This document shows positions 1-64,000 of a DNA stretch of 64,000 nt, one piece after another. The notes beneath the pieces are model-generated. The model had not been told where the DNA came from. It saw nothing but the letters and a program-made list of their open reading frames with translations, and searched no databases. The position numbers and the translations under genes were made by a program. Position 1 is the first letter of the stretch. The number at the start of each line of letters is the position of its first letter. The DNA comes from Blasia pusilla (taxonomy: Eukaryota): contig CM114271.1 in the NCBI GenBank assembly GCA_050084515.1, positions 25,420,001 to 25,484,000 on the forward strand. The letters are read 5' to 3'.

Positions 1-3000
1 CTATAGGTAACATAACTCCATTACAGGTGGAAGAAACATAACCTAGTCTTGATATTTCTTTATTCCCAAGATAGGGAAGAGTCAAATAATTTTCAACGAC
101 TTCATGTACACCTTCAACTATTTATCTGGAATAGGGAGATAAATAGGTAATTCAACTCTTGGTGGTACATAAGTAGTTGGGCTGATCGTACAAGAATTCT
201 CAATAACTTCATGGAGTGCATGGTGAGGTAACTCAAGTATTGGTCTTGGCGACATGTAAATATTCTCTGTGGATCCAAGATGAATCTTTAGATTTTCTCC
301 TACCAAGACTACATTTGCATTGGAAGGCTAAAAAAAATTAGCATATTATAAACAATAGACAATAAATGAGCAATGAAAATTTTTTGAGAGGATATAAAAA
401 CTAAGATAGATACCATATGATTTGACTTCGGATAGTCAAAACTAGAGTCAAAATCTCCATATTTGGAGTAGTTGAAAAAGTGTCAAGTACCAAAGGAGGC
501 TCAACTTGATCATGAAGTGCTTTCCTTCTTTTCCTATACTCATAATAGTAGGTCCTCTTTTTTTCTTTGAGAACTTCCATTCTATCCACTTGGTTGTCCA
601 TCCAGAATTTTCTTGGCAACTTAGCTCCTTTCTCTGCCTCGCCCTCCTATGGCATGGCTCTTGTTCAACGTCTCCGCCCTCACTTTCTGCCTCAGCAATT
701 TTCCCTTGCATTCTTGATTTTCCTTTGGTTTTTTGCTCCTCTTTGGTATGTTGTTTCTGATCAGGTTGTGCATGATGTCTCCTAGGTGGGTAGGGCTTTA
801 GAACGCACGCTATCATTGCGGCTTGCATTGAGGTTTCTGATTAGGTTATGAACAATGGATCCAGATGGGTAGGGCTCTCGTGCACACGTGAGCTTCTTGG
901 TGCCTTCTGCAGAAGCCGGGTCTTTATTCATATGGGGTTCATCTTTTTTTCCTTGTTGGAATCCAATGGCTCAGCAGTAGGGATGTGAGTACTATTTTTT
1001 TAGGCCCGTGGTTGTTGTGCTTGTTAGGCCTGTGGCTGCACATTTTGTAAGGGCCGAGTATGCATATTCTAAAAGAGCCACGGCTGCACATTCAGTAAGG
1101 GCAGCAACTGCTCTTTTTTAAGCCTACGGCTGCACATTTTGTAAGGGCCGTTGCTGCACATTGTGTAACGGCAAGGACTGCCCTTTGTAGGATGTGGTCT
1201 CTTCCCTTCCCCCTTACTTCCACGGTAGAGGTGGATGCAACGTCCTTGAATGGCATAATGGTTGAGTCTTTTCTTATCTCAGAGTACTCGAGTTGAGTAC
1301 TTCTCGATTGGGAGAGGAAATCTGGTAGTTAGATGTAGACACAGATATACATAGTTCCAAAGCAAAGCTTTATGCCCCTAATAAGCATTGTCTAAGTCGC
1401 TTTACATATTGCTTAAGTTGCCTACTCTTCTCCTAATCCAAACATTAGAGCATAAAATTAATGTTGACTATCACATCCTTATGCTTTTGCCCCCCTTGAG
1501 TGGACCTTACAATCACATGTGGATGTGGGGTAGAATTGATTGGCATCCTCATGAACCCCTTTCAGACAATGAGCAATAATCCTGGACATTGGGTTGAGGT
1601 GTCTTCAAACGTTTCTTCATAGATCCAGCTTGCAATGTGTGCGCTCTTTTGTTGTTGGGAGTTTGAAGGTGATACTCAAGGTTTCCTCTTTCCAAGCCCT
1701 CAATTGGCTTTGGAAAGTTTTCTTTATCTGAAAATGTGGGCTCTCTCAAAGCTGGGAGAGAATCCTTTATGGCATTCTCGAAGCATGGGGCATGTTCAGA
1801 GTTGAGCTTTGTCCCCCAAGGAGGGCTTACACCAAAATGTGACTTCCTCCATTTACTCAGCCACATGCAATCCTCTTGAGATATGGGAGACCACTTGGAA
1901 CTCTTGAGTTCTTAGGGATCGAGACTCTTTACACCATAATACTTCTTTGAAGTATCTTTGTCGACACTCTTTCCTTCCCCTACATCAATTTTTTGTTGTT
2001 TTTTTGGTTTCCATGGTATTTTTGCACACTTGATTGGTATGTTGGTTTGTTGTATGAATGTTTGCAGAGATGGAAGGTGGAGTTCTCACGGGAGCAAGAG
2101 AGAGGAGCTTCGAGAGCTAAACCTCAACTAATACAAATCAAGAGCTACTGGAGATGACTTCCAAATTGTTCTTCTTGATCACATGAACTGCAATTGGAAG
2201 ACTTCTTGAAATTGGACACAGCAACGGGGAGCTGCTTAGAATGCCGATTGCAACCGGGACTTTGTTTTCTGTGGAGAACCTGCATGCACAAAGCATAAAG
2301 TAGAATCGTTAGAGTAGATCTTGATAGCGCCTAGTACATAATGCTTAATCGTAAGAGTAGAGTTGGATCTTACCTAGACTATTCCACGTACTACTAGTGA
2401 TCCCATGCAAATCTGAGCACACAAAGACAAATAAAGCTACGCATTAACTCTCAATGGTGAATTGGTTGAGTGTGCACTGAGCTCTCACTGTATCTGATTG
2501 GAGTTTTTAAATTTGGAAAATGTATAAATACAATGGTCGGGAGGCTTAGAACAACCCTTCAAGGAGAACAACATCTTGATAATCTGATGTCTCTCCTCAC
2601 AATTGTAACGTCCTCTAAGACAAAATTTGAATATACGGCTATAAAAACACCATTGAAAAAAGGCATTGAAACCCTAAAATTTCCTTGTAATAATGTGAAG
2701 GGTACCAAAAGCCCTAAACACAGGCGATCAAAAGCCCTAAACGCGATAGCTTCCTCGAGTGGCTGAAAATGCCACGTGTCACACTCTAGAGTGTTTGCAA
2801 AATCAGAAGGCACTCTCCCTTCATAGTATGGATAAAGGGTTGGAAATGTTATGCGAAGCGCCTCCCTCTAAGCCTTCATGGGGAGGTTAGAGTGTCGGAG
2901 AGTTGAGATTCCTCGTGAGATGCAGATTTGCCATGGCGAACAAGACTAGTGCGATAATTTTATTCATCTTACCTCACTCGATGGCAAGCGTGGCGATTAG

Positions 3001-3161
3001 CCTTTCATTATGGTCTGAGGAGGAGAATTTTTGAATATTTTTTCTTCGGAGGATTATTCTCCATTTTGTAACTTCCATCCTTTTCCAACTTTAGACCATA
3101 ATAATATTAAGCAACTTTGGGATTTACTTGTTGGGCAAAATTGTTTTTGCTTAATCACGCA

Positions 3162-3190
3162 CTAGTAAGAATGCCCGTGCAAGGCACCTT
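3162..3190 (-). mobile_element. Helitron 3' terminus (hairpin + CTAG) on minus strand
   Basis: Reverse complement reads GGTGCCTTGCACGGGCATTCTTA-CTAG-T: a short GTGC/GCAC hairpin upstream of CTAG, followed by T. It resembles the 3' end of the mini-Helitron at 3311-3459. 5' end not located. Confidence 0.5.
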
Positions 3191-3310
3191 GTCATAATTT
3201 ATCAAGTAAAATGAATGGTATTCTCGCTTATAACTTATTTAATACATAATGGATGTAAAATCTTTCTTCTACCAATGTTGATCAATTGTTTTCCATCCAA
3301 GGATATTATA

Positions 3311-3459
3311 TCTATATAATTAAAAGAGGACAGGGTTTGAGGAAACCCTCATCAGGTGTTAATTCAACTTCCTCTCTCACTTTGAGAGAGGAAGTTGAAT
3401 TAAGGAGAGATAATAAAGAAAATTAAGTATCACCCGTGCATAGCACGTTCACCGCCTAG
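3311..3459 (+). mobile_element. 149-bp non-autonomous mini-Helitron
   Basis: Inserted between A(3310) and T(3460). Starts TCTATATAATTAAAA, ends with a CGTGCATAGCACG hairpin followed by CTAG, no TSD. Contains a perfect 21-bp internal inverted repeat (3359-3403). Confidence 0.75.
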
Positions 3460-3699
3460 TATATTGTTGAAAGACTTTCTTCCTTCCAAATTTTATGCTC
3501 TCAAATGAGTTTCACTATCAAATTTCTTTTAAGATTGCTATTAATAATTAATAAAATAAGAGCTCATAAAATATGTAAAATTATACTAAAACATAGTCAC
3601 TAGAAAACAAAGTGGATATGAAATTTTCCAAATTATAATTTTTATTTAATTTGATATAACATCTCATTATATACAACATGTATATGATAAACACCATCT

Positions 3700-4620
3700 T
3701 CTTCTTTTTTTGGATTTTGACTATCAATCATCATATGAATGGAATTCTTAGAACCTCTTCTTAAGTCTAGAGATGACAATATCTAACTCTTGTGGGATAT
3801 GCAAAAACTACAACAAAGCCATATCCCATGATCATACCATGGTGTGGTAGCTCACAAAAAAGATCCATGCTGACTTGTTCCTATCTTTTATGAGATTTTG
3901 GAGTGGGTTATTAAAATCTTGTTGGTTTTATGTTACTAGCCTTGATTTTTTTGAAAAATCATATAACTCCTTACATATGCGTCAACATTTGCTTTTATTT
4001 TGGGCCAATAGCATGTCCGTTGTAATGCCTCTAAGATTTTTTCAACTCCCACATGTTCTGCGATAATTTTTAAGTGGGCCTCGAACAATGCTTTAGTGCA
4101 TAAGTCTAGATCTTGTGGGATCCATACTTGATCATTATGGAAAAATACTTTACCATTATGGAAAATCCATCCTTGTTCTTATGTCCTTTCTTAGCCCAAA
4201 TAACATTCGTAACTTCTTCATCCTATTTTTTTGCTTTAGTGAACATTTTCTTCTAACTAGAGTGAATTTGCATGGTAACTTCAAACATGCTATTTTTCAA
4301 TGGCAAATAAGTCAAGGTGTTTGCCAATTTCTTTCCTTTGACATAGATAATGTTGATGGCAAACTATTGTTATCATTGTGTCCATCAAAATTGGTGTTTG
4401 GAGAGCTCTTTTAAGGATTCTAAGTTGACCAAGGCCTTATGCTCAATCTCGATCATGAACTCCTCATCGCCCAAATCTTGTTTCCAATGTTTGGTTGCCA
4501 ATTGCAATACGATAGTTCTTCTCTTTTGGTTATGTGATAATTTTCTTAAGAAACCAACAACACAAGGGAAAAGAAAAGAATCAGATGTCATCCATCCTTA
4601 TATTCTTGTTGTAATACTCC
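3700..4620 (-). pseudogene. Degenerate Ty3/gypsy RNase H-integrase relic
   Basis: ORF 4385-4591 (IVLQLATKHWKQDLGDEEFMIEIEHKALVNLESLKELSKHQF) resembles the gypsy RNase H C-terminus (ALKxWRHYLxGxxFxIxTDHxSL...Q.RW). Heavily broken; limits approximate. Confidence 0.5.
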
Positions 4621-5099
4621 TCAAATGGTAATACTTGATAAATCTGTGGCTAACTTGATAAGTCGATTAGGATCATTCCTCAAGATGCATTGCTTAGTTC
4701 AAACCTAAAACACGGCCAATACGCATCACAATCAGTTTGTGGTTTAAGGGCTTGAGCAAATGGAGAAGGAGGGTTTTCCCTCCTATAGATACCTGCATGA
4801 TTCTCCAAGGGAGTCCCACCTTCCTCATTTTTCCCCTTGAGCCTATGATTTTGACCCTCAACCCAAACGTGATTTACAACTAGCTGACCAACGTTTGACT
4901 AGTTATCCATCAAGATGGCTTGGCAGAGGCTTCTACAACTTCTGCAACTTTTGACTTTCCAAATGCATCTTGGACCTCTAAAGTGCGTTTCATAAATCTG
5001 ATGACATGCGCCCATCTTGAATTCTAGTTTGGGGACTCATAGTTGTCTTTGTTTCCTTTATGTTTCATGACTAGTCTTATGGCGTATCGCCAATCTTGA

Positions 5100-6722
5100 C
5101 TACTTTAGTGTTCCTTACTTCTCCCTCCCGACTTTGGAATCCAATGTAAGTCTTCCGCCTGCAAAGCTCAAGGTTGAATTTTCTTCAGGTTGAAGCTAAG
5201 TAAATTAGTTTGTAAACTCTTGAGAAATTCTTTCTAAATTACCCAAGGTCCTAAATCCATGATTGGCAATGGCTGCAACTGTGGAGTTTGAGCATTGAAT
5301 GATGTCCGGACCCAATCACACACCATGCACCTAGCAACAAACTACTGAACATAAGTTTGCATGCCTTGCCACCAATACTATATCTTGAGCAAGGTGTATT
5401 TTCGCTTCATTCCAAAATGATCCATTTCCTCGTGAGCATTCAATACCAAATGTGCTCTCTACAAAAGGATGAGGCACTACATGTTCTCTACCATCCTCCC
5501 AAATTCACTACACATGAATCCCCTCCCACCAAAACTGTCTCGCTTGCTGTAGGATCCGATCCCCCTCTCTAGCATCTACTGTGCTCATAAGGCTGCTAAT
5601 GCACAAGTACTCCAAGACTATTTCATCCTCCTGAATATCTCAACCATCTATCACCTTCTTACCGACCTCTAGATCTACCAACTCTCCATGAGATCTCTCC
5701 ATCAAAGTCTCAACAATCTGGCTCTCCATAACCAACAAGCCCAAATAGACCGACGTGTGCCATCTTGGTTGAGCATCCAAAGTCTATGTACCACTTGGAA
5801 ATCATACTCTTGCAACAATAAAGCCCACTTTGCAAGCTTTACTATAAGCTTTTTGGACTCCATCAACCATTTAAGTGTTTGATGATCAGTGACGATGGTA
5901 AAGGGATTGCCGAATAAATAACACTTGAAATACGTGACAACTCACACTGTAGCCAGACACTCACCCTCATATGAGCTATACTTCTCCCCTGCAATATTTT
6001 TAGAGCAACTAGCATAAGCCACCACAAAATCTCTACCCTCATCTTCATATTGGGTGACCACCGCTCCAAGTCCCAACATACTCCAATCAGTATGTAACTA
6101 GAAAGGATCCCCCTTGATCGATCTCCTTCGTATGGGCGTAGACGTCAAGTTATCTTTGAGCAATTGAAATGCTCTCTCTTCCTCATCCCCCAAGTACCAT
6201 TCGTGATCCACCTTGGTCAGCAAGGTTGATTCCTTTGCAATCAAACTAAAACCCTTGACGTACCGACGATAAAAGTTTTCCAATCCCATGAATGCATGAA
6301 TTCGACTCACATCTGTAGGATGTGGAATATGTGAGATAGCCTATACCTTCATCTATTGAATACGAAGGCCATCTGGGTATATTGGATGAATCAAGTGCTC
6401 AATTTGGTCATAGAAGAACTTGCACTTGCCTTGATGTACCTTCAGCCCATGTAACCGTGATCGTCGAAACACCTCCTCTTGATGTCGCTCATGCTCCTAA
6501 ACCGTGGTGCTAAAGAGTGCCATGTCATGAATATATCACCTAGCAAAATCCAAACCGTCAAAATCCTTTCCATGAGCCTCTGAAACTTTTTTCGGGTGTT
6601 CTTTAACCTAAATGCTAAGAACCGCCACTAGTACAAACAATCCTTGCCGTGAGGATTGATGCCCCAAAATGACGTTTTCTGCCTTTCTCCAATCTGATAG
6701 GCACTTACTTGATAGTATCAAG
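5100..6722 (-). pseudogene. Degenerate Ty3/gypsy pol (RT-RNase H-integrase), close relative of the 22629-27406 element; split by copia A, last piece at ~11998-12020
   Basis: SRIHAFMGLENFYRRYVKGFSLIAK...EERAFQLLKDNLTSTPI parallels SRVRAFLGLANFYRRYVKGFSAIEK...QERAFQKLKEKLTSSPI in ORF 24903-25487. The LDLxxGYxQ RT motif is rejoined when copia A is removed. Left limit approximate. Confidence 0.8.
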
Positions 6723-7032
6723 TATTGAAGATTGAGTTACATTCAAACTCATGAAACACTTGAATTGCTACATTTGGTACTCACACAAAGTAGGAAAGGT
6801 TAATCTTGGTTAGTCACTTAAGCGCGATTATCTTAAATAGGATTAATTAATCACAGTTAATCTAACTCGAGACTGGTTAAGGTTAGGCTTAGGGTTGCTT
6901 TTACATACTTTATATAATTGAGAAGGGGATTAGCCTCCTCTCATTCTCTCATTGCAAATTTTGTTGTACATGGTGATGTGTGAGTGTGAGAGCCGTTTCC
7001 TACCAATTATGCTTCTTTAGCAGTTTTTCACA
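6723..7032 (+). repeat. copia A 5' LTR (TA...CA)
   Basis: Direct repeat of 11686-11997; followed by the PBS. Confidence 0.9.
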
Positions 7033-10000
7033 TAATATCAGAGCGATAAGAGAACATCATTTGAAATTCTTGGTGTTTGAGGAGAGAAGAGAAGCAAGAG
7101 AAGGCACAATTTTAGTTTGGGAGAAGGAAATTTCATTCAAAGCTCAGTGGATGCACATTTCAGGTGGAGCCTTAACAATAAATAAGACTTTGGAGGCATT
7201 TTTTAGGGCTTTTCCGATCGATTTAGCCATCTGGATCCGCAACGGCTAGAATGATGCCAAAGTCTGGTACCAATTATCTTGTAGAGCTTGTCGAGAGTTT
7301 TCCAACACATCCAAAATTTCTCAATTTTGATATTTTAAGCTCTTGCAGTAGCAATTTTAGTGTAAGAAAATACAATAAGTGAAGAAAAATTGTACAGTTT
7401 GCTCTCTACACGGCATTCGACTAGTTCATATAGTGGAAAATTTCAAGTCAATTTCTATGTAGGAGTGGTCTATGCTTCAATTAGAGTAGAGGAGAGCTTG
7501 AAATTATGTTTTTGTAAGTGAAATCGTTCGTCATGGAGTATTCCTCAACAACAATCATAGACGAAGCTAGATAAGAAAAATTTTAATGTCTAGAAGTTTC
7601 GCATGAAATAACTTCTCATGTGTCAAGAACTATGGGAGCTTGTCACAGGTGATAAGGGCAAACAAGAAGTCTCTGACTCAACAGACTTGAATGTTCACGC
7701 TTGAAACAAACGCGCGAGGCAAGTAATCCACTATATTTCAATAACAATCAATTTGCCAATGACAAGTCACGTTCAAGATGTTGATACTCCAAAGAAGGCC
7801 TCGGATGCATTGGAAAAGTTGTTATAGGCATCTACAAAGGGCAAAATTTTCAATTGAAATAGCAATTGAACGAAGTGAGGAAAGGATTGCAGAGCATAAA
7901 TGATTATATTTTGAGTATCAAACATATTATTGATCAATTGAATAGCATTGGAGTGATAGTACAAGATGATGATCTGATTTTTTTCACTCTTCAAGGCCTT
8001 CCAAAGGATTATAAATCCTTTGAGACCTCTATATCTATGAGAGAGAAGTATCCAACCTTTCAAGAGTTAGTTCCACCGTTAATCAATGAAGAGATGCGCC
8101 TAGTAGACAACGGTAGCTCGTCTAGTGTGCAAGAGAGTACGCTATTTGCAAGTTATGGATCAAACAGAGGCAGAGATTAGGGCAAAAGCTTCCGTGGTAA
8201 TTGTGGATATCAAGCATATGGAGGAAGAGACACTCAATATAACGTCACTCAATCAACTACGAACCACTACCAGATACAATCACAAGATGATGATCGTGGA
8301 AACCGTTGGGATCGAGGTCAACAATAGAGGGTCCATGGATTGTAATTACTTTGGGATAAAGAATCACTAAGCAAAGTTTTGCTTCAAGAAGAAGATAGTT
8401 ATGAGAATAGGAGCCTCACAGCAATAAAACCATGTGGAGCAACAATACCAAGGACAATACCAAGAACAACAACATTCACAAACGGAGCATCTTTTGGTCA
8501 TGACTCATGATATGGGAGCAATGGTGAAGAAAGATTCGACAGCAAATTGGTATATTGACTGTGGTGCATCAAATCACATGACCTCACAAGCTAAATGGTT
8601 CAGTAGTTTAGATCTAGTGAAAGATCTTGCAATTGTGCTCACAAGAGATGACACTCAACATCATATCACGTATATCAATAAAGTTCCAATAGCATCAGAT
8701 GGTCTTTGTGCTCTTGGAAATATTCTTTATGTTCCTACCATTGCAAGAAACTTGATATATGTAGGATAGATAGTAGAATAGGGTTATTAAGTCAAGTTTA
8801 ACACAGATAATTATTTCATTGAAACAATCGATGACAGATTTACGATAGCCAAAGGAACTAGATATGATAGAATGTTCAAATTAGATGTTTCTATGCTTGA
8901 GATTCAAACAACAATGTATGGTCAAACTGGCCAATAAGTCACAGATCTAAATGTGTGGCATAAGAGAATTGGACATATGAATCTTCAAAGATTATAGAGT
9001 CTTTTATCATCTAATATAGTAATAGGACTTCCTAAATTAGCAATTCATATTATGTTAGAGATATATCTTCCTTGCCAATTTGGAAAACAAGCTAGATTTC
9101 CTTTTCCAAAGCAAGGCAGAAGAGCATCCAAGATATTGGAGTTGATTCACAATGATGTGAGAACAACATCACAACATAGCCTTAGTGGTTGCCAGTACTT
9201 TGTTTCATTTATTGATGACTTCTCTAGGTATATATGGGTATACTTTCTATAATCCAAGTTAGAGGTATTCTTAGTGTTCCAAATATTCAAAGTTCTAGTA
9301 GAGAAGCACACTAGAGATCACATTCTGAAATTGCGTTGTGATGGAGGAGGAGAGTATCTTTCAACACACTTTGATGACTATTTACGTCAGAATGGCATCC
9401 AACTTTAAGTAACTTGCCGTTACATTCCACAACAAAATGGAGTGGCTGAGAGGAAGAATTGACATATTGTTGAAGCAGCACGAGCTATGCTGAATGAGAA
9501 GAACATGCCTAAGGTGTATTGGGCAGAGGCTGTAGCGTGTGCAATCTTCTTAATCAACCGAACTCCAATAGCATGAGTTCTTGATAAGACTCCATTCAAA
9601 GTCTTCACAGGAATTAAACCTAATTTTTCCTTCGTGAAAGTATTTGGTTGTATTTGTTATGCTTATGTTCCTTGTAAAAGACGTCAGAAATTAGACCTCA
9701 AATATGAAAGATGTATATTCATTGGCTACGCTGATGGAACTAAGGGGTATAAGTGCTACATTCCATCTTCTCTGCAAATTATTATTAGTCACATTGTTGT
9801 CTTTCATGAACTAAAGTCATGATATGCTCCATCTAAGCCTATTCCTCCTCTAAGCTCCTCCGTTAAGGGGGAGAATATGACTATAAACCAACAGAAATTG
9901 CCTTCAAATTCCCCAAGTACTAGTATAAGATTAGGGGAGGTCCTAGATTCGTGAGTCAAACCTGTAAGTCCAAGACAAAAAGAGTACGTATTCAATCTGT

Positions 10001-11685
10001 TGACACTAGTCAGAGCTCAAGTTAGGTGTCAGAGGCATCTACAATAACTTTGTAGATCAAATAAGGTTACACATCCTATTCATAGATTCATAAATGAAGG
10101 TTTCCTTACAACACATCATGCATATATGATGACTATCCTTCAAGAATAAGAGCCGAGTTCTTTTGAAGAAGCTGCAAGTAAAGTTGAATGGATTGAAGCT
10201 ATGGTGGAAGAGCTTGCTGCATTAAGACATCAACAGACATGGGAGTTGGTTGATATACCTTCCGGTAAGGAAGAAATTGGTTGCAAATGGATTTACAAAA
10301 TCAAGCGCAATCAAGATGGTACAATTAACAGATACAAAGTGAGATTGGTGGCTAAGGGCTATGCACAACAATATGACATTGATTATAAGGAAACATTTAG
10401 CCCTCTTGCAAATATGGCAACTACGTACGAGAACAGTGGTTGCAGTTGTAGTAAGTAAGAAGTGGAGATTATATCAGATGGACGTCAAGAATGCCTTCTT
10501 GAATGGAGATCTATACAAAGAGGTATATATGACTCAAACATTTGGACATGACCATCCCAAGTTTCCATTTTGCGTATGCAGGTTGAAAGCTCTATACGGG
10601 CTCAAACAAGATTCAAGAGCTTGGTATGGCAAGATTACATGCGTCTTACAAGAGTTGGGTTTTAGGGTATGTGATTCTAACTCCTCGTTATATATCTTGA
10701 GAGGACAAGATCATACAATTATCATTGTGTTGTATGTTGAAAAACTTTTGATTACTAAGACTACTGAAAAAATGGTATAACAAGTCAAGCTAAAGTTACT
10801 AGGAAAATTTAACATGAAGGACTCGGGAGAACTCAAGTACTTCCTTGGTGTTGAATTTATCAAGATTAGAGAGAGCATGTGGTTATTACAACGATAATAT
10901 GCTCTTCAAATACTTTCAAAATATGGTATGACGACTTGTAAGCCAATCTCTACACCGTTGGACCAGAGTGTGAAGCTAAGAGTGGATGAAGGAGAGTTGC
11001 TTGCAGATTCTAATATGTACAGGCGTATGGTTGGAAGTTTGATTTATCTAACTATAACCAGGCTACATTTGAGCTATGTTGTTGGCCTCGTGAGCCAATT
11101 TATGCAAGCACCTTGAAAACCTCACCTTGATGCTACGAGGAGATTATGCGCTATGTGAAATTCTCCGTTCAATTCGGGTTTCAATTTGAACCTTCTTCAA
11201 GAACAAGGATTCATAAATGTTGATTGGGCAGGAAGCGTGTCTGATCGACACTCCACATTTAGTTATTCATTTATTTCGGGAAGCGCAGCTATAAGTTGGG
11301 CTTCAAAGAAGCAACTTACATTTGCTTTATCTTCAATAGAGGTTGAATACAAAGGAGCAACCAATGCAGCATGTGAGGCGGTGTGGCTTCATCGATTACT
11401 TGTTGAGATTGGTGTTAGTAACTTAAGACCTAGTGTAATATATCCAAACAATATTAGTAGCATCAACCTTGGTAATAACCCTATGTTTCATGCTCGTACA
11501 AAGCATGTTGAGGTGCACTATTATTTTATCAGAGAAAAAGTGCTTGCAGGAGAAATTGATCTTCTGTATATAGGTACAGATCAGCAGATTGCAGGCATCT
11601 TTAGAAAGGCATTGTCTAGAAATAAGTTTGAAATGTTTAGAAATGATTTAGGCATTAGAGATATTGATCTAAGCTTGAGGGAGAG

Positions 11686-11997
11686 TATTGAAGATTGACT
11701 TACAGTCAAGCTTATGAAACACATGAACTGCTTTATTTGGTACTCACACGAAGTAGGGAAGCTTAATCTTGGTTAGTCTGTTAAGCACGATTATCTTAAC
11801 TAGGGTTAGTTAATCACAGTCAGTCTAACTTGAGACTATGGTTGAGGTTAGGCTTAGGGTTTCTTGTAGATACCCTATATAATTGAGAAGGGGACCAGCC
11901 TCCTCTCATTCTCTTATTGCAAATTTCATTCTCCATGATGGTGTGTGAGTGTGACAGTCATTTTCCATCAATTATGCTTCTTTAGCAGTTTTCCACA
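11686..11997 (+). repeat. copia A 3' LTR (TA...CA)
   Basis: Direct repeat of 6723-7032; preceded by the PPT. Confidence 0.9.
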
Positions 11998-14775
11998 TCG
12001 GGCTCAAAGATCCAAGCATTGTAACTTTGAATCAATTAGACCATTGCATATGTAATCCCATCACCAAAAATTTCTAGTTTTGTTTGTAACATTTCGCCTA
12101 TAATCCCACCAAAAGGAATGTAATTTTTTGTACACTATGCAAAAATCCTACATCACTTTGAGTTGATTGCAACATTACACATGAGATCCCAATCCTCATA
12201 TGTTGAAATTTTCTACATCACTATGCATAATGTTCACTACATAAAAATTCTCCCAAAACAATATTACTACTTGCAACATACTCATTCGAGCATCTCTATT
12301 ACTACGCAAAATTCAACTACAGTAAATCTACTAAGAGATATTTTCACACTCTCAACCATCATGCAATCTACATACCAAAAGGAGGATTTCTTTTTATGGG
12401 TGTTCCATTCTAATTACAACCCCCACTAATAGCCCATAATTTCCGAAAGGTAACATATTTGTATTCCTTCTAAACTATCAAAGTATAGATCTTCCATAGT
12501 GCTCCTTATGGGACGGGATTTGGACTTGATACTTCATCAATTCCTCCTCTTAGCATTATTATCCTTATCCATGTGTTAGTATTATTATTCTCATATATTA
12601 TTTGTTTCATATTTTCATTATAGTTTTTCATTCCTTCTCACATCCACTTTTCCTTTGCCATCCACCATTTAAAAAATTAAGTTCTAGATTAAACTACTAG
12701 TTTTCCACTATCAACCATCATACAATCTATATACTAGCTCTCGAGGATTTTATTTTTTAATGATACCATTCATATTTCTTTATTTATTTAAAATTATAAA
12801 TATTTTTTTGATTTATTACCCCTACAAACACTCCCTTCCTTTCTTCTCGAATGAAAAAAATTTTGATATTATTTTGAAATAGAAAAAAAAACATTTTCTT
12901 ATTTCTGATTGTCACATGTCAAACATAGAAATCTTAACAGATAAAACAAATAAGATATTACACGTGTAAGTACCAAAACGAACTCTTTAATATATTGCTA
13001 TTATAAGGTGCATACTTTCCCACCGATTACTTTCCGAGGGAGGCGTGAGCCAGAGTGCCCCCGCTAGCAAGCGCTGAGCCCAGTCTAGCGAACGCGATGC
13101 CCGGCATCCGGAGCTGGCGGCCCCGCAAAGTGACACGAGTCTGCGAGGGACCGCGGTCACACCGCACAGCGACTGTCCCCGAAAGCGACTGGCATCGCAA
13201 GAGAAATGGCTGTAGAATGAAAGAAGAAAATTACTCACCTCAATCTGCGGAGATAACGCGCGAAGTCCCGTGAATGCATCTGCGCAGTCTGGACAAATCG
13301 GTGGTGAGGGAGAGGTAGCGCCCCTGTCGCAGTGTAGGAGAGTGCCGGACTATTGCAGCACGCTCCTCGATCCAGCTGTGTACTTTCCTCTCCCGACTGC
13401 ATATATGCACCGGGCATCAGGTCTGGCATTGGGGATTTTTCATGTAGAAGTCGGAGAATATGCGGTGATTTGTTCCGGAGCGAGTCGTTTGAGATCGTAT
13501 TTGAGTGCGAGCGATCTGGAAAACTTCGGAGAAGAGGGCCCGTTTCCACGGGTTTAGAGGACGACTTCACGAAGGTTGAGAGTGTGGAGTGTTGAAGAGG
13601 AGTCCGAGAATTTGGTGGAAGTTACAGTAAAACGATCTTTTCAGAGGAGACGCAAAGTAGGTTCACGAGATTTTCTGTCCGCACCCGAGACCGTGTTGGA
13701 GAACCAAGGAGCTTCCGCAAATTGCGAGCGAGTTCCAAGTGAAGGTAAGGTGTGTGGATTTCCTGTGATTGCTTCCGTTGTCTCCTTTTGGGACTCTTTG
13801 ACTGGGGATTTAGCCCGCTCCGTCGATGTGTCTGGCGCTTTTCACCAGCTCTCATAACAACTGACGAGTAAATGTGTCATTCGGCACAACATCTATGGCT
13901 CGAAACGTTTTGATCCTGTAGATCTTCTTAGCTTGTCGAGCTTGTTGGCCTGTCCGATCGACTATCTGTAAGCGTAAGATCAGGTCAAACCCGAATCATC
14001 ACGGTTTTATCATCACACTAGCTAGCATATGCACATCCATTTTCCTTCTACGGTACCATTGTCGGTTGTGATCACATGGACTTCGAATCAACGGTGGAAT
14101 CAGGAACCGTGGATCGGCTGTGGTAGTTGATCCCGTTGTACAGGATCGAGAGTCTTGAGAATTGGCCCATTTTTTGAAACTGGTTTCAAGCAAATTAACG
14201 AAACACAGAACTTTTGAGTAACCTTCGTTCTAGGAAATTGGTTAGCGTGTATAGGATCAGCCAGGGTTTGTCAGATTATTTTTTGTTCTCAACCTTTGTC
14301 AACAATCCAGAGGGAGATTTCGATGTCTCTCCAAAGAGCTATGGCGAGATGCCTCAAGGTGTTGTCGCGTTTCCACCACCAGTGAGCTATCCACTTAGTT
14401 TTCCAACCATTATTGCCGGACAGTCGATGTGACCGATGGCATAGGGATGGCGCTGGCACAATTTTCGATCTGCCATTATTTAATTGCACACTGGCGTGGC
14501 TAAAAACTTACCCAAGCACGAATTCAATCCTTCGCGGCAAGAACTCAATTGCATGGTCTTCAATTCATCCTCTTTTTCTACCTAGGGCATGGATGGTCCA
14601 TGTTCGAGAGAGAGCTCGCCGTGTGTGTCTTTCATGTGTGTGCCTTGACTATGCTCCGGGTTAAAAATTCCACCCTTAAAAAAAAACAAAAACCAAATCT
14701 TTTCAGGTGATGTGCGATGCCTGTCAGATGCGATGCCAATTTCACACATGTGGAAGGGGTCCCATTAGCCAGATC

Positions 14776-14913
14776 GGCTTCCCGTGAACTAAAAATCTAC
14801 TGTACTCTCTCCAAGCACAGTCCAACCAGGGTGCGGGGTCTATGGCTTCCCGTGGACTAAAAATCTACTGTACTCTCTCCAAGCACAGTCCAACCAGGGT
14901 GCGGGGTCTATGG
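14776..14913. repeat. Tandem duplication, 2 x 68 bp
   Basis: GGCTTCCCGTG(A/G)ACTAAAAATCTACTGTACTCTCTCCAAGCACAGTCCAACCAGGGTGCGGGGTCTAT occurs twice with one mismatch. Confidence 0.95.
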
Positions 14914-17309
14914 TCGCAAGGCTACGACAGGCACTACTTAATGAGTACAGTCTCTCTCTCTCATACCTGAATTTGTCCAGTTCGTCTCCTCCTTCGAGTT
15001 CTTCATTAGTTTGCTGAAAGAGGGCGTCGTCGTATAGAGTGAAGGATTTTCTGAAATGAAGTCATGTGTCTAGGTTCTTAGGCGTGTTATTTCCAGGTCG
15101 AATATTTTTATCTTTCATGATGAATTTGATCTCTCAATACTAATTTGAACATGCGTCGGCCATTCCGTTCGACATGCCTTCAAGTTGTAGTAAGTCTCGA
15201 TTTGGCTTCAGGTAGATATGAAATCCCTAGAGCTTCTATGTTTTCCAGTGGCTATCAGAGATGATGTGTGGAAGCGTCTGCATCCAAAACAGACTCCGTA
15301 GTACGAGCCTTGTTCGTTCTCTGACGAACTTACCTCGGAAGTGAGACGCTGCGAACTTTTCTGAGGTTATCAATGGTAGTAATCTGATAAAACCCGATCA
15401 AGCTTATGAATCTTTGTTTTGATGCTTGGATGGGTCGGGTTAGCTTAACTTCACTGCAGTTCTAGGGCTGGGTAATCCCGCTTTCAACCTCGAGCTCCAC
15501 TTCAATTTCCCCAATTTTATAGCCAGTTGGCAAGTTACGTCGAGTAGAGATTTTGCAGATGTCGATAGCTGAAAACGTTGATCAATATTTTATCTTAAGA
15601 GTGTCCAAATTCTTGCAATAGGTTTGAGGTATCCATAGGTTATTGGTAACTACAATTCGTGTTACAGTACTTCCAGATCTAGCTTCTCTTCGCCAATATC
15701 CTCATGAATGTCTCCTCTTTTTTCCCAGATGAATGAAGCACGAATCCTACTGCCTGTGAGAATTGAGGGATTTGCTCTGCTGGGATTAAACCCGGGTTCC
15801 CTGTCAATCAATACGGAAACTGCGGAGAGAAATTGATCTTAGAGGTTTAGAGAAATTCACCTGTTCGAAGGGAGCATCTAAATAGTGACATTCTAACAGT
15901 AGACCTCTCAAAAAATGGGCAGAGACATCTAAATATTGGCAAAGTAAGAATCATCGGCATGTTACGACAATTCATAGCACAGCTTCCGCAAAGGAACCAA
16001 TAGTTTTCACACTACCTAATATGGTATTGTGGGTGGTCGAGAAGGCTTCCAAATGTCACGGATAGGAAGCATGAGCATGTTTTCTGCAGTCTTGAGTTAT
16101 GTGGGACCCTAAACTTCTGGTTACATATGTGAAATTTCGTAGAACCTTATTCTCCAATTTTTTAGGGTCTTTTCTAGAATAGAATAAACTGTCTCGTCCC
16201 CTTGCGTGACACATGGTGATAAGCGAGGAAAGTATCAGATCCTTGCGAGAATTTATCCTATCCTTACAGTTGCAATTGACTCAAATGATCTCGTAGCGGA
16301 TTTGAGTTCAGCGAGTGATGACTGTAATTGCGTCAGGTCCGAAAGATCCTCACTTAATAGGAGTCTAGCAAACAATACATAAGCTTCCGATATGGGCTTT
16401 TCGAGCTCAGCCAGATCTGCTGATACTAAGAAAGCTTCGGTAGCCGATCAAAAGATTTGGGGAGTCTTATCGTGCAACCGTTGTGTTTGTCCTAGTGCAG
16501 TCACTCCGAGAATGCAGCTTCTCCTGTTGCAAGCGGTCCTCTTGTTTATCTGCGGGACATGGTTGACCACTAAGGGCACATTTTCGAACTGATTTGCAAG
16601 GTAGACATCTTCACCTGTTCAGCTTCAGATCGTCCAGCTGCCACGAAGGGCCCTTAGCACCAACTGCAAGATGGCACTAAAATTGCTGCACTCTTGCTTT
16701 GATGATGTTACACCGAAAAAAGAGTAGCAGTCTAGGTTTTGGGGTTTTCCTCCAGCTTTCTCTGCAGATTTGTGTGGACAGAGACGCTCTCTTTATAATC
16801 TCCATGGGTGGTTCTGGTGGGAGGATCGTTGTAGGGACTTCTGCATCTTTGTTTACTGCTACTTGAAGAACCGCGCCTGACCTTATTATAACGAAAAAAT
16901 CAACTTACTGAACTGTCAATTCTGAATTGGTTAGAGAATTGAACATGGGATGGTGAGACCTTCAGTAATCTTTGAACTGCAAGCACTGGTCACCTTCGAA
17001 TGAAGATGACTGTGAACTGATCTTCTTGTAGTATACTGCATAAACCCAGATCTACAACCGTGTACATTAAACTACGAGTGACTGGGATCACTAGTCGATT
17101 TTTCCTGAAGTCCTGTTTTCAAGTATGTGTAATCGCAGTACTCATCATGCAATCTGGTGTAAACCATCGTCATGTCATCGATTTGCCAAAATCTGACATG
17201 CAGATTCTGCTTCAAGTGCTCTGTGAAGCACGCTAGGTGCTTTGGGACGGGCAGGCGATCGTATATGTGACTTTTGGAAGATGCATCGCAGGTGATTGTA
17301 GGCTTGGAG

Positions 17310-18707
17310 ATGCACGCAGGAGAAGCAGTCATGGCTCGGAAGTTGCCACACTTGATCATGCGAGGGGGAACTTCGCGAGGGGTCTATATCCTGAAAGAGC
17401 ACCTGCCCATGCAGGACGACAACATCAGCAAAGTGCTGCTCGCTGCCATGGGGACTGTGTATGCGCATCCGGGGGAACACTTCCAACTCGACAGAGATAG
17501 GAAAGTCGGTGGCGGTTGCCAAGTGAATGGACTGGGCGGCGGAACTTCCATCACGAACAAGGTCGCCATTCTGTCCAGATCCGCATATAAGGGCGTGGAC
17601 GTGGACTACCGCTTCGCCCAGGTCAGCACTTCCAAAGCTTACGTAGACTTCGAGCCCAGCTGTGGCAACATTCTCGCCGGTGTGGGTCCCGCGGCGATCG
17701 AAATGGGCCTGGTGAGCAAACTGGGCAGGGAGGTCACCAAGGTGGTGATCCGAGCGACGAATAATGGCACCCTGGTGGAGGCCGTGGTGAGGACTCCCCA
17801 GCAGAAGCTGGCATACGACATAATAACGAGCGACCAGGTGGACGGCGACGGGGCACTCCGACATCAACCCGCTCCGGTGCTGCTGAATTTCATGGACGTG
17901 GTGGGATCCACGAGTGGAGGCCGGCTCCTGCCGACGAACAACGTCGTCGACGTCATCGACGGTGTGGAGGTCACCTGCATCGACGTGGCGATTCCCATGG
18001 TCATCGCCAGGGCGTCGTCCATGGGCAAGACCGGCTACGAGTGCAAGCAGGAGTATGACCATGACTGTCACTTCTTCGCGCGTCTGGAAGCCATTCGCCG
18101 GAAAGCTGGACTGCTCATGGGGCTGGGCGACGTCGCGGGTCGGGTTCTCCCCAAGTTTGGCCTCGTCGCGGAGCCCCGGTCTCCTGGCGCCAGCTTCACG
18201 GCGCGCTACTTCGTCCCCGATTCGTGCCACCCCGCGATGGCTGTCACCGGAGCCATCTGCATGAGCAGCTGCAGCATCCTCAAGGACTCGGTGGCGTACG
18301 ACCTCGCCCGGCGCTCGTCCGTGCCGGTCGATTCCTGCTGCCATCCCGGACTCACTCATGACGAGGTGGTCATCGAGCACCCGTCTGGATCCATCAAGGT
18401 CTTGCTCAAGTCTTTGCAGAAACCCGACACGCGGGAGATGCACGTGGTCAGCGCCGGGATCGAGAGAACTGCGCGTTGGATATCTGCAGGGGTCGCGTTC
18501 GTTCCGGATCATTGGGAGCGTGAGGAGCCGAGGGTGGACATCCACGCAACGATTTTAATGAGCACCGAAACAGTCATTCCTGAGGAGAAGGTGAACTACG
18601 AAATGAACGGGTGCGAAACCTCCAAAGCCGAAAGCTTGAGAAAGGAGATCGACTCCCAATTCCAACAATTCAGGCATATTTTCTCTTACGGTAGTAAAGT
18701 AGAGTAG
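17310..18707 (+). CDS. PrpF-family isomerase (4-oxalomesaconate tautomerase GalD/LigU-like, diaminopimelate-epimerase fold), single coding exon
   Basis: Uninterrupted ORF (first in-frame ATG 17310, alternative 17331) with family motifs MRGGTSRG, GLGGGTSITNKVAI, DVDYRFAQV, SCGNILAGVGPAAIE, PKFGLV, CHPAMAVTGA, IEHPSG and RTAR. Strong G/C bias at third codon positions. Confidence 0.9.
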   Translation: MHAGEAVMARKLPHLIMRGGTSRGVYILKEHLPMQDDNISKVLLAAMGTVYAHPGEHFQLDRDRKVGGGCQVNGLGGGTSITNKVAILSRSAYKGVDVDYRFAQVSTSKAYVDFEPSCGNILAGVGPAAIEMGLVSKLGREVTKVVIRATNNGTLVEAVVRTPQQKLAYDIITSDQVDGDGALRHQPAPVLLNFMDVVGSTSGGRLLPTNNVVDVIDGVEVTCIDVAIPMVIARASSMGKTGYECKQEYDHDCHFFARLEAIRRKAGLLMGLGDVAGRVLPKFGLVAEPRSPGASFTARYFVPDSCHPAMAVTGAICMSSCSILKDSVAYDLARRSSVPVDSCCHPGLTHDEVVIEHPSGSIKVLLKSLQKPDTREMHVVSAGIERTARWISAGVAFVPDHWEREEPRVDIHATILMSTETVIPEEKVNYEMNGCETSKAESLRKEIDSQFQQFRHIFSYGSKVE

Positions 18708-21700
18708 ACCACTCTCTTACGGGAATAGGTGTCATCCCTCTCTTACGGAAATAAGTGCCCTTACCCGCCTCTAGCCGACCGGGCAAACTCGCAGCGTCTA
18801 TACGACATACTCTCGTGATTGATGACTTTCTTAGTTAGTCCCGATACTCTCTCCGACCCACGTATCAAATACATATGTAGTGAAATGGTCTAAGGATCGG
18901 CCTAAGTATGTTTCCACACCAGATTCGTAGACTAAACTGGCCTCCAAACCTTTCCGAGGGCCCTTTGCTGGCGCGCTGTTGATGTACTTTTGCGATGTGC
19001 ATTCGTTGGTGATCCCGTGGCTATATGAGACTAGTAGAGGTCCTACGTGGAGCACGGAGTCAATAGCTCTGGTGCTCGGGAAACATTTTCTTATTGCCCT
19101 ACATTTGCAAAAGGACTCTTTGCAAACTAGAAAACTATCCTCCGATCCCTTTTAGCTTTGTTCGAGCATGGGTGTATTTCATCTCCCCTTCGAGGCTTAA
19201 AGTCGAATTAGTAAAGTTTAAAATAGAAGTAGAAAGGACCTCTGCCCCGGAAGTCTCTTTTAACCTGATGTTCATTACTATTTCTTTCTTTTAATTCTTG
19301 GCACTTCAGCTACTCCACAGCACAAGTGTCAACACGTCAAAGTTTTTTCCCCACCATGCATTGATTCCAAAAGTGTTTTAGGGACGATGGAGTGGTTAAT
19401 TAAGCGGTTTTTCGTTAACCCAAATCTTATCTGTGGAAGGTAACCCAAACAGCGCGCTGTACCCCAAACATTAGTCAATCAACACAAGGAACAAACATCA
19501 AACCCTTTGAGAGTGTCGTAGTGTTTGAAGGGAAGAGATGATTCGTCGGAGAAGAAGATGGGTAGATGTTAAGAATTTTACTTGTAACTATTTCCATTGT
19601 GATCCAATCTTTTCAATGTTAGGCCGAACGTGTTCATCTTTTCAAGCTTGAACTTTGGGGTTTTTTTTTTTACTTAAGATGGAGTTTTCCAAAGTTCTAG
19701 GGATTTTTGGACCTCCTTCTCTCCTAAACGACCTCATTGATTCTTAAACGCAATTTCACACATAGCGCTTTTCTTATAAAGTGATATCGGGTTACCATCG
19801 GTTTAAGGTATTCCTCTTGCTTTTCTCGATCTTTTGATACGGGCTAGGCTCAGCATTACGAACTCATTCCCTCATAGCAGTCATCAGTGGGTGGTTCACT
19901 TTCTCCTCACATCCTCTTTTTTGGTGTTTCCAATCTCTTTCATAACTTTCTTCTGGAATGTCGGTTTTGGACGTGTTTGGTCTTGTTTCGATTGTCTCAT
20001 GAGCTCGTTCTTATCATACCAAGTAGGTTTTCTAGTTTTTCTTTCTTATCCGTAAGCGCTTTTTATGGTATACGAGTTTGTTTTAGGTCAATTCCTCTCA
20101 AACTTCTTCCTTGCTCTTTCAACTCTTTACTTTACTATTTCCCCCCTACATGCATTTGCTATCTCCTTAGGACATTAGAAATTCATATTTTGATCCACTT
20201 CTTCCGATACCATATATATCACTGTTCCTTTTCAAAAAAAAATATACTTCTTAAAGTAATTTTCAATAATAAGTTCGTTATTTCCTAATCTTAATCTCTC
20301 CATCTAAATTTCTTTTATACGGAGTCCACTACTTTTGTTTTGTTTCATGCTTACTCCAAACCGCGTTTCATATGTCTTCCCTTGTCTCTGATGACTTGCC
20401 TACCTTTGCTTCTATGGCATTAGAGATGGAGCTGGATTCTCCATCTACTTGCTTCTTTGGTTTTACACGCCCTCCTACGACCATAACCTCTCCCCCTGGT
20501 TCACCTCCTCATCGTACATCTCACCATTTTCGTCCAAATACTAATACATCCATTACACTCTCTGCATTTCTTCTAGATTCTCCTCTTCTCCCCCGTTTGT
20601 CATGTCCTAATGAGCCTAATATTGATCCATTATTACCAAATCCTACAACTTTTCCAATCCTCACATATCTCATCTATGCCCTTACTTCCAACTCCCATCT
20701 ATTCTACCCTTATCTCCCCTCTTCCTCTTCCTCTTTCCCCAACCTACTTATCCCCTCATCGTCGTCCACCATCACTTCTTGCACCTCCCACCTCCTCTCC
20801 TTATAACTCTTCTACTTCTCCATTTGTACAAAAGGTTCGTTGCATACCTTGTGGTAAGGAGTTTGCTCCTAATGGGATCAAAAGACATGAGCGGTACTAT
20901 TGATCCATGCATGAGCCTTCAATCCCTAACCCGATACCTCCTCCTACTACGATCCCCACAATAACGGCTTGGACCTGGTTAAGCCAAATTGATCTCCTTC
21001 ACTCTTTCCATCCAGGTCTCCCTCGTCCTAGGCTCTACACTCGCATTTCTATTGCTCCTCATCCCATTATCCAACAAGCTTTGATTTTTCCATTAGAAAG
21101 GTTAGTTCATGATTCCACATATATAAATGCTTGGTATCTCCTATTACTCTTCCCACAATGGGTTTTAGTCCTCCCTCCAAGGGATTGTACGACGGATCAT
21201 TGTCAAACCTCCACACGTATTCAGCACTTTATGTCTAGGGATTGGGAGAATCATCAGAATGAGCATGTACTTCGAGCAGAGGCCTTAGCTGGGGCTCATC
21301 CCACTCAAAATGCTAATCATGGAGGCCTTCAATACAACAACGCCTTTAACGAAGTCTACTTTTGGGGCATGTTGGTGAGTTTTCACATGTGGCTTGAGCA
21401 TTGGATCCTCTCTCTCTGACGGTTCCAAGTGCGAACACAGTGGCTCTCTTAGAAGCTCTTCACCCTCCTTCAAGTGGTAATGCACCACCTTTTGTGGAAG
21501 ACTATACAACGGATCTTGACTTGGAGCTTGACTTGGAGGTTTTCACAAGGGCTTTTCTTCATACTCCATGCTTATCAGCAAGCGGGCTATCAGGGATGGT
21601 TTTTTAGCATCTCCACGATTACTGTATCCCGCCAGATTCAGTAAGTGGCTTTATCTCTCTATAGAAGGTGTGTGCACATATTGCGCCTGGTCGTCTCCCA

Positions 21701-22950
21701 TTCTCTATCTCTAGGCTCCTAGGGGCTTGGGGTTTGTTGGCTATGGATAAGACTCCTTTAGGTGTCTTCCATATGGCTATTGGAGAGGTTTTATACCGCT
21801 TGGTTAGTCGATCCTTATGCTTGCAATTTCGTCCTCACTTTAGTGCCCACTTATTTCCTCATTAATTTGGAGTGGCAACTCCTGATGGTTTTGAGGCTAT
21901 GGTGCATGGGATTCGCTCCACTTTTAATATTCATCCTGAATGGATAGCAATTCAAGTCGATGTGGCTAACACATTCAATTCACTTTCTCGTACGACCATC
22001 TTTGAGGAGTAATATTATGCAAGAGGAGTTACGTTATGCATGAGGACAACTTGCGAGTCTCATTCCATTTTTTTGCTCCTTCTATGCCTATGATACGCCC
22101 ATTATCTATTCTCATCATGCTACTTCCCGGGAATATAGTATTCTCCAATCGGCTTGTTGCACGTGTCAAGGTGATACCATGGATGGCCCGCTCTTTGCCA
22201 TTGCCCATTTTCGTGCCCTTTGAGTATCAACGCAAGCACTTCCATCTTGTCTTTTCCCTTCTATTGCTAATGACACTCACATTATAGGTCCTCCTTCTGA
22301 AGTGGTTCTTGCTTATACCCATTTCGTAGAGCAACTCTCTTTCTTAAACCGTAAAGTCCAACCTATTAAATGTGGAGTATGGTCTCCTTCATGCCTTCCC
22401 TCAACATTCATCCCGCCTACTCTTGAATTTCCTATCTACATTGAAGGGTTTAGGGTTCTTCAAGTCCCAATTGGCTTCATCGACTATGTCTCAAAGTTCT
22501 TGGATGAGATCCTTTTGAAAGACGTGGAATGGTCTAATTTTTTACCTCATCTAGGGGATCCCCAAGTGGCTTATGGGATTCTCTCCCAATATTTTACGAC
22601 ATCCTTCCTACCTTCTTCGAACTTGTCCTGTCACATCTGAGTAGTCGATAGGCCAAGATCTATCGTGGATAGGGCGTAGGAGCCAACGGACTATCTTGAG
22701 TGTAACTTTGTCCCACGGTGTCATATAAGGTTGAGGATAGGTCTATTGTGCCAGGAACGTCGTTTCTGACAACTTTCATGTTGAGGTCTTTCACAGCCCG
22801 GTGACTTGTTGACCAGGTCACCCGCCCCTGGTAACGTGTGCGCGCAGGTTATCAAGGAGAGGGCTATTTTTAGGGGAAGAGCCTTTTGGCTCTTTCCAAC
22901 CCTATATAAGAGAGGAAGGTGGCTTTCCTAGGCCATCTTTCCTCAGCCAT

Positions 22951-23810
22951 CAGTACCTTTATGTGGAGAGAGATGAGACCGCGCGGCGAGTATCATTACG
23001 TTACGTGGCGAGATTGGTCTAGAGGTATCTTGAGTTGTTGCCGATATCTGTAGTACGGGGATATCAACATACACTACCTGCCGACATCTCTTTGGTGGGG
23101 GCGCAGGATCTGGATAGAGTTTGCACCATTCATTTGGTGATTCTTGGATGGTCATGTCAGGGTCATTCATCAGCTAGCCGAGGATTTGGATTGCAGGATC
23201 CGAGGTCAGGGATGTTTTGGGAGATGCTGCGAGTAGTACGACACTTGCAGGAGAGTCAGACATGTTCTCCAACGTACATTTTGGAGAACGTGCCATTGTT
23301 GGGAGACACTCGTGCACGTGTGATGACGAGTGTGCATCAGGTGAGGTCCTGGTTGGGACCTGCTGTATTGCTAAATGCGGCGAGAGTTGGATCACGTGCC
23401 CATCGTCCACGACTGTGGTGGACAAACCTGATACCATCAGAGGTACTAAGTCGAGCATATGATGGAGTCCAAAGAGCACCACATCTCATAGTGGATGCTA
23501 TTTTGGGCTCACGGCGTCAATCTCAGGTGGTGACACGGGATGATAGACCACCGTTGGCCATGGCCAATAGGATGGGGGAGTTGAGGGCAGCCTTACCTAC
23601 GTTGGTGAGCTTCCCAAAATCCGATGCCTTTCATCAGGGAGGGCCAAGCATGATTTGGGATGAGGTGACCGGAGCATTGGAGGAGCCTACAGCAGATGAG
23701 CGCTAGTGCGCCATGGGGTTCGCTACCGGTACTACGGCGGTGCCAGGGATGACTGAGGCATCCCGGAGACAGTTGTTGGGGATGGACCTCAATTGTCTCA
23801 CATGGATAGT
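22951..23810 (+). pseudogene. C5-cytosine DNA methyltransferase catalytic domain (DNMT3-like), retrotransposon-encoded, lacking motif I
   Basis: One frame: motif II YLYVERDETARRV; III DI; IV LVILGWSCQGHS (PC->SC); V GLQDPRSGMFWE; VI YILENV; VIII NAARVGSRAHRPRLWWTNL (cf. DNMT3A DAKEVSAAHRARYFWGNL); IX/X EPTADER*CAMGFATGTT...SRRQLLGMDL (cf. DNMT3A EMERVFGFPVHYT...ARQRLLG). Two in-frame TAG stops. Confidence 0.9.
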
Positions 23811-24129
23811 TAGCCTAGGTATGGCTGAGCATAGACGGATGCGAGTGTCATCCATGCCATCACGTCCACGAGTTGGACCATTGCCTACAGGGTCTGTTCA
23901 CGCATTGGCTGGGGGCGAGACGAGGAGAGATAGGCACTCATGGACTTCCTGGGACGTCGTTCGAGCGTAGAGTGGGAAGGCGGCTAGAGTAGCACATGTT
24001 CATTTTTCGGATGTGGAGCATGGTGTAGGAGGTCAGAGTGGAGTGGCTCTTGCGGAGGTGGCTAGGGTTGCTACATAGCAACCAAAGCCGGAGGTTGTGT
24101 CCTCTCCGAGTGAGGTCACGATGGAGACT

Positions 24130-27043
24130 TGGGAGCCTGTGATAGGTCTCAAGTTGATAGGAGGAGAGCGACGGCGAGTTCATAGGTTTCTGAGAGGGCA
24201 TGTCACTTGTTTTGCCTTCAATATGAGAGACTTGGGCACGCTGAAGGGTCCCGGGATACGGATTGAGTTGGCTAGTGATACAACGATCTTTCATCGACCT
24301 TGCAGGTATTCTGATATGGAGCAAGCCTTGATTCAGAGCAGGAGTTAGGACTTGTTGGAGGCAGGACTTGTAGAGTTATCACATGGGGAGTATGCATATG
24401 CCACAGTCATGCCGGCGAAGAAGGATATGTATGGCAATTGGACGGATAGGCGGATGTGTGGAGATTACCGTCCTATCAACCGACATACGAGGTCAGATCG
24501 GTACGCCATGCCTATTCTTGAGGAGATCTTTGATGCGGTAGGGCATGCAAAGAGCTTCAGTACTTTAGATCTTCGTGTTGGCTATCATCAGCTTCCTATC
24601 AGGTTGGTGGATAGGGAGAAGACAACATTCTGGGGATAGATCAGTTCGGGAGAGATTGCTTGTATCAGTGGAGGTTCTTACCATTTGGGTTGAAGAACGC
24701 GCCTGCAGAGTTTCAGAGAGTGATGGATAGGATTCTAGCTGGCTTGGATTTTGTATGATGTTACATAGATGATATTCTTATCTTCAGTTCCATGGTTGAG
24801 GAGCATGAACGACACTTGGAAGAGGTGTTTCAGCGATTGCAATTACATGGACTGAAGTAACATCCACGCAAGTGCAGATTCTTTCAAGAGCAGATTGAGT
24901 ACTTGGGACACACCATATACCCGAGTAGGTTAGACGTTCAGCGGACGAAGGTAGAGGCTATTGCGCAGATTCCACGCCCTACAGATGTGAGTCGAGTCCG
25001 AGCATTTCTTGGACTGGCAAACTTCTATCGACGGTATGTCAAGGGTTTTAGTGCGATCGAAAAGTATTTGACCTTGTTGACGAGACTTGATCAGGTTTGG
25101 TTGTGGGGAGATGATCAAGAGCGAGCATTTCAGAAGCTCAAGGAAAAATTGACGTCCTCACCCATTTTACAGAGATCGGTTAGGGGTCGCCCATTCCAGT
25201 TACATACGGATTGGAGCATGTTGGGTCTAGGAACAGTGCTTACTCAGAGGGATGATAAGGAGAGGGAGTTCATTGTGGCTTACGCGAGCCGTTCAAACAA
25301 CATTGCAGAGGCAAAGTACAGCTCCTATGAGGGAGAATGCTTGGCTGCAGTGTGGGCCGTGGCACATTTTAGGTGCTATTTATTCGGAAACCCTTTCACA
25401 CTTATCACTGATCATCAGCCGTTGAGGTGGTTGATGGAGTCCGACAAGCTTATAGGAAAGCTTGCCAGGTGGGCTCTATTACTATAGGAGTATGAGTTTG
25501 AGGTGGTTCATAGGCCTGGTCGGCTGAACCAGGATGCAGATGGATTGAGTCGTAACCCATGTCCGAGTCAGAGAGACGACACAGGAGCTTGATGGCACGG
25601 AGAGAGTGATGAGGAGATGGTGCTCGGTTGGCATGCATCTGCCTATCTTTGTTGGTTGACTATGGCAGGTCAGCCACAGGTGATGATTCTAGTGGTGGGG
25701 TTGGATGATGAGTCTTTGGATCCAAAGGTCAGTGTGGTCGTGATATCCATGACGACGTGGAGGTTGTGGAGTTCTTGCGCACTGGCGTCATAGCGAGCAC
25801 AGTGAGTGCTAGGGAGCGGGATCGGATCCTACATAGAGCCAGAAGGTTCATGTGGGAGGGGACTCACATTTTGCGGGTATGGGGAGATGGTAGGATATGA
25901 GTGGTACCTCATCCTTCCCAGAGAGCACGTGTAGTGCGACATGCCCATGAGGAGTTGGGACATTTTGGAGTAAAGCGTACTTATAGCTTATTCCAGGTTC
26001 AGTATTGGTGGCGCGGCATGCATACTGGGGTACAGTAGTTTGTGGCCAGATGTATGGTATGTGACAGGATGCGAGCATCCTTCAATCCTCCCACTCCGCA
26101 GTTACTTCCTTTGCCGATTATGGGTTTAGGTTATCGGTGGAGTTTAGACTTTGCGGGACCTTTGCCATTGACGGGGCGTCATCATAGGTATGTTTTGGTC
26201 ATGGTGGAGCATTTCTCCAAGTGGATAGAGTTTGTGGCACTACCGGACAAGGCGAGCGAGGAAACAGCTTATGCATTTCTAGATCGTGTGCTTAGTCACT
26301 TTGGTGCACCGACGGAGGTGTTGACTGACTAGGGTACTGAGGTCAGGGGAGAGTTTTCAGGCCTTGTGTGATCAGGCGCTGATAGATCACCGCACCACGT
26401 CTAGAGATCATCCTGAGGCGGATGGGTTGGCGGAGAGAGTGGTATAGACGGTGAAGAGAGGATTGCGCAAGTATGGCTTGTGCAGGGACACTTGAGGGAG
26501 TGGGACCTACAGTTGCCATGGTTGGCTATGGGTTATCGCTTTAGTCGGCACGCATCCTTGGCGTCATTTTCACCGTACTTTTTGCTCTTTGGGAGAGAGC
26601 CACATTTACCTGGAGCGATTTGACATGACATGGCAGAGGTGTTAGATCTTGATGATCCAGATGTGTGGATACAAGCATGTTCTCAGAGGGTGGAGGTTTT
26701 TCGTAGAGTTATGCCTATGGCCTTTGAGAACTTAGCTATTGCTCAGCATAGAGATACATTGAGGTACGCGACCATTCGTGGAGGAGGTTATCGTCCAAGG
26801 ATTAGGAGGTTTCATCCTGGAGATTACGTGTATTTACAGCAGGCGACACCCACGACGCTAGATCTCACTACAGGGCGCACGATCCTACGTGTGCGCGAGG
26901 TATTACCGATCAGAGTCCTCATGTTGGAGGGACGGGATGGTATGGTTTGGAAGGATCATGTGCGCAATTGTGCGCCATGTCATCTTTCGAACGTAGACGG
27001 GACGGTGGATCCGAGCTTGGCAGTGGTACCTGCAGGCTTAAGG
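24130..27043 (+). pseudogene. Ty3/gypsy pol: RT, RNase H, integrase
   Basis: RT: RMCGDYRPIN, FSTLDLRVGYHQ, LPFGLKNAPAEFQR, CYIDDILIFS. RNase H: LHTDWS, YEGECLAAVWAV, TDHQPL. Integrase: HEELGHFG...CMVC, WSLDFAGP, VEHFSKW, LTD*G. A few frameshifts and stops. Confidence 0.95.
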
Positions 27044-27192
27044 TGTATGTTGTGCGGATCTGTGAGGGGTGCAACCATCATGTTGGTATGTGATGGTTGT
27101 TCTCGAGGGTGGCATATGTCATGTCTGACCCTTCCCCCCCCCCTCTTGATGTGGTTCCCACGGGATGATGGATGTGTCCGAGATGTGTATAG
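27044..27192 (+). pseudogene. PHD finger (C4HC3) at the integrase C-terminus
   Basis: CMLC...MLVCDGCSRGWHMSCLT, then, after a slip in the poly-C run at ~27134-27144, PLDVVPTG*WMCPRCV-stop. All eight Zn ligands and the conserved W are present. Confidence 0.9.
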
Positions 27193-27698
27193 GGTAGTAG
27201 GTCATGTTAGAGAGATATGATATTTTCTATCTGGAGTTGGGAGGATCCAACTGCCAGCTAGGGGGATGGTTGTGTGATCTCCATGTATATGTATGAGTTG
27301 ATTTTTGTACATGTGTGGATCAACCTGTGTGTGGGGAAGATCAGTGTTGTGTGGTGTAGATGTGACCAGCGATATATGTTGTGTAGCGATATGTATGCGC
27401 ACGATAGTCCTTCCACTTCAAGGTTCTTATATCGGTTGGCATCTTTTGACGCTTCTATCTTGGAAAATTTTGGTCAACTTCTTGGCCCGAATAAATTTGA
27501 GGGGGAGGGTGGTATCTTGGCTTCACAACAAACTATCTTGCCTATTTCTTTTAAAGGGGTGGGACTTTCCTCCACAATCACAACTGCTCTTGTAGCCTTT
27601 TTGGAGAGTTGGACGTTGGTAGCACCGATTATGGCTTCAAGGTTTCTCCAAGGAGATACACCTATCTTGATGGATCATGTCGCCCATGTGAAGGAGGG

Positions 27699-28216
27699 TA
27701 TCGCATCTTAGTTTGACGTAGGTAGAGTTCTATCGCGTCGACAGTATAGAGAGTCGGCGGGCTATTTGGATGTAACTTCATCGTGAGATGTCACATGAGG
27801 TTGGCGACAAGTCTGTTGCGTCAGGAACATCATTAATGGAAATTTTCCTATTATGGTTTTAGTCTGTCACCTGACTCGTTGACCGGGTCAATGGTCAATT
27901 GGTAACTTGTGCACTCTTATATCCTTGGGAGAGAGAGAGAGATGGCTTTTCTCAAGCCATCTTTCTCATGTTGAGCCTCAAGAGCGCCTCTCTTGCATAG
28001 ACGTATGTGGGTGTGTAGGAGTTATGGTACTAGCGTCCGAATTCCCTCCTAGCGGAGGGTGGATGGGATTTTATATGCCAATTTAGATTCATGAATGGAG
28101 TTTTAGAGATGTATATGTATGAGTTTGTTTGGTTTATGGATGGATCGACCAGTGTGTTGGGAAGATCAGTGTTGTGTGGTGTGTAGATATGACCAGCGAT
28201 GTGTGTGCGCACGACA
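27699..28216 (+). mobile_element. Solo LTR (or internal-deletion derivative) related to the DNMT-gypsy element
   Basis: TATCGCATC...GCGCACGACA with 4-bp TSD AGGG. The first ~270 nt align with 22629-22945; the last ~110 nt align with 27283-27406. Confidence 0.85.
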
Positions 28217-31200
28217 AGGGGGACGTCTTATTTCAACAACAACTTAGATCTGCCCGAGCTCTTCTTCCTCTTACTACACAAGCAATTCTACTGCCTTTTA
28301 GTCAATTGATTACTAAAGGGCTTGATCGACTTCAAGAGCATATCTCTGAGAACTTGCACCAAGTCATCTTTTCCATCATTCTTTCTTAGGCATCCTCTGA
28401 CTCTCATCAAGCTCTTTTGCGTTCATGTGCAGGAGCCTGGCTTACTGCAAATCCTCTTACTCTTCCATTTCGTCTTCCTCGAAGTATATTCTGGATAGCT
28501 TTGTGGTAAAGCCTTGGATTTCCCCATCCTTCTCTATTAGATGTGCAGAATTTTGTATGCGGGAATCCCATTGTTACCAAGGGTATCCATATTCTCTGAT
28601 TTGCAGAAGGTGGGGAACGAATAGCCACACATGACGTCATTAGAGAGGCGGTAGCATCAGTGGCTCGTACTGCAAGATACACCATTAGGCAAGAGCAGAT
28701 CCATGTTCTATCTTCAACCACACAAGCAACCTCTCGTCGAAGAGTTGTTCTTGTTATGTCTTGAGGTGGATTTCGGACACTAGATGATATGGTGGTTGCT
28801 GATCCAACTCGTTATGACTTGGTGTGTTGAGTTGCACATACCAAAGGTTCGTCGATTGAAGTTGCAACAAGAATCAAGGAGTTAAGTTATATTGTAAGAC
28901 ATGCGACTAATGGATTTATTCCTTTTGCAATGGCAGTATTTGGTCATTTACATGTGTCTTTTGATACTTTCCTGAAAATATGTGCTCACCACTCCCTCAA
29001 GAATCATCACCTTGCCCCTTCCACAAAACCTAAGCACTCTTCACACACCTCTGCACGACATATCAATGCCAAGGCACATACCACACAACCAAGTCTATCT
29101 CGCAGACCTTTTTGACCATTTGTCGGCAACGCATCCACTCATCTGGGGATACAAGGACAAAATATAGTAAGGTGTTGGCTTGTATGTAGGTGTTGGAGAT
29201 TTCTTCAACTTTTGATTGTATCGTTTCATATATATGAGTTATGACGTCGATGCATCACATGACCTACAAATCTTACTACTATTGTATAAAACCTTTAACC
29301 TAGTTGAAATGTTGCAACAAGATCTATAACTCGTATAATGAAGCTGTAAGGAATGGTAAAAAACTCAAAAGTCTGTTCCTAATAACTTGAGTGGCGCCAA
29401 GACCAAGGTACTTTTGTTGGCAGTTTAGGCTATATGAGATTTTTGTGTGAAGAGTGCCTAGGATCTAGTCTTTGGCCTAAGCCAGTCAGTTAAACAAAGG
29501 TCAAGTTGAGGATGCACATATTTATGACTTCTCAAAGGTGTCTTCGTGAGAAGTCTCGTGGCTGTTCGGGAAAACTATATTAGAAATTCTCATAACTTTG
29601 TAACGGGAGATTGGTAATCAATCTATGAGGCCTTGGGTTTCAATGGGAAACACATAATTATGGCGTTTCATTTCGAGGTCTAACCTCTTCACCTAAAATC
29701 TTTTCCATCATGCATATTTATTGAGGTTCATCATTTCTATTTTAAAATTAGGATGGAAGATTTATGAGACTTAATATTGTCCACTTGACGCTCAGGCATC
29801 TCATAATTGACACACATCAAGATTGATTCAAGGCGAAGCAATCGGGCGGGATCGAGTAGATTACCAACGCGTTGGGAGAAAGTGCGGCTCGAGATAGGAT
29901 CAGGATCACCAATGGTGGATGGAGAAGATCCGGGGTTGCCAATAATCGTAGCCGATTGAAATTAGAAATTTCCCTTTCACTTAAAATTGATCGGGAAAAA
30001 ACTAGCAAGATCTTCTTTTTCAACTCTCATCTTGAGATCCCCTCTTTAGTCAACTCAAAGCACTCATCATAAGTGAAGTGCTTAAAATATCCTAAAATAC
30101 AAACAACAATTAATATCAAAAAACCTCTTATGTCCATCTAACGCTTGGATGTTGGGTTAAACACTCTCTTCTTGACTCTGGCATTTACTTCTCATGTCTT
30201 ACCTCCCTTATGATCATGCCTTCACTTCTTTGTGTACCTAGAGACCACGATTTTGTCTCTTCATCGAGCCTAGCATAATTGAGATAGCGTAAAGTGAGCA
30301 AGGTTTTCAGTATATGAAGACTCGCCTTAAATACCTCCAATATATTGAGACACCCTAGGCCTTGAACACTTCACTGACCATCTCTCAAAGGCATTTTTGG
30401 GCTTAGTTTCTCTAACGTAAGGCTTTGAAGTTTGCACATGTGCCCACCTTTCCTGTGCTCAGAGGAGCGTGGGCATTTTCTATTGAAGACTGAGTTAGAG
30501 TCAAGCTCCTCGGACATCCAAATTTTTATATTTAGTACTCACACGAAGTAGGGAAGCTTAATCTTGGTTAATCATTTAAACGTGATTATCTTAACTATGG
30601 TTAATTAATCACAGTTAGTTTAACTCAAGACTCTGGTTAGGATTAGGGTTACGGTTGCTTCTACATACCCTGCATAATTGAGAAAAGGACCAACCTCCTC
30701 TTATTCTCTTATTGTAAAATTTTGTTTTCCATGATGGTATGTGAGTGTGAGTCATTTCCCACCAGTTATGCTTCTTTAGCAATTTTCTGCATGATATCAG
30801 AGCGACAGGAGAACATCACTTGAAATTCTTCATATTTGAGGAGAGAAGGGAGGAAAGAGAAGGCACAATTTCAACTTGGGAGGAGGAAATCTTATTTAGA
30901 GCCCAATGGCAGAAGATTTCAGGTAGAGTTGTGACGATGATAAAACTTTGGAGGCATTTTTTAGGGATTTATCGATTGGATTAGAAATCTAGATACGTGG
31001 TTTCAATTAACTTGTAGGGCTCGTTGAGAGCTTTCTGACACGTCCAAAATCGCTTGATTGTGACATTGTGAGCTCTTGCAGCAATAATTTAAGTGCAGGA
31101 AAGTGCAATTAGTGAATGAAAGTTATGGAGTTTGCTCTCTATAGGCCAATTTTGACTAGTTCTTCCATAGAGTTGATCAATTTGGAAATTTTTTGGTCAA

Positions 31201-32378
31201 TTTCTATTTAAGAGTGGTCTATGCTTCAATTAGAGCAATGGAGAGCCTAAAATTATATTTTTGTGAGTAAAATTATTCTTCATGGAATATTCTTCAATAA
31301 TAATCAAAAGCGAGATCCTATACAAGCAGAACTACAACGTGTGGAAGTTTCGAATGAAAAAATTTCTCATGGTTCAAAAACTATGGGAGCTTGTTATAGA
31401 TGATGGCGCCAAGCCAAAAGGTAACTCAATAAACTTGAATGTTCACGCTTGAAACAAACGCGCAAGGCAAGTAATCCACTATATTTCAATAACGATCAGT
31501 TCGCCAATGATAGGTCATATTCAAGATGTTGATATTCTGTAGGAGGCGTGGGATGCATTGGAAAAGTTGTTCCAAACATCTACAAAGGCCAGAAAGCTTC
31601 AATTGAAACAAAAATTAAACGAACTGATAAAAGAATGGCAAAGTATCAATGAAAATGTTTTGAGTATCAAACATATTGCTGATTAGTTGAATAGCATTGA
31701 AGTGATAGTAGAAGATGATGATCTAATTTTCTTCACTCTTCAAGTCCTTCCAAAGAACTACAAATTTTTTAAGACCTTTATATGTGTGAGAGAGAAGTAT
31801 CCAACCTTTCAAGAATAAGTCCCGCTATTAATCAGTGAGGAGATACGCCTAGTAGGGAGTAGTAGCTCATCTAGTATGCAAAAGAATCATTTTCCCCTCC
31901 TTTCTATCTTTTTTTTCTTTATTCATGCAATAGACTTTATTTCCTTTCTTTTTTATTCTTATTTCCTTTTAACTCTACAACCTAGTGAAAACCAAAGTAC
32001 ATGAATTGAAATTAAATAGCATCAACCCTTAATTTCTTTACAATATGGATAAAATTATATAATATGTACAACCCATGTTCATGGGAGGGTTTTCACATTC
32101 CACCATACATGATTCAAGATATATGGGAAAATATTTATCTTGATCCTATATTACATATGTAGATACTCTTGTGCCAAGTGTCCAAAATCCATTTTTGGCC
32201 ACGGAACATTTGTGAAATGATAAACTTAAGCAATGTTTGGTTATAGAAAAGCCATCACAATCCTTATATGGTCCTTATGAAAAGTAATGGTTGAAAACAA
32301 TCATGATCAAATTGCACAACAAGCAACTTTATGAATGTTAGGTTTTTCAAGTCATCACTATTCCATTTATATCACTAA

Positions 32379-32593
32379 CTAGTTAGTGCCTATGACGGAC
32401 CGTGCCATGGAGGGTCCCATGCATATACGCCCCCTCTCGTGCGTATATGCCCTCTTGTGAATACGCGCCTTGCCCCATGCTTATACGCCTCTACCTAAAA
32501 TATGCATAGGATTTCTAGGAACACGTGTCACATTCTGCAAGTGTCGTCATGTCAAAACCATAGTATAGACCACTCCGCAAATTATAGTATAGA
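32379..32593 (-). mobile_element. 215-bp non-autonomous mini-Helitron
   Basis: On the minus strand begins A|TCTATACTATAAT and ends with an imperfect GGACC...GGTCC hairpin (32397-32417) then CTAG|T. Confidence 0.6.
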
Positions 32594-32779
32594 TGTATAT
32601 TGTAAGAGTTATTCCACCTTATAAGTATATTTTAATATTTATGATGAGAATAACTAAAACAACAAGTGGGCAAGCATGATATCATAGCAAAGGTAAAATC
32701 GATGATTATGACTGCAGCTTGCGTATCGTATGTATCATAGTAATAGTAGATTAGTTTGGAAATAACACGCGGCTCTCTC

Positions 32780-33900
32780 AACACACATTCTCATCTTCAA
32801 TCCTGCTAAGTTTTCCTCATCTAAGTTTTCCCATAATTATCTTTGATTGAGCATAAATTTATGTAAGATGATACAATGTTGAAACAAGTTGACCAATTGT
32901 TGATTATGTTATTCTTCAACTAATTGCAAGTCTCCTTAAGTGAATACCATTTTGAATTGAGGATGCTAATACAACACTCAAGTAAATGTTATCTTTATCT
33001 ATATCACGAGAGGCCATCCTAAATGTGGGAATCAAGCTTGGGAGGGATGAGTATATGTTACTCTCAATTATGTACGGAACTTCATCTTAGGTACCCAAAA
33101 ACACTCCTTTTTCTCCACAACTTAGATCGCTTCAACCAAAATTTCTCTTGAACAGATCCACATGTATCTCTCATTGAGCCAAACGTCAAAACTTTGTATG
33201 AAACTTTAGTGTAGTAAGGAAATAACATCTTAAAGACTAGCCAAAATTTGTGGAAAAAAATGATTGTTCTTTGATAATTCCAAACCACTTTTGCATTTAC
33301 GCAATAACCACTTTTTTTTATCGTACTATGTTTCCTCGAAATGTCGTAGCCTTTAACTAAAGGGGAAGAGGATACCATCAATTAAGCCATATATCCTATA
33401 AAACCCAATGATGAAATTTGGAAGAAATCCTAGTGCGCTTGACTCAATCTTGACACTTGACTTGGTTGGCCAATCTGTCTATAAATGCAATTAAGAAAAA
33501 GTGAGTGAAATTGACCATAGACGCACCTTAGATATTCCATGAGAACACAGAATGTGCTAAAAAAAATGCCATTCCCACGATATCCCACTCAATCAAGTGC
33601 AATAGCGAACTAGACAACCAACAACACTTGCAATTTCTTTATGCTTGCAAGGAAGATGGGGTGGTCTTTGATAATGTAGACCAACTCATAGAAGGGAGGG
33701 AGTTTCATGCATGTTAATCATTGAAATAAGGTGGAGGGCAGGTTGAAGAATAAATTTATGACAAAGTTGAAGCAACCACGCTTAAGCCTTGACCATATAT
33801 GTATTATTGTGCACCAACATGTATTTATGGTACATGTTAGTATCACTATCCTCATCACACTTAAAATTAGTCGAATTTGAGGACCCCATATATATGGAAG
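32780..33900 (-). pseudogene. Degenerate PIF/Harbinger (DDE_Tnp_4 / HARBI1-like) transposase
   Basis: Minus-strand fragments in the expected order: GLIDGILFP (IDGT motif, ~33390), KKSGYCVNAKVVWNYQRTI, LECCISILNSKWYSLK (VERAFGxLKxRW motif, ~32960) and CIILHKF (CCILHN motif, ~32865). Limits approximate. Confidence 0.6.
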
Positions 33901-35010
33901 AGCAAGAAGTGTCCAAAAGGGTATCCATCGTATCATCTAATCTTAAGGTCCAGAGATGAGATCTTTTGTCCTTGTTATGATTGTGATTGAGAATCCTCCG
34001 AAGACGATTTGGGGCCACTTTTATCATCCCAAAGAAACTCAAATTTAAGAAGGAAAACTACATCCCCTGTATTTTTCTCTCTCGGACAACCAAAGCATGA
34101 TTTTCAAACTTAGTGCCCTTGATGCATATTTTCCTTGATCTTTATAGCAAGTAGATATATAAATGAGAGCCATAAGATTGGTAACAGAAGAAGCATTAAG
34201 TACCTAACATGTTAAACACGAGGAAAAAAAGCCAATTTTGTGAAGGTTAATCTTTGAACAAGACGCGTACAAGTTTAACTATCTCTCATCCTGAACTTAT
34301 ATTGGTACAAACTTTTAGCCGGAATATTTGATTATAATAAAAATGTTAAAAATGTTAATTGCAACATGACTAACTTCAACATGAGACTAAAATCACTTCT
34401 ATATCATCGTAAGACAAAAAGAGTTGGCCCTCATGTTCCTTGCTTACATTTATATGAAGATTGTGCAATTAAATATTTGAACATGACTAACTCGGCCTGA
34501 AGACTAAAATGACACACGAAATGCAACATGTGATACCTAAAAGATAGGCATATCCAATCCAATTGATAGGAGATGTGTGGAAAAAATTTAGAAAACCAAA
34601 AAAATAAACTTAATAAAGAGTCTATATGGACACATAGCAATTAGCAGATCCTCCAACACAATTACTTTCAATTAGTATTGAATTTTTTTTTAATCCATGG
34701 GAATGTGAACCAACCTTGGAAAGTTGTCGCAACCCTCATATCCAAACAAGCGCCAATTCAAAACATCAAAACTCTAAACTCTAGTAAGCTCACGCTAGGA
34801 TGGAAGAGCATCGGAGAATTCTCTTGAATGAGACATGACATATGAGACGCAAGCAAGGTTAGGCGTTTCATGTGATGAGGGTCATGACCCAATAAACTAA
34901 GAACCAATGCGAAATAAGACTTGAGAGGAGCTCAAGTTCCATGAGAGTTTATTGCCAAGAGAATTTGGAACTTGATTAGTGTTTGAGGATTTTGCGGTGT
35001 TTATGGTCAT

Positions 35011-37492
35011 TGCAAAAAACTGCTAAAGAAGCATAACTGGTGGGAAACGGCTCTCACACACACACACCACCATTGACAATAAATTTTACAATGAGAGAAT
35101 GAGTGGAGGTTGTTCCTCTTCTCAATTATATAGGGTATGTACAAGCAACCCTAACCCTAATCCTAACCATAGTCTCGAATTATACTAACTATAACTAACT
35201 AATCCTAGTTAAGATAATCATGCTTAACCGACTAACCAAGATTAAGCTTACCTACTTCGTGTGAGTACCAAATATAGGAGTTCAGGTGTCTCATGAGCTT
35301 GACTGTAACTCAATCTTCAATATTTCCCCTGAAGCTCATATCGATATCTCCAACGTCTAAATCATTTGTAAAGATCTCAAACTTATCTCTAGACAATAAC
35401 TTTGTAAAGATTTCAGCAATTTGCTGATCTGTACTTATATACACAAGATCAATTTCTCCTGCAAGCACTTTCTCTCTGATAAAATGATAGTGCACCTCAA
35501 TATGCATTGTATTAGCATGAAACACAGGGTTATTAGAAAGCTTGATGCTACTAATATTGTCTACATATATTACACTAGGTCCTAAGTTACTAACACCAAT
35601 CTCAACAAATAATTGATGAAGCCACACCGCCTCACATGCTGCATTGGTTGCTCCTCTGTACTCAGCCTCTGTTGAAGATAAAATAATTGTAGGTTGCTTC
35701 TTTGAAGCCCATCTTACAGCTGAGCTTCCCAAAGTAAATAAATAACCAGATGTGGAGTGTCGATCAAACACGCTTCCTGCCCAATCAGCATCTATGAATC
35801 TCATAATTGAAAACTCGGAGGAGGTTCAAATTGAAGTCCGAATTGAATAGAGAATTTCACATATCGCATAATCCTCCTCACAGCATCAAGGTGAGGTTTT
35901 TGAGTTGCTTACGCAAATTGGCTCACTAGGCCAACAACATAACTAAAATCTAGTCTGGTTATAGTTAGATAGATCAAACTTCCAACCATGCGCCTGTACA
36001 TATTAGAATCTACAAGCAACTCTCCTTCATCCTCTCTTAGCTTCACACTTTGGTCCAACGGTGTAGAGATTGGCTTACAAGCCGTCATACCATATTTTGA
36101 AATGAGATGAAGAGCACATTGTCATTATAGTAACCAAATGCTCTCTCTAACCTTGATAAACTCAATACCAATGAAGTACTTGAGTTCTCCCAAGTCTTTC
36201 ATATCAAATTCTACTTGTAATTTAAGTTTGACTTGTACTATTTCTTCAATACTGCCAATAATCAGGAGATTATTAACATACAACACAATGAGAACTGTAT
36301 GATCTTGTCCTCTCAAGACATATAACGAGGAGTCAAAATCACATATCCTAAAACCCAACTCTTGTAAGACATATGTAATCTTGCCATTCCAAATTCTTGG
36401 AGCTTGTTTGAGCCCGTATAAAGCTTTCTTCAACCTGCATATGCGAAATAAAAACTTGGGATGCTCGTATCCAGGTGGTTGAGTCATATATACCTCCTCG
36501 TATAGATCTCTATTCAAGAAGGCATTCTTGACGTCCATGTGATGTAATCTCCACTTCTTACTTACTGCAACTACAACCACTGTTCTCGTCGTCGCCATCT
36601 TTGCAACATGGCTAAATGTTTCCTCATAATCGATGTCATATTGTTGTGCATAGCCCTTAGCCATCAATCTCGCTTTGTATTTGTTAATTGTACCATCTTG
36701 ATTGCGCTCATTTTGTAAACCCATTTGCAACCAATAGCTTCCTTATCGGAAGGTATATCAACAAGATCCCATGTTTGTTGATATCTTAATGCAACAAGCT
36801 CTTCCTCCTTAGATTCAATCCATTCGATTTTACTTGCAGCTTCTTCAAAATACTCGGCTCCTATTCTTGAAGGTTAGTCATCATATATGCATGATGTGTA
36901 GCAAGGAAACCTTCATTTATGAATCTATGAAGTGGATGTGTAACTCTACTTGATCTACGAAGTTGTTGTTCAGAAGTAGATGCCTCTAACACTTGACTCG
37001 AGCTTTGACTAGTGTCAACAGACTGAATATGTACTCTTCCCGTCCATGGACTCACAGATTTAATTGGTGAATCCAGGTCCTCTCCTATTCCTGCACTAGT
37101 ACTGGAGGAAGTTGAAGGCAATGTTTTTTGGTTTACAATCATATTCTCCTCCTCAACAGACGAGTTTAGAAGTGGAATAGGCTCAAATGGAGCATGTCAT
37201 GACTTAAGCTCATCAAAGACAACATCGCGAGTAATAATAAGTTGCCTAGAGGATGGAATGTAGCACTTATATCCCTTAGTTCCATCAGTATAGCCAAGGA
37301 AGATACATCTTTCAGACTTGGGGTCTAATTTCTAACGTCTTTCAGAACGAACATGAGCATAACAACTACAGCCAAATACTTTCAAGAAGGAGAAATCAAG
37401 TTTACTTCCTGTGAAGACTTCGAATGGAGTTTTATCATGAACTCATGTTGTTGGAGTTCGGTTGATTAAGAAGAGTGCACATGCTACAACCC
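35011..37492 (-). mobile_element. Inverted 3' half of a third copia copy (copia C: partial integrase, RT, RNase H, 3' LTR 35011-35322)
   Basis: ORFs 36125-36730 (YKARLMAKGYAQ, MDVKNAFL, LKKALYGLKQAPR) and 35310-35804 (DADWAGSVFDRHST). LTR is the reverse-complement homolog of the copia A/B LTRs. Confidence 0.92.
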
Positions 37493-39775
37493 TACGTTAT
37501 TTGCAGGTAATGGATCAAATAGAGGCAAAGGTCGTGGTAGAAGCTTTCATGGTCGTGGTGGATAACAAAAAAATGGAGAAAGATAAGCTCAACACAATGT
37601 CATTCAATCAACTGCGAATCAACACCAGACACAATCACAAGATGGTGATGGTGGAAACCGTTGGGATCAAGATAAAAAATAAAGGGTCCCTAGATCTTGC
37701 AATAGTCTGGGATAAAGGATCACAATGCAAATTTTTGCTCCAAGAAGAAGGCAAATATGAGAAAGCGAGCCTTACAACAATATAAATATGTGGACTAACA
37801 ACATCAAGGGTAGTATCAAGAACAAAAATATTTACAAATTGAGCACCTCTTCATCATGACTTATCATATGGGAGTTATGGTCAAGAAAGACTCGACAACA
37901 AATTGGTATATGGACTCTGATGCATCAAATCACATAATCTCACAAGCTAAATGCTTCAGCAATATGGAGTTGATGAAAGATCTTGCAATAGTGTTTAGAG
38001 GAGATCATACTCAACATCATATCACGCATATTGGTAAAGTTCCAATAGCATCTTATGGTCTTTGTGCTCTTGGCAATGTTCTCTATATTCCTACCATTGC
38101 AAGAAATTTGATCTCTGTAAGAGAGATAATAGAACAGGATTATCAAGTGAAGTTTAACACATATGGTTATTTGATTGAAATAATGGATTGCCAAACTAGG
38201 ATAACCAAATTAAATAGATCTCACAGAATGTTCAAATTAGATATTTCTATGTTAGAGATTCAAATAGTAACATATGGTCAAACTGGCCAGCAAGTCATAC
38301 ATCTTAATGTGTGGCATAAGAGAATTGGGCCTATGAATCTTCAAAGATTACAAAATCTTTCATCATCTAATCTTATAATAATACTTTCTAAATTAGCGAG
38401 TCTTACAATGTTAGAGATGTGCCTTGCTTGCCAATTTGGAAAATAAAGTAGATTTCCATTTCCAAAGCAAGGCAAAAGAACATCCAAGATATAAGAGTTG
38501 ACTCACAGTGAGGTATGGACAACATCACAACATAGCCTCAATGGTTGCCAGTACTTAGTTTTATTCATTGATCATTTCTCTAGGTATATATAGGTATACT
38601 TTCTGAAAGCCAAGTCAAAGGTATTCTCAATGTTTCAAATATTCAGAATTCTGGTAGAGAAGCATACTGGAGATCTAGAACATATTCTTAAATTACGTTG
38701 TAATGGAGAAGGACAATACCTTTCAACAGAGTTGGATGAGTGCTTACATCATAAGGTCATCCAATAACAAGTGACTTGCCATTACACTCCATAACATAAT
38801 GGAGTAGTCGAGAGGAAGAATCGACTTATTGTTGAGATGACATGAGCTATGTTAAATGAGAAGAATATGCCTAAGGTGTATTAGGCAGAGGCTGTAACGT
38901 GGGATGTCTTCTTAATCAATCAAACTCCAACAGTATGAGTTTATCATAACACTCCATTTGAAGTTTTCACAATAAATAAACCTAGTTTTTTCTTCTTGAA
39001 AGTATTTAGTTGTATTTATTATGCTCATGTTCTTTTAGAAAGATATCAAAGATTAGACCCAAAATCTGAAAGAAGTATCTTGATTAGCTATGTTGATGGA
39101 ACTAAGAGATATAAATGTTGTATTCCATCCTCTAGGCAATTTATTATTAGTCGCGATGTTATCTTTGATAAGCTAAAGTCGTGGTATGCTCCATTTGAGT
39201 CTTTTCCACCTCTAAACTCATCTGTTAAGGGGGAGATTATGATTAGAAATTAATGGACATTACCTAAAAAATCCCCAAGTACAAGTGTAGGATTATATGA
39301 GGTCCTAGATTTGTTAGTTAAATCTGTCAATCCTTAGATAGAAAGAGTACATATTCAATCTATTGATATTAGTCAGAGCTCGAGTCAACTATCAAAGGCA
39401 TCCACCTCTGAACAAAAATTTTATAGATCAAGTAGAGTCACATATTTTGTTTATAGATTCATAAATAAAGGATTTTATGCTACACATCATGCATATAGGA
39501 TGACTACCCTTCAAGAACAAGAGCCGAGTTATTTTGAAGAAACTGAAAGTAAGGTCGATTTGATAAAAGCTATGGAGGAAAAGCTTGTTGCATTAAGACA
39601 CCAACGGACCTAGGAGTTGGTTGATATATCTACTGGTAAGGAAGCTATTGGTTGCAAGTGGATTTACAAAGTTAAGCACAATCAAGATGGTAAAGTGAAC
39701 AGATATAAATCCATATTGGTAGCCAAGGACTATGCACAAAAATATGATTTCAATTATGAGGAAATATTTAACTAT

Positions 39776-41030
39776 TGTCATATAGTAAAATCACCTAGTG
39801 TGTAAACTCCTCTCTCATTAAGTGTTAGAAAGAGTTTTATTAGTATTAAGTAAATTAGTTTAGAAAAAGGAAATTCTCATGTTTGAACCTCTTTATGGCA
39901 TTTTTTATGTGGGCCCAAATTTTAAAAAAGAGATTATAAATAAAAGATGGAATTAAAAAATTAAAGTAATGGGGTTGGTGCTTTAATGAAAGAAAAGCAA
40001 AAGTAGTATTGGTTGATAGCTAGGGTAGTTGGGATAGTTTGGAAGATATAAAATGAGTAAAAGAAGATATTTTGGAAGAGATAAGAGATAATCTACTTGT
40101 GTCAAAATGTGGTTGGCTAAGCCTTCAGAGGAAGCCATGTTGCACAAGATAAGATAAGCCCTATTTCATACTCTTGTAGACCCCTTGTGAACATATAAAG
40201 AAGAGGGACCTTCAAGGATTCATCACCTTCTACTTCACATCTTGACTTTCTCGTGTCGCTCTTGTGTGGATAACTTTGGGATTGCTTGCTCTTCCAATGA
40301 GAATGGATTACTCCTCTTAGGAGTGTAACTTGCCCATGGTCTAGTCTTTGAGAGGATTCTAGAGTGTGAGACTTGTCATCTTAGGGGAGTTTAGTCATAT
40401 TAGAAATGATGGATGATTTGGTTTGTTATTTTTCCAATGAGAGTGGATTATCCTTCTTGGGAGAGCAACTCCGCCAAACCCCATTCTAGAGGAGAGTAGA
40501 GGATGTTTGTCAAGTATGGATAGGGATGGAGCACCAGTTGTGTCCGATTTTCCTTTCCTTATCATATCAAGATTCTCTTTATAGATAGGCACTAGTTCAC
40601 TTGCTATCTAGTCTATCACTTTGGGGAGGCGTTCATGAACCAAGTCATGCAATCTCCAACTCCAATGATTCTTTGTATAGTTACGTACGAAAGGACCTAG
40701 GATTATACATTGTATGTCCTTATATAACAATCCATGGACATCAATAGGTCTCCTCGAATAGGGTTTAACACTAGTTGTGTTATTTTTCTTGTATACAAAT
40801 GTAAAGTAGTTAATATGGACTTCATAGTTAGGAATTTTGGGATTTCATGTTATGAAGAAGTGATCGCCTCAACACTACCATTTGTAAATCCTGTCGTAAG
40901 AGAATGGAGGGTTTACATAATAATTTTGCATTGAAAAAGGTTAACTTCTTAAGAAGTTTGACTTGCATCAACCACGTCTATTGCAGCTAGAAGATCCACT
41001 CTTACTTGAAGAAAGATTCTCGACACGACA
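39776..41030. mobile_element. 1255-bp solo-LTR-like insertion in copia B RT
   Basis: Ends TGTCA...CACGACA; 4-bp TSD CTAT/CTGT. Removing it restores TTTAACTATGTTGTAAAGATGGCG, collinear with copia C TTTAGCCATGTTGCAAAGATGGCG. TATA-like CATATAAAG at ~40192. Confidence 0.8.
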
Positions 41031-44000
41031 CTGTGTTGTAAAGATGGCGACTACGAAAATAATGATTGCAGTAAGTAAGAAGTGGAGATTATAACAAATG
41101 GACGTGAAGAATGCCTTCTTAAATTGAGATCTATATGAGGAGGTATACATGAATCAACCATTTGGATATGAACATCCACAATTTCCACTCCGCGCATATA
41201 GGTCAAAGAAAGCTCTATAGGGGCTTTAGCAAGCTCCAAGAGTTTGTTATGGCAAGATTACATATGTCCTACAAGAGTTGGGATTTAGGGTATGTGATGC
41301 TGACTCCTTCTTATATGTCTTGAGATAACAAGATCCTACGCTTATCATGGTGTTTTATATTGATGATCTCTTTATTACTTGGAGTACTGAGCATATGGTA
41401 CAACAAGTCAAACTAAAGTTACAAGCGGAATTTGATATGAAGGACTTGGGAGAACTCGAGTATTTCCTTAGTATCGAGTTTATCAAGGTCACAGAGAGCA
41501 TGTGGTTATTACAACGACAATATGCTCTTCACATGCTTTCAAAATAAGGTATGACGGCTTGTTAGCCCATTTCACTATTGGACCAAAGTGTGAAGCTAAG
41601 AGTGCATGAAGGAGAATTTCTTGTAGATTCTAATATGTAGAGACGTATAGTTGGAAGTTTAATCTATCTAATTATAATCATATGAGATTTGAAGTATGCA
41701 GTAGGCATGGTGAGCCAATTTATGCAAGCACCTCAAAAATCTCACCTTCATGTTGTGAGAAGGATTATGTGGTGTGTGAAATTTTCTATTCAATTCGGGC
41801 TTCAATTGGAACATTCTTACAATTTATAATTACAGGGATCCACAGATGCTGATTGGGTAGGAAGCGTGTTTGATAGACACTTGACATTTGGTTATTCATT
41901 TATCTCGAGGAGCGCAACTATAAGTAGGGATTCAAAAACTAAGCAAACTACAGTTACTTTATCTTCAACAGAGACTAAGTAGAGAGGACTAATCAATGCA
42001 ACGTGTGAGGCAATGTGGCTTCATCGATTACTAGTTGAGATTGGTGTTAGTAACTTAGAAGCTAGTGTAATATATACAAATAATGTTAGTAGCATCAAGC
42101 TTGCTAATAATTGTGTGTTTCATGCTCGAACAAAGTATATTAAGATGAACTATCACTTTATCAGAGAGAAAGTGCTTGTAGGAGAAATTGATCTTGTGTT
42201 TATAGCTACAAATCAGCAAATTGGTGATATCTTTACAAAGGCATTGTTTAGAGATAAGTTTGAGAGGTTTAGAAACAATTTAGGCGTTAGCGATATTCAT
42301 ATGAGCTTGAGGAGAAGTATTGAAGACTAAGTTATAATTAAGCTTATCGAACATCTAAACTGCTACATTTGATACTCACAAGAAGTAGGGAAGCTTAATC
42401 TTGGTTAGTCAATTAAACGCTATTATCTTAACTAGGGTTAGTTAATCATAATTATTCTAACTCAAGACTATGGTTAGGATTATGATTAGGATTGCTTGGA
42501 CATACCCTACATAATTGTGTAGAGGACCAGCCTCCACTTATTCTCTCATTGTAAAATTTCGTTCTTCATGGTGGTGTGTGAGTGTGAGAGTCATTTCCCA
42601 TCAGTTATGCTTCTTTAGCAATTTTGTATATTTTCCCTACTCAATTCTATGACTCACAAATTAATGGGAAATTTTAATGGACTCGAAAAATTTTCCAAGC
42701 CCCTCTTGGGAAACTAGGTTTGCACTAGGCCCAGAATATCTAATAATAAAAATTAAAGGATAGAATTTTGGAATATTAATGGAATTTCCCAAAAATTGGA
42801 TAATAGGAAAAAATTAATTGTAAAGTATGAAAAGAAACTTGGGAAAAATATACTAGGAAAAAATTTTGAGAGAATTAAGAAAGAAACATCCTCTAAGAAA
42901 TCTTTATAACCAAAAATTTAATCACATATTCCTAAATAGTTGATTATAATGACCAATTTTGAAAAATTTTAAACTATCTTAAGAATCCTTTGGCTTATAT
43001 GTCATTTTTCCCCTTCCATTGTAAACCTTTTTCTTTCCGAGTTCAAACTCTCCATTTTTATATACTTAAGAAGAATTATGATTCTTGATGTTGTATCAAC
43101 TACGAAATCTTTAGTATGTGTAACCAAACACAACCAGTCAAATTATGTTGGATAAGCAACTAGTAGATCATTCAATAGATGTAAGTCATTTTCTTATGAC
43201 TTGGCATATAACAAGATCAACTCCTTAACAAAGGTTGTTTGTGTAGGATAAGATATGACAAGTAGTTCCTCTTGCCCAACGGTTTGTCTTATAGTAGGAG
43301 CCATTGATGTTATTTCCTCTCTAATCATATTATGGTTCATCCTTCATTCCTCACCATATGTGTATTCGAGAATGTAAGTACTTTTTGCATTAATGGGCTC
43401 TCCTCATACACAATTAGGCACAACTATGGGAGAAGGATGTGGCATAAGGCACTAATAGTTATTGAGTATATTCTTGAAGAGACGAAATGGATCAAAGATT
43501 TACCGTTAAAGAAATTCCCTTTCAGACATTCCCCCTATGAATCCAAGTGAGGTTTATTTCAACAATTATCCTTAGAATATAAGAAAAGTTGACTTGGTAC
43601 AAATTCTCCAAGATAAACTTTTAAAGCCGAAGATCTCTTTATTAATTAGTTGATTAAAAGGGTGTAGGATTTTTTTCAACTATTACCGAAAAAAAACTCA
43701 TGCGAATTTAATTTGATGTTGAGATAGAAATACTACCCTCTTCTACATTGGACACATGATTAATTCTTTCACAATTTGAAATTATATTAGGAGAATAGTT
43801 GAAATATTTCCTCTTCCAACACGTATTAGGAGAATATTTGAATTATTTCCTCTGCCAAGATGGACATGTTTTACCATTTTTTGCATAGTAGAGGGGAAAA
43901 GGGTTTATTGAAATTGGAGAAAGATAACTTTCAAATAAGTAGTTTTACAAGTAAATCATTTTAAGGGTAGGAAGAAATCGGGATTAAATTTCAATAATGA

Positions 44001-44734
44001 AAATTTGAAGAGGAATTCTATTAGATTTTTTTTTTGCAAGTATTGAACATTATTGCAAGATAATGTTCAATCTTGAGAGAACAAAAATTACATTCAATTT
44101 TAAAGATACGAAAACTTAATTTACCTCAAGAATTTTTAGAGAAATTGAATGAAGAGAACTTAGGTAAGTTTGTTTGTAGTGGGGGACGAGAAACTATACA
44201 ATTGTTAGAGGGAAAAGTTCCACAAATATTTTTTGTTAAATTTTGATTGGAGATAAAATAGGGGGTTAAGTTTGAATTCATCTTCCTCCACTCTTTGAAA
44301 ATGTAAGGTCCTAATATCTCTTGAATGATGCAACATATATGGAGGAGGGAATGTGAATGAAGGGAAGAATATCCTTTTCACACCATATCCATGAAGACAT
44401 TGGAATCTAAAATATGGTGTTAAAAATTTACCAACGGTTCTTGAATATTTTTTATAATATTATCAGAAAATGTCTCTTCATTTTTCAAACTTTTTTTTCA
44501 AGAAAGAGATTGTTCACATTATGATCATTATTCAAAATCAACAAAAAATTTGCTTAAAGTTTTGGGAGTTAATTATGAAAGATAATGTATTTTCTGTATA
44601 AAAAAAGTTCCACTTGGAACATACGTATTCAGAAGATAAACTTTCACAAACAATGAAAGATCATATTTTGGAAATGTATTATTGGTGGCCACTTGTTGCT
44701 AGTTTATCACTACCTTTAACCCTAAGATGTGAAG

Positions 44735-44817
44735 ACATATGAAACTAATTTCATAATTATATTAACCCATTCCACACATATGAAACTAATTTCATAATTA
44801 TATTGGACCCACTCCAC
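44735..44817. repeat. Tandem duplication, 2 x ~41 bp
   Basis: ACATATGAAACTAATTTCATAATTATATT..ACCCA(T/C)TCCAC occurs twice. Confidence 0.85.
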
Positions 44818-46078
44818 TATCCCTCTGTGTTGGTTTTATCTAATCATTTCATTTTAGTATGGTGCTAGTGTTTCGAATCAATTTTATCACGCCAACCAAG
44901 ACCCACTACCCCGTTTTGATTTGCACGTTAGAAATAAATTAATACAATGTATATTATCATTGGCCTACCTAGATCCACCACCCATTTTGTATGCACTCTA
45001 TATTATTGTTGGATAATGATTTCTTCTTGACTTACGTTAGAAATAAGTGTGTACAATTTATATATTACTATGGAAGAATGCCTCACGAATCTTTTCACTT
45101 GCCATGCGACAAAAAAATATTTCTTTTCTCCCCCCAAAAAATGTAAATTGTACAGATTTCACTAGTAATAAATTGTTATCTATCTTCTTAATAAAATCCA
45201 ATTTCAGGCAAGTGATAAAGTAGAATAAAAGCAAGATCAAAAAAGCTCCAAATTACCCAAGCTCCAAAGAGTGTCAACAACGTCTCATAAAGGAGGATTC
45301 CATCTCTCTTGCCACACAGCTTCCTCGATTATGATATAGACGGATTAATACGCCCCATCAAACACGTTATGAAAACATTTACATTCTAACAATTGCTGCA
45401 TTTCGTGTCATGGGACCAAGACTTTGGGCATGTTCTTCATATACGAAACTCCTGTGGAGCCTCTTTTAATCTATCATCTGCAATGGTCGGATCTCCCTAC
45501 TGGTCGCGGAGCTCACCTTCAGTCCCGGCGGATTGTAGCGGCTTCGACATGGAGGAAAGGACATGGAAAGCCATCTCGTGAAGAAATGGCGTGAACACCG
45601 ACAGTCGCCGGGACGGGAATGTCGGCGCTGTCCAGCGAAAAGGGAAGACTTGTGGATCTCGAAGGCGATTCTGGAGAATCGTGTTTTGGACAGTCGCGAC
45701 ATTTCCCGCGTCTCCTTGAGATGTGGTTCATCTCTGTAATCGCGAAATGAGACGAGGCGGCGATGGACGGTCTTCGGAGAATGATCTCACAGAAACTGCG
45801 CTACGAAGTTTGCGACTGCGAGAATCGTATGCGTATGAGAATGAACATACGGGAAATGAAGTGGAAGCAATGGGAACTCCGACGTCGTAAAGATCAGACT
45901 AATTAGAACCGTCTTCCTACACGAAGGCCAACTGGAGCGAGAGAGCAAGCGCACTCCCTGAAGCGAAGGGTTCGTGAGACTAGGAGCTGAAGTAGTTCTC
46001 ACGAAGTCTTAATCAAGGCTTCCATCAGTGGGACTGATGTCCACGATATCATGTCGACTCCAGTCGCTGGCCGCTGTT

Positions 46079-49000
46079 TCACATGAGGAGGTCGTAGAGA
46101 ACTTCTGGTCTTCTCCTCAATGGAGCGCACACGTCCTGTGAGCCGATCAAAACAAACCGACCGGAGTCATCGTCAATTGGAAGGACGACGGTTGAGAAAA
46201 GGAAACCTGAAAACGTCGTGCGACGGATTGAATGCCCAGAGAAGATATTGCGATCGCTCGAGAATCGATTGCCAGAGAGTGGCAGTAATACGTGCAATTG
46301 TAACAGTCAAGGAAACCAGCAAGCGCAGGAAACGCTCCGCCGTTCAGTGGTGAGAGCGATTAGGTTGCCAACGCAGACTGCAAGGGCAGCAAAACATACT
46401 GTGTGACCATTTGGATAGGAAAGTTTTAACCTCGATAGCGGCTCCAAGCTGAAGAAGTGTGGCCTCCCCCCATGGCCGGCCTATAATCTGCAAGCCGATT
46501 GGCAAGCCGTCCTGATCATGCCCAACCTGCAAAGCCCAGTGAACGTAATTACGCGTCGGACCAAGCTCATGAAGCACAAGAATTTGAAGGAAGGACACCC
46601 ACAGACAAGCTACGCATGCTCTTTGAAATCCAATCCCGAAGCGGCATGCGAAGATCCATCTGTCCAAGACGTGTTTCAAACTAGCAGGGTGTAAGGATCT
46701 ATCGACCATCTGCAATGCAGATCTGTTCGTCCAACATCCACAGCCTGTCGTACTTGATTTGGACGAGCAAAGCCTTGATGGGCGACAGAAAGATTCATTG
46801 TAACGAAATGAGATCGGCGCCGTTGGGAAATTACCGGAACGGTAATGGCGGGAAGTCCAAGGAAATTCCCCGGAATTTGAAATCGCATAAGTTTGGCTGC
46901 CATGGAAATTGTCGCCGACCCCAGCCAGCATTAGTGCACAGATTTGAATCAGCGACAGGTTCACACGGACGTCAACTTTGGACCATAGCAATTACACGTG
47001 TTCCTCGTCACCATTTCATCTTTGAAGATTGCAAAAAAGCACCGAGGAGACATGAGCTTCACACGATCCCAACGACAGCTGGATTCCTACTGCAAAGTTT
47101 CAGATGCTTGCATACCTCCAGTTACGTAGTTGAGTTCCCCGTATTTAAGTGAATCTGCTGCCAAAATTGGTGCCGTACATCTGCACACAAGTATAGATCC
47201 AGCAAGCGGCAAGGACCTGCATGAGATGCCTCTGTCTCCACAAAATTTCACAATAACCAGCGGCAAAATGCTGCTTTGGTCGTCGGAAGCTTAAACCATC
47301 TGAGCTGTTTTTGGCCCTTACCCTGTTATTGGAGTGACGATCACATCTGCTCGCTTGAAAATATCATTGAAGTAATGCATTTGCCGGAATCTGGAGCAAG
47401 AGAGAATGAAAAATGTCGAGCGAAAGGTCAACTCACAAACAGCAACTCAGCGCTAAATTGAGCAATTATTGGAGAGGAATTCCGTGAATTAAGATCTACT
47501 GGACATCTGAAGAGCGAGCACCTGTATCCCCATTATCCATAATTTAGGACGTGAAAAACTGAAAAGCATACGATGTCCTTCACTGCTTTCTAAAAGAGAA
47601 GCAGTGAAGGACATACTTACCTTATGCTTATGGGGATACACTGTTACTCCTGTCATACACATATCTACACATATGACAGGACTCACTTTTTAAGGTCGCT
47701 ATAAGATCGAATGGGTGATTGGTCTGAGTTGAACAAACACACTCTAGGTTTAGGATGATCCATTGCAAGCACTACGCTATGGAGACCATACCTCATCCGC
47801 TGGGCAGCAACGAAATCCAAGTTGGTGAAGGCCTTGTAAATGGAAAATCCAACCCGGACATCAGCACCCGAGTCTTTTACTCCTCTGTGAAGCATGTTCA
47901 AGAGACATACAGAAGCAGGTTAATCAATTGGGCTGCTAAGGTCGACAACTGAAGACACCTAATATCACCAGCAAAGCAACCATTCAGTCCCCCTTCGGAG
48001 CCTGGACATGAACGTGTTGTTCTCCCGTGCAGAAATCGAAGGGCCTTAGCATAAGGGGGCAACCGTACGACTTAATGTAGTCGGAGGCGAGAGAAGAATA
48101 GCACTCGCTTCCGATGGTAATGAAGTGTGCCAACCGCATCTCCTCTATCTCTGGGATTGTCACCTCCATTACCTACCAAGCCATAACAAACCTCGTCAAA
48201 CTCCAGGCCCTCAGTACCCATGCAAAGGACACCATCGTCACAAATGACATGATCACGAGTGGGATTGTTATTCCATTGCAGGTTCGGCAGCAGGAAGACG
48301 CGGAAAAGAAAACACTAACAAACCCCAAGGACTAAAGAAATAGACAGACCTTCGTTCCGTACGCTTTTTGAAGCAATTCCAGGGATCGGTAGCAAGCATC
48401 CTTCACCGCATCATCTGCGTCATCAAACCACTGGTGGAGCAATAAAGCAACTATCAAAGGTAGAATCAAGGGTTCTAGCTCATCTTTGTCCATCCGCGTA
48501 AGATCTCTGGTAACAATTACCAACTTGAAACTGATCCCATCTCACAATTTGCTCTCTCCTAAACCACATCGCCTGATTACGAGTTCACATTCTAAATTCC
48601 TTTCGATGTATATGGACGCTTCCAATTTAGTGAGTACGCTGAGACCCATGAGCAACGATGCAATTGAAGCCACTTAGGATTTCTTCTGGATATCATGGAC
48701 TCAGAAGTTTCCAACCTATATAAGCATATTCTCCGGGGCAGAAGGTCGACGAAACATGAAGATCTACCCTTGAAGTCCGTAACCTACCTCGGAGTATTTC
48801 GCAATTTTGAGCTCCCCAACTAACTTTCCTGCTTCCGACTCCGGAAGCTCCGAAGATTTAGGGAAAGCTGCTGGTGGCTGCCATGTGTAAGGACGACCTT
48901 AGCAAGCTTCCAATTCATAGAAACTGCTCGCATTCTGCTCATCTACGAACTCTTGCATCACTGATCTTTAAGTTACAGCCGAAATAGAGCGAATTGACGC

Positions 49001-52000
49001 TTAAAACACTCATATGAAAAACCAGGCCATGAAGAGAACTAACAGGAATTGATACGATGCGATCCTGGGGAAGATGTCCGAGAACGGCGGCGTACCTGCT
49101 CCCCAAAAGGAACATCAAGGAACAACTGATTAAAACAGTCATGGACGTAACCTCCTCCGAATCGAAAAAAGTCTTTTAGTATTTCAAAACTGTCCTTTAC
49201 ATTTCCCGAAAACAATTCCATCTAATCAACTCCACTCTAATTATAGGGAAGAGCTCACTTTCAGGCGACCTGTGAAGGCACCGTAGAATATGACGGGTTT
49301 GCGGGCAAATCAAGCGCTTACATGATGAGAGCATCCTCCACCGTCGCGGTTAACGTACCCAGCATTCCAACCGTCCAATTTAGTGGCAGTATTCTGCAAT
49401 CCGTAGCGAGACAGAGACAAAGATGAAAAGAGATTCTCTTCGGTTCATGCATAACAAACAACGTGCATGTTCTTGAATCGGGGCTCTTGGTCGCTCTAAG
49501 AATCCAAAGAAACTCGGTGATTCATCAACCCATCACCTGAACATTTGAGCAGAACATATCAACCCTAGGCAACGATAGTACTGACCCTGCATTAGATGTT
49601 CGACCGAAAGTGCCTTTCATTCCAACAATACCACATAATCCCGCGGGCATACGCACAGATCCTTCAAAAGGGCCCATCCAAGTCGCCCTTCTCAGTTTCA
49701 TCATAGACAAATGACAAAAGAAACAGAAAAGGACGAAACATAATAACATCAAAATTATCTGGTGACAAGAAACTCGAGACCGCGTTCATCGATTTACTGA
49801 ACAGAAGGCAACGTTAAATGTAAGAATGCCAGAACAATCCGGTCTATACCTCCTCCATCAACGCCGAGGGCAGCAGGGCACAGACCAGAAGCTACTGCCG
49901 CAGCAGAGCCTCCAGATGAACCTCCTGACACTCTGTCTTTGCTGTGAGGATTCCGAGGTGCTCTGCACAGAAGAAATGCGAACTCTCTTTGTTAATGGGG
50001 CAATCATCTCGTGGTATATAGAGGTGATATTTTGACTAAGGAAACTGAAATCAAAGCGAAAACCTTTCGCGAACATTGGATAATCGTTCGACCCATTGAT
50101 CGTTGCTACACTGAATACAAAAACAACCTTTACGTATCACTGAAACAACTTTCTCAAGTGTCATCCGTCCATGTGAAAAGTGGATACCCATAGTGAGGAT
50201 TTATGCTGGTCGTGCCCATTCCCAATTCATGCATATTTGTTTTCCCCACCAGTACTGCTCCACACATCCGCAACCGCTTGATGCACTGTGCATCATCTTT
50301 CGTCTTTCGGATCTTGTGCAACCATTTCGTGCCTCCTGGACTAGCAAAATCAAAGTAAGCATTCCATCCTCTCAATTCCGTCAGGTTTGTTCAACTGAAG
50401 TAAAAATTCCACTATGCCGTCAAATAACATCACATAATACCGCTTGGAAACTAGAACGCGGGAGAAGACCTGTAGTAGGATATGGCAGACAATCTATCTC
50501 GTCTTTGACAGCAATCGGTACTCCGTCAAGAACTGACAATTGATCGCCTGTGTACATCGCCAAAGTAATGACAATTTTCATAGCATGTCAGCCGGGCACT
50601 AGTGGGTTTACATGCTGCTGAAAATAATGAGTAATGCATTCTCCCTTGCCATGACGCAGGGAGACGATAGTTATCTTCAATCAGCCAATTGCACACAAAT
50701 TTGTAAAGGTCTATCGTATCTGCAGAGCCAAGCTGAGTGCACTTCCGCGGTGCCAAGCTCTATGTGATTCCAGGTCTACAGATTGTCCTCATTCCAGGGA
50801 TACCTTTCTGGTATCGAGCCGTTGAAGCAGCAGCTTGGCGAAGAATCTCCTTTCCATCATAATTAATGAACAAGTTCATCGGAGGAGATAGTTTGTTGGA
50901 CTCTTCCATCGCAGATAGAAATCGCTCTGCGACCTACAAGAAAATTGAGTCAGCCCACGAACACGACATTGTCAATCTTCGAACTGAAACACCAAACACA
51001 CGGGATCAGATATTCCGATTACAGCTGAAGGGCAATCGGATCATGATAAGAATGTACCATTGTGGGAGTGACATTGCCATTACGATAGGCCTCCGCATAA
51101 TCCCGTATGGTCCAGTGACGAAATCCCTCAGGACGATGGAGTTTGACTGAAGGGAGACATGTCACAGCAGCCTTCACGCGTTCCGTGGGCGAAGTTGAAT
51201 GATCTACTTGTACAAACCCTGCTTCATTCTGGTCGAGCCTCTTTTCCTCTGAAATCAGATAGACAGACAAAAATAGTCTTTACTTCCCGAGTTGCACGGG
51301 AAACAATTCTTGAATTTGCACGGTGATCCCCTTCACCCCACCACATCTTTCCGGTTGAGAAAAAATATGCTCCTGATCAACCATTCCTTTCAAATGCAGA
51401 GGAAAAACATACATGACACAGCCAAGTCAGCCGAACACAAGTTTTGCCGACATAATTTTGCAGGCGGACTCTTCGATGGTCATCCAAAAAAGGATCAGTA
51501 AAGGGGCTGGAATATCCTCACCTTCGGGATACTGGCAAACGTACATGGGCGGCTCTTCATACTTCGCATCTGAAAAGTACTGCCAGAATATCCCACAATC
51601 CAAATCAGTTGAAGTCTCCGAATAAAGTGTCCTCGATTGCAATTGGTCGTGGCATAAAATTAGGCAATCGTATACTTCGTACAGAAGTAGAAAAGTAAGA
51701 ACAACTCTTCTCACTGAATGTCACATCTCGCTACGCCCCTCGCAAGTCATTACTGAAACTGAAGGAGAAACCAGCCGCTCATAACTCAGCAGTTGCCACC
51801 GAGCATGTGACATACTCAGCATTGTGACGGAGATCAATTCGCGCTTACAACAACTCGATAAGAAGGTGCAGCGTGAAGGACGCATCGTACCTTCGTGATA
51901 AGGTTGTCCCTTTTCAACTTTGGCTTGATCAGACTTGCTGTGAATCCCGTCTCCAGCAGCCACACGAAGCATTTTAGCGGTATTCCTGCCAACCGCGGGG

Positions 52001-53392
52001 CTGCACCATGCACATATTTTGTCCAGTGTCAAAGGAACCTCCATAAGAGAGACTACATCGGGACAGAACGCATCGTCTTGCTCGTGTCACGCATGCTTTT
52101 GACGAGATTACTAGGGTTATCATAAGAAACTAGGACAAAACACTCCGGGCAGGAAACGAAGTCGAAACTGAAGGTTCCTTGAACGCCATAGAACGCGGAT
52201 GCTTCCGATAGTTTTGGACTCAAAGCGCAATACAACACTGAGTCAAGCGGTGTGGAGGATTTATTACTTCCCACAAGTCACGTATTGACGAGCAGCAAGC
52301 GTCATAGGGCATGGACAGTGAACTACTTCGCCAGTCGTTCCATGGATTCTTTCGCAAGCGTGCGAGTGTAGGCAGGTTGCTCGTGGAAGGGCACCTCGAC
52401 GACGATACAAAACGAACTGTATGGAGGAAAATATTAACTTGTCCACCGAGGGTCTCACACGCTAACAGCTTAGGCGAACGATTTTATCAAGGAAACGCGC
52501 GACGCTAAGTGACGTTCCAGCCAAATCCCAGAAAAGTAGAAAATTTCTTGTATCACACGCAAATCAAATAGCCTGCGCCGAATTATTTTGCAGTAGCACA
52601 CCTTAGTGTTTGATTGGTACGAACCTCCTCGGCCTGGCGAATAGAGAATTAAGACTACGTAATGAGCATTACCAAAAAATCACTCATTCCAGGCAACCTG
52701 TGATGGCAGTCTTAGGTAAGAATCGCCAGGGTCAGGAGAAAAACGCAACTTCGCCTCATTGATCTCCCGCAGAAGATGACCTCTCTGGATCACTCTCAAT
52801 TGCCTAACGATGACAAGAATCTGTTCCTTGTCTGGCTCGGTTACGTTGGAACTAGCGACACCCATCGCGGATGAGCAGAGTCGTTTACACTGCAAGCTAG
52901 AAATGCCACACTCATAATTCCATTCTTGCTTCAAACTTGACCCACGCAAATTGAGCTCCTGCAATCACTTACTACAGTCGAAAAGTCGCCGCTAGCGGAC
53001 TCATCCAAAAGACGATTTCTCCGATGATAATTCGAAAGGCATCCGGCCTCACCAATCCATTGCTTTCCAATTCAGACGGTTAGCAAGGAGTACATCTCTC
53101 TTTCGCTTTGGTCATAGATGCACAAAACCAGGTCGACGTGACTGTCGTGTTCATGAATGCTGCTCTCACATTTCTAGGCAAGAGAGATTCTGTGGGTACA
53201 AAACAAGCTGACTGGTACTCAAAGCTCCGAAGCGAATGGTTAAACTGCCCGCCTCCACAATTGAACGGACAATGAAGGCGAGGGGAAATGTCATCTACCT
53301 CGGACAATAACGTGCATATACGAGGCGTCACTCGACTCAGTTGTACTCATTTGTTCCACAGGTCTGAACGTGAACTGGCTCGAAGCCCCCAT
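46079..53392 (-). CDS. FAAH: Fatty acid amide hydrolase (amidase-signature family, plant group II-like), 20 coding exons, 612 aa
   Basis: Exons, all GT-AG and phase-consistent, 1839 nt in total: 53392-53299, 52000-51891, 51579-51522, 51248-51058, 50933-50804, 50547-50470, 50335-50188, 49962-49850, 49661-49586, 49393-49322, 49095-49044, 48877-48788, 48430-48350, 48172-48069, 47884-47792, 47390-47322, 47180-47116, 46896-46835, 46526-46431, 46135-46079. Motifs [26 protein letters not shown] (catalytic K), [34 protein letters not shown] (catalytic S), [22 protein letters not shown]. Exon 1 is the least certain. Confidence 0.93.
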
Positions 53393-54254
53393 GATAGCTG
53401 CTTCTTCTATCTGCTGCGTCCTCGTCTCTTGGTCCTTCAACTTCCAACGCCTTCAGCAGCTGCCTTCCTTTCCTCCCTTTCTTTCTCCCGCTTCTTCCCC
53501 GAGACTCGCTCCCAGTGCATCCTCTTAGGAAGAACGATCTGCGCAGACGATAGCTCTCGTCGCCGAGCGAAACCAAGAGCCATTAATGGTGTATCTACCC
53601 AAACGGTAGGCAATGCACCAGCCGGTGACGAGGGTGGCACCCGTACTTGATATCCCACCGCCTACCTCGGATGGCGTCCATCACATCGGACCGCAATGTG
53701 CCAGCAGCGCTGGAGCCGAGCTCCGACTCTGTCGAACACCCTGCGATCTCTCGCCATAGCACCTGGCGGGTCGTCGTTTCTTGAACGTTCTTCCCGTCTA
53801 CATTAATGTGGAGAGCGGGCCCTACCGCTCTTCTCCTCCATGTCAGAAGCCACCCTTGCTTTTCTGGAGGCGCGATTTCTGTCTCCATCGCCCATCCTTC
53901 CGCCCCCCCACTCTCCCTCCCTCCGGACTCTGGAGTCTGGAGTCTGGAGTCTGGTTGGCCCGCTCTGGAAGAGAGTTCTCTTGACCGTACCCTCCGTCTG
54001 GAATCGGTCAACGCCAATCTGGAGGACGCACGAGGAATCGAGGAATCGAGCGACGCTACCAGTGCAGTTTGAGCACAGAAGCCTTCAAGCCTCCACCGGA
54101 TTTTGTTCCATCCTGCTCGCCAACAACTGCTGGTCCGGCTCAACTGTATCGTGAGGAAACACCACCGAAGTGAACCACGACCGAAGAATCGAACACATGT
54201 ACGAGCGCCGGTACAAAGCCCTACACCTTCTCTCACCATTACTCCCGATTCCCA

Positions 54255-54370
54255 CCGTCTCCTCTCCTTTTCTCTTTTCCCCCTTTTCCTTCCTTTCCCT
54301 TTCTTTCTTTCTCTTTCCTCCCTTCCTTCCTTCCTTCCTTCATCCCTCCTTCCCTCCCTCCTTTCCTTCG
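54255..54370 (-). promoter_or_regulatory. Polypyrimidine/polypurine tract upstream of FAAH (possible promoter or 5' UTR region)
   Basis: Long CT/CCTT low-complexity run ~0.9 kb upstream of the FAAH ATG. Function inferred from position only. Confidence 0.35.
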
Positions 54371-55299
54371 AAGAAACACGCGCCATGCTTCACTCCCACA
54401 AAGCCGCAGCGCTGGGACAGCCGATTCCTCCCAGTTCGAACTTCGACGCATCCATCCACACGCAGTTGTCGGGAATCGATGCTGACGGTGGCCTCCAGAA
54501 CAGACGAAAAGGTCGTCTCTAGGTGTGGGCGAACCACGCGACCTAATGAGCCTCTTCTAAAGTGAGTGCGCGTGGACTTTCGGCCATGGCTACCAACTCC
54601 GTCGTGTGCGCAGTCCGGAGCACCGACTGGAGGCTATTTATTTGTTTATTCGGAATTTGGTCCGACTAACTAAAAACAGACAAGATAGTATAAATGGATA
54701 TGGCTGCTCATAACCGTGTTCTTTTTTTCGCGTTTTCATTTGTTAACAAAGTTGACTCGATTGATTATGCTTCTTCGTTCTAGACCTTTGCTTATTTTAG
54801 CTCTCGTTTCAGTATTTCTTTTTGTCTTCAGTGATAGGTACGGGTAATTGGATTTTTATAATGCTACGTTTTGGATCACATGAAAAGTAATAATTAATAT
54901 TTGGTTTTTCTTAAAATCTTAATCTATACAATAATTGGCCACCACATATGCATAAAACAATAAGATCGTTAGCTAGTTGGTCAGAAAAGATACGTGTCAC
55001 GAGTTGTGATGACACCAATGGCGTAGTTTAGTATTCTTCCATGACGGATGGTTTAATTCGAATTCTGATATTTCACCGTCTAATAGGATAAGACAACGGG
55101 GTAATAAAACAAATTAGGCAACCTCCATTAAATTTGTTGCCCAGTAGATGGGAAGAAATAGAACTAACGAATAAGCATTTGAATGGAATATACATTAATT
55201 AATTAATAATTAATTTAATATTATAATGGGTGATTATAAATATTAATAAAATATAATTAATGTGATAAATGACCAATATTTTAGAATTTTCATCTCAAA

Positions 55300-56070
55300 A
55301 GAAAATAAAAATTTAATGAAGGAGCATATTTTTTTAAAATTTATGGAAAGATAATATTACTTAGTGTGTTGGGACATCATTTAAGTTTGAATGGAGGATT
55401 GTAATTACTAAGAACAGTGAAATATTATTATTCTTCTAAGATTTTAGAAAATAGAAATCATATTTAAAATTTGAAATAAACAATATAATCATTTTTTTAA
55501 TAATTTTATTCATTCACATGTTATTATGGGACAGGAAAATTAATTTGAATGGAAAAGGAAAATATTTCATTAATTAAAATTAGCTAAGATTTTGATAAGT
55601 GAATGTTATTTTGGTGAGAAGGAGAAAAATAGTTATTGTTTCACTTTAAAAATAGTTTTACTCTTCTATTGAAATTTACATAATATCCAACTCCTCTAAA
55701 TAATTTTATTCTTTCATAAAAGTTTGAACAAGATCTACTCCTTTCATTCTTCTTGCTAAAATAACATCCACCAAAAACATTATTAGTTAATTTTAATTAA
55801 TGAAATAATTTCATTTTTTGTTTAAATTAATTTTCTTTTCTCAAAATATCAAATGTGAATTGACATGATTATTTAAAAACAATTATATTTTCATTTAAAA
55901 AAACTATTTTATATTTTTTGAATCTTAGAACATCCCACCGTTTTAGTAATTCCATAATCTCTTAAAAATTCCACCTTCCAATAAAAATAAAAATAATAAC
56001 TCTTCGTTCTCCATTAAAATTTATTTCCACTTCCCGTAAAATATGAATTAAAAAATCATTCTTTTTTTCT
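55300..56070. mobile_element. AT-rich foldback / MITE-like element with long imperfect inverted arms
   Basis: Nested mirror pairs centred ~55680: AATTACTAAGAACAGTG/CACCGTTTTAGTAATT, TTCTAAGATT/AATCTTAGAA, ATTCACAT/ATGTGAAT, ATTTCATTAATTAAAATTAGCTAA/TTAGTTAATTTTAATTAATGAAAT, ATGTTATTTT/AAAATAACAT. Outer limits approximate; no TSD identified. Confidence 0.75.
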
Positions 56071-57175
56071 TTCTATGAAAGATATCCTCGTCACCTATAA
56101 TATTATAATAATTTTTAATTATGAAACAAACAAATTTTATTTTTTCACTAAAATTCATTTTTCCTATATAACACGTTTGAAGAAAATGCAAAATGTTACC
56201 CTTTTGTCTGAGGGGACAACTAATCACAAGTTAATGAAACGAGAACAAAGATACACTTCGATAAAAACAAGTGATGGAAAACCCATCGAAAGCACAAATG
56301 AAGGATTCAAAGAGTTAAAACCTGAAACTCTTTGAAACGGGACCAGAAAAGGAAGGAGGGGGAATTCCCCCCCCTAACGAGAACCGTCTTTCACGTATTC
56401 ACAGTACATGCACATTTACGAAGGTATTGTTGTCAGGAAGATTCGGACAGACGTGATTCCCACGGGCCGGCCTGAGCCGCCTGACCAGGGCTATGGTGCG
56501 GTGCCACTGCTGGAGTCTGGACTCTGGAGTGCCGAGAGGAGCACACGGGTCTAAGAGAATGATGATGGGAACAGTAGCGTACGGTAATCTTTCTTGATGG
56601 GAACCGAATGAGTGGAGTCAGGCACTGCGGCCTTCGCCAAATTATTGAGGGCTGTCGTGTCTCCCAGTACGGGACTGTAGTTCTGTTGGAGTTCTCGTTA
56701 ATGGGAAGTCGTGAAATTGCTTCCAAACCGTGCTTGTAATTTTAGCCGCTGCCGGGACGAGTCGGACGATGATGGCGCAGAGGCGTAAGTCCTTGTGTAA
56801 CTTCGCGACGAAGGATTTCGCACGGCTGAGGTCGTTCGTGACTCGTGAGGCGTGGCATCGTTTAGAGGCTACATTGTGCAGTGAGTTGCGGTTTGGCACA
56901 TTGGAGCAAAATGTTCATGGCGATCTCTCCAACCGCAACGATCACCGTCAGGACCAGAGGAAGTTGTACGGGATCCGGTGAACTTACTACAAGTAGTTAG
57001 CGTTTGGTAGTTAGCTCCTGAGATTTTCTCCCACCAAAATGGCACCAATCCTAATGCGCCTGGCCCGTACTCGATCGAATGGTCGAAGTGGAACCTCTTT
57101 CATGCATCTACCTCGTGACGCGGCGGGATACCGATGAAATATCCACTTCACCTTGAGAGAAGCGGAGGTGATCTT

Positions 57176-57297
57176 AGAAATCTTCCCAGCTAGTAGGAAT
57201 TACGGCGAGAGTACATTAGCAGGTTTTAGGTTGTCTGAGAAATCTTCCCAGCTAGTAGGAATTACGGTGAGAGTACATTAGCGGGTTTTAGGTTGTC
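57176..57297. repeat. Tandem duplication, 2 x 62 bp
   Basis: AGAAATCTTCCCAGCTAGTAGGAATTACGG(C/T)GAGAGTACATTAGC(A/G)GGTTTTAGGTTGTC occurs twice. Confidence 0.95.
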
Positions 57298-58837
57298 CGC
57301 ACCGTACACAGCACTGGCTGATTAGCGGAGTCTGGATTTGTGGAGAGCATGTGAGACATAGCTAGACTCTGCCATGGAACTGACACTCGAGAGAAAAGGA
57401 AACAAGTCAGGATTAGCCACTGTACTCGACGAACAATGAAATCCTGTTTTGCTTCCTCGTCCCATGCTTGAAAGTCAAAGTCCAGGGCTGACCGCAGCAG
57501 GAGGGGACTCAGGGAGAGAGTCACCAAAGCTGCTCAATCGAAGTCAATCATCCAACTGGATTGGCAGCACTAACAGAACGCGCCACAGACCGCAAAACGA
57601 GATTGTGTCTTCATTCTCTTCGTGACGAGGCTTCTTCAACTTGCTAGAATAATAGTACGTTTTCGATTTCGCAGAGTGACCTGCGACCGCTCGCGAAGCG
57701 TCGGCAAGAGGGAGACGGAGGAAGGCGATTGTTAGTTGTGGTTGTGCGGGCACTCCACTTGACAGTCGAGTAGCCGAAGGCGGTGGCGATGGGAGATGCA
57801 GAGAGAGACACACTTGCGGCCTGCCTTTCACCTACAACATCGATTCAGGGAATCAATTTGCTGAAAAAAGTGTCGCGGTACGTTCTCCTGGAATTGTTGC
57901 AAGTGCAAAAGAGAACAAGCGTAAATGCGCTCCCAAGGTGTCGACACACGACTCGACAGTACCTTCTCATAGAACCGGTGCCGCCGCTCGCAAGAAAGGC
58001 ATCCCACTAATGAAGGGGATGAAAAAGCTTATCAGGCGCAACAGGGACGACTAACCGGTGGAGGAACATCGGGACCACAACTGGCCCATGCAGTAAAGAC
58101 ATATACTCGCCATGCGCCTATCGCAATCGTTTCCTGAAATCAATGTGCTGAGACGGTGGTAGCGATCGCACATTACCTCGGCGACCCAGTCGTTCCGTTC
58201 GTTCCCTGGATTTCGTCCAGATTCCAGCCCACGCGCGCTTCAAAGTTCGATCATCACTGGCTGCAATCCTTCTCCGCCGAGAAGCGCTTATGAACGACCT
58301 GTGATCACACGCATATCTACTCCTCCAAAACCCGAAACTACTATTAATTTAACAGTGCGAAGACGAAATACTCGGCTACAAGCCTACACGTACTCCACTC
58401 TGATTCCAGAATTCTATCCGCAGAGTAATTAATTAAACTGTAATTTAACTTCTTTGCCTTTATCCCAACTCGTTGGATAAACCAGGCCATCCTTGAAGGA
58501 TCCTTTTCCTCTCTCGGCAAGGCGTTCATTAAAGTGACCTTTTCAGCTCCTCCCCTACCCATGTCACTCCCTTTTACCTTCTTTGTTTCCAAGTGACGGC
58601 AAGTCTGGGGCAACTTTAGAATAGACTTCACTTAAGTTTCAGCTCACGAAACTAAAGGCAAAACAGAGGGAGTCCAAGACCCTCCTAACTCGGACCCACT
58701 GCCTCCAAATCCGACAAGGGTACCGTTCCCATCCAGAAGGGGGAGGGGGAGGTTAGAAAGTGATAAAGAGGGAATTAATGAGTCCATAAAGTTCGATATC
58801 ATAACTGGTGAGGTTTTATAATGCGAATCACCCCTCA

Positions 58838-59054
58838 CGAGATAAATTCAATGCCACCAAGAAAAGTATCAATGATTAAATCAAAACCAAGATAAAAGGC
58901 CGAGGACTCCAAGATAAATTCAATGCCACCAAGAAAAGTATCAATGATTAAATCAAAACCAAGATAAAAGGCCGAGGACTCCGAGATAAATTCAATGCCA
59001 CCAAGAAAAGTGTCAATGATTAAATCAAAACCAAGATAAAAGGCCGAGCACTCC
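58838..59054. repeat. Tandem repeat, 3 x 72 bp
   Basis: AGATAAATTCAATGCCACCAAGAAAAGT(A/G)TCAATGATTAAATCAAAACCAAGATAAAAGGCCGAG(G/C)ACTCC starts at 58840, 58912 and 58984. Confidence 0.95.
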
Positions 59055-59949
59055 AGCCCAAGGTTAGGCGAGTTTTTTCCTCGGGGATGTCCAATCGGAA
59101 ACGGTAATTCCGGATTTTGAACCAGTTTTGAGACACAAAATACAAAGGACCTACTCGAATTCCAGCCGGTTTTCTTAGGCAACTTTTAAATCAATCGAAA
59201 ATTGTCAAATTTAACCGGTAGAAGACACGTAACCCCGGATCTCCCCGATCATTGTTCCAGCCATGTAAATTTAAAGTATAAATTTTATACCATGCACGCT
59301 GTTTGGTTCTAAAGAGAAACGTTGTAAATTCAAATTTATTTTTTCAGAAAGTCATCCTCTATTATGCTATGAAAATATTAAAAAATATGAATGATTTATT
59401 TTATGTAAGAATCTTCTTATAAATACATTTTGAGTTTAATTACCTTCTTCATTTGAACGTGTATAATTTCCAATCATATTATGAATGAAGCTTCTTCATC
59501 CTACTCTAGATAAGGCCATGTATAGTTTGTCACAATACGAGTGTGGTGAGTAAATTCCAATATATCGCAAAGTTTGATCTTACGATTTATAGTTATACGG
59601 ATAGATAATTGAAATCTATGTAAATCACAAGGAAAAAAATAGACGGAAGGAATCAATAGGACATGCAAAATGAAAACTTTATCTCCAATCTTCTTCTATG
59701 TAATGATTTTATTTATCTATCTATATATCTATCTATCTCTCTCTCTATATATATATATATATAAGATTCCAAAAATCACGACTTGAGTGTCATTTACTTG
59801 TCCTTTTGCACCACTCGTATTATGTAAAAGCATAAGTGATGCATAGAAGAAGATTGGAGATCCAAACAATAAAGGGGTAATCTAAAAAGTAAGCATGTGC
59901 TCAATAATTATGTCGAATAGATATAACTTATTCCTCCATTTCGAATGGA

Positions 59950-60460
59950 GTCAACACTAAGGTAAGTTTGCTAATGTACGCAACATACATTTATTAGTAG
60001 ACGTTTAAAACATATAGTATATTTCTTAAGGATTACTTCATGAAATAATAATTTAACTTAATTTTGAAATATCAAATTTTACCACTCCAAAAAATGGATG
60101 CATGATTTCTGTACTTTATTGAGATATTTATTTCTTAGAGTCATAGAGTGAGAACAATTGTATATCTCAAAAAACTTGATGTCATTACACCTTTGAAGAT
60201 CACTCCATATATGGTATCAATAAGATCTTTTATATTCTTACTCTTAGCGACCATGTTAAACTTAAGTTGAATAAAATCATCTCCTAAAGAAGAGTGCAAG
60301 GGCACACAACCCTCTTCCACCTCCATTAATCAATTAGTAAAAGATTTTTGGTAACTTGGTGAACACGTATTCAACCTTCCAAAATTTTGAACTCCTATGT
60401 TTGTAATAAGCTTCATCACCCTTACATGAGACCATAAATGTCGTGAATAGTTGAGTCTAT
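59950..60460 (-). pseudogene. Helitron Pif1-like helicase relic
   Basis: Minus-strand fragments LWSHVRVMKLITNI (cf. LWxxVxxLxLxxNMR), KDLIDTIYG...IVLTL (cf. LIxxVYP...RAILTP) and MYVA (cf. QLYVALSR) in the expected order, with deletions. Confidence 0.5.
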
Positions 60461-62249
60461 GGCGCTCACACCAACGTGGATTTGAGAACCAAGTAATGAT
60501 CGTAGATTCAAAGAGGAAAGATCTTGGTGTGACTCACCAAATTAAAACCTAGATGAGCTAATTATAGGATTATGAACGAAAATGGATGCTAGTGTGGGAC
60601 AAACGCTAGGCAAGACAGACATGCATCTTGAGACCAGCCTTAGGCGAGAAAGGGGCCTAGTTATTCAAGAGAATAAGGGCAAGACAAGGGTGTAAGATCC
60701 TTGAGCCAAGCTCCAAGTCATGGATGAGAAGTAAGAAGCAAGTTAGTATTGAGATGGGCAAGATACCATGAGAATAGTCACAAAACGCAAGAGTGGAAAG
60801 ACAACCATGAGATGCAAAGCAAAAAGAGTCAAGATGGATGCTAGCCATGAGATGCACAAAATTGCAATTTTAAGCTCCAATATGAGTTTGGGGAGTCGGG
60901 AGTTGCAAAATCTGTATGAATATTTCGCAAAGCCATCTTGACGGATGACTAGTTAAATGCAAGTCCTAGGTCGCGAACTATGGTTGGGTTTGGGGCCAAA
61001 ATCAAGGATCTTGGGTGGAAAATGGGGATTCGTATGGAGAACCTTAGAAGTATCCATAGGGGAATACATTCTCCCTCCCTACGTATGCAAGTCCATAATA
61101 AGAGAGTCATTGTGATGCGTGTTTGGCCATGTTTCACAAACGGAACCATTTAGGAGGCACCTTGAGGAAATAATTGACGTGCTCCTCTAAAGGCAAACAA
61201 CTTTGGGAGATTGGTTGAGGCTTGGAGAAGAGGCTTCTTAGGGATATGGGCTATACTTGGAGAGACTCTAAAGTCTTTGGCTTGCAAGTCAAATACCAAG
61301 TCTTTGATTGATGCACATGAGACCTCCAACTTCCAAGATCGCGAGGCAGTGGAGAGGCTAGGAGTGTCAATGATCGACAAGGAGCAACCCTAAGCTATGA
61401 TTTTTGCAGGCGGACACTTGGGAACCACCTTGACTTAGGCATTGAGCATCATGATGGTGATTCTAGGGGAGGAAGCCAAGTGTAGCACTAGGGAAATTTT
61501 TCTAGCATGTAGCTTAGGTGGAATATATATGATTTTGTCACAAAGCTTTTTTGGAGAGGCATGCCAAAGGTATATTAGAGATTCCTCTTGGTGATGGAAA
61601 TGCCATGAGGATTTTTTTCTAAAAATTGAAGGGTCAATCAAGTAAAACATGTAGCTCATTTGATTTTTGCTAAAAAAATTAAGAAGGATCTCAAGGGGGG
61701 TTTTCCATATGGGAAAATCATGCCAAAAAAATCTTGGGAGGTTTTGGGGATGTTTTTACCATAGAGCTTTGAATTCTGAAAGGATTATTGCTTAGGAGAG
61801 ATGTTGGTCACACGATTATTGGAACTTCTCCAATCATAAGAAACCCATGAAGTATAATTCCCCAAGAAAGTAAAATCTTTTACAAAGTTGCATATGGACA
61901 AAGTTTGCGTGTGCAAACTTATGTTCGTCCATAGGACATACATGTTTGCATAGTCCCTAGTTCCTTGGCCTGCATCTTCTTGCAACATAGACTCGCGCTA
62001 GTCTAGCACCCAATCTAACAATCCGTCGCCCCTTTTTTGCCACCCGTTTTATAGCCCGCACCATGCATGCAAAGGCTCACATCAAGCTTGCCTGACCCAC
62101 ATGATCACTCTAGCTTGCGATAGGCCTTACCCACACGGGCTTAGTGTGGGCCACGCGTAGGCTTGATTTGGGCGTGGCAAGGGCTCATAATCTACATGCA
62201 TGTTTGATCCTTGCTTGCACTCGTTCACACGTCCTAAGCTCGCGAGAGC

Positions 62250-63215
62250 AACTAGGGTACCAAGAAAACCTGGGCAGAGGATTTGTTGGGCATGTCCATC
62301 CCATGGAGGGACATGTTTGTTTCAATATGACCTTGCTCCTTTATGAGCACAACAAGACATTGAAGGAAAGCATATTAATTCACCCTAACTCAGCATTTAG
62401 GGCCCCTTCCCTTTTCATCTCAAGAAAATATGGCTCCATGCGATGATAAATCATTCAAAAAATACCACTAAGAAAAAATATACATTATCTTTAAAAAAAC
62501 CACTTATTCGATGCAATTGCACGATCCAAGTAATTTTCCAAGATCAAACTAAGATAAATTATTACCGAATGTGAATAATAGAAGGTGATGAATACAAGAT
62601 TGGAATATGGATAACATTTGGATCCTATGAATTTCTAGTGATACCCTTTGGAGATACCAATGAGCACACTCTTTTATGACCCTCATGAATTCAATCTTTC
62701 ACAATTGAAAGATTGAATTCATGTGGATAGGAGATTAGTGACGTTCTTGAATAACTTTCTTATCTATTCGATTATTTGAAAAGAGCACAAAGTTCTCCTC
62801 AAAGAAATCTTGGGATGATTGAGGAAGAGCAAGTTGTTCGCCAAGCCTTCTAAGTGTCGCTTCATGATCCAAGAAGTGGAGTTTTTGGGACATATCTAGA
62901 CACCTAAAAGGATATACAAGGTTGCACATAGATAAAGTTCATGTCCAAAGACTTATATCCATCCAAGGGACACATATTTTCCACATTCCGCACCCATGTC
63001 CACCCTCATCTTGCATCCTTGCCAACTTGTCCCAACGCCCCGATCCATGTCTTTGCACCTACGCCCCGTCCCTAAACCCTGCCATCCCGCTTCCCCCCTA
63101 CCGTAAGAAGGCGGTAGAGAGCGTTCATCCCTCTACCGCTTTCAAGCACCCCATCCTGCTCCCGTGCCTCATCCTTGTTTAGGCAACCCGAGTGAGGGAT
63201 ATGATGGCATGTCTG

Positions 63216-63289
<74 letters not shown>

Positions 63290-64000
63290 CATAGCCCTGT
63301 GGGTCCCCGTTGGACAATAAATCTATTCATTCATTCATTCTCTCTTCCAAAGCCCTCTCCTTAGTGGCCGATGCATCTGGGTCACCTCCTTGAACCTAAA
63401 CTTGCAATGGTGAGTCAAGAGTCACTTTCAAAAAATAGAAAATCATCTCTCCCAATAAAGGGAACTCACCTGAAATTTTCAGTTCCTAAAATAGGCTCTA
63501 AATAAGCCCAAAAAAAGGGAAAACTTGTACTTGCAGATTTCTCTCCGCATGACACTCCGAGGGAGACCGACGGTCAAATTTTCCCAAACCAAGGGAAGAC
63601 CTCTACTTAAAGGCTATTCTCCGCTCCACTCCAAAAGACATTAGAGGTGAAACCTAGGCATGACAAGCTTGAGGCTATCAAATTGTGGCCAACACCAAGG
63701 AACTTTACTAGGAGGCAATTTTTTTGGGATCTTTAATCTTTTTTCCGAAGGCATATCCAAGACTTTGCCAAGATCACCCAATGACTCTATGATTTGATGC
63801 GGAAAGCGATTATATCCCAATGTTTTGAGGAGTGCCAAGAGGGTTTTGAACAACTAAAGTTTTTATTAGTAATTCCGGAAGTTGGGGTTGCATTCAAAGT
63901 TTGGAACCATGCGTTAAACTTTGCAATTGGGGATTGTTGAACCAATCGGTTCGATTGGTCTATTATGAATCAACCAAATTTGATAAAAATTGACCAACTC
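62250..64000 (+). pseudogene. Degenerate Ty3/gypsy RT-RNase H relic, interrupted at ~62935-63630
   Basis: IHPNSAFRAPSLFISRKYGSMR, EGDEYKIGIWITFGSYEFLVIPFG, EVEFLGHI, then WPTPRN. Runs off the window end. Confidence 0.65.
63221..63286. repeat. (CT)33 microsatellite
   Basis: Perfect dinucleotide run. Confidence 0.98.

What the first reader, a model, noticed from the sequence alone, without database searches (positions are those of the whole stretch)
17310..18707. Intronless bacterial-type PrpF/4-oxalomesaconate tautomerase gene in a plant-like genome: candidate horizontal transfer
Seen: an intact ~465-aa single-exon, GC-rich ORF among AT-rich plant TEs, in contrast to the 20-exon FAAH nearby. 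Known: PrpF/GalD/LigU enzymes act in bacterial methylcitrate and gallate/protocatechuate catabolism, with fungal homologs in itaconate biosynthesis, and are not typical of flowering plants. The conserved Lys (TNKVAI) and Cys (SCGN) appear retained. Inference: a domesticated HGT gene giving an unexpected organic-acid isomerase activity.
Basis: partly seen in the sequence, partly recalled or inferred. Interest (0 to 1): 0.72.

Follow-up and report, generated by a model that had tools for sequence, protein, structure and literature searches.

The report
Old bacterial isomerase gene in liverwort
This is a real, spliced and expressed plant gene of bacterial type, shared by liverworts and mosses and closest to a rare cyanobacterial gene, that most likely makes an aconitate isomerase rather than the lignin-breakdown enzyme it was named after.

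Summary
The 465-aa ORF is real: a single-copy PrpF-family gene with the catalytic Lys, Cys and His. It is not single-exon: stranded RNA reads splice a 5' untranslated exon across a 3,547-nt GT-AG intron, so it is a nuclear plant gene, not contamination. It is not a recent transfer: orthologs in Marchantia, Calypogeia and Ceratodon form one clade (100/99) that follows the liverwort/moss split. The sister clade is cyanobacterial (97/98; a proteobacterial sister is not rejected, p-AU 0.29), and the gene was found in only 4 of 401 cyanobacterial genomes, which fits an old transfer better than plastid inheritance. No named alga, hornwort or vascular plant appeared in three searches. The oxalomesaconate label is doubtful: 0 of 80 close bacterial loci carry lig/gal genes, 61 carry tricarboxylate transporters and 41 tricarballylate dehydrogenase. 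Best reading: a cytosolic cis/trans-aconitate isomerase, inferred, not assayed. This copy has lost a near-invariant loop. I found no paper on it, but could not read the main published transfer lists.

The parts
13312..13744 (+). Exon 1, untranslated (5' end taken from the X1 contig; true start site not mapped). Holds three upstream ATGs giving 50-, 1- and 2-aa uORFs; none continues into the main frame.
   Evidence: RNA depth 10-50 on the + transcript in X17/X18 and contig piece 13312-13742; uORF scan
13745..17291 (+). 3,547-nt GT..AG intron in the 5' untranslated region (donor AG|GTAAGG, acceptor CGCAG|G)
   Evidence: Joint 13742/17290 'GT..AG (cut +2)': 28 reads X17, 36 reads X18, 1 contig X1, 0 reads in DNA run X14; context
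17292..19300 (+). Exon 2: last 18 nt of the 5' UTR, the whole coding sequence and a 3' UTR that fades out near 19,250-19,350
   Evidence: Depth table and contig piece 17290-18878
17310..18707 (+). Coding sequence, 465 aa, PrpF-family isomerase (a second in-frame ATG at 17331 matches the start of the orthologs); no N-terminal targeting extension, in-frame stop 102 nt upstream in the spliced RNA
17340..18506 (+). PrpF domain (residues 11-399), diaminopimelate-epimerase-like two-domain fold; K84, C118, H307 and RGGTS kept
   Evidence: Pfam; PDB sequence matches YbhH E 2e-75, LigU 5e-61; model pLDDT 74, Foldseek best hit LigU 6P3J E 1.5e-36; motif table
17457..17516 (+). Insertion of about 17 aa after 'MGT' (residues about 50-69), at the same place as the insertion in both Marchantia orthologs
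   Evidence: alignment A1; low pLDDT 50-73
17817..17873 (+). Altered loop (residues about 170-188): 8-aa insertion and loss of the near-invariant I-x-G-V-P-G motif, peculiar to this copy among the rows compared
   Evidence: 4 of this protein's 7 departures from 77 conserved columns lie here; no indel listed in the RNA reads
18510..18704 (+). C-terminal tail ending in a predicted helix with a Q-F-x-x-[LIM]-[FY]-like motif seen in the bryophyte rows and absent from the five bacterial rows of alignment A1
   Evidence: helix 437-462

Best explanation
A PrpF-family isomerase gene passed once from a bacterium, most likely a cyanobacterium or a lineage that also gave the gene to some cyanobacteria, to the common ancestor of mosses and liverworts (or earlier, with losses), and has been inherited vertically since. 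It gained plant gene structure (here a spliced 5' UTR intron) and a C-terminal tail. Shown: ORF, family, splicing, expression, single copy, one bryophyte clade. Inferred: donor, date, and activity. The enzyme most likely uses its Lys/Cys pair for an allylic proton shift that interconverts cis- and trans-aconitate in the cytosol, either clearing trans-aconitate (an aconitase inhibitor) back into the TCA cycle or making it as a stored or defensive acid. Odds of the parts: old single origin from bacteria about 0.85; cyanobacteria as closest lineage about 0.7; aconitate or a close tricarboxylate as substrate of the family about 0.6; this particular copy still active about 0.75.
For: Orthologs: best hits are Calypogeia 56%, Marchantia paleacea 52%, M. 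polymorpha 45%, Ceratodon 48%. Tree of 41 rows: plant clade 100/99, window + Marchantia 98/97, liverwort rows 87/76, Ceratodon branch 100/99, plants + cyanobacterial clade 97/98; same groups in a 79-row mixture-model tree (100, 96, 93) and a 463-row FastTree (99, 94, 99). Separate transfers are rejected: window + cyanobacteria p-AU 0.025, window + Marchantia + cyanobacteria p-AU 0.0008. 13 alignment columns unite plants with the cyanobacterial clade against 2 that unite them with 78 other bacterial rows. Rare in cyanobacteria: 4 of 401 genomes, the centre genome included. Function: 0 of 80 GTDB loci have a lig/gal homolog within 6 kb, 61 of 80 have tctC/tctA, 41 of 80 TcuA (32 at 45% identity or more over half the length); annotated examples; E. 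coli ybhH sits beside a tricarboxylate transporter and an aconitase-like gene. Motifs D-[VCM]-[AS]-x-P and R-Y-F are shared with YbhH, the tct-linked proteins and the Bacillus thuringiensis CT-43 plasmid protein, not with LigU/GalD (D-N-G-M-P, R-[SC]-F). TbrA, TarA and Adi1 are PrpF-family aconitate isomerases (PMC11495376; PMC4720413), and Adi1's closest characterised match in that paper's table was an oxalomesaconate tautomerase. No gallate dioxygenase match and only a 26% amidohydrolase match to LigJ-type query in this genome.
Against: No assay. The tct/tcu context belongs to the next-nearest relatives; the cyanobacterial sister loci (6 of 6 examined) have an amino-acid-permease-type gene instead, and 0 of 80 loci carry an aconitase within 6 kb. 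A tree with plants joined to a marine alpha/gammaproteobacterial group is not rejected (p-AU 0.294), and the mixture-model support for plants + cyanobacteria was 93, unstarred. Plants are sister to the sampled cyanobacteria, not nested in them, a shape that plastid inheritance also gives. No tested aconitate isomerase falls inside the close clade: the B. thuringiensis protein is only 35% identical and on a long branch, and its identity with TbrA is from recall. This copy lacks a near-invariant loop, and its allele differs from the RNA-run allele by 8 non-synonymous against 1 synonymous base, unlikely under strong purifying selection (P 0.003 at omega 0.2, 0.31 at omega 1). I found no report of trans-aconitate in liverworts (listing only).
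Confidence: 0.55

Rival explanations
1. Plastid inheritance: the gene came with the cyanobacterial endosymbiont, moved to the nucleus and was lost in algae, hornworts and vascular plants.
For: Plant clade is sister to, not inside, a clade whose named members are all cyanobacteria; the Calypogeia ortholog has a long Ser/Pro/Arg-rich N-terminal extension that reads like a transit peptide (judged by eye).
Against: Only 4 of 401 cyanobacterial genomes searched carry it, and the cyanobacterial clade sits among proteobacterial sequences; no named algal hit in three searches, and none of the 44 new hits fell in the plant clade; needs many independent losses.
Confidence: 0.12
2. Same old transfer, but the substrate is not aconitate: the enzyme acts on another unsaturated acid, perhaps amino-acid-derived as the cyanobacterial permease neighbour suggests, or on a bryophyte specialised metabolite.
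For: 6 of 6 cyanobacterial loci have an amino-acid-permease-type gene and none has tct or tcuA; plant rows carry their own insertions and tail; PrpF-family members act on several substrates (PMC5690661; PMC4720413).
Against: Permease family does not fix the cargo; motifs match the tricarboxylate-linked group; aconitate isomerase activity was found in many TarA homologs of only 34-41% identity (PMC11495376).
Confidence: 0.2
3. A true 4-oxalomesaconate tautomerase in a plant gallate or protocatechuate ring-cleavage pathway.
For: NF033377 is the best NCBIfam model (358 bits); the Calypogeia and Ceratodon orthologs pass its cut-off (460 and 445 against 440); LigU is the best fold match.
Against: That model also passes E. 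coli YbhH and the tct/tcu-linked proteins, so it does not separate functions; LigU and GalD branch apart at 38-40% identity; 0 of 80 and 3 of 80 loci have lig/gal neighbours; gallate dioxygenase not found with one query, LigJ-type hydratase only at 26% in this genome.
Confidence: 0.07
4. The family is as described, but this species' copy is drifting: expressed yet under relaxed selection or already inactive.
For: Loss of the I-x-G-V-P-G loop kept in all 15 other rows compared; 8 non-synonymous against 1 synonymous base between alleles, about the rate seen in the UTRs; orthologs not found among named Physcomitrium, Sphagnum or Riccia proteins, so losses seem common.
Against: 70 of 77 conserved columns are kept, a count of departures (7) within the range of other plant rows (1-8); none of the 7 changed codons is one of those columns; no stop or indel listed in three runs; RNA depth 17-61 over the coding part from 6-12% of each run. 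Nine bases are a small sample and also fit diversifying selection.
Confidence: 0.2
5. Contaminant bacterial DNA or a recent transfer limited to this genome.
For: Intron-free, GC-rich coding sequence; the one DNA run laid had zero depth over 17420-18383, though its depth was only about 0-2 outside repeats.
Against: Spliceosomal intron removed in two RNA runs and one contig set; the stretch is held at over half its words by 6 runs of 3 studies, all labelled the same organism; position at 25.4 Mb on a long contig; nested among bryophyte orthologs.
Confidence: 0.01

Closest known systems
PrpF-family aconitate isomerases TbrA (Bacillus thuringiensis CT-43), TarA (B. velezensis), Adi1 (Ustilago maydis)
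   Same: Same family and catalytic pair; shared D-V-x-x-P and R-Y-F motifs with the CT-43 plasmid protein; Adi1 is also a cytosolic enzyme in a eukaryote (PMC4720413)
   Different: Only 35% identical to the CT-43 protein and not its sister; TarA and Adi1 were not in my trees; no partner transporter or decarboxylase seen beside the plant gene; activity untested
E. coli YbhH and the tct/tcu-linked 'NF033377' proteins of Alphaproteobacteria
   Same: 44-52% identity; best PDB sequence match 6OTV; tricarboxylate-transporter context
   Different: Function of these proteins is itself inferred from context; plant proteins add a C-terminal tail and, in this lineage, insertions
LigU / GalD 4-oxalomesaconate isomerases
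   Same: Fold (Foldseek E 1.5e-36), Lys and Cys at the K66 and C100 columns
   Different: 38-40% identity, separate branch, different motifs; pathway partners not found near close relatives or in this genome
PrpF 2-methylaconitate isomerase (AcnD pathway)
   Same: Family namesake; K73 and C107 needed for function (PMC5690661)
   Different: 131 bits against a cut-off of 441; 33% identity; prpC near 1 of 80 loci, AcnD near 0 of 80
Microbe-to-bryophyte gene transfers catalogued by Dong et al. 2025 (PMC12513842)
   Same: Same kind of event; the paper reports about 229 transferred genes per bryophyte species, with few introns and LTR-rich surroundings
   Different: That pipeline excluded cyanobacterial donors, so this gene may have been filtered out; its gene tables could not be read

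Membership tests
PrpF superfamily (PF04303) | Pfam gathering score over the whole domain | tested here: met
   258 bits against 27, model 3-371 of 371
PrpF superfamily (PF04303) | Catalytic Lys and Cys, conserved His and RGGTS motif | tested here: met
   K84, C118, H307, R18-S22
PrpF superfamily (PF04303) | Two-domain diaminopimelate-epimerase-like fold | tested here: met
   Model pLDDT 74, pTM 0.74; top Foldseek ranks are LigU, YbhH, Mii and PrpF
PrpF superfamily (PF04303) | Near-invariant [IL]-x-G-V loop | tested here: not met
   Replaced in this copy, kept in the 15 other rows; its role was not tested
4-oxalomesaconate tautomerase (LigU/GalD, NF033377) | NCBIfam cut-off 440 bits | tested here: not met
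   358 bits; two orthologs pass, one fails, and the model also passes YbhH
4-oxalomesaconate tautomerase (LigU/GalD, NF033377) | Branches with LigU/GalD and shares D-N-G-M-P and R-[SC]-F motifs | tested here: not met
   plants held with LigU, GalD and YbhH rejected, p-AU 0.032
4-oxalomesaconate tautomerase (LigU/GalD, NF033377) | lig/gal pathway partners in the neighbourhood of relatives or in the genome | tested here: not met
   0 of 80 and 3 of 80 loci; own genome, one query each; intron-split plant genes could be missed
PrpF sensu stricto (TIGR02334) | Cut-off 441 bits and prpC/acnD context | tested here: not met
   131 bits
Aconitate isomerase (EC 5.3.3.7; TbrA/TarA/Adi1 type) | cis/trans-aconitate interconversion in vitro | not testable with these tools
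   needs an assay
Aconitate isomerase (EC 5.3.3.7; TbrA/TarA/Adi1 type) | Tricarboxylate-use context in bacterial relatives | tested here: inconclusive
   tct 61 of 80, TcuA 41 of 80 in GTDB loci, but the 6 cyanobacterial sister loci have an amino-acid-permease-type gene instead
Domesticated horizontally acquired plant gene | Nuclear integration with splicing and expression | tested here: met
Domesticated horizontally acquired plant gene | Nested among bacterial sequences with support | tested here: met
   plant clade inside a bacterial radiation; fungal homologs were not knowingly sampled
Domesticated horizontally acquired plant gene | Plastid (endosymbiotic) origin excluded by absence from algae | tested here: inconclusive
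   no named algal hit, 4 of 401 cyanobacteria, but no algal genome was searched directly
Domesticated horizontally acquired plant gene | Purifying selection | tested here: inconclusive
   70 of 77 conserved columns kept but 8:1 non-synonymous to synonymous allele differences; no ortholog DNA for dN/dS

The most novel reading that the evidence does not exclude
A free-living or epiphytic cyanobacterium, long after the origin of plastids, gave the moss-liverwort ancestor an aconitate isomerase. This would be a molecularly defined plant aconitate isomerase, an activity known in plants for decades whose gene a 2016 review (PMC4945632) called unidentified, and an example of a class of transfers that published plant screens discard by rule because the donor is cyanobacterial. 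Bryophytes would then make or clear trans-aconitate by a route of their own, testable at once in Marchantia (Mp3g18680).
Probability: 0.3. Interest if true: 0.7.

Novelty: new member of a known kind. Interest (0 to 1): 0.47.

Why it matters
Bacteria-derived genes are common in bryophytes, so one more is not surprising by itself. Two points lift it. First, its closest relatives are cyanobacterial yet the gene is rare in cyanobacteria and was not seen in algae, so it may be a late cyanobacterium-to-plant transfer of the sort that at least one large screen filters out (PMC12513842). Second, it offers a concrete candidate for a plant aconitate isomerase in a model species that can be knocked out; trans-aconitate is an aconitase inhibitor and an antifeedant, and the plant gene was reported as unknown in 2016 (PMC4945632). 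It would not explain trans-aconitate in grasses, where no member of this clade was found. It also suggests that many bacterial genes labelled 4-oxalomesaconate tautomerase belong to tricarboxylate use instead.

Tried and rejected
Contamination and recent transfer: rejected. Upstream coding exon or transit peptide in this copy: none, in-frame stop 102 nt before the ATG in the spliced RNA. The 445-aa antisense ORF 17175-18512: no Pfam match and at most about 4x depth on that strand; taken as a shadow of the GC-rich gene. Paralogs: one match by protein and by family. Co-transfer of the cyanobacterial permease: only 23% and 37% partial matches elsewhere in the genome. DNA depth as a test of integration: run X14 was too thin. 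No holder run was on record as RNA; expression rests on the raw-read runs laid. DYW search as a lineage marker: 0 matches, but no positive control rang, so it is only compatible with a complex thalloid liverwort. ESM Atlas: PrpF clusters only, nothing on range. Linking the tested Pseudomonas isomerases of PMC11495376 to my tree through their primer-derived N-termini: no match among stored proteins. Literature: nine searches (listings seen) found no paper on this gene; 'PrpF'+'Marchantia' gave 2 unrelated papers; of 68 papers holding a gene id, PF04303 or 'oxalomesaconate', the 40 listed were microbial or otherwise unrelated, none with the gene ids. Supplement searches: PMC12513842 one small PDF only, its gene tables too large to read; PMC11906373 3 files, 0 hits, one scan unread; PMC11228847 1 file, 0 hits. 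Ma et al. 2022 and the tbrAB paper were not held. So 'not in print' is not established: the unread tables may list the gene. Earlier scan notes: one unrelated bacterial cluster, nothing by words or place.

Full report
Observation. The ORF at 17310-18707 (+) is as described: 465 codons without a stop, 59% GC with 74% at third positions, among Copia- and Gypsy-type remains. It matches Pfam PrpF over the whole model (E 1.6e-76), scores under the curated cut-offs of both the oxalomesaconate tautomerase model (358 of 440 bits) and the PrpF model (131 of 441), and is single-copy in a 390-Mb, 26-contig genome. K84 and C118 fall on the columns that are mutated in the LigU structures K66M and C100S; the equivalent K73 and C107 of Shewanella PrpF are needed for function (PMC5690661, passages). 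The predicted fold matches LigU, YbhH, Mii and PrpF. A multi-exon amidase gene is present on the minus strand (5 of 75 segments match); I did not count its exons.

The gene is not single-exon. In two stranded RNA runs, 28 and 36 reads join a 5' exon (about 13312-13744) to 17292 across a 3,547-nt GT..AG intron; a contig of a third run shows the same joint and the DNA run shows none. The exon is untranslated: an in-frame stop lies 102 nt before the ATG and the three upstream ATGs end early. Depth over the coding part is 17-61 on the sense strand from 6-12% of each run. Six runs of three studies, all with the same organism label, hold over half of the stretch's words (one may be the source of the assembly). 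Contamination is excluded. The DNA run was too thin to add anything and had no reads over about 960 nt of the gene.

It is an old bryophyte gene. The best database hits are Calypogeia, two Marchantia species and Ceratodon, with unnamed relatives, ahead of all bacteria. In a 41-row tree (38 of 79 rows dropped as long-branched or redundant) the plant rows form one clade (100/99); the window's protein is sister to Marchantia (98/97), with which it shares an insertion site; liverwort rows group weakly (87/76) and the Ceratodon branch strongly (100/99). The 79-row mixture-model tree and a 463-row FastTree agree. Trees that give this protein, or it and Marchantia, a separate cyanobacterial origin are rejected (p-AU 0.025 and 0.0008; the groups were named after seeing the tree). 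The host is therefore most likely a complex thalloid liverwort; a DYW search found nothing, which fits (recalled: this group lacks organellar RNA editing) but had no positive control. Seven short gene calls on the Ceratodon branch all begin at or next to one site, Ceratodon residue 142-143, which suggests that some orthologs have a coding intron there; I had no DNA to check. No named alga, hornwort, lycophyte, fern or seed plant appears in three top-120 lists, each drawn from 8,000 candidates, and none of the 44 new hits of the third fell in the plant clade. Only four plant species are named, so the range is poorly known.

Donor. The sister clade held 35 rows in the large tree; 7 are named cyanobacteria, 2 more have cyanobacterial cluster members, none is named as anything else, and the rest are unnamed. 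Three loci read in full lie among cyanobacterial-looking genes (my reading). Support for plants + this clade is 97/98, 93 unstarred and 99; 13 columns favour it against 2. However, joining plants to a marine alpha/gammaproteobacterial group is not rejected (p-AU 0.294); two other placements are rejected narrowly (0.032; 0.040). The gene was found in 4 of 401 cyanobacterial genomes, counting the centre genome, two of the four with a stop inside (completeness was not reported). A gene this rare, in a clade set among proteobacterial sequences, is a poor candidate for the plastid ancestor's dowry, so a later transfer is preferred; plastid origin with many losses stays open because algal genomes were not searched directly. 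Dong et al. 2025 excluded cyanobacterial donors from their screen (PMC12513842, passages).

Function. The database label 'oxalomesaconate tautomerase' is too wide: the model also passes E. coli YbhH and proteins beside tricarboxylate transporters. LigU and GalD from real lig/gal clusters are 38-40% identical, branch apart and differ in two motifs. Among 80 GTDB loci of close relatives (64 with 11 kb or more), 0 have lig/gal homologs, 61 have tctC/tctA (43 directly upstream), 41 have TcuA, 0 an aconitase and 1 prpC; among 80 metagenome loci the counts are 3, 48 and 21 for lig/gal, tct and TcuA. TcuA is annotated as tricarballylate dehydrogenase and yields cis-aconitate (recalled), so these clusters read as tricarboxylate use, where the isomerase would turn trans- into cis-aconitate. 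PrpF-family aconitate isomerases are established: TbrA and TarA (PMC11495376, part 1, passages, one section and supplement rows; PMC12492653 and PMC13188880, passages) and fungal Adi1, cytosolic, equilibrium 88:12 trans:cis (PMC4720413, passages). A 2016 review describes a mostly cytosolic 80-kDa plant aconitate isomerase activity and says its gene was unidentified (PMC4945632, passages). Against this: the six cyanobacterial loci examined carry an amino-acid-permease-type gene, not tct; no tested isomerase is inside the close clade; and I found no report of trans-aconitate in liverworts (listing only). The proposed mechanism, an allylic proton shift between Lys and Cys, is carried over from the family and is not shown here.

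State of this copy. It keeps 70 of 77 columns that are at least 95% conserved in 148 non-plant rows; 4 of the 7 departures are one rebuilt loop (I-x-G-V-P-G) kept by the other rows compared. Its allele differs from that of the two RNA runs at 9 coding bases, 8 non-synonymous (7 codons) and 1 synonymous; a third run adds 1 synonymous. That is unlikely under strong purifying selection (P 0.003 at omega 0.2) and unremarkable under none (P 0.31), but all 7 codons are outside the conserved columns and the sample is small. Relaxed or diversifying selection in this species is possible.

Known or new. Microbe-derived genes average about 229 per bryophyte species, so the kind is known. I found no paper on this gene in nine searches and three supplement searches, but the gene tables of PMC12513842 and the paper of Ma et al. 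2022 could not be read. Verdict: real, domesticated, old, probably of cyanobacterial kin and probably an aconitate isomerase; a new member of a known kind, interest 0.47.

Noticed in passing
window 14880-14962: Short high-copy element inside the 5' UTR intron, ending in a (TC)n run and preceded by a 2 x 68-nt tandem repeat (14776-14911). Bin depth is about 108 in the DNA run against 0-2 elsewhere and 650-730 in RNA on both strands; many loose ends run into (TC)n or (CT)n. Looks like a microsatellite-associated mobile element; one copy in the window.
   Followed up: partly
L170 (G000:C1:36050678-36051424, +): A 407-aa open frame without stops, 26% identical to a bacterial LigJ-type amidohydrolase query; possibly another intron-free gene of bacterial type.
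   Followed up: no
L171 (G000:C3:44153535-44154275, -): A 491-aa open frame with a weak (23%) match to an amino-acid permease query.
   Followed up: no
window 23023-27217: A C-5 DNA methylase-like ORF followed by RT RNase H, integrase and PHD-finger pieces on the same strand: a retroelement that may carry a methyltransferase domain. A reverse-complement relative lies near 5250-6360.
   Followed up: no
window 6721-11998: Copia-type element with matching long repeats at about 6721-7033 and 11684-11998 (86-87% alike), ending about 1.3 kb upstream of the gene's first exon.
   Followed up: partly
P0002 / P0122 (Calypogeia orthologs): About 100 extra N-terminal residues rich in Ser, Pro and Arg, like a plastid transit peptide; absent from this copy and from Marchantia.
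   Followed up: no
L002-L081 (bacterial loci): Genes labelled 4-oxalomesaconate tautomerase in this group sit with tricarboxylate transporters and tricarballylate genes, not lig/gal genes (0 of 80), which suggests the NF033377 name is over-applied.
   Followed up: yes
L002, L026, L082, L174-L176: A two-gene module (PrpF-family isomerase + amino-acid-permease-type transporter) inserted at unrelated places in a few cyanobacteria.
   Followed up: partly

Follow-up and report, generated by a model that had tools for sequence, protein, structure and literature searches.

A decayed Ty3/gypsy-type insertion of Blasia pusilla with a DNMT3-type cytosine methyltransferase in the Pol reading frame

Results

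Organization of the insertion

A stretch of 64,000 nucleotides from Blasia pusilla (the window; contig CM114271.1 of assembly GCA_050084515.1, positions 25,420,001 to 25,484,000, forward strand) holds, at 22629-27406, what is very probably a dead, internally deleted Ty3/gypsy-type insertion, whose family natively encodes a Pol of the order gag-PR-DNMT-RT-RH-INT-PHD and falls in the streptophyte Gypsy-DNMT3 group, within a subclade that holds liverworts. The window element adds a new land-plant member to a kind of retrotransposon that was already known. The data show directly which domains are present, in which order and in a shared frame, that the copy belongs to the family, that the family is multi-copy, and that the copy has decayed. 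The following features were identified in the insertion and its surroundings:

19255-22624, then 27411-27694 and 28221-29176, + strand: host repeat F, decayed, in which both units are inserted (depth, joints)
22625-22628, no strand: target-site duplication GTCC, left copy (identical at 27407-27410; reads join 22624 to 27407)
22629-22945, + strand: 5' terminal repeat A1, starting TGTCAC, 3' side cut short (aligns to A2 at 27701-27975, about 66-76% identity)
22902-22910, + strand: TATA-like CTATATAAG within A1, putative promoter
22946-22953, + strand: deletion junction, A1 joined to DNMT motif II (nucleotide and protein homology starts at 22952-22954)
22954-23823, + strand: remnant of a DNMT3-type C5 cytosine methyltransferase, motifs II to X (PF00145, 1329 homologues, alignments, motif counts)
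23824-24165, + strand: DNMT-RT linker in the DNMT frame, TAG at 23968 and 24076 (translation)
24166-24636, + strand: N-terminal part of RT in the DNMT frame, TAG at 24346 and 24637 (tblastn)
24648-25562, + strand: remainder of RT with RNase H, second frame, stop codons at 24756, 24858 and 25485 (Pfam, alignment to the relative P0135)
25718-27220, + strand: integrase and C-terminal PHD finger in a third frame, seven internal stops, terminal TGA at 27218 (Pfam)
about 25913-26077, 26132-26344 and 27044-27136, + strand: H2C2, rve and PHD, respectively (Pfam)
27254-27265, + strand: polypurine-tract-like CCAGCTAGGGGG directly before B1, putatively functional (the same word precedes B1 of the related metagenome locus L056)
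27283-27406, + strand: 3' terminal repeat B1, ending CGATA (B2: CGACA; 84-88% identity to B2 at 28109-28206)
27407-27410, no strand: target-site duplication GTCC, right copy (matches the left copy; read joints)
27699-28216, + strand: second, separate unit of the family, A2...B2 (518 bp), resembling a solo repeat (alignments, duplication, read joints)

The Ty3/gypsy Pol order of RT, RNase H and integrase is present on one strand, with a gypsy-type RNase H and an integrase composed of H2C2 and rve. The second-frame segment matched RVT_1 (83.8 bits), RT_RNaseH (110.4 bits) and also RT_RNaseH_2, and aligned to residues 1486-1789 of P0135 at 51%. A frameshift near 24637-24660 separates it from the N-terminal part of RT, which aligned to residues 1330-1486 of P0135 at 41% (tblastn) and on which RVT_1 is weak (16.7 bits, under the Pfam cut-off). 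In the third frame, Integrase_H2C2 scored 53.4 bits and rve 38.6 bits, while PHD scored 26.5 bits (cut-off 24), and the PHD region resembles the PHD fingers of DPF2, KAT6A and KDM5. The original prediction, made from the letters of the DNA, was of a retrotransposon flanked by a target-site duplication, with a methyltransferase fused in frame to RT and broken only by TAG stops. The open reading frames at 23035, 23713, 24097 and 24352 do all lie in the frame of 22951, together with the N-terminal part of RT (24166-24636), and all six stops in this frame are TAG (23020, 23704, 23968, 24076, 24346 and 24637). Residues 77-647 of another relative, P0292, align along 22951-24636 (tblastn). No Pfam family matched the linker, and neither gag nor an aspartic protease was found in the window by Pfam or by tblastn of relatives. 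At the deletion junction the copy lacks DNMT motif I, gag, protease and the remainder of its 5' repeat. Upstream of this point relatives carry motif I and a protease-like region; 35 X1 contigs depart from the window behind 22941 and go on like A2.

The element ends in two different repeats (A1 at the 5' side and B1 at the 3' side) rather than in ordinary LTRs, and many contigs start matching at 27269. The order of repeats in the window is A1-coding-B1-A2-B2, with a gap of 292 bp between B1 and A2 (27407-27698), 283 bp of which is repeat F. Each of the two units has its own target-site duplication. For the A1...B1 insert, GTCC stands on both sides as predicted and the joint from 22624 to 27407 was recovered in one DNA contig and in 5 and 7 RNA reads. 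The A2...B2 unit is flanked by AGGG (27695-27698 and 28217-28220), and three X1 contigs run from 27689 straight into 28217. The order appears in its clean form, A-coding-B-A-B, in L056, and B-to-A read joints show it too.

Depth rises from single-copy to thousands at 19255, where repeat F begins, and falls at 29177, and read joints skip both inserts. Repeat F lies directly upstream on the same strand and has RT-like motifs which, going by characteristic residues and a faint Atlas match, we tentatively take to be of the non-LTR type; the DNMT might then be the C-terminal domain of the RT-like open reading frame of F and not part of a gypsy element. We regard this origin as hardly credible, since the GTCC duplication and the joints from 22624 to 27407 place the DNMT inside the insert, F peptides had no relative among 68 DNMT-bearing related loci, and the homologues carry the DNMT within a gypsy Pol. 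Repeat F had no Pfam match.

The methyltransferase remnant

C5-methyltransferase motifs II, IV, VI, VIII, IX and X had been read in the DNA beforehand, and each of them is visible in the one-frame translation of 22951-24640:

22954-22977, + strand: YLYVERDE, motif II region
23146-23169, + strand: GWSCQGHS, motif IV
23278-23292, + strand: ILENV, motif VI
23392-23427, + strand: SRAHRPRLWWTN, motif VIII
23707-23811, + strand: CAMGF...RRQLLGMD...LTWIV, motifs IX-X

The profile search with PF00145 that had been proposed as a check matched residues 21-130 of the open reading frame at 23023-23706 above the curated cut-off (27.6 against 22 bits, E = 2.5e-6); on the long read-through translation the score was 22.2 bits. 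When 1.84 billion representative proteins were searched with the domain by phmmer, there were 1329 matches at E<=1e-3, many of them to gypsy polyproteins; 140 of these had E<=1e-30, and the top match had E = 3.4e-74 and 64% identity.

Motif I (FxGxG, AdoMet binding) is absent from the window copy, as had been predicted: relatives align from 22952-22954 onward, and all of the sequence before this point belongs to repeat A1. The motif has the form (E/D)(L/P)FGG in 161 relatives and is also found in P0132, P0351 and L002. The string EEPFGSF, a candidate for motif I (alignment A1), was discounted because it falls within repeat A1. At motif IV the catalytic cysteine is kept, and the preceding proline is replaced by serine. 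This change from PC to SC (probably CCA to TCA) had been taken as a sign that the copy is dead. The SC and its codon TCA are indeed present, but on its own the substitution is weak evidence of inactivation, because EC occurs in 118 of the 191 family members (60 have P there and 5 have S); PC is found in the closest relatives of the window copy. TAG stops interrupt the domain at 23020 and 23704, and motif X is two residues short. Signatures shared by the family include G-W-(E/P)-C-Q and AHRxRxxWTN.

The proposed DNMT3-like character was upheld by profile and by fold. With a profile of the family, the first 29 rows from PDB were DNMT3A/B/C (E = 9e-22 to 9e-17), against about 1e-11 for DRM2 and about 1e-10 for M.HhaI; a PDB search with the window sequence alone gave nothing significant. 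For the predicted model of the relative P0351 (pLDDT 88; 60.6% identical to the window across 246 residues), all listed top matches in Foldseek were DNMT3A/B/C (E = 3e-13 to 9e-12). The motifs run in the same order as in DNMT3A, and not as in DRM: I-II-IV-VI-VIII-IX-X among relatives, and from II to X in the window copy. Compared with host enzymes (animal DNMT3A/3B/3C, plant DNMT3 and DRM), the domain shares the catalytic fold and motif order of DNMT3 and shows no circular rearrangement of the DRM kind. It differs from host DNMT3 in having neither PWWP nor ADD in the window element, in being embedded in a retrotransposon polyprotein, and in a motif IV that is mostly EC in the family instead of PC.

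Relatives of the element

Complete architectures were found among the relatives. P0135/P0274 encode gag(CCHC)-PR-DNMT-RT-RH-INT in one open reading frame, and the window is collinear with their residues 1037 to 2235, from the DNMT to the end of the integrase. In P0292 and P0302, too, the DNMT lies within a single-ORF gypsy polyprotein; P0292 is collinear with the window from DNMT to integrase, with 59.6% identity in RT-RH. The Klebsormidium nitens protein P0207 (GAQ93235.1), which we infer to be a copy of KnitGypsy-Dnmt3, has zf-CCHC, Asp protease and DNMT, and matches the window DNMT at E = 5e-34 (37%). Other named homologues of the DNMT come from Closterium spp. (several proteins), Spirogloea, Marchantia (two) and Calypogeia, those of Calypogeia and Marchantia being fragments (258, 406 and 227 aa). 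The order gag-PR-DNMT is common to K. nitens P0207, Closterium P0159/P0302 and loci of the liverwort clade.

Among 68 related metagenome loci, adjacency was counted in those with enough flanking sequence. RT follows within 1.5 kb downstream of the DNMT in 23 of 36 loci, a protease-like stretch precedes the DNMT in 28 of 38, and PHD lies downstream in 14 of 22; L056 has a CCHC knuckle and DSGA upstream. There was no intact copy in the land-plant clade among the 68 loci, in which the longest + strand open reading frame is 545 aa, and none of the 27 near-full DNMT stretches in related loci is free of stops.

Phylogeny and constraint

Trees of the DNMT and of the RT had been suggested in the original prediction. 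They were built without host DNMT3 or DRM, the DNMT tree with four stand-alone DNMTs as its only outgroup, and the two trees partition the two domain orders identically. The window DNMT is placed in a clade of 7 (SH-aLRT 100) with Calypogeia, both Marchantia homologues and environmental fragments. To account for the distinction between "DNMT before RT" and "DNMT between RH and INT", a single change suffices on each tree, the DNMT tree having 127 labelled rows and the RT-RH tree 75. On the latter, a branch supported at 99 sets the RT-RH of all "DNMT-before-RT" elements apart from the rest. The architecture groups have moderate support on the DNMT tree (SH-aLRT 85-86, FastTree 84-92).

Elements of the liverwort clade might also have captured DNMT3 independently of those in Klebsormidium, Closterium and chlorophytes, by convergent recruitment of a host DNMT3. 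Repeated independent captures are documented in de Mendoza et al. (2018; PMC5890265; here and below, from part of that paper), the group uniting the window with K. nitens P0207 has an SH-aLRT of only 86, and the trees are without host DNMT3. Against this stand the gag-PR-DNMT order that P0207, P0159/P0302 and liverwort-clade loci have in common, the branch with support 99, the shared signatures of motifs IV and VIII, and, in L056, an A-coding-B-A-B order of repeats comparable to that described for KnitGypsy-Dnmt3 (PMC5890265, in part). Independent capture is accordingly judged unlikely, and we favor membership in a single streptophyte Gypsy-DNMT3 group.

Across the deep split between the window and related loci, the median dN/dS of the DNMT was 0.135 (n = 34, dS saturated), similar to the values for INT (0.084) and PHD (0.085). 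Among copies within a related genome, dN/dS was 0.64 for the DNMT and 0.35 for RT-RH in the same 13 loci, and the DNMT value was the higher one in 62 of 62 pairs (non-independent). In this comparison the DNMT is less constrained than RT-RH, which would fit a domain that the element can do without or is losing.

Copy number, transcription and decay

The family is highly repeated in Blasia pusilla and relatives of the window copy are transcribed. Summed contig depth is 3-8 at the single-copy PrpF gene and in the thousands at 19255-29176. In X3, depth is 2937-4879 in the three bins spanning 22863-24215 (DNMT and DNMT-RT linker) and 4502-7052 in the RT-INT bins, and 22-34 X3 contigs lie over each of five positions in the DNMT. 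RNA depth in the DNMT bins (6-14) is well under that in the RT-INT bins (27-92), and most RNA reads are <90% identical to the window.

These data bear on whether the window holds a one-off chimera, in which part of a host DNMT3-like gene or pseudogene abuts a 5'-truncated gypsy pol in frame. The window copy is without gag, protease and motif I, and its DNMT starts abruptly at 22946-22953, as a chimera would have it. However, the DNMT adjoins RT in single open reading frames of P0135, P0274, P0292 and P0302 and in the 23 of 36 related loci counted above, and trees of the two domains divide the domain orders alike. Dozens of distinct Blasia pusilla contigs cover the DNMT, and the junction precedes the DNMT instead of separating it from RT. 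The original prediction had allowed that other copies of the family might lack the DNMT; it was found in other Blasia pusilla copies and in the 68 related metagenome loci. A chimera is therefore very improbable, and the DNMT is best read as a native part of the family Pol.

The window copy at 22629-27406 is dead and without function, in agreement with the prediction. Besides the deletion from the 5' repeat to motif II, it carries 16 internal stops and two or more frameshifts, and the CpG o/e is 0.69 in the element (1.0 in PrpF). Nothing functional is left because gag, protease and motif I were deleted and C-to-T-type decay added stops and frameshifts.

Discussion

The literature cited in the original prediction, on DNMT-carrying retrotransposons in Klebsormidium and Symbiodinium, agrees with de Mendoza et al. 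(2018; PMC5890265, in part), where KnitGypsy-Dnmt3 of Klebsormidium nitens and DNMT-bearing DIRS and LINE elements of Symbiodinium are described. According to the same part of that paper, the SymbioDIRS-Dnmt3 enzyme methylates CG de novo in yeast; for the K. nitens enzyme, a yeast assay gave no clear result on DNA methylation; the K. nitens element has few copies, with Ka/Ks<0.2. The window element resembles KnitGypsy-Dnmt3 in its intronless DNMT3-type domain in the Pol ORF and its gypsy domain composition, and the DIRS-like A-coding-B-A-B repeats of KnitGypsy-Dnmt3 have a comparable order in L056 (PMC5890265, figure legend). It differs in that its host is a bryophyte-type land plant and its subclade a separate one containing liverworts, that a PHD finger follows the integrase, that copy number is high where K. 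nitens has few copies, and that the window copy is deleted and decayed, in a clade whose DNMT is less constrained than RT, against the low Ka/Ks in K. nitens (PMC5890265, in part). SymbioDIRS-Dnmt3 and SymbioLINE-Dnmt are likewise retrotransposons with a C5 methyltransferase, and the DNMT3 of the DIRS shares a Pol ORF with RT; yet one is a tyrosine recombinase DIRS and the other a LINE with the DNMT in ORF1, and both are reported to be independent captures, in another host kingdom (PMC5890265, in part). Chromoviruses of the Ty3/gypsy type also carry a small histone-reader-type module fused to the C-terminus of the integrase, but theirs is a chromodomain, whereas the window element has a PHD finger with a putative targeting role. 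A literature search, supplementary material aside, found no paper reporting land-plant copies of Gypsy-DNMT3.

In active ancestors, the DNMT would have been translated within Pol and have travelled with RT and integrase. It may then have methylated DNA de novo, most plausibly the cDNA of the element or the new insertion, as proposed by de Mendoza et al. (2018; PMC5890265, in part). By analogy with the chromodomains of chromoviruses, the PHD finger might steer integration via histone tails.

A broader history can be offered tentatively, though we find it doubtful as a whole. Gypsy-DNMT3 would have been inherited from streptophyte algae into land plants, and would here be high-copy and still transcribed, with some copies keeping an intact DNMT-RT-integrase-PHD; the family would occur across Viridiplantae in two fixed arrangements, with streptophytes having PR-DNMT-RT and a group with a chlorophyte among its members having RT-RH-DNMT-INT-PHD. 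If this is true, a retrotransposon-encoded de novo methyltransferase acts in a land-plant nucleus and could shape the methylome.

Cytosine methylation is the main weapon of the host against transposons, so a transposon that itself encodes a de novo methyltransferase reverses the usual roles. To our knowledge, only a few methyltransferase-carrying transposon lineages have been described. The present element and its relatives extend the Gypsy-DNMT3 kind from Klebsormidium to land plants (a liverwort-containing clade, with high copy number in Blasia pusilla) and add Zygnematophyceae (Closterium, Spirogloea). The family is a tractable place to ask whether retrotransposition needs the DNMT, and the relaxed constraint relative to RT hints that it may not; it likewise offers a way to study the significance of A-coding-B-A-B repeats in an element whose integrase is of the DDE type.

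Structure of the decayed element

Translation of the frame from 22951 (+) revealed the remnant of a C5 methyltransferase (DNMT), followed in frame by the N-terminal part of a reverse transcriptase (RT). The original prediction had read this stretch as a C5 methyltransferase, and the Pfam search agreed, as DNA_methylase (PF00145) scored 27.6 bits on the ORF at 23023-23706 (cut-off 22), well above chance. When a three-frame read-through of 19000-28500, with stops written as X, was given to Pfam, RVT_1, RT_RNaseH, Integrase_H2C2, rve and a PHD finger were found 3' of the DNMT, on the same strand but in two other frames. The element (main copy) is collinear with the family proteins P0135 and P0274 over residues 1037 to 2235, and with P0292 from DNMT to integrase (RT-RH identity 59.6%).

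Features of the window (coordinates; strand; description)
5249-6701; -; another decayed fragment from the main copy's gypsy lineage (RT-RH, start of integrase)
6721-11998; +; copia-like element, LTRs 6721-7033 and 11684-11998
14776-14911; tandem duplication, two copies of 68 bp
17271-18707; +; intronless PrpF / 4-oxalomesaconate tautomerase-like gene (PF04303, 257.9 bits)
19255-22624, 27411-27694, 28221-29176; +; repeat F, decayed, multi-copy
22629-27406; +; main copy, with the sequence GTCC duplicated on both sides
27699-28216; separate unit A2...B2, 518 bp, AGGG on both sides
30479-42625; +; copia-like element, LTRs 30479-30786 and 42316-42625
58838-59055; tandem duplication, three copies of 72-74 bp

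In the DNMT/RT-N frame, each of the six stops is TAG. Three and seven internal stops interrupt the remaining two pol frames, and two or more frameshifts have occurred, one near 24637-24660 and another between 25590 and 25718. The CpG observed/expected ratio is 0.69 in the copy, with an excess of TpG/CpA, and 1.0 in the PrpF gene; these values fit methylation-driven decay. Fungal RIP as the origin of the TAG stops and the AT-rich flanks was dropped, because the matches of PrpF and DNMT point to bryophytes.

Affinity to DNMT3

Searched alone against PDB, the window DNMT obtained no significant match (the best real methylase was M.HaeIII, E = 0.44). Using a family profile (alignment A1, 17 domains) as the query, 57 distinct PDB sequences were obtained at E ≤ 0.01. 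The first 29 matches were DNMT3A, 3B or 3C (E = 9e-22 to 9e-17), followed by DRM (5e-12 to 9e-11), M.HhaI (about 4e-10) and then DNMT2. The lower scores of DRM are partly due to its rearranged motif order, which is absent from this family. Furthermore, an AlphaFold2 model was built from 60 aligned family members (alignment A3) for P0351, an environmental relative that shares 60.6% identity with the window across 246 residues (pLDDT 88, pTM 0.89). In a Foldseek search with this model, the matches listed to rank 50 were all DNMT3A/B/C (E = 3e-13 to 9e-12, TM up to 0.74 on target). The first 29 profile matches and the listed fold matches support the predicted DNMT3-like character. An earlier structure prediction from an 8-row alignment (alignment A2, pLDDT 40.4) was set aside.

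Family members and domain orders

When the DNMT stretch was compared by phmmer with 1.84 billion representatives, 1329 matches reached E ≤ 1e-3 and 140 of them E ≤ 1e-30; the best named ones are from Calypogeia and Marchantia. Among the 234 family proteins fetched, 22 were assigned to type A, in which the DNMT precedes RT or follows the protease (P0318 was later re-labelled type B), and 110 (111 with P0318) to type B, in which the DNMT lies between RNase H and integrase and a PHD finger usually follows the integrase. The others are DNMT-only fragments (101/234) and one protein without DNMT. Full type A proteins (P0135 and P0274) have the Pfam order zf-CCHC, Asp protease, DNMT, RVT_1, RNase H and integrase. 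Pfam also confirmed the type B polyproteins P0134, P0140, P0143, P0146 and P0156. Type B proteins come nearly all from metagenomes, and a protein of the chlorophyte Chromochloris zofingiensis grouped with them; no description of the order RT-RH-DNMT-INT-PHD was found in the literature searched. If the copy were a one-off chimera, its relatives should lack the DNMT; the 1329 matches and the type A polyproteins argue against this.

Named sources of type A or type-A-clade proteins
Klebsormidium nitens, GAQ93235.1 (zf-CCHC, protease, DNMT)
Closterium, several strains
Spirogloea muscicola
Marchantia polymorpha, two proteins
Calypogeia fissa

In the alignment of 202 domains, 118 of 191 family members have glutamate (G-W-E-C-Q) in place of the proline of the catalytic 'PC' in motif IV. 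The residue before the cysteine is P in 60/191 and S in 5/191, while the cysteine is kept in all. Loss of this proline is unusual among C5 methyltransferases.

On the DNMT tree (FastTree, 202 domains, rooted on four stand-alone DNMTs), the A/B label changes once among 127 labelled rows; on the 77-row RT-RH tree it also changes once, among 75 labelled rows (branch support 99). A quick IQ-TREE analysis (LG+C20) of 62 rows, which omitted 140 of the 202 domains and retained every row of the type A group, 16 of type B and 4 outgroups, gave SH-aLRT values of 86 for type A and 85 for type B, and placed the window DNMT in a clade of 7 with Calypogeia, both Marchantia and three environmental fragments (SH-aLRT 100). 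The window RT pairs with the second window fragment, 5747-6562 (-), and then with P0292, within type A. The DNMT and RT trees therefore agree, which is unlike a recent chimera.

Related loci and selection

A search for related loci with P0351 gave 103 pattern matches and no relative, while P0125 gave 68 metagenome loci, which belong to the same clade as the window (nucleotide identity 68-72%). Among loci with enough flanking sequence to be counted, RT lies within 1.5 kb 3' of the DNMT in 23 of 36, a protease-like stretch lies 5' of it in 28 of 38, and a PHD finger is found downstream in 14 of 22. No intact element is present among the 68 loci (longest ORF 545 aa), and none of 27 near-full DNMT stretches is free of stops; four of them have a single stop, with motifs I, IV (PC), VI and VIII intact.

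Between the window and the loci, median dN/dS was 0.135 for DNMT (n = 34), 0.116 for RT/RH (n = 2), 0.084 for INT (n = 13) and 0.085 for the PHD region (n = 5), values of which only the direction is used because dS is saturated (about 1.6-2.8, ~2.2). Among the loci (the same 13 loci, 62 pairs, dS 0.05-1), dN/dS was 0.64 for DNMT and 0.35 for RT-RH, with DNMT above RT-RH in 62/62 pairs, which are non-independent. Judged from these ratios, the DNMT was conserved over the deep split, yet more recently, within this clade, it has clearly been under weaker constraint than RT.

Terminal repeats and the deletion junction

Neither a repeat search nor blastn detected an ordinary LTR pair at the main copy. 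By sensitive self-comparison, repeat A1 (22631-22841) pairs with repeat A2 (27701-27912) and B1 (27283-27379) with B2 (28109-28206), extents that were later refined. Contigs from two DNA runs and raw reads from two RNA runs, all carrying the same organism label, were aligned to 17000-30500 at ≥82% likeness. These data contain the joints 22624 to 27407 and 27689 to 28217, which represent copies of the surrounding repeat F in which neither insert is present. B-to-A joints were also detected, from 27404 to 22628 (depth 134) and from 27402 to 27704. In the window, the A-internal-B and A-B units are separate insertions in one F copy, and 283 bp of F separates their duplications; the spacing between the two units is 7 nt in the related locus L056 and 3-11 nt in the read joints. 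AACTTGTCC stands before the 5' repeat in both the window and L056.

Nucleotide homology to the 68 loci begins at 22952 and ends at 27179. In the close relatives P0132 and L002, motif I (DLFGGISTGL) lies just 5' of the homology start, and thus a deletion fuses repeat A1 to DNMT motif II, so that gag, protease, motif I and the remainder of the repeat are lost. Additionally, 35 contigs depart from the window sequence after 22941 and then resemble repeat A2. Motif I had been reported missing, and this deletion is the cause; together with the stops and frameshifts, it bears out the prediction that the copy is dead. A candidate relic of motif I, 'EEPFGSF', was rejected, because it lies within repeat A1, which aligns to repeat A2.

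L056 retains repeat A1 (5736-6063), followed by a CCHC knuckle, DSGA, DNMT, RT, integrase, PHD and B1-A2-B2 (14133-14701). This A-coding-B-A-B order is the one termed DIRS-like in the legend of Fig. 4c of de Mendoza 2018 (PMC5890265). Such repeats, clean in L056 (5736-14701) and present in the window (22629-28216) as two separately inserted units, occur here despite a DDE integrase and 4-bp duplications.

Near 20850, repeat F carries a C2H2-like CxxC...HxxxH stretch, and it has RT-like motifs that may be of the non-LTR type. Pfam gave no match in it, no poly(A) was found at its 3' end, and in the Atlas it gave a weak RVT_1 lead only (36% of one cluster, rank 9).

Copy number and transcription

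In contigs of DNA run X1, summed depth was 3-8 at the single-copy PrpF region versus thousands across 19255 to 29176. In those of X3, three bins over 22863-24215 (DNMT domain and DNMT-RT linker) had depths of 4879, 2937 and 3278, compared with 4502-7052 for the RT-INT bins and 147-1181 for repeat F. Five DNMT positions were covered by 22-34 contigs per site in X3 and 3-63 in X1. The DNMT clearly belongs to a high-copy repeat, although depth is not equal to copy number. RNA reads over the element are in sense orientation (the same mate orientation as for the + strand PrpF gene), with depths of 27-92 over RT-INT and 6-14 over DNMT. In the two RNA runs, 2018 of 3372 and 2299 of 4285 reads are <90% identical to the window, so most come from relatives and not from the main copy. 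A screen of public sequencing runs for the window stretch had no RNA run among those listed.

Neighbouring features

The PrpF gene is transcribed, and its best matches are from Calypogeia fissa (56%), Marchantia (52% and 45%) and Ceratodon (48%), followed, after bryophytes, by hundreds of bacterial matches at 46-53%. It looks like an old bacterial acquisition common to bryophytes. Taken with the DNMT matches to Calypogeia and Marchantia, these matches indicate that the host is a land plant of bryophyte type, probably a liverwort. Twelve additional letters after 18562 were found in 34/41 and 86/101 RNA reads, so the assembly or the strain differs at this site. The gypsy fragment at 5249-6701 shares 73% nucleotide and 67% protein identity with the main copy; no DNMT is left beside it, and it stops at 6701, adjoining the copia-like element at 6721-11998. 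The two copia-like elements are related (RVT_2, gag_pre-integrs, Pol_BBD; LTRs of ~310 bp), and the longer one (30479-42625) appears to contain extra inserted sequence.

Proposed function

The DNMT forms part of the translated Pol frame, placed after the protease and before RT. It would be packaged together with RT and integrase, and could then methylate cDNA just after its synthesis, or the resulting insertion. Self-methylation was argued in the Discussion of de Mendoza 2018 (PMC5890265) for elements making cDNA before integration; direct methylating activity is known only for Symbiodinium DIRS enzymes, the K. nitens enzyme being inconclusive. The PHD finger resembles common histone-tail readers, DPF2, KAT6A and KDM5 among them, and may guide integration, by analogy with chromodomains.

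A 2026 preprint names 'streptophytes (Gypsy-DNMT3)' among cases previously described, and the same source is cited in a 2025 paper as well. The main text of de Mendoza 2018 (PMC5890265) makes no mention of Marchantia or Physcomitrella, though its supplements might. No report of land-plant Gypsy-DNMT3 elements was found in the literature searched. This kind of element is already known, its host group is new, and the main copy is dead.

Follow-up and report, generated by a model that had tools for sequence, protein, structure and literature searches.

The PHD finger at positions 27044-27192 of the 64,000-nucleotide stretch of DNA analysed here (the window) closes the pol frame of a 5'-truncated, heavily decayed Ty3/gypsy element that occupies about 22940-27404 on the forward strand. 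We think it probable, with some reservation, that it is the decayed integrase PHD of an element of the Gypsy-DNMT3 type, in whose active copies the PHD tethers integration and the DNA methyltransferase (DNMT) acts separately. The locus itself is an unremarkable, defunct copy of an element type already in the literature, and behind it lies a family-wide pattern, the nearly constant joint inheritance of an integrase-borne putative histone reader and a DNA methyltransferase.

The window copy and its terminal finger

Pfam matches give the domain order of the window copy as DNMT, reverse transcriptase (RT), RNase H, integrase and PHD. The copy is colinear with relatives in tblastn, among them P0024, whose residues 25-1512 follow the order DNMT-RT-RH-IN-PHD. 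The order RT-RNase H-integrase, with an H2C2 zinc domain and a DDE core, is that of Ty3/gypsy pol (Pfam). All parts lie on the forward strand. The first is a 5'-truncated C5 cytosine DNA methyltransferase region at 22939-24075, recognised by PF00145, tblastn and motif alignment. PF00145 matched 23023-23706 with 27.6 bits (cut-off 22) and P0126 residues 902-1261 matched 22939-24024 at 62% identity (tblastn), in agreement with the claim of the sequence-only reading that a DNA methyltransferase belongs to the same element as the PHD. Motif alignment showed that this DNMT starts just past motif I and contains the ENV and AHRxR motifs, its motif IV reading SCQ in place of the PCQ of relatives. It is interrupted by in-frame stops at 23020, 23704 and 23968, is in the same frame as and colinear with the RT, and its closest DNMTs are gene models from Marchantia, Calypogeia, Sphagnum and Closterium, some of them fused to RT and RNase H. 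Nucleotide similarity of the copy to related loci begins at 22952 (blastn).

An in-frame TAG followed by CAA CCA (24076-24084), seen in the sequence and matched by same-position stops in relatives, lies between the DNMT and RT parts. RT and RNase H occupy 24115-25640 (Pfam RVT_1 and RT_RNaseH; tblastn). The RVT_1 match on 24349-24639 was weak (16.7 bits) and that of RT_RNaseH on 24861-25487 reached 111.3 bits; the region is 61-71% identical to P0009 and P0127 (tblastn), changes frame near 24636 and has in-frame stops at 24346, 24756, 24858, 25485 and 25590. After a further change of frame between about 25640 and 25742 (tblastn against intact relatives), the zinc-binding region and catalytic core of the integrase follow at 25742-26623 (Pfam rve; tblastn), with 39.6 bits for rve on 26039-26332 and 59% identity to P0009 residues 549-1015 (tblastn). 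Stops interrupt this part at 25898, 26036, 26330, 26369, 26402, 26414 and 26621, and 26355-26480 aligns to intact relatives in another frame (tblastn). The main tblastn alignments contain 16 distinct in-frame stops between 22939 and 26621, the family TAG at 24076 included. An open frame at 26624-27043 encodes, by its translation, the integrase C-terminal domain (a helical stretch and a small beta domain) and a short PHD linker. Beyond the finger, blastn to related loci marked a 3' non-coding tail at 27193-27404, of which 27367-27404 matched a region about 240-700 nt past the PHD in L021, L025, L053, L072 and L010.

No LTRs were recognised and no long direct repeat flanks the element. The only direct repeat in a search of 12000-34000 (seed 14) was a 68-nt tandem pair at 14776-14911, and blastn self-comparison gave a 97-nt repeat at 27283-27379 / 28109-28206 plus dispersed repeats only. 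The copy begins inside the DNMT and lacks the LTRs, gag and protease of a complete Ty3/gypsy element, and a DIRS-like repeat layout was not found at the element either. On both sides it is flanked by pieces resembling LINE reverse transcriptase. The window copy is dead; since it is a 5'-truncated relic with many stops, nothing in it functions.

The finger is read across two breaks. The frame from 26624 reads ...LRCMLCGSVRGATIMLVCDGCSRGWHMSCLTLPPP up to a run of ten C at 27134-27143, which shifts the reading to the frame from 26626; past the run this frame gives PLDVVPTG, a TGA at 27166-27168, WMCPRCV and a TAG at 27190-27192. The interval 27044-27192, proposed in the sequence-only reading, proved exact, with 27044 as base 1 of the first Cys codon and 27192 as the final base of the stop TAG. 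The single poly-C frameshift and single stop that it reported hold for the PHD, but the remaining copy is far more damaged. When the translation was carried through with X at both breaks (code 1, TGA=X, CCCC=X), residues 141-187 of the resulting read-through protein P0002 matched PF00628 over the full profile (1-47 of 47) with 36.8 bits and E = 3.8e-09, well above the curated cut-off of 24. The ligand spacing C-x2-C-x11-C-x2-C-x4-H-x2-C-(about 14-16)-C-x2-C is that of a canonical C4HC3 finger, and the Trp before the seventh ligand is kept (WMCPRC). A complete C4HC3 PHD directly after the integrase C-terminal domain is thus found at the end of the pol frame, as had been proposed. Solved PHD fingers of KDM5A/B matched it down to E = 2.1e-09, and P0001, the unshifted frame alone, is 80% identical to the intact integrase-PHD protein P0003 over 86% of its length (E = 9.7e-89). 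The Pfam score and the homologue matches rule out a chance Cys pattern. The colinearity of integrase and PHD in each of the 101 relatives long enough to show it rules out a captured host exon beside the element. A Pfam scan of the window C-terminal protein (E up to 0.1) returned PHD-type families only and no ADD family; judged by sequence, the finger is a canonical PHD and not an ADD domain.

Conservation and probable reader class of the PHD finger

The finger is a trait of the family. PF00628 occurs together with integrase domains in 117 of 120 listed homologues (precomputed Pfam), 107 of the 120 have the strict C4HC3 pattern, and a PHD is present in 118 of the 121 integrase tree rows. Of the relatives, 101 reach 55 residues or more beyond the integrase C-terminal domain, and every one of them has the finger; among these 101 we found no intact copy ending at the integrase without a PHD, the case that the earlier reading had named as speaking against it. 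The nearest named relatives among the listed matches come from Marchantia, Calypogeia, Sphagnum and Klebsormidium, and liverworts are nearest to the window integrase-PHD, with 72-79% identity, which makes a liverwort the probable host. Relatives with the full architecture run gag(CCHC)-protease-DNMT-RT-RNase H-integrase-PHD, and in P0164 a single ORF contains gag CCHC, protease, DNMT, RT, RNase H and integrase (Pfam). The eight zinc ligands and the Trp before the seventh are invariant in 24/24 and 21/21 aligned members, the Trp being present in 133 of 139 members. Over 45 PHD codons the median dN/dS was 0.34 (134 pairs, Nei-Gojobori); with the 8 ligand codons removed it was 0.46, and below 1 in 158 of 164 pairs, values that are biased downwards because the set was picked for intact fingers, many copies of the family being dead relics. 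By these measures of sequence conservation the PHD is a selectively maintained module of a large green-lineage clade.

An AlphaFold2 model of P0003 places beta strands at residues 270-321, a linker at 323-337 and the PHD at about 340-391, with pLDDT of 68-88 in the PHD blocks and below 50 in the linker. The model has a short, low-confidence linker between the integrase C-terminal domain and the PHD. A PHD-only AlphaFold2 model of an intact relative had a mean pLDDT of 83.8. The PHD fold was recovered for intact relatives with Z of 8.2-9.0 to solved PHD fingers over 50-56 residues, although for a 56-residue domain a Z of 8-9 is only at the level at which the tool is trustworthy. A profile of the family had 123 matches in the Protein Data Bank. 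The best 60 of these were KMT2C/D, CHD4/5, WSTF, KDM5A/B/D/Lid, ATXR5, DPF2/3, KAT6A/B, BAZ2A/B, EHD3, PHF21A, PHF12, the S. pombe Clr6-complex protein Cph2, ORC1B, UHRF1/2, AIRE and PHF10, and none of the best 60 was ING, BPTF, TAF3 or PHF2/8. Proteins of the unmodified-H3 reader class were matched with E = 1e-16 to 1e-24. The structural neighbours included the BAZ2A PHD in an entry titled 'in complex with unmodified H3K4 histone peptide' (Z 8.9, rmsd 1.9, 54 aligned), the ATXR5 PHD with histone H3 (Z 8.9), UHRF1, ORC1b and TRIM66 with unmodified H3 (entry titles) and BHC80; the histone states of solved neighbours are taken only in part from entry titles. Other ligands among the neighbours were H3K14 acyl marks (via a tandem finger), PAF15 and Stella, and at rank 28 stood a UHRF1 PHD entry with an H3K4me3 peptide.

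Two positions ahead of the His ligand, where ING and BPTF have their cage Trp, 125 of 139 members have Gly, 11 Ala, 2 Pro and 1 Leu, and none has an aromatic residue; the window has Gly as well (SRGWH). None of the 139 members thus has the Trp at this position that belongs to an H3K4me3 cage, and aromatic residues are conserved in the finger at two places only, immediately ahead of the His and at the structural Trp that precedes the seventh ligand. By profile and modelled fold, the PHD belongs with readers of the unmodified H3 tail (BAZ2A, ATXR5, KDM5 PHD1, BHC80, UHRF1) and not with H3K4me3 cage readers. The H3 specificity predicted for the family PHD derives from this resemblance to solved fingers.

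Many PHD fingers read H3K4me3. If the family PHD read this or another active mark, it would steer integration to promoters or active chromatin, and the UHRF1 entry at rank 28 fits such a role. We nevertheless hold it to be very improbable, given that no cage-type reader is among the best 60 of the 123 matches, that Gly stands where a cage aromatic would be expected and that a PHD-bearing Gypsy element of Chlamydomonas favoured intergenic DNA (PMC9940879). A further explanation is that the PHD binds a non-histone partner, be it a host protein, DNA or proteins of the element, and serves in nuclear import, stability or assembly and not in the choice of target. The UHRF1 PHD neighbours with PAF15 or Stella are in line with this, as are the further 100-460 residues that chlorophyte-type members carry beyond the PHD, but the closest solved relatives are overwhelmingly H3-tail binders and the finger occupies the position of the chromovirus targeting domain. 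We regard non-histone binding as quite unlikely.

Pairing with the DNA methyltransferase and the proposed role

DNMT and PHD occurred together in 63 of the 269 proteins examined. Of 35 DNMT-bearing proteins that continue beyond the integrase C-terminal domain, 34 had the PHD, and of 26 DNA loci with 3.7 kb or more of sequence ahead of the integrase core, 23 had a DNMT; these counts answer in the affirmative the question, raised by the sequence-only reading, of co-occurrence across the family. Precomputed Pfam annotation had missed the DNMT in most chlorophyte-type proteins (2/120 flagged), for which reason the raw precomputed co-occurrence is misleading; the DNMT was then searched directly. 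Two domain orders exist in the clade, with the DNMT either before the RT or between RNase H and integrase, and motif alignment showed the DNMT motifs to be homologous across both. The chlorophyte-type order was not found in the literature searched. Wherever the DNMT sits, the PHD is fused to the integrase, about 1,000 residues away from the DNMT and never beside it. In a subclade formed by P0110, P0081 and P0060 the PHD is kept and no DNMT is found between RNase H and integrase, which is its site in their relatives, and P0110 has no DNMT within 622 residues upstream of the RT. The idea that the PHD is confined to DNMT-bearing elements is ruled out by this subclade. Pure tethering does not require a coupling to the DNMT that is near-universal, and this coupling could mean that both domains cooperate.

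In liverwort- and moss-like copies, the window copy included, a conserved in-frame TAG parts the DNMT from RT-IN-PHD. Its conservation was recognised by following the frames codon by codon: a stop at the same position reads TAG CAA CC[C/T] in L004, L008, L009, L024, L030, L031 and L072, with the variants TAA CAA CCC in L075, TAG CAA TCA in L011 and TAG CAG TTA in L015. In L015 the ORFs 976..5085 and 5086..8229 abut in one frame, and so do 2477..4663 and 4664..7807 in L011. Only 3 of 21 type A cases had the strict pattern TAG-CAR-YYA, and blastn of the window stop region against related loci gave no match. We consider the window TAG at 24076 a candidate leaky (read-through) stop. The statement that reader and writer are joined in one retroelement polyprotein therefore needs qualification: both are in one element, but in liverwort- and moss-like copies the in-frame TAG lies between them and the statement is true for the read-through product only.

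The pairing and the stop bear on the possibility that PHD and DNMT cooperate like DNMT3A/3L with their ADD domain. The PHD would sense H3K4me0 and license or position the element's Dnmt3-like enzyme, which, as part of an unprocessed read-through polyprotein or of the pre-integration complex, would methylate the fresh insertion or what surrounds it. The co-occurrence counts argue for such cooperation, the more so as the coupling survives two domain orders with homologous DNMT motifs, and the finger falls into the class that reads unmodified H3, the state read by the DNMT3 ADD domain. However, the PHD is always on the integrase and never next to the DNMT, and the conserved TAG separates the two in liverwort- and moss-like copies. 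Processing by the retroelement protease normally separates the integrase from upstream domains and would part them as well. The subclade of P0110, P0081 and P0060 has the PHD although no DNMT lies between its RNase H and integrase, and in P0110 the 622 residues upstream of the RT contain none either; the finger itself is a canonical PHD and not an ADD. We judge cooperation of this kind unlikely, and a DNMT3/ADD-like coupling of the two domains is speculative. Of the convergence on DNMT3 logic suggested by the sequence-only reading, the joint inheritance of DNMT and PHD was borne out, but the finger is not an ADD domain and is fused to the integrase, not to the DNMT.

An integration tether, by analogy with the chromovirus chromodomain, is the most likely role of the PHD. 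In active copies it would hold the integrase-cDNA complex to nucleosomes with an H3 tail unmethylated at K4, and such tethering would bias insertion away from active promoters, the PHD doing the job of the chromovirus chromodomain with a different reader. The DNMT would act separately; in liverwort- and moss-like copies it would be upstream of the in-frame UAG, in the gag-protease product, and it may serve to methylate the element's own DNA, as proposed by de Mendoza et al. (PMC5890265). A bolder version, which we put forward tentatively and consider doubtful, is that PHD and Dnmt3-like DNMT form a functional unit by which the element chooses H3K4-unmethylated chromatin and methylates itself, a DNMT3-ADD logic in trans. 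One large Ty3/gypsy clade would then have preserved the pairing over a very long span in green algae, charophytes and bryophytes, and the pairing would have outlived a relocation or second capture of the DNMT that left two domain orders. In liverworts and mosses it would also have outlived a leaky UAG, by which the DNMT ends up in the plentiful gag-protease product and the PHD in the scarce product of read-through.

Central to genome biology is how retrotransposons select the sites into which they insert and how they cope with host silencing, and this fossil locus leads to a large family that is easy to sample in model bryophytes and algae (Marchantia, Klebsormidium and volvocine algae). If the PHD tethers the integrase to chromatin unmethylated at H3K4, a problem settled in chromoviruses by the chromodomain would have been solved independently a second time; if the PHD also cooperates with the DNMT, a transposon would have rebuilt the reader-writer logic of animal DNMT3.

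Known systems

The novelty assumed at the outset is lower than it seemed, given that Gypsy elements with Dnmt3 (PMC5890265), PHD fingers in transposons (PMC6673714, PMC8557442, PMC9940879) and retrotransposons with writer and reader domains (bioRxiv 10.64898/2026.05.21.726589) are published. Klebsormidium Gypsy elements with Dnmt3 are the closest case (PMC5890265). KnitGypsy-Dnmt3 of K. nitens and the window element share a Ty3/gypsy pol with an intron-less Dnmt3-like methyltransferase, and the window element, with a C5 DNMT inside its Gypsy coding region (PF00145), belongs to the Gypsy-DNMT3 kind, the Dnmt3 label being taken from PMC5890265. Two K. nitens proteins, P0034 and P0040, share 47-49% identity with the window integrase-PHD stretch and have the same PHD at their end, and in a Klebsormidium-like metagenome locus (L042) a DNMT fragment is followed by RT, RNase H, integrase and PHD. 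The window element differs from KnitGypsy-Dnmt3 in its host, being nearest to liverworts (72-79%), and in that its copy is truncated and dead. The word PHD does not occur in the main text of PMC5890265 or in its text-format supplementary file.

PHD fingers are common accessory domains of retrotransposons (PMC6673714, PMC8557442, PMC9940879). The PHD-bearing Gypsy-7a_cRei of Chlamydomonas has inserted into intergenic DNA at 2.6 times the expected frequency (PMC9940879), and targeted or less harmful insertion has been suggested for PHD-bearing Chlamydomonas transposons (PMC9940879, PMC8557442). It shares with the window element a Gypsy Gag-Pol with a PHD finger, a resemblance that does not establish a common clade. 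Unlike the window element, Gypsy-7a_cRei comes with no mention of a DNMT in the available parts of these two papers. Volvocine proteins (Pleodorina, Volvox, Tetrabaena) are 47-51% identical to the window integrase-PHD.

Chromovirus integration is guided by the chromodomain (Gao 2008, as cited in PMC6673714), and Chlamyvir, treated alongside Tcn1 and related clades, is described as a chromodomain clade and not as one with a PHD (PMC3350952, PMC6317226). The window PHD does stand at the position of the chromovirus chromodomain, as first noted, directly after the integrase C-terminal domain. Both are small histone-tail readers, the PHD a putative one, at the extreme C-terminus of a Ty3/gypsy integrase, and both are presumed integration tethers. 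The PHD differs in its zinc-binding fold and in its mark, which is likely the unmodified H3 N-terminus, as opposed to H3K9 methylation for the chromodomain. Pfam found no Chromo family in the window C-terminal protein (E up to 0.1) or in the 21 relatives scanned, and the element is in this respect not a chromovirus.

In DNMT3A/DNMT3L an ADD domain is paired with the methyltransferase. The window family likewise combines a Dnmt3-type catalytic domain and a zinc-finger reader, probably of the unmodified-H3 class, in one genetic unit. It differs from DNMT3A/DNMT3L in that its PHD is canonical and located on the integrase, not on the methyltransferase, and in that an in-frame stop lies between the two in the window subfamily.

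Methyltransferases together with a chromatin-reader domain are also known from the EpiLTRs and DAM-LTRs (bioRxiv 10.64898/2026.05.21.726589). These elements, in which DNMT and adenine methyltransferase occur with a chromodomain, resemble the window family as retrotransposons that carry sets of epigenetic writers and readers (10.64898/2026.05.21.726589), and CopiaMBD, a retrotransposon with a methyl-CpG binding domain (PMC6673714), is likewise a carrier of an epigenetic domain. As far as the available parts of these sources go, the window family is set apart from all three by a PHD as its putative reader, by the origin of its methyltransferase and by its host lineages.

The PHD finger and the decayed element around it

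Translation of both frames placed the PHD finger exactly at 27044..27192, where the sequence-only reading had put it. The frame from 26624 runs for 198 codons without a stop, through the integrase C-terminal region and then ...LRCMLCGSVRGATIMLVCDGCSRGWHMSCLTLPPP, and a run of ten C residues at 27134-27143 shifts the PHD reading to the frame starting at 26626. After the C run this second frame reads PLDVVPTG, a TGA (27166-27168), WMCPRCV and a TAG (27190-27192), which bears out the claim of a complete C4HC3 finger interrupted by one poly-C frameshift and one stop. The repaired finger, with X at the two breaks, covered the whole Pfam PHD profile (PF00628, 36.8 bits against a cut-off of 24, E = 3.8e-09) and also matched PHD-finger structures from KDM5A/B, DPF3 and PHF21A with E values down to 2e-09.

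The remainder of the element lies upstream on the forward strand. Pfam detected a C5 DNA methylase (DNMT, PF00145) at 23023-23706, a weakly matching RT at 24349-24639 (16.7 bits), an RT-type RNase H at 24861-25487 (111 bits) and an integrase core at 26039-26332. The methyltransferase is colinear with RT, integrase and PHD and belongs to the same element, as had been proposed. With intact relatives as queries, tblastn traced a single element colinearly over 22939-27181, along which residues 25-1512 of the 1516-residue relative P0024 align, and nucleotide similarity to related loci spans 22952 to 27404. The start of the copy corresponds to residue 902 in a Marchantia gag-DNMT model, immediately past DNMT motif I. 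The reading frame changes near 24636 and between ~25640 and 25742, the stretch 26355-26480 aligns in another frame, and the main tblastn alignments contain 16 distinct in-frame stops ahead of the PHD, a count that includes the family's own TAG at 24076. Because of this start point and the extensive frame and stop damage, the window copy is a dead, 5'-truncated fragment. Repeat searches found no LTR-like repeat around it.

Open frames flank the element at 22224-22640 and ~27400-27711 (+). Inspected by eye, their translations resemble successive parts of a LINE-type reverse transcriptase, one half on each side, which suggests that the Gypsy fragment sits inside an older LINE. Downstream of the element, 27283-27379 and 28109-28206 form a 97-nt direct repeat (84% identity). 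A second Gypsy fragment at 5249-6701 (-) spans RT and RNase H and runs into the first part of integrase. Its nucleotide identity to the element is ~72% (over 24595-25536 and 25767-26130); it preserves no PHD because it stops ahead of the integrase C-terminus. Elsewhere in the window, a dispersed repeat of 300-520 nt (79-85% identity) occurs at 30481-30997, 6723-7239, 11686-11993, 35011-35322 (-) and 42318-42625, and a 68-nt unit is tandemly duplicated at 14776-14911 with 99% identity. An uninterrupted 478-codon frame at 17271-18707 (+) aligns with Pfam PrpF over the full profile (257.9 bits) in a stretch of ~49% G+C, compared with mostly 32-44% elsewhere in the window, and may be an intron-less host gene.

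Inheritance of PHD and DNMT across the family

The unshifted C-terminal frame of the window retrieved 155 longer proteins at E <= 0.001, 120 of which are listed. Among the matches listed are proteins from Marchantia polymorpha (76-79% identity to the window frame), Calypogeia fissa (72%), Sphagnum fallax (65%), Klebsormidium nitens (47-49%), Pleodorina, Volvox and Tetrabaena (47-51%) and Chromochloris (43-45%). Precomputed assignments combine PF00628 with integrase families in 117 of the 120, and the three others all terminate inside or ahead of the finger. The strict C4HC3 pattern is present in 107 of the 120 listed relatives; in several of those that fail, Tyr replaces a Cys ligand, and others terminate ahead of or inside the finger. 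When domains were mapped by phmmer with segments sliced from P0024 and P0063, a PHD was found in 101/101 relatives reaching at least 55 residues past the integrase C-terminal domain. Intact copies ending at the integrase without a PHD, which the sequence-only reading had named as the refuting case, were thus absent from this set. In streptophyte-like members, as in the window, the finger ends at most 13 residues from the stop; chlorophyte-like members continue for another 100-460 residues to which no Pfam domain is assigned.

Tyr stands at a Cys-ligand site in several decayed relatives (P0008, P0012, P0019, P0026), and the window TGA at 27166-27168 occupies a variable position at which close relatives have Arg or Trp. 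Both kinds of change fit transition-type decay of silenced copies.

The precomputed Pfam table marks a DNMT in only 2 of the 120 listed proteins, a misleading figure. A full phmmer search with the window DNMT piece gave 1067 proteins at E <= 0.001, and the best 150, which were examined, include many of pol length. A complete integrase C-terminal domain is present in 38 of these 150; 35 of the 38 extend past it, and 34 of the 35 carry a PHD. At the DNA level, 80 metagenome loci were sampled. In 26 of them the sequence reaches 3.7 kb or more upstream of the integrase core; DNMT was found at 23 of these 26 (exceptions L003, L007 and L074). The suggested co-occurrence of DNMT and PHD among family members was therefore confirmed for proteins and DNA loci. 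P0142, a protein of 455 residues that carries the label of a Candidatus Obscuribacterales metagenome-assembled genome, is 47% identical to the window DNMT piece over its full length; it may represent transposon DNA of a eukaryote that ended up in a bacterial bin, or may hint at where the domain came from.

Two domain orders were found. Type A, gag(CCHC)-protease-DNMT-RT-RNase H-integrase-PHD, is represented by P0164, P0024, P0086, P0096 and the window. Type B, RT-RNase H-DNMT-integrase-PHD-tail, is the majority form, with P0053, P0063, P0074, P0097, P0162, P0188 and P0217 as examples, and includes the named volvocine proteins. PF00145 was verified in type B P0162, P0188, P0217 and P0184 (25.6-42.5 bits), and motifs I, IV, VI and VIII are common to the DNMTs of both types. 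Three type B loci have a single intact ORF through DNMT, integrase and an intact PHD (L058 4860-11408; L061 2-4732; L077 6118-11838). A tree of 121 integrase rows, computed with quick IQ-TREE, rooted at the midpoint and given SH-aLRT support values, splits into two groups: a streptophyte-like one, holding every type A row and proteins whose ORF starts ~100 residues before RT, and one of 81 rows, almost all type B. Inside the latter, a clade of P0110, P0081 and P0060 (support 99) keeps the PHD and has no DNMT between RNase H and integrase. The PHD is universal in the clade as a whole (118/121 tree rows) and the DNMT nearly so.

An in-frame stop between DNMT and RT

In two metagenome loci, a single stop divides gag-protease-DNMT from RT-RNase H-integrase-PHD within one frame, and no other break separates the two long ORFs (L015, 976..5085 and 5086..8229; L011, 2477..4663 and 4664..7807). 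The sequence is TAG CAG TTA at 5083-5091 of L015, TAG CAA TCA at 4661-4669 of L011 and TAG CAA CCA at 24076-24084 of the window; TAG CAA CC[C/T] occurs in L004 (1767), L008 (8044), L009 (8044), L024 (1470), L030 (5335), L031 (5604) and L072 (8041), and TAA CAA CCC in L075 (8041). An in-frame TAG, replaced by TAA in L075, is thus conserved between the DNMT and RT parts with CAA or CAG as the next codon. This stop explains why many predicted proteins start ~100 residues before RT and why Marchantia gag-DNMT models end ~17 residues past the DNMT alignment. In the tobamovirus-type leaky context UAG precedes CAR-YYA, and for this reason the stop after DNMT in this bryophyte LTR retrotransposon is probably a site of programmed read-through. 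In the liverwort/moss-like branch, the abundant upstream product would then contain the writer (DNMT), and the reader (PHD) would be confined to the read-through product. The arrangement varies among members, since P0024 and P0164 have no stop at this junction. In liverwort/moss-like copies, including the one in the window, reader and writer would share one polyprotein only when the TAG is read through.

The locus itself is an unremarkable dead copy of an element type that has already been published. Passages of PMC5890265 describe Gypsy elements with a Dnmt3-like domain in Klebsormidium; the word PHD does not occur in its main text or in one supplementary text file, figures apart. Streptophyte Gypsy-DNMT3 is referred to in parts of the 2026 preprint 10.64898/2026.05.21.726589, which also covers retrotransposons with methyltransferases and a chromodomain, and a passage of PMC12344493 refers instead to LTR Copia, apparently loosely. 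PHD fingers appear as common accessory domains of retrotransposons in sections of PMC6673714, PMC8557442 and PMC9940879. In the literature searched, whose incomplete coverage leaves absence unproven, we found no description of the integrase-PHD fusion as a clade-wide trait, of the chlorophyte-type order RT-RNase H-DNMT-integrase-PHD or of the UAG between DNMT and RT. We regard the family-wide pattern behind the locus as moderately interesting and testable.

The kind of PHD finger and its likely role

Ligand spacing is almost fixed over 139 members (C-x2-C-x11-C-x2-C-x4-H-x2-C-x14-C-x2-C). Also conserved in this set are MLL ahead of and Asp following the third ligand, Gly then Trp or Tyr ahead of His, L-x-P-P-L following the sixth ligand and G-x-W ahead of the seventh. 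The family profile matched 123 PDB sequences, the best 60 of which come from KMT2C/D, CHD4/5, WSTF, KDM5A/B/D/Lid, ATXR5, DPF2/3, KAT6A/B, BAZ2A/B, EHD3, PHF21A, PHF12, S. pombe Clr6-complex Cph2, ORC1B, UHRF1/2, AIRE and PHF10; ING, BPTF, TAF3 and PHF2/8 are not among these 60. Cage-type readers have a key Trp two residues before His, a position occupied by Gly in 125 of the 139 members. Structural neighbours of an AlphaFold2 model of the finger (pLDDT 83.8) include the PHDs of BAZ2B (Z 9.0) and BAZ2A (Z 8.9; one entry is titled 'in complex with unmodified H3K4 histone peptide'), the ATXR5 PHD with histone H3 (Z 8.9), tandem fingers of DPF3 and MOZ bound to H3K14 acyl peptides, unmodified-H3 complexes of UHRF1, ORC1b and TRIM66, and BHC80. 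When an integrase-PHD protein of 391 residues was modelled, blocks of the finger had pLDDT 68-88 and the linker to the beta-rich C-terminal domain was below 50. Median dN/dS of the finger is 0.34, or 0.46 once the ligand codons are excluded, values biased downwards by the selection of intact fingers.

The domain is a PHD finger and it is conserved; the best-supported reading of its role is that it acts as the chromatin tether of the integrase. The sequence-only reading had also proposed a possible convergence on DNMT3, with PHD and DNMT paired as reader and writer. Such cooperation is possible because the two domains are so faithfully inherited together, but direct coupling is opposed by the invariable fusion of the PHD with the integrase, by the intervening stop in liverwort- and moss-like copies, by the expected protease processing and by the DNMT-less subclade (P0110, P0081, P0060) that keeps its PHD. 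As a tether of the integrase, the PHD would read the unmodified H3 tail, i.e. H3K4me0, and would thereby bias insertion away from active promoters. The function proposed for it is like that of the chromovirus chromodomain, although the PHD itself is not a chromodomain.
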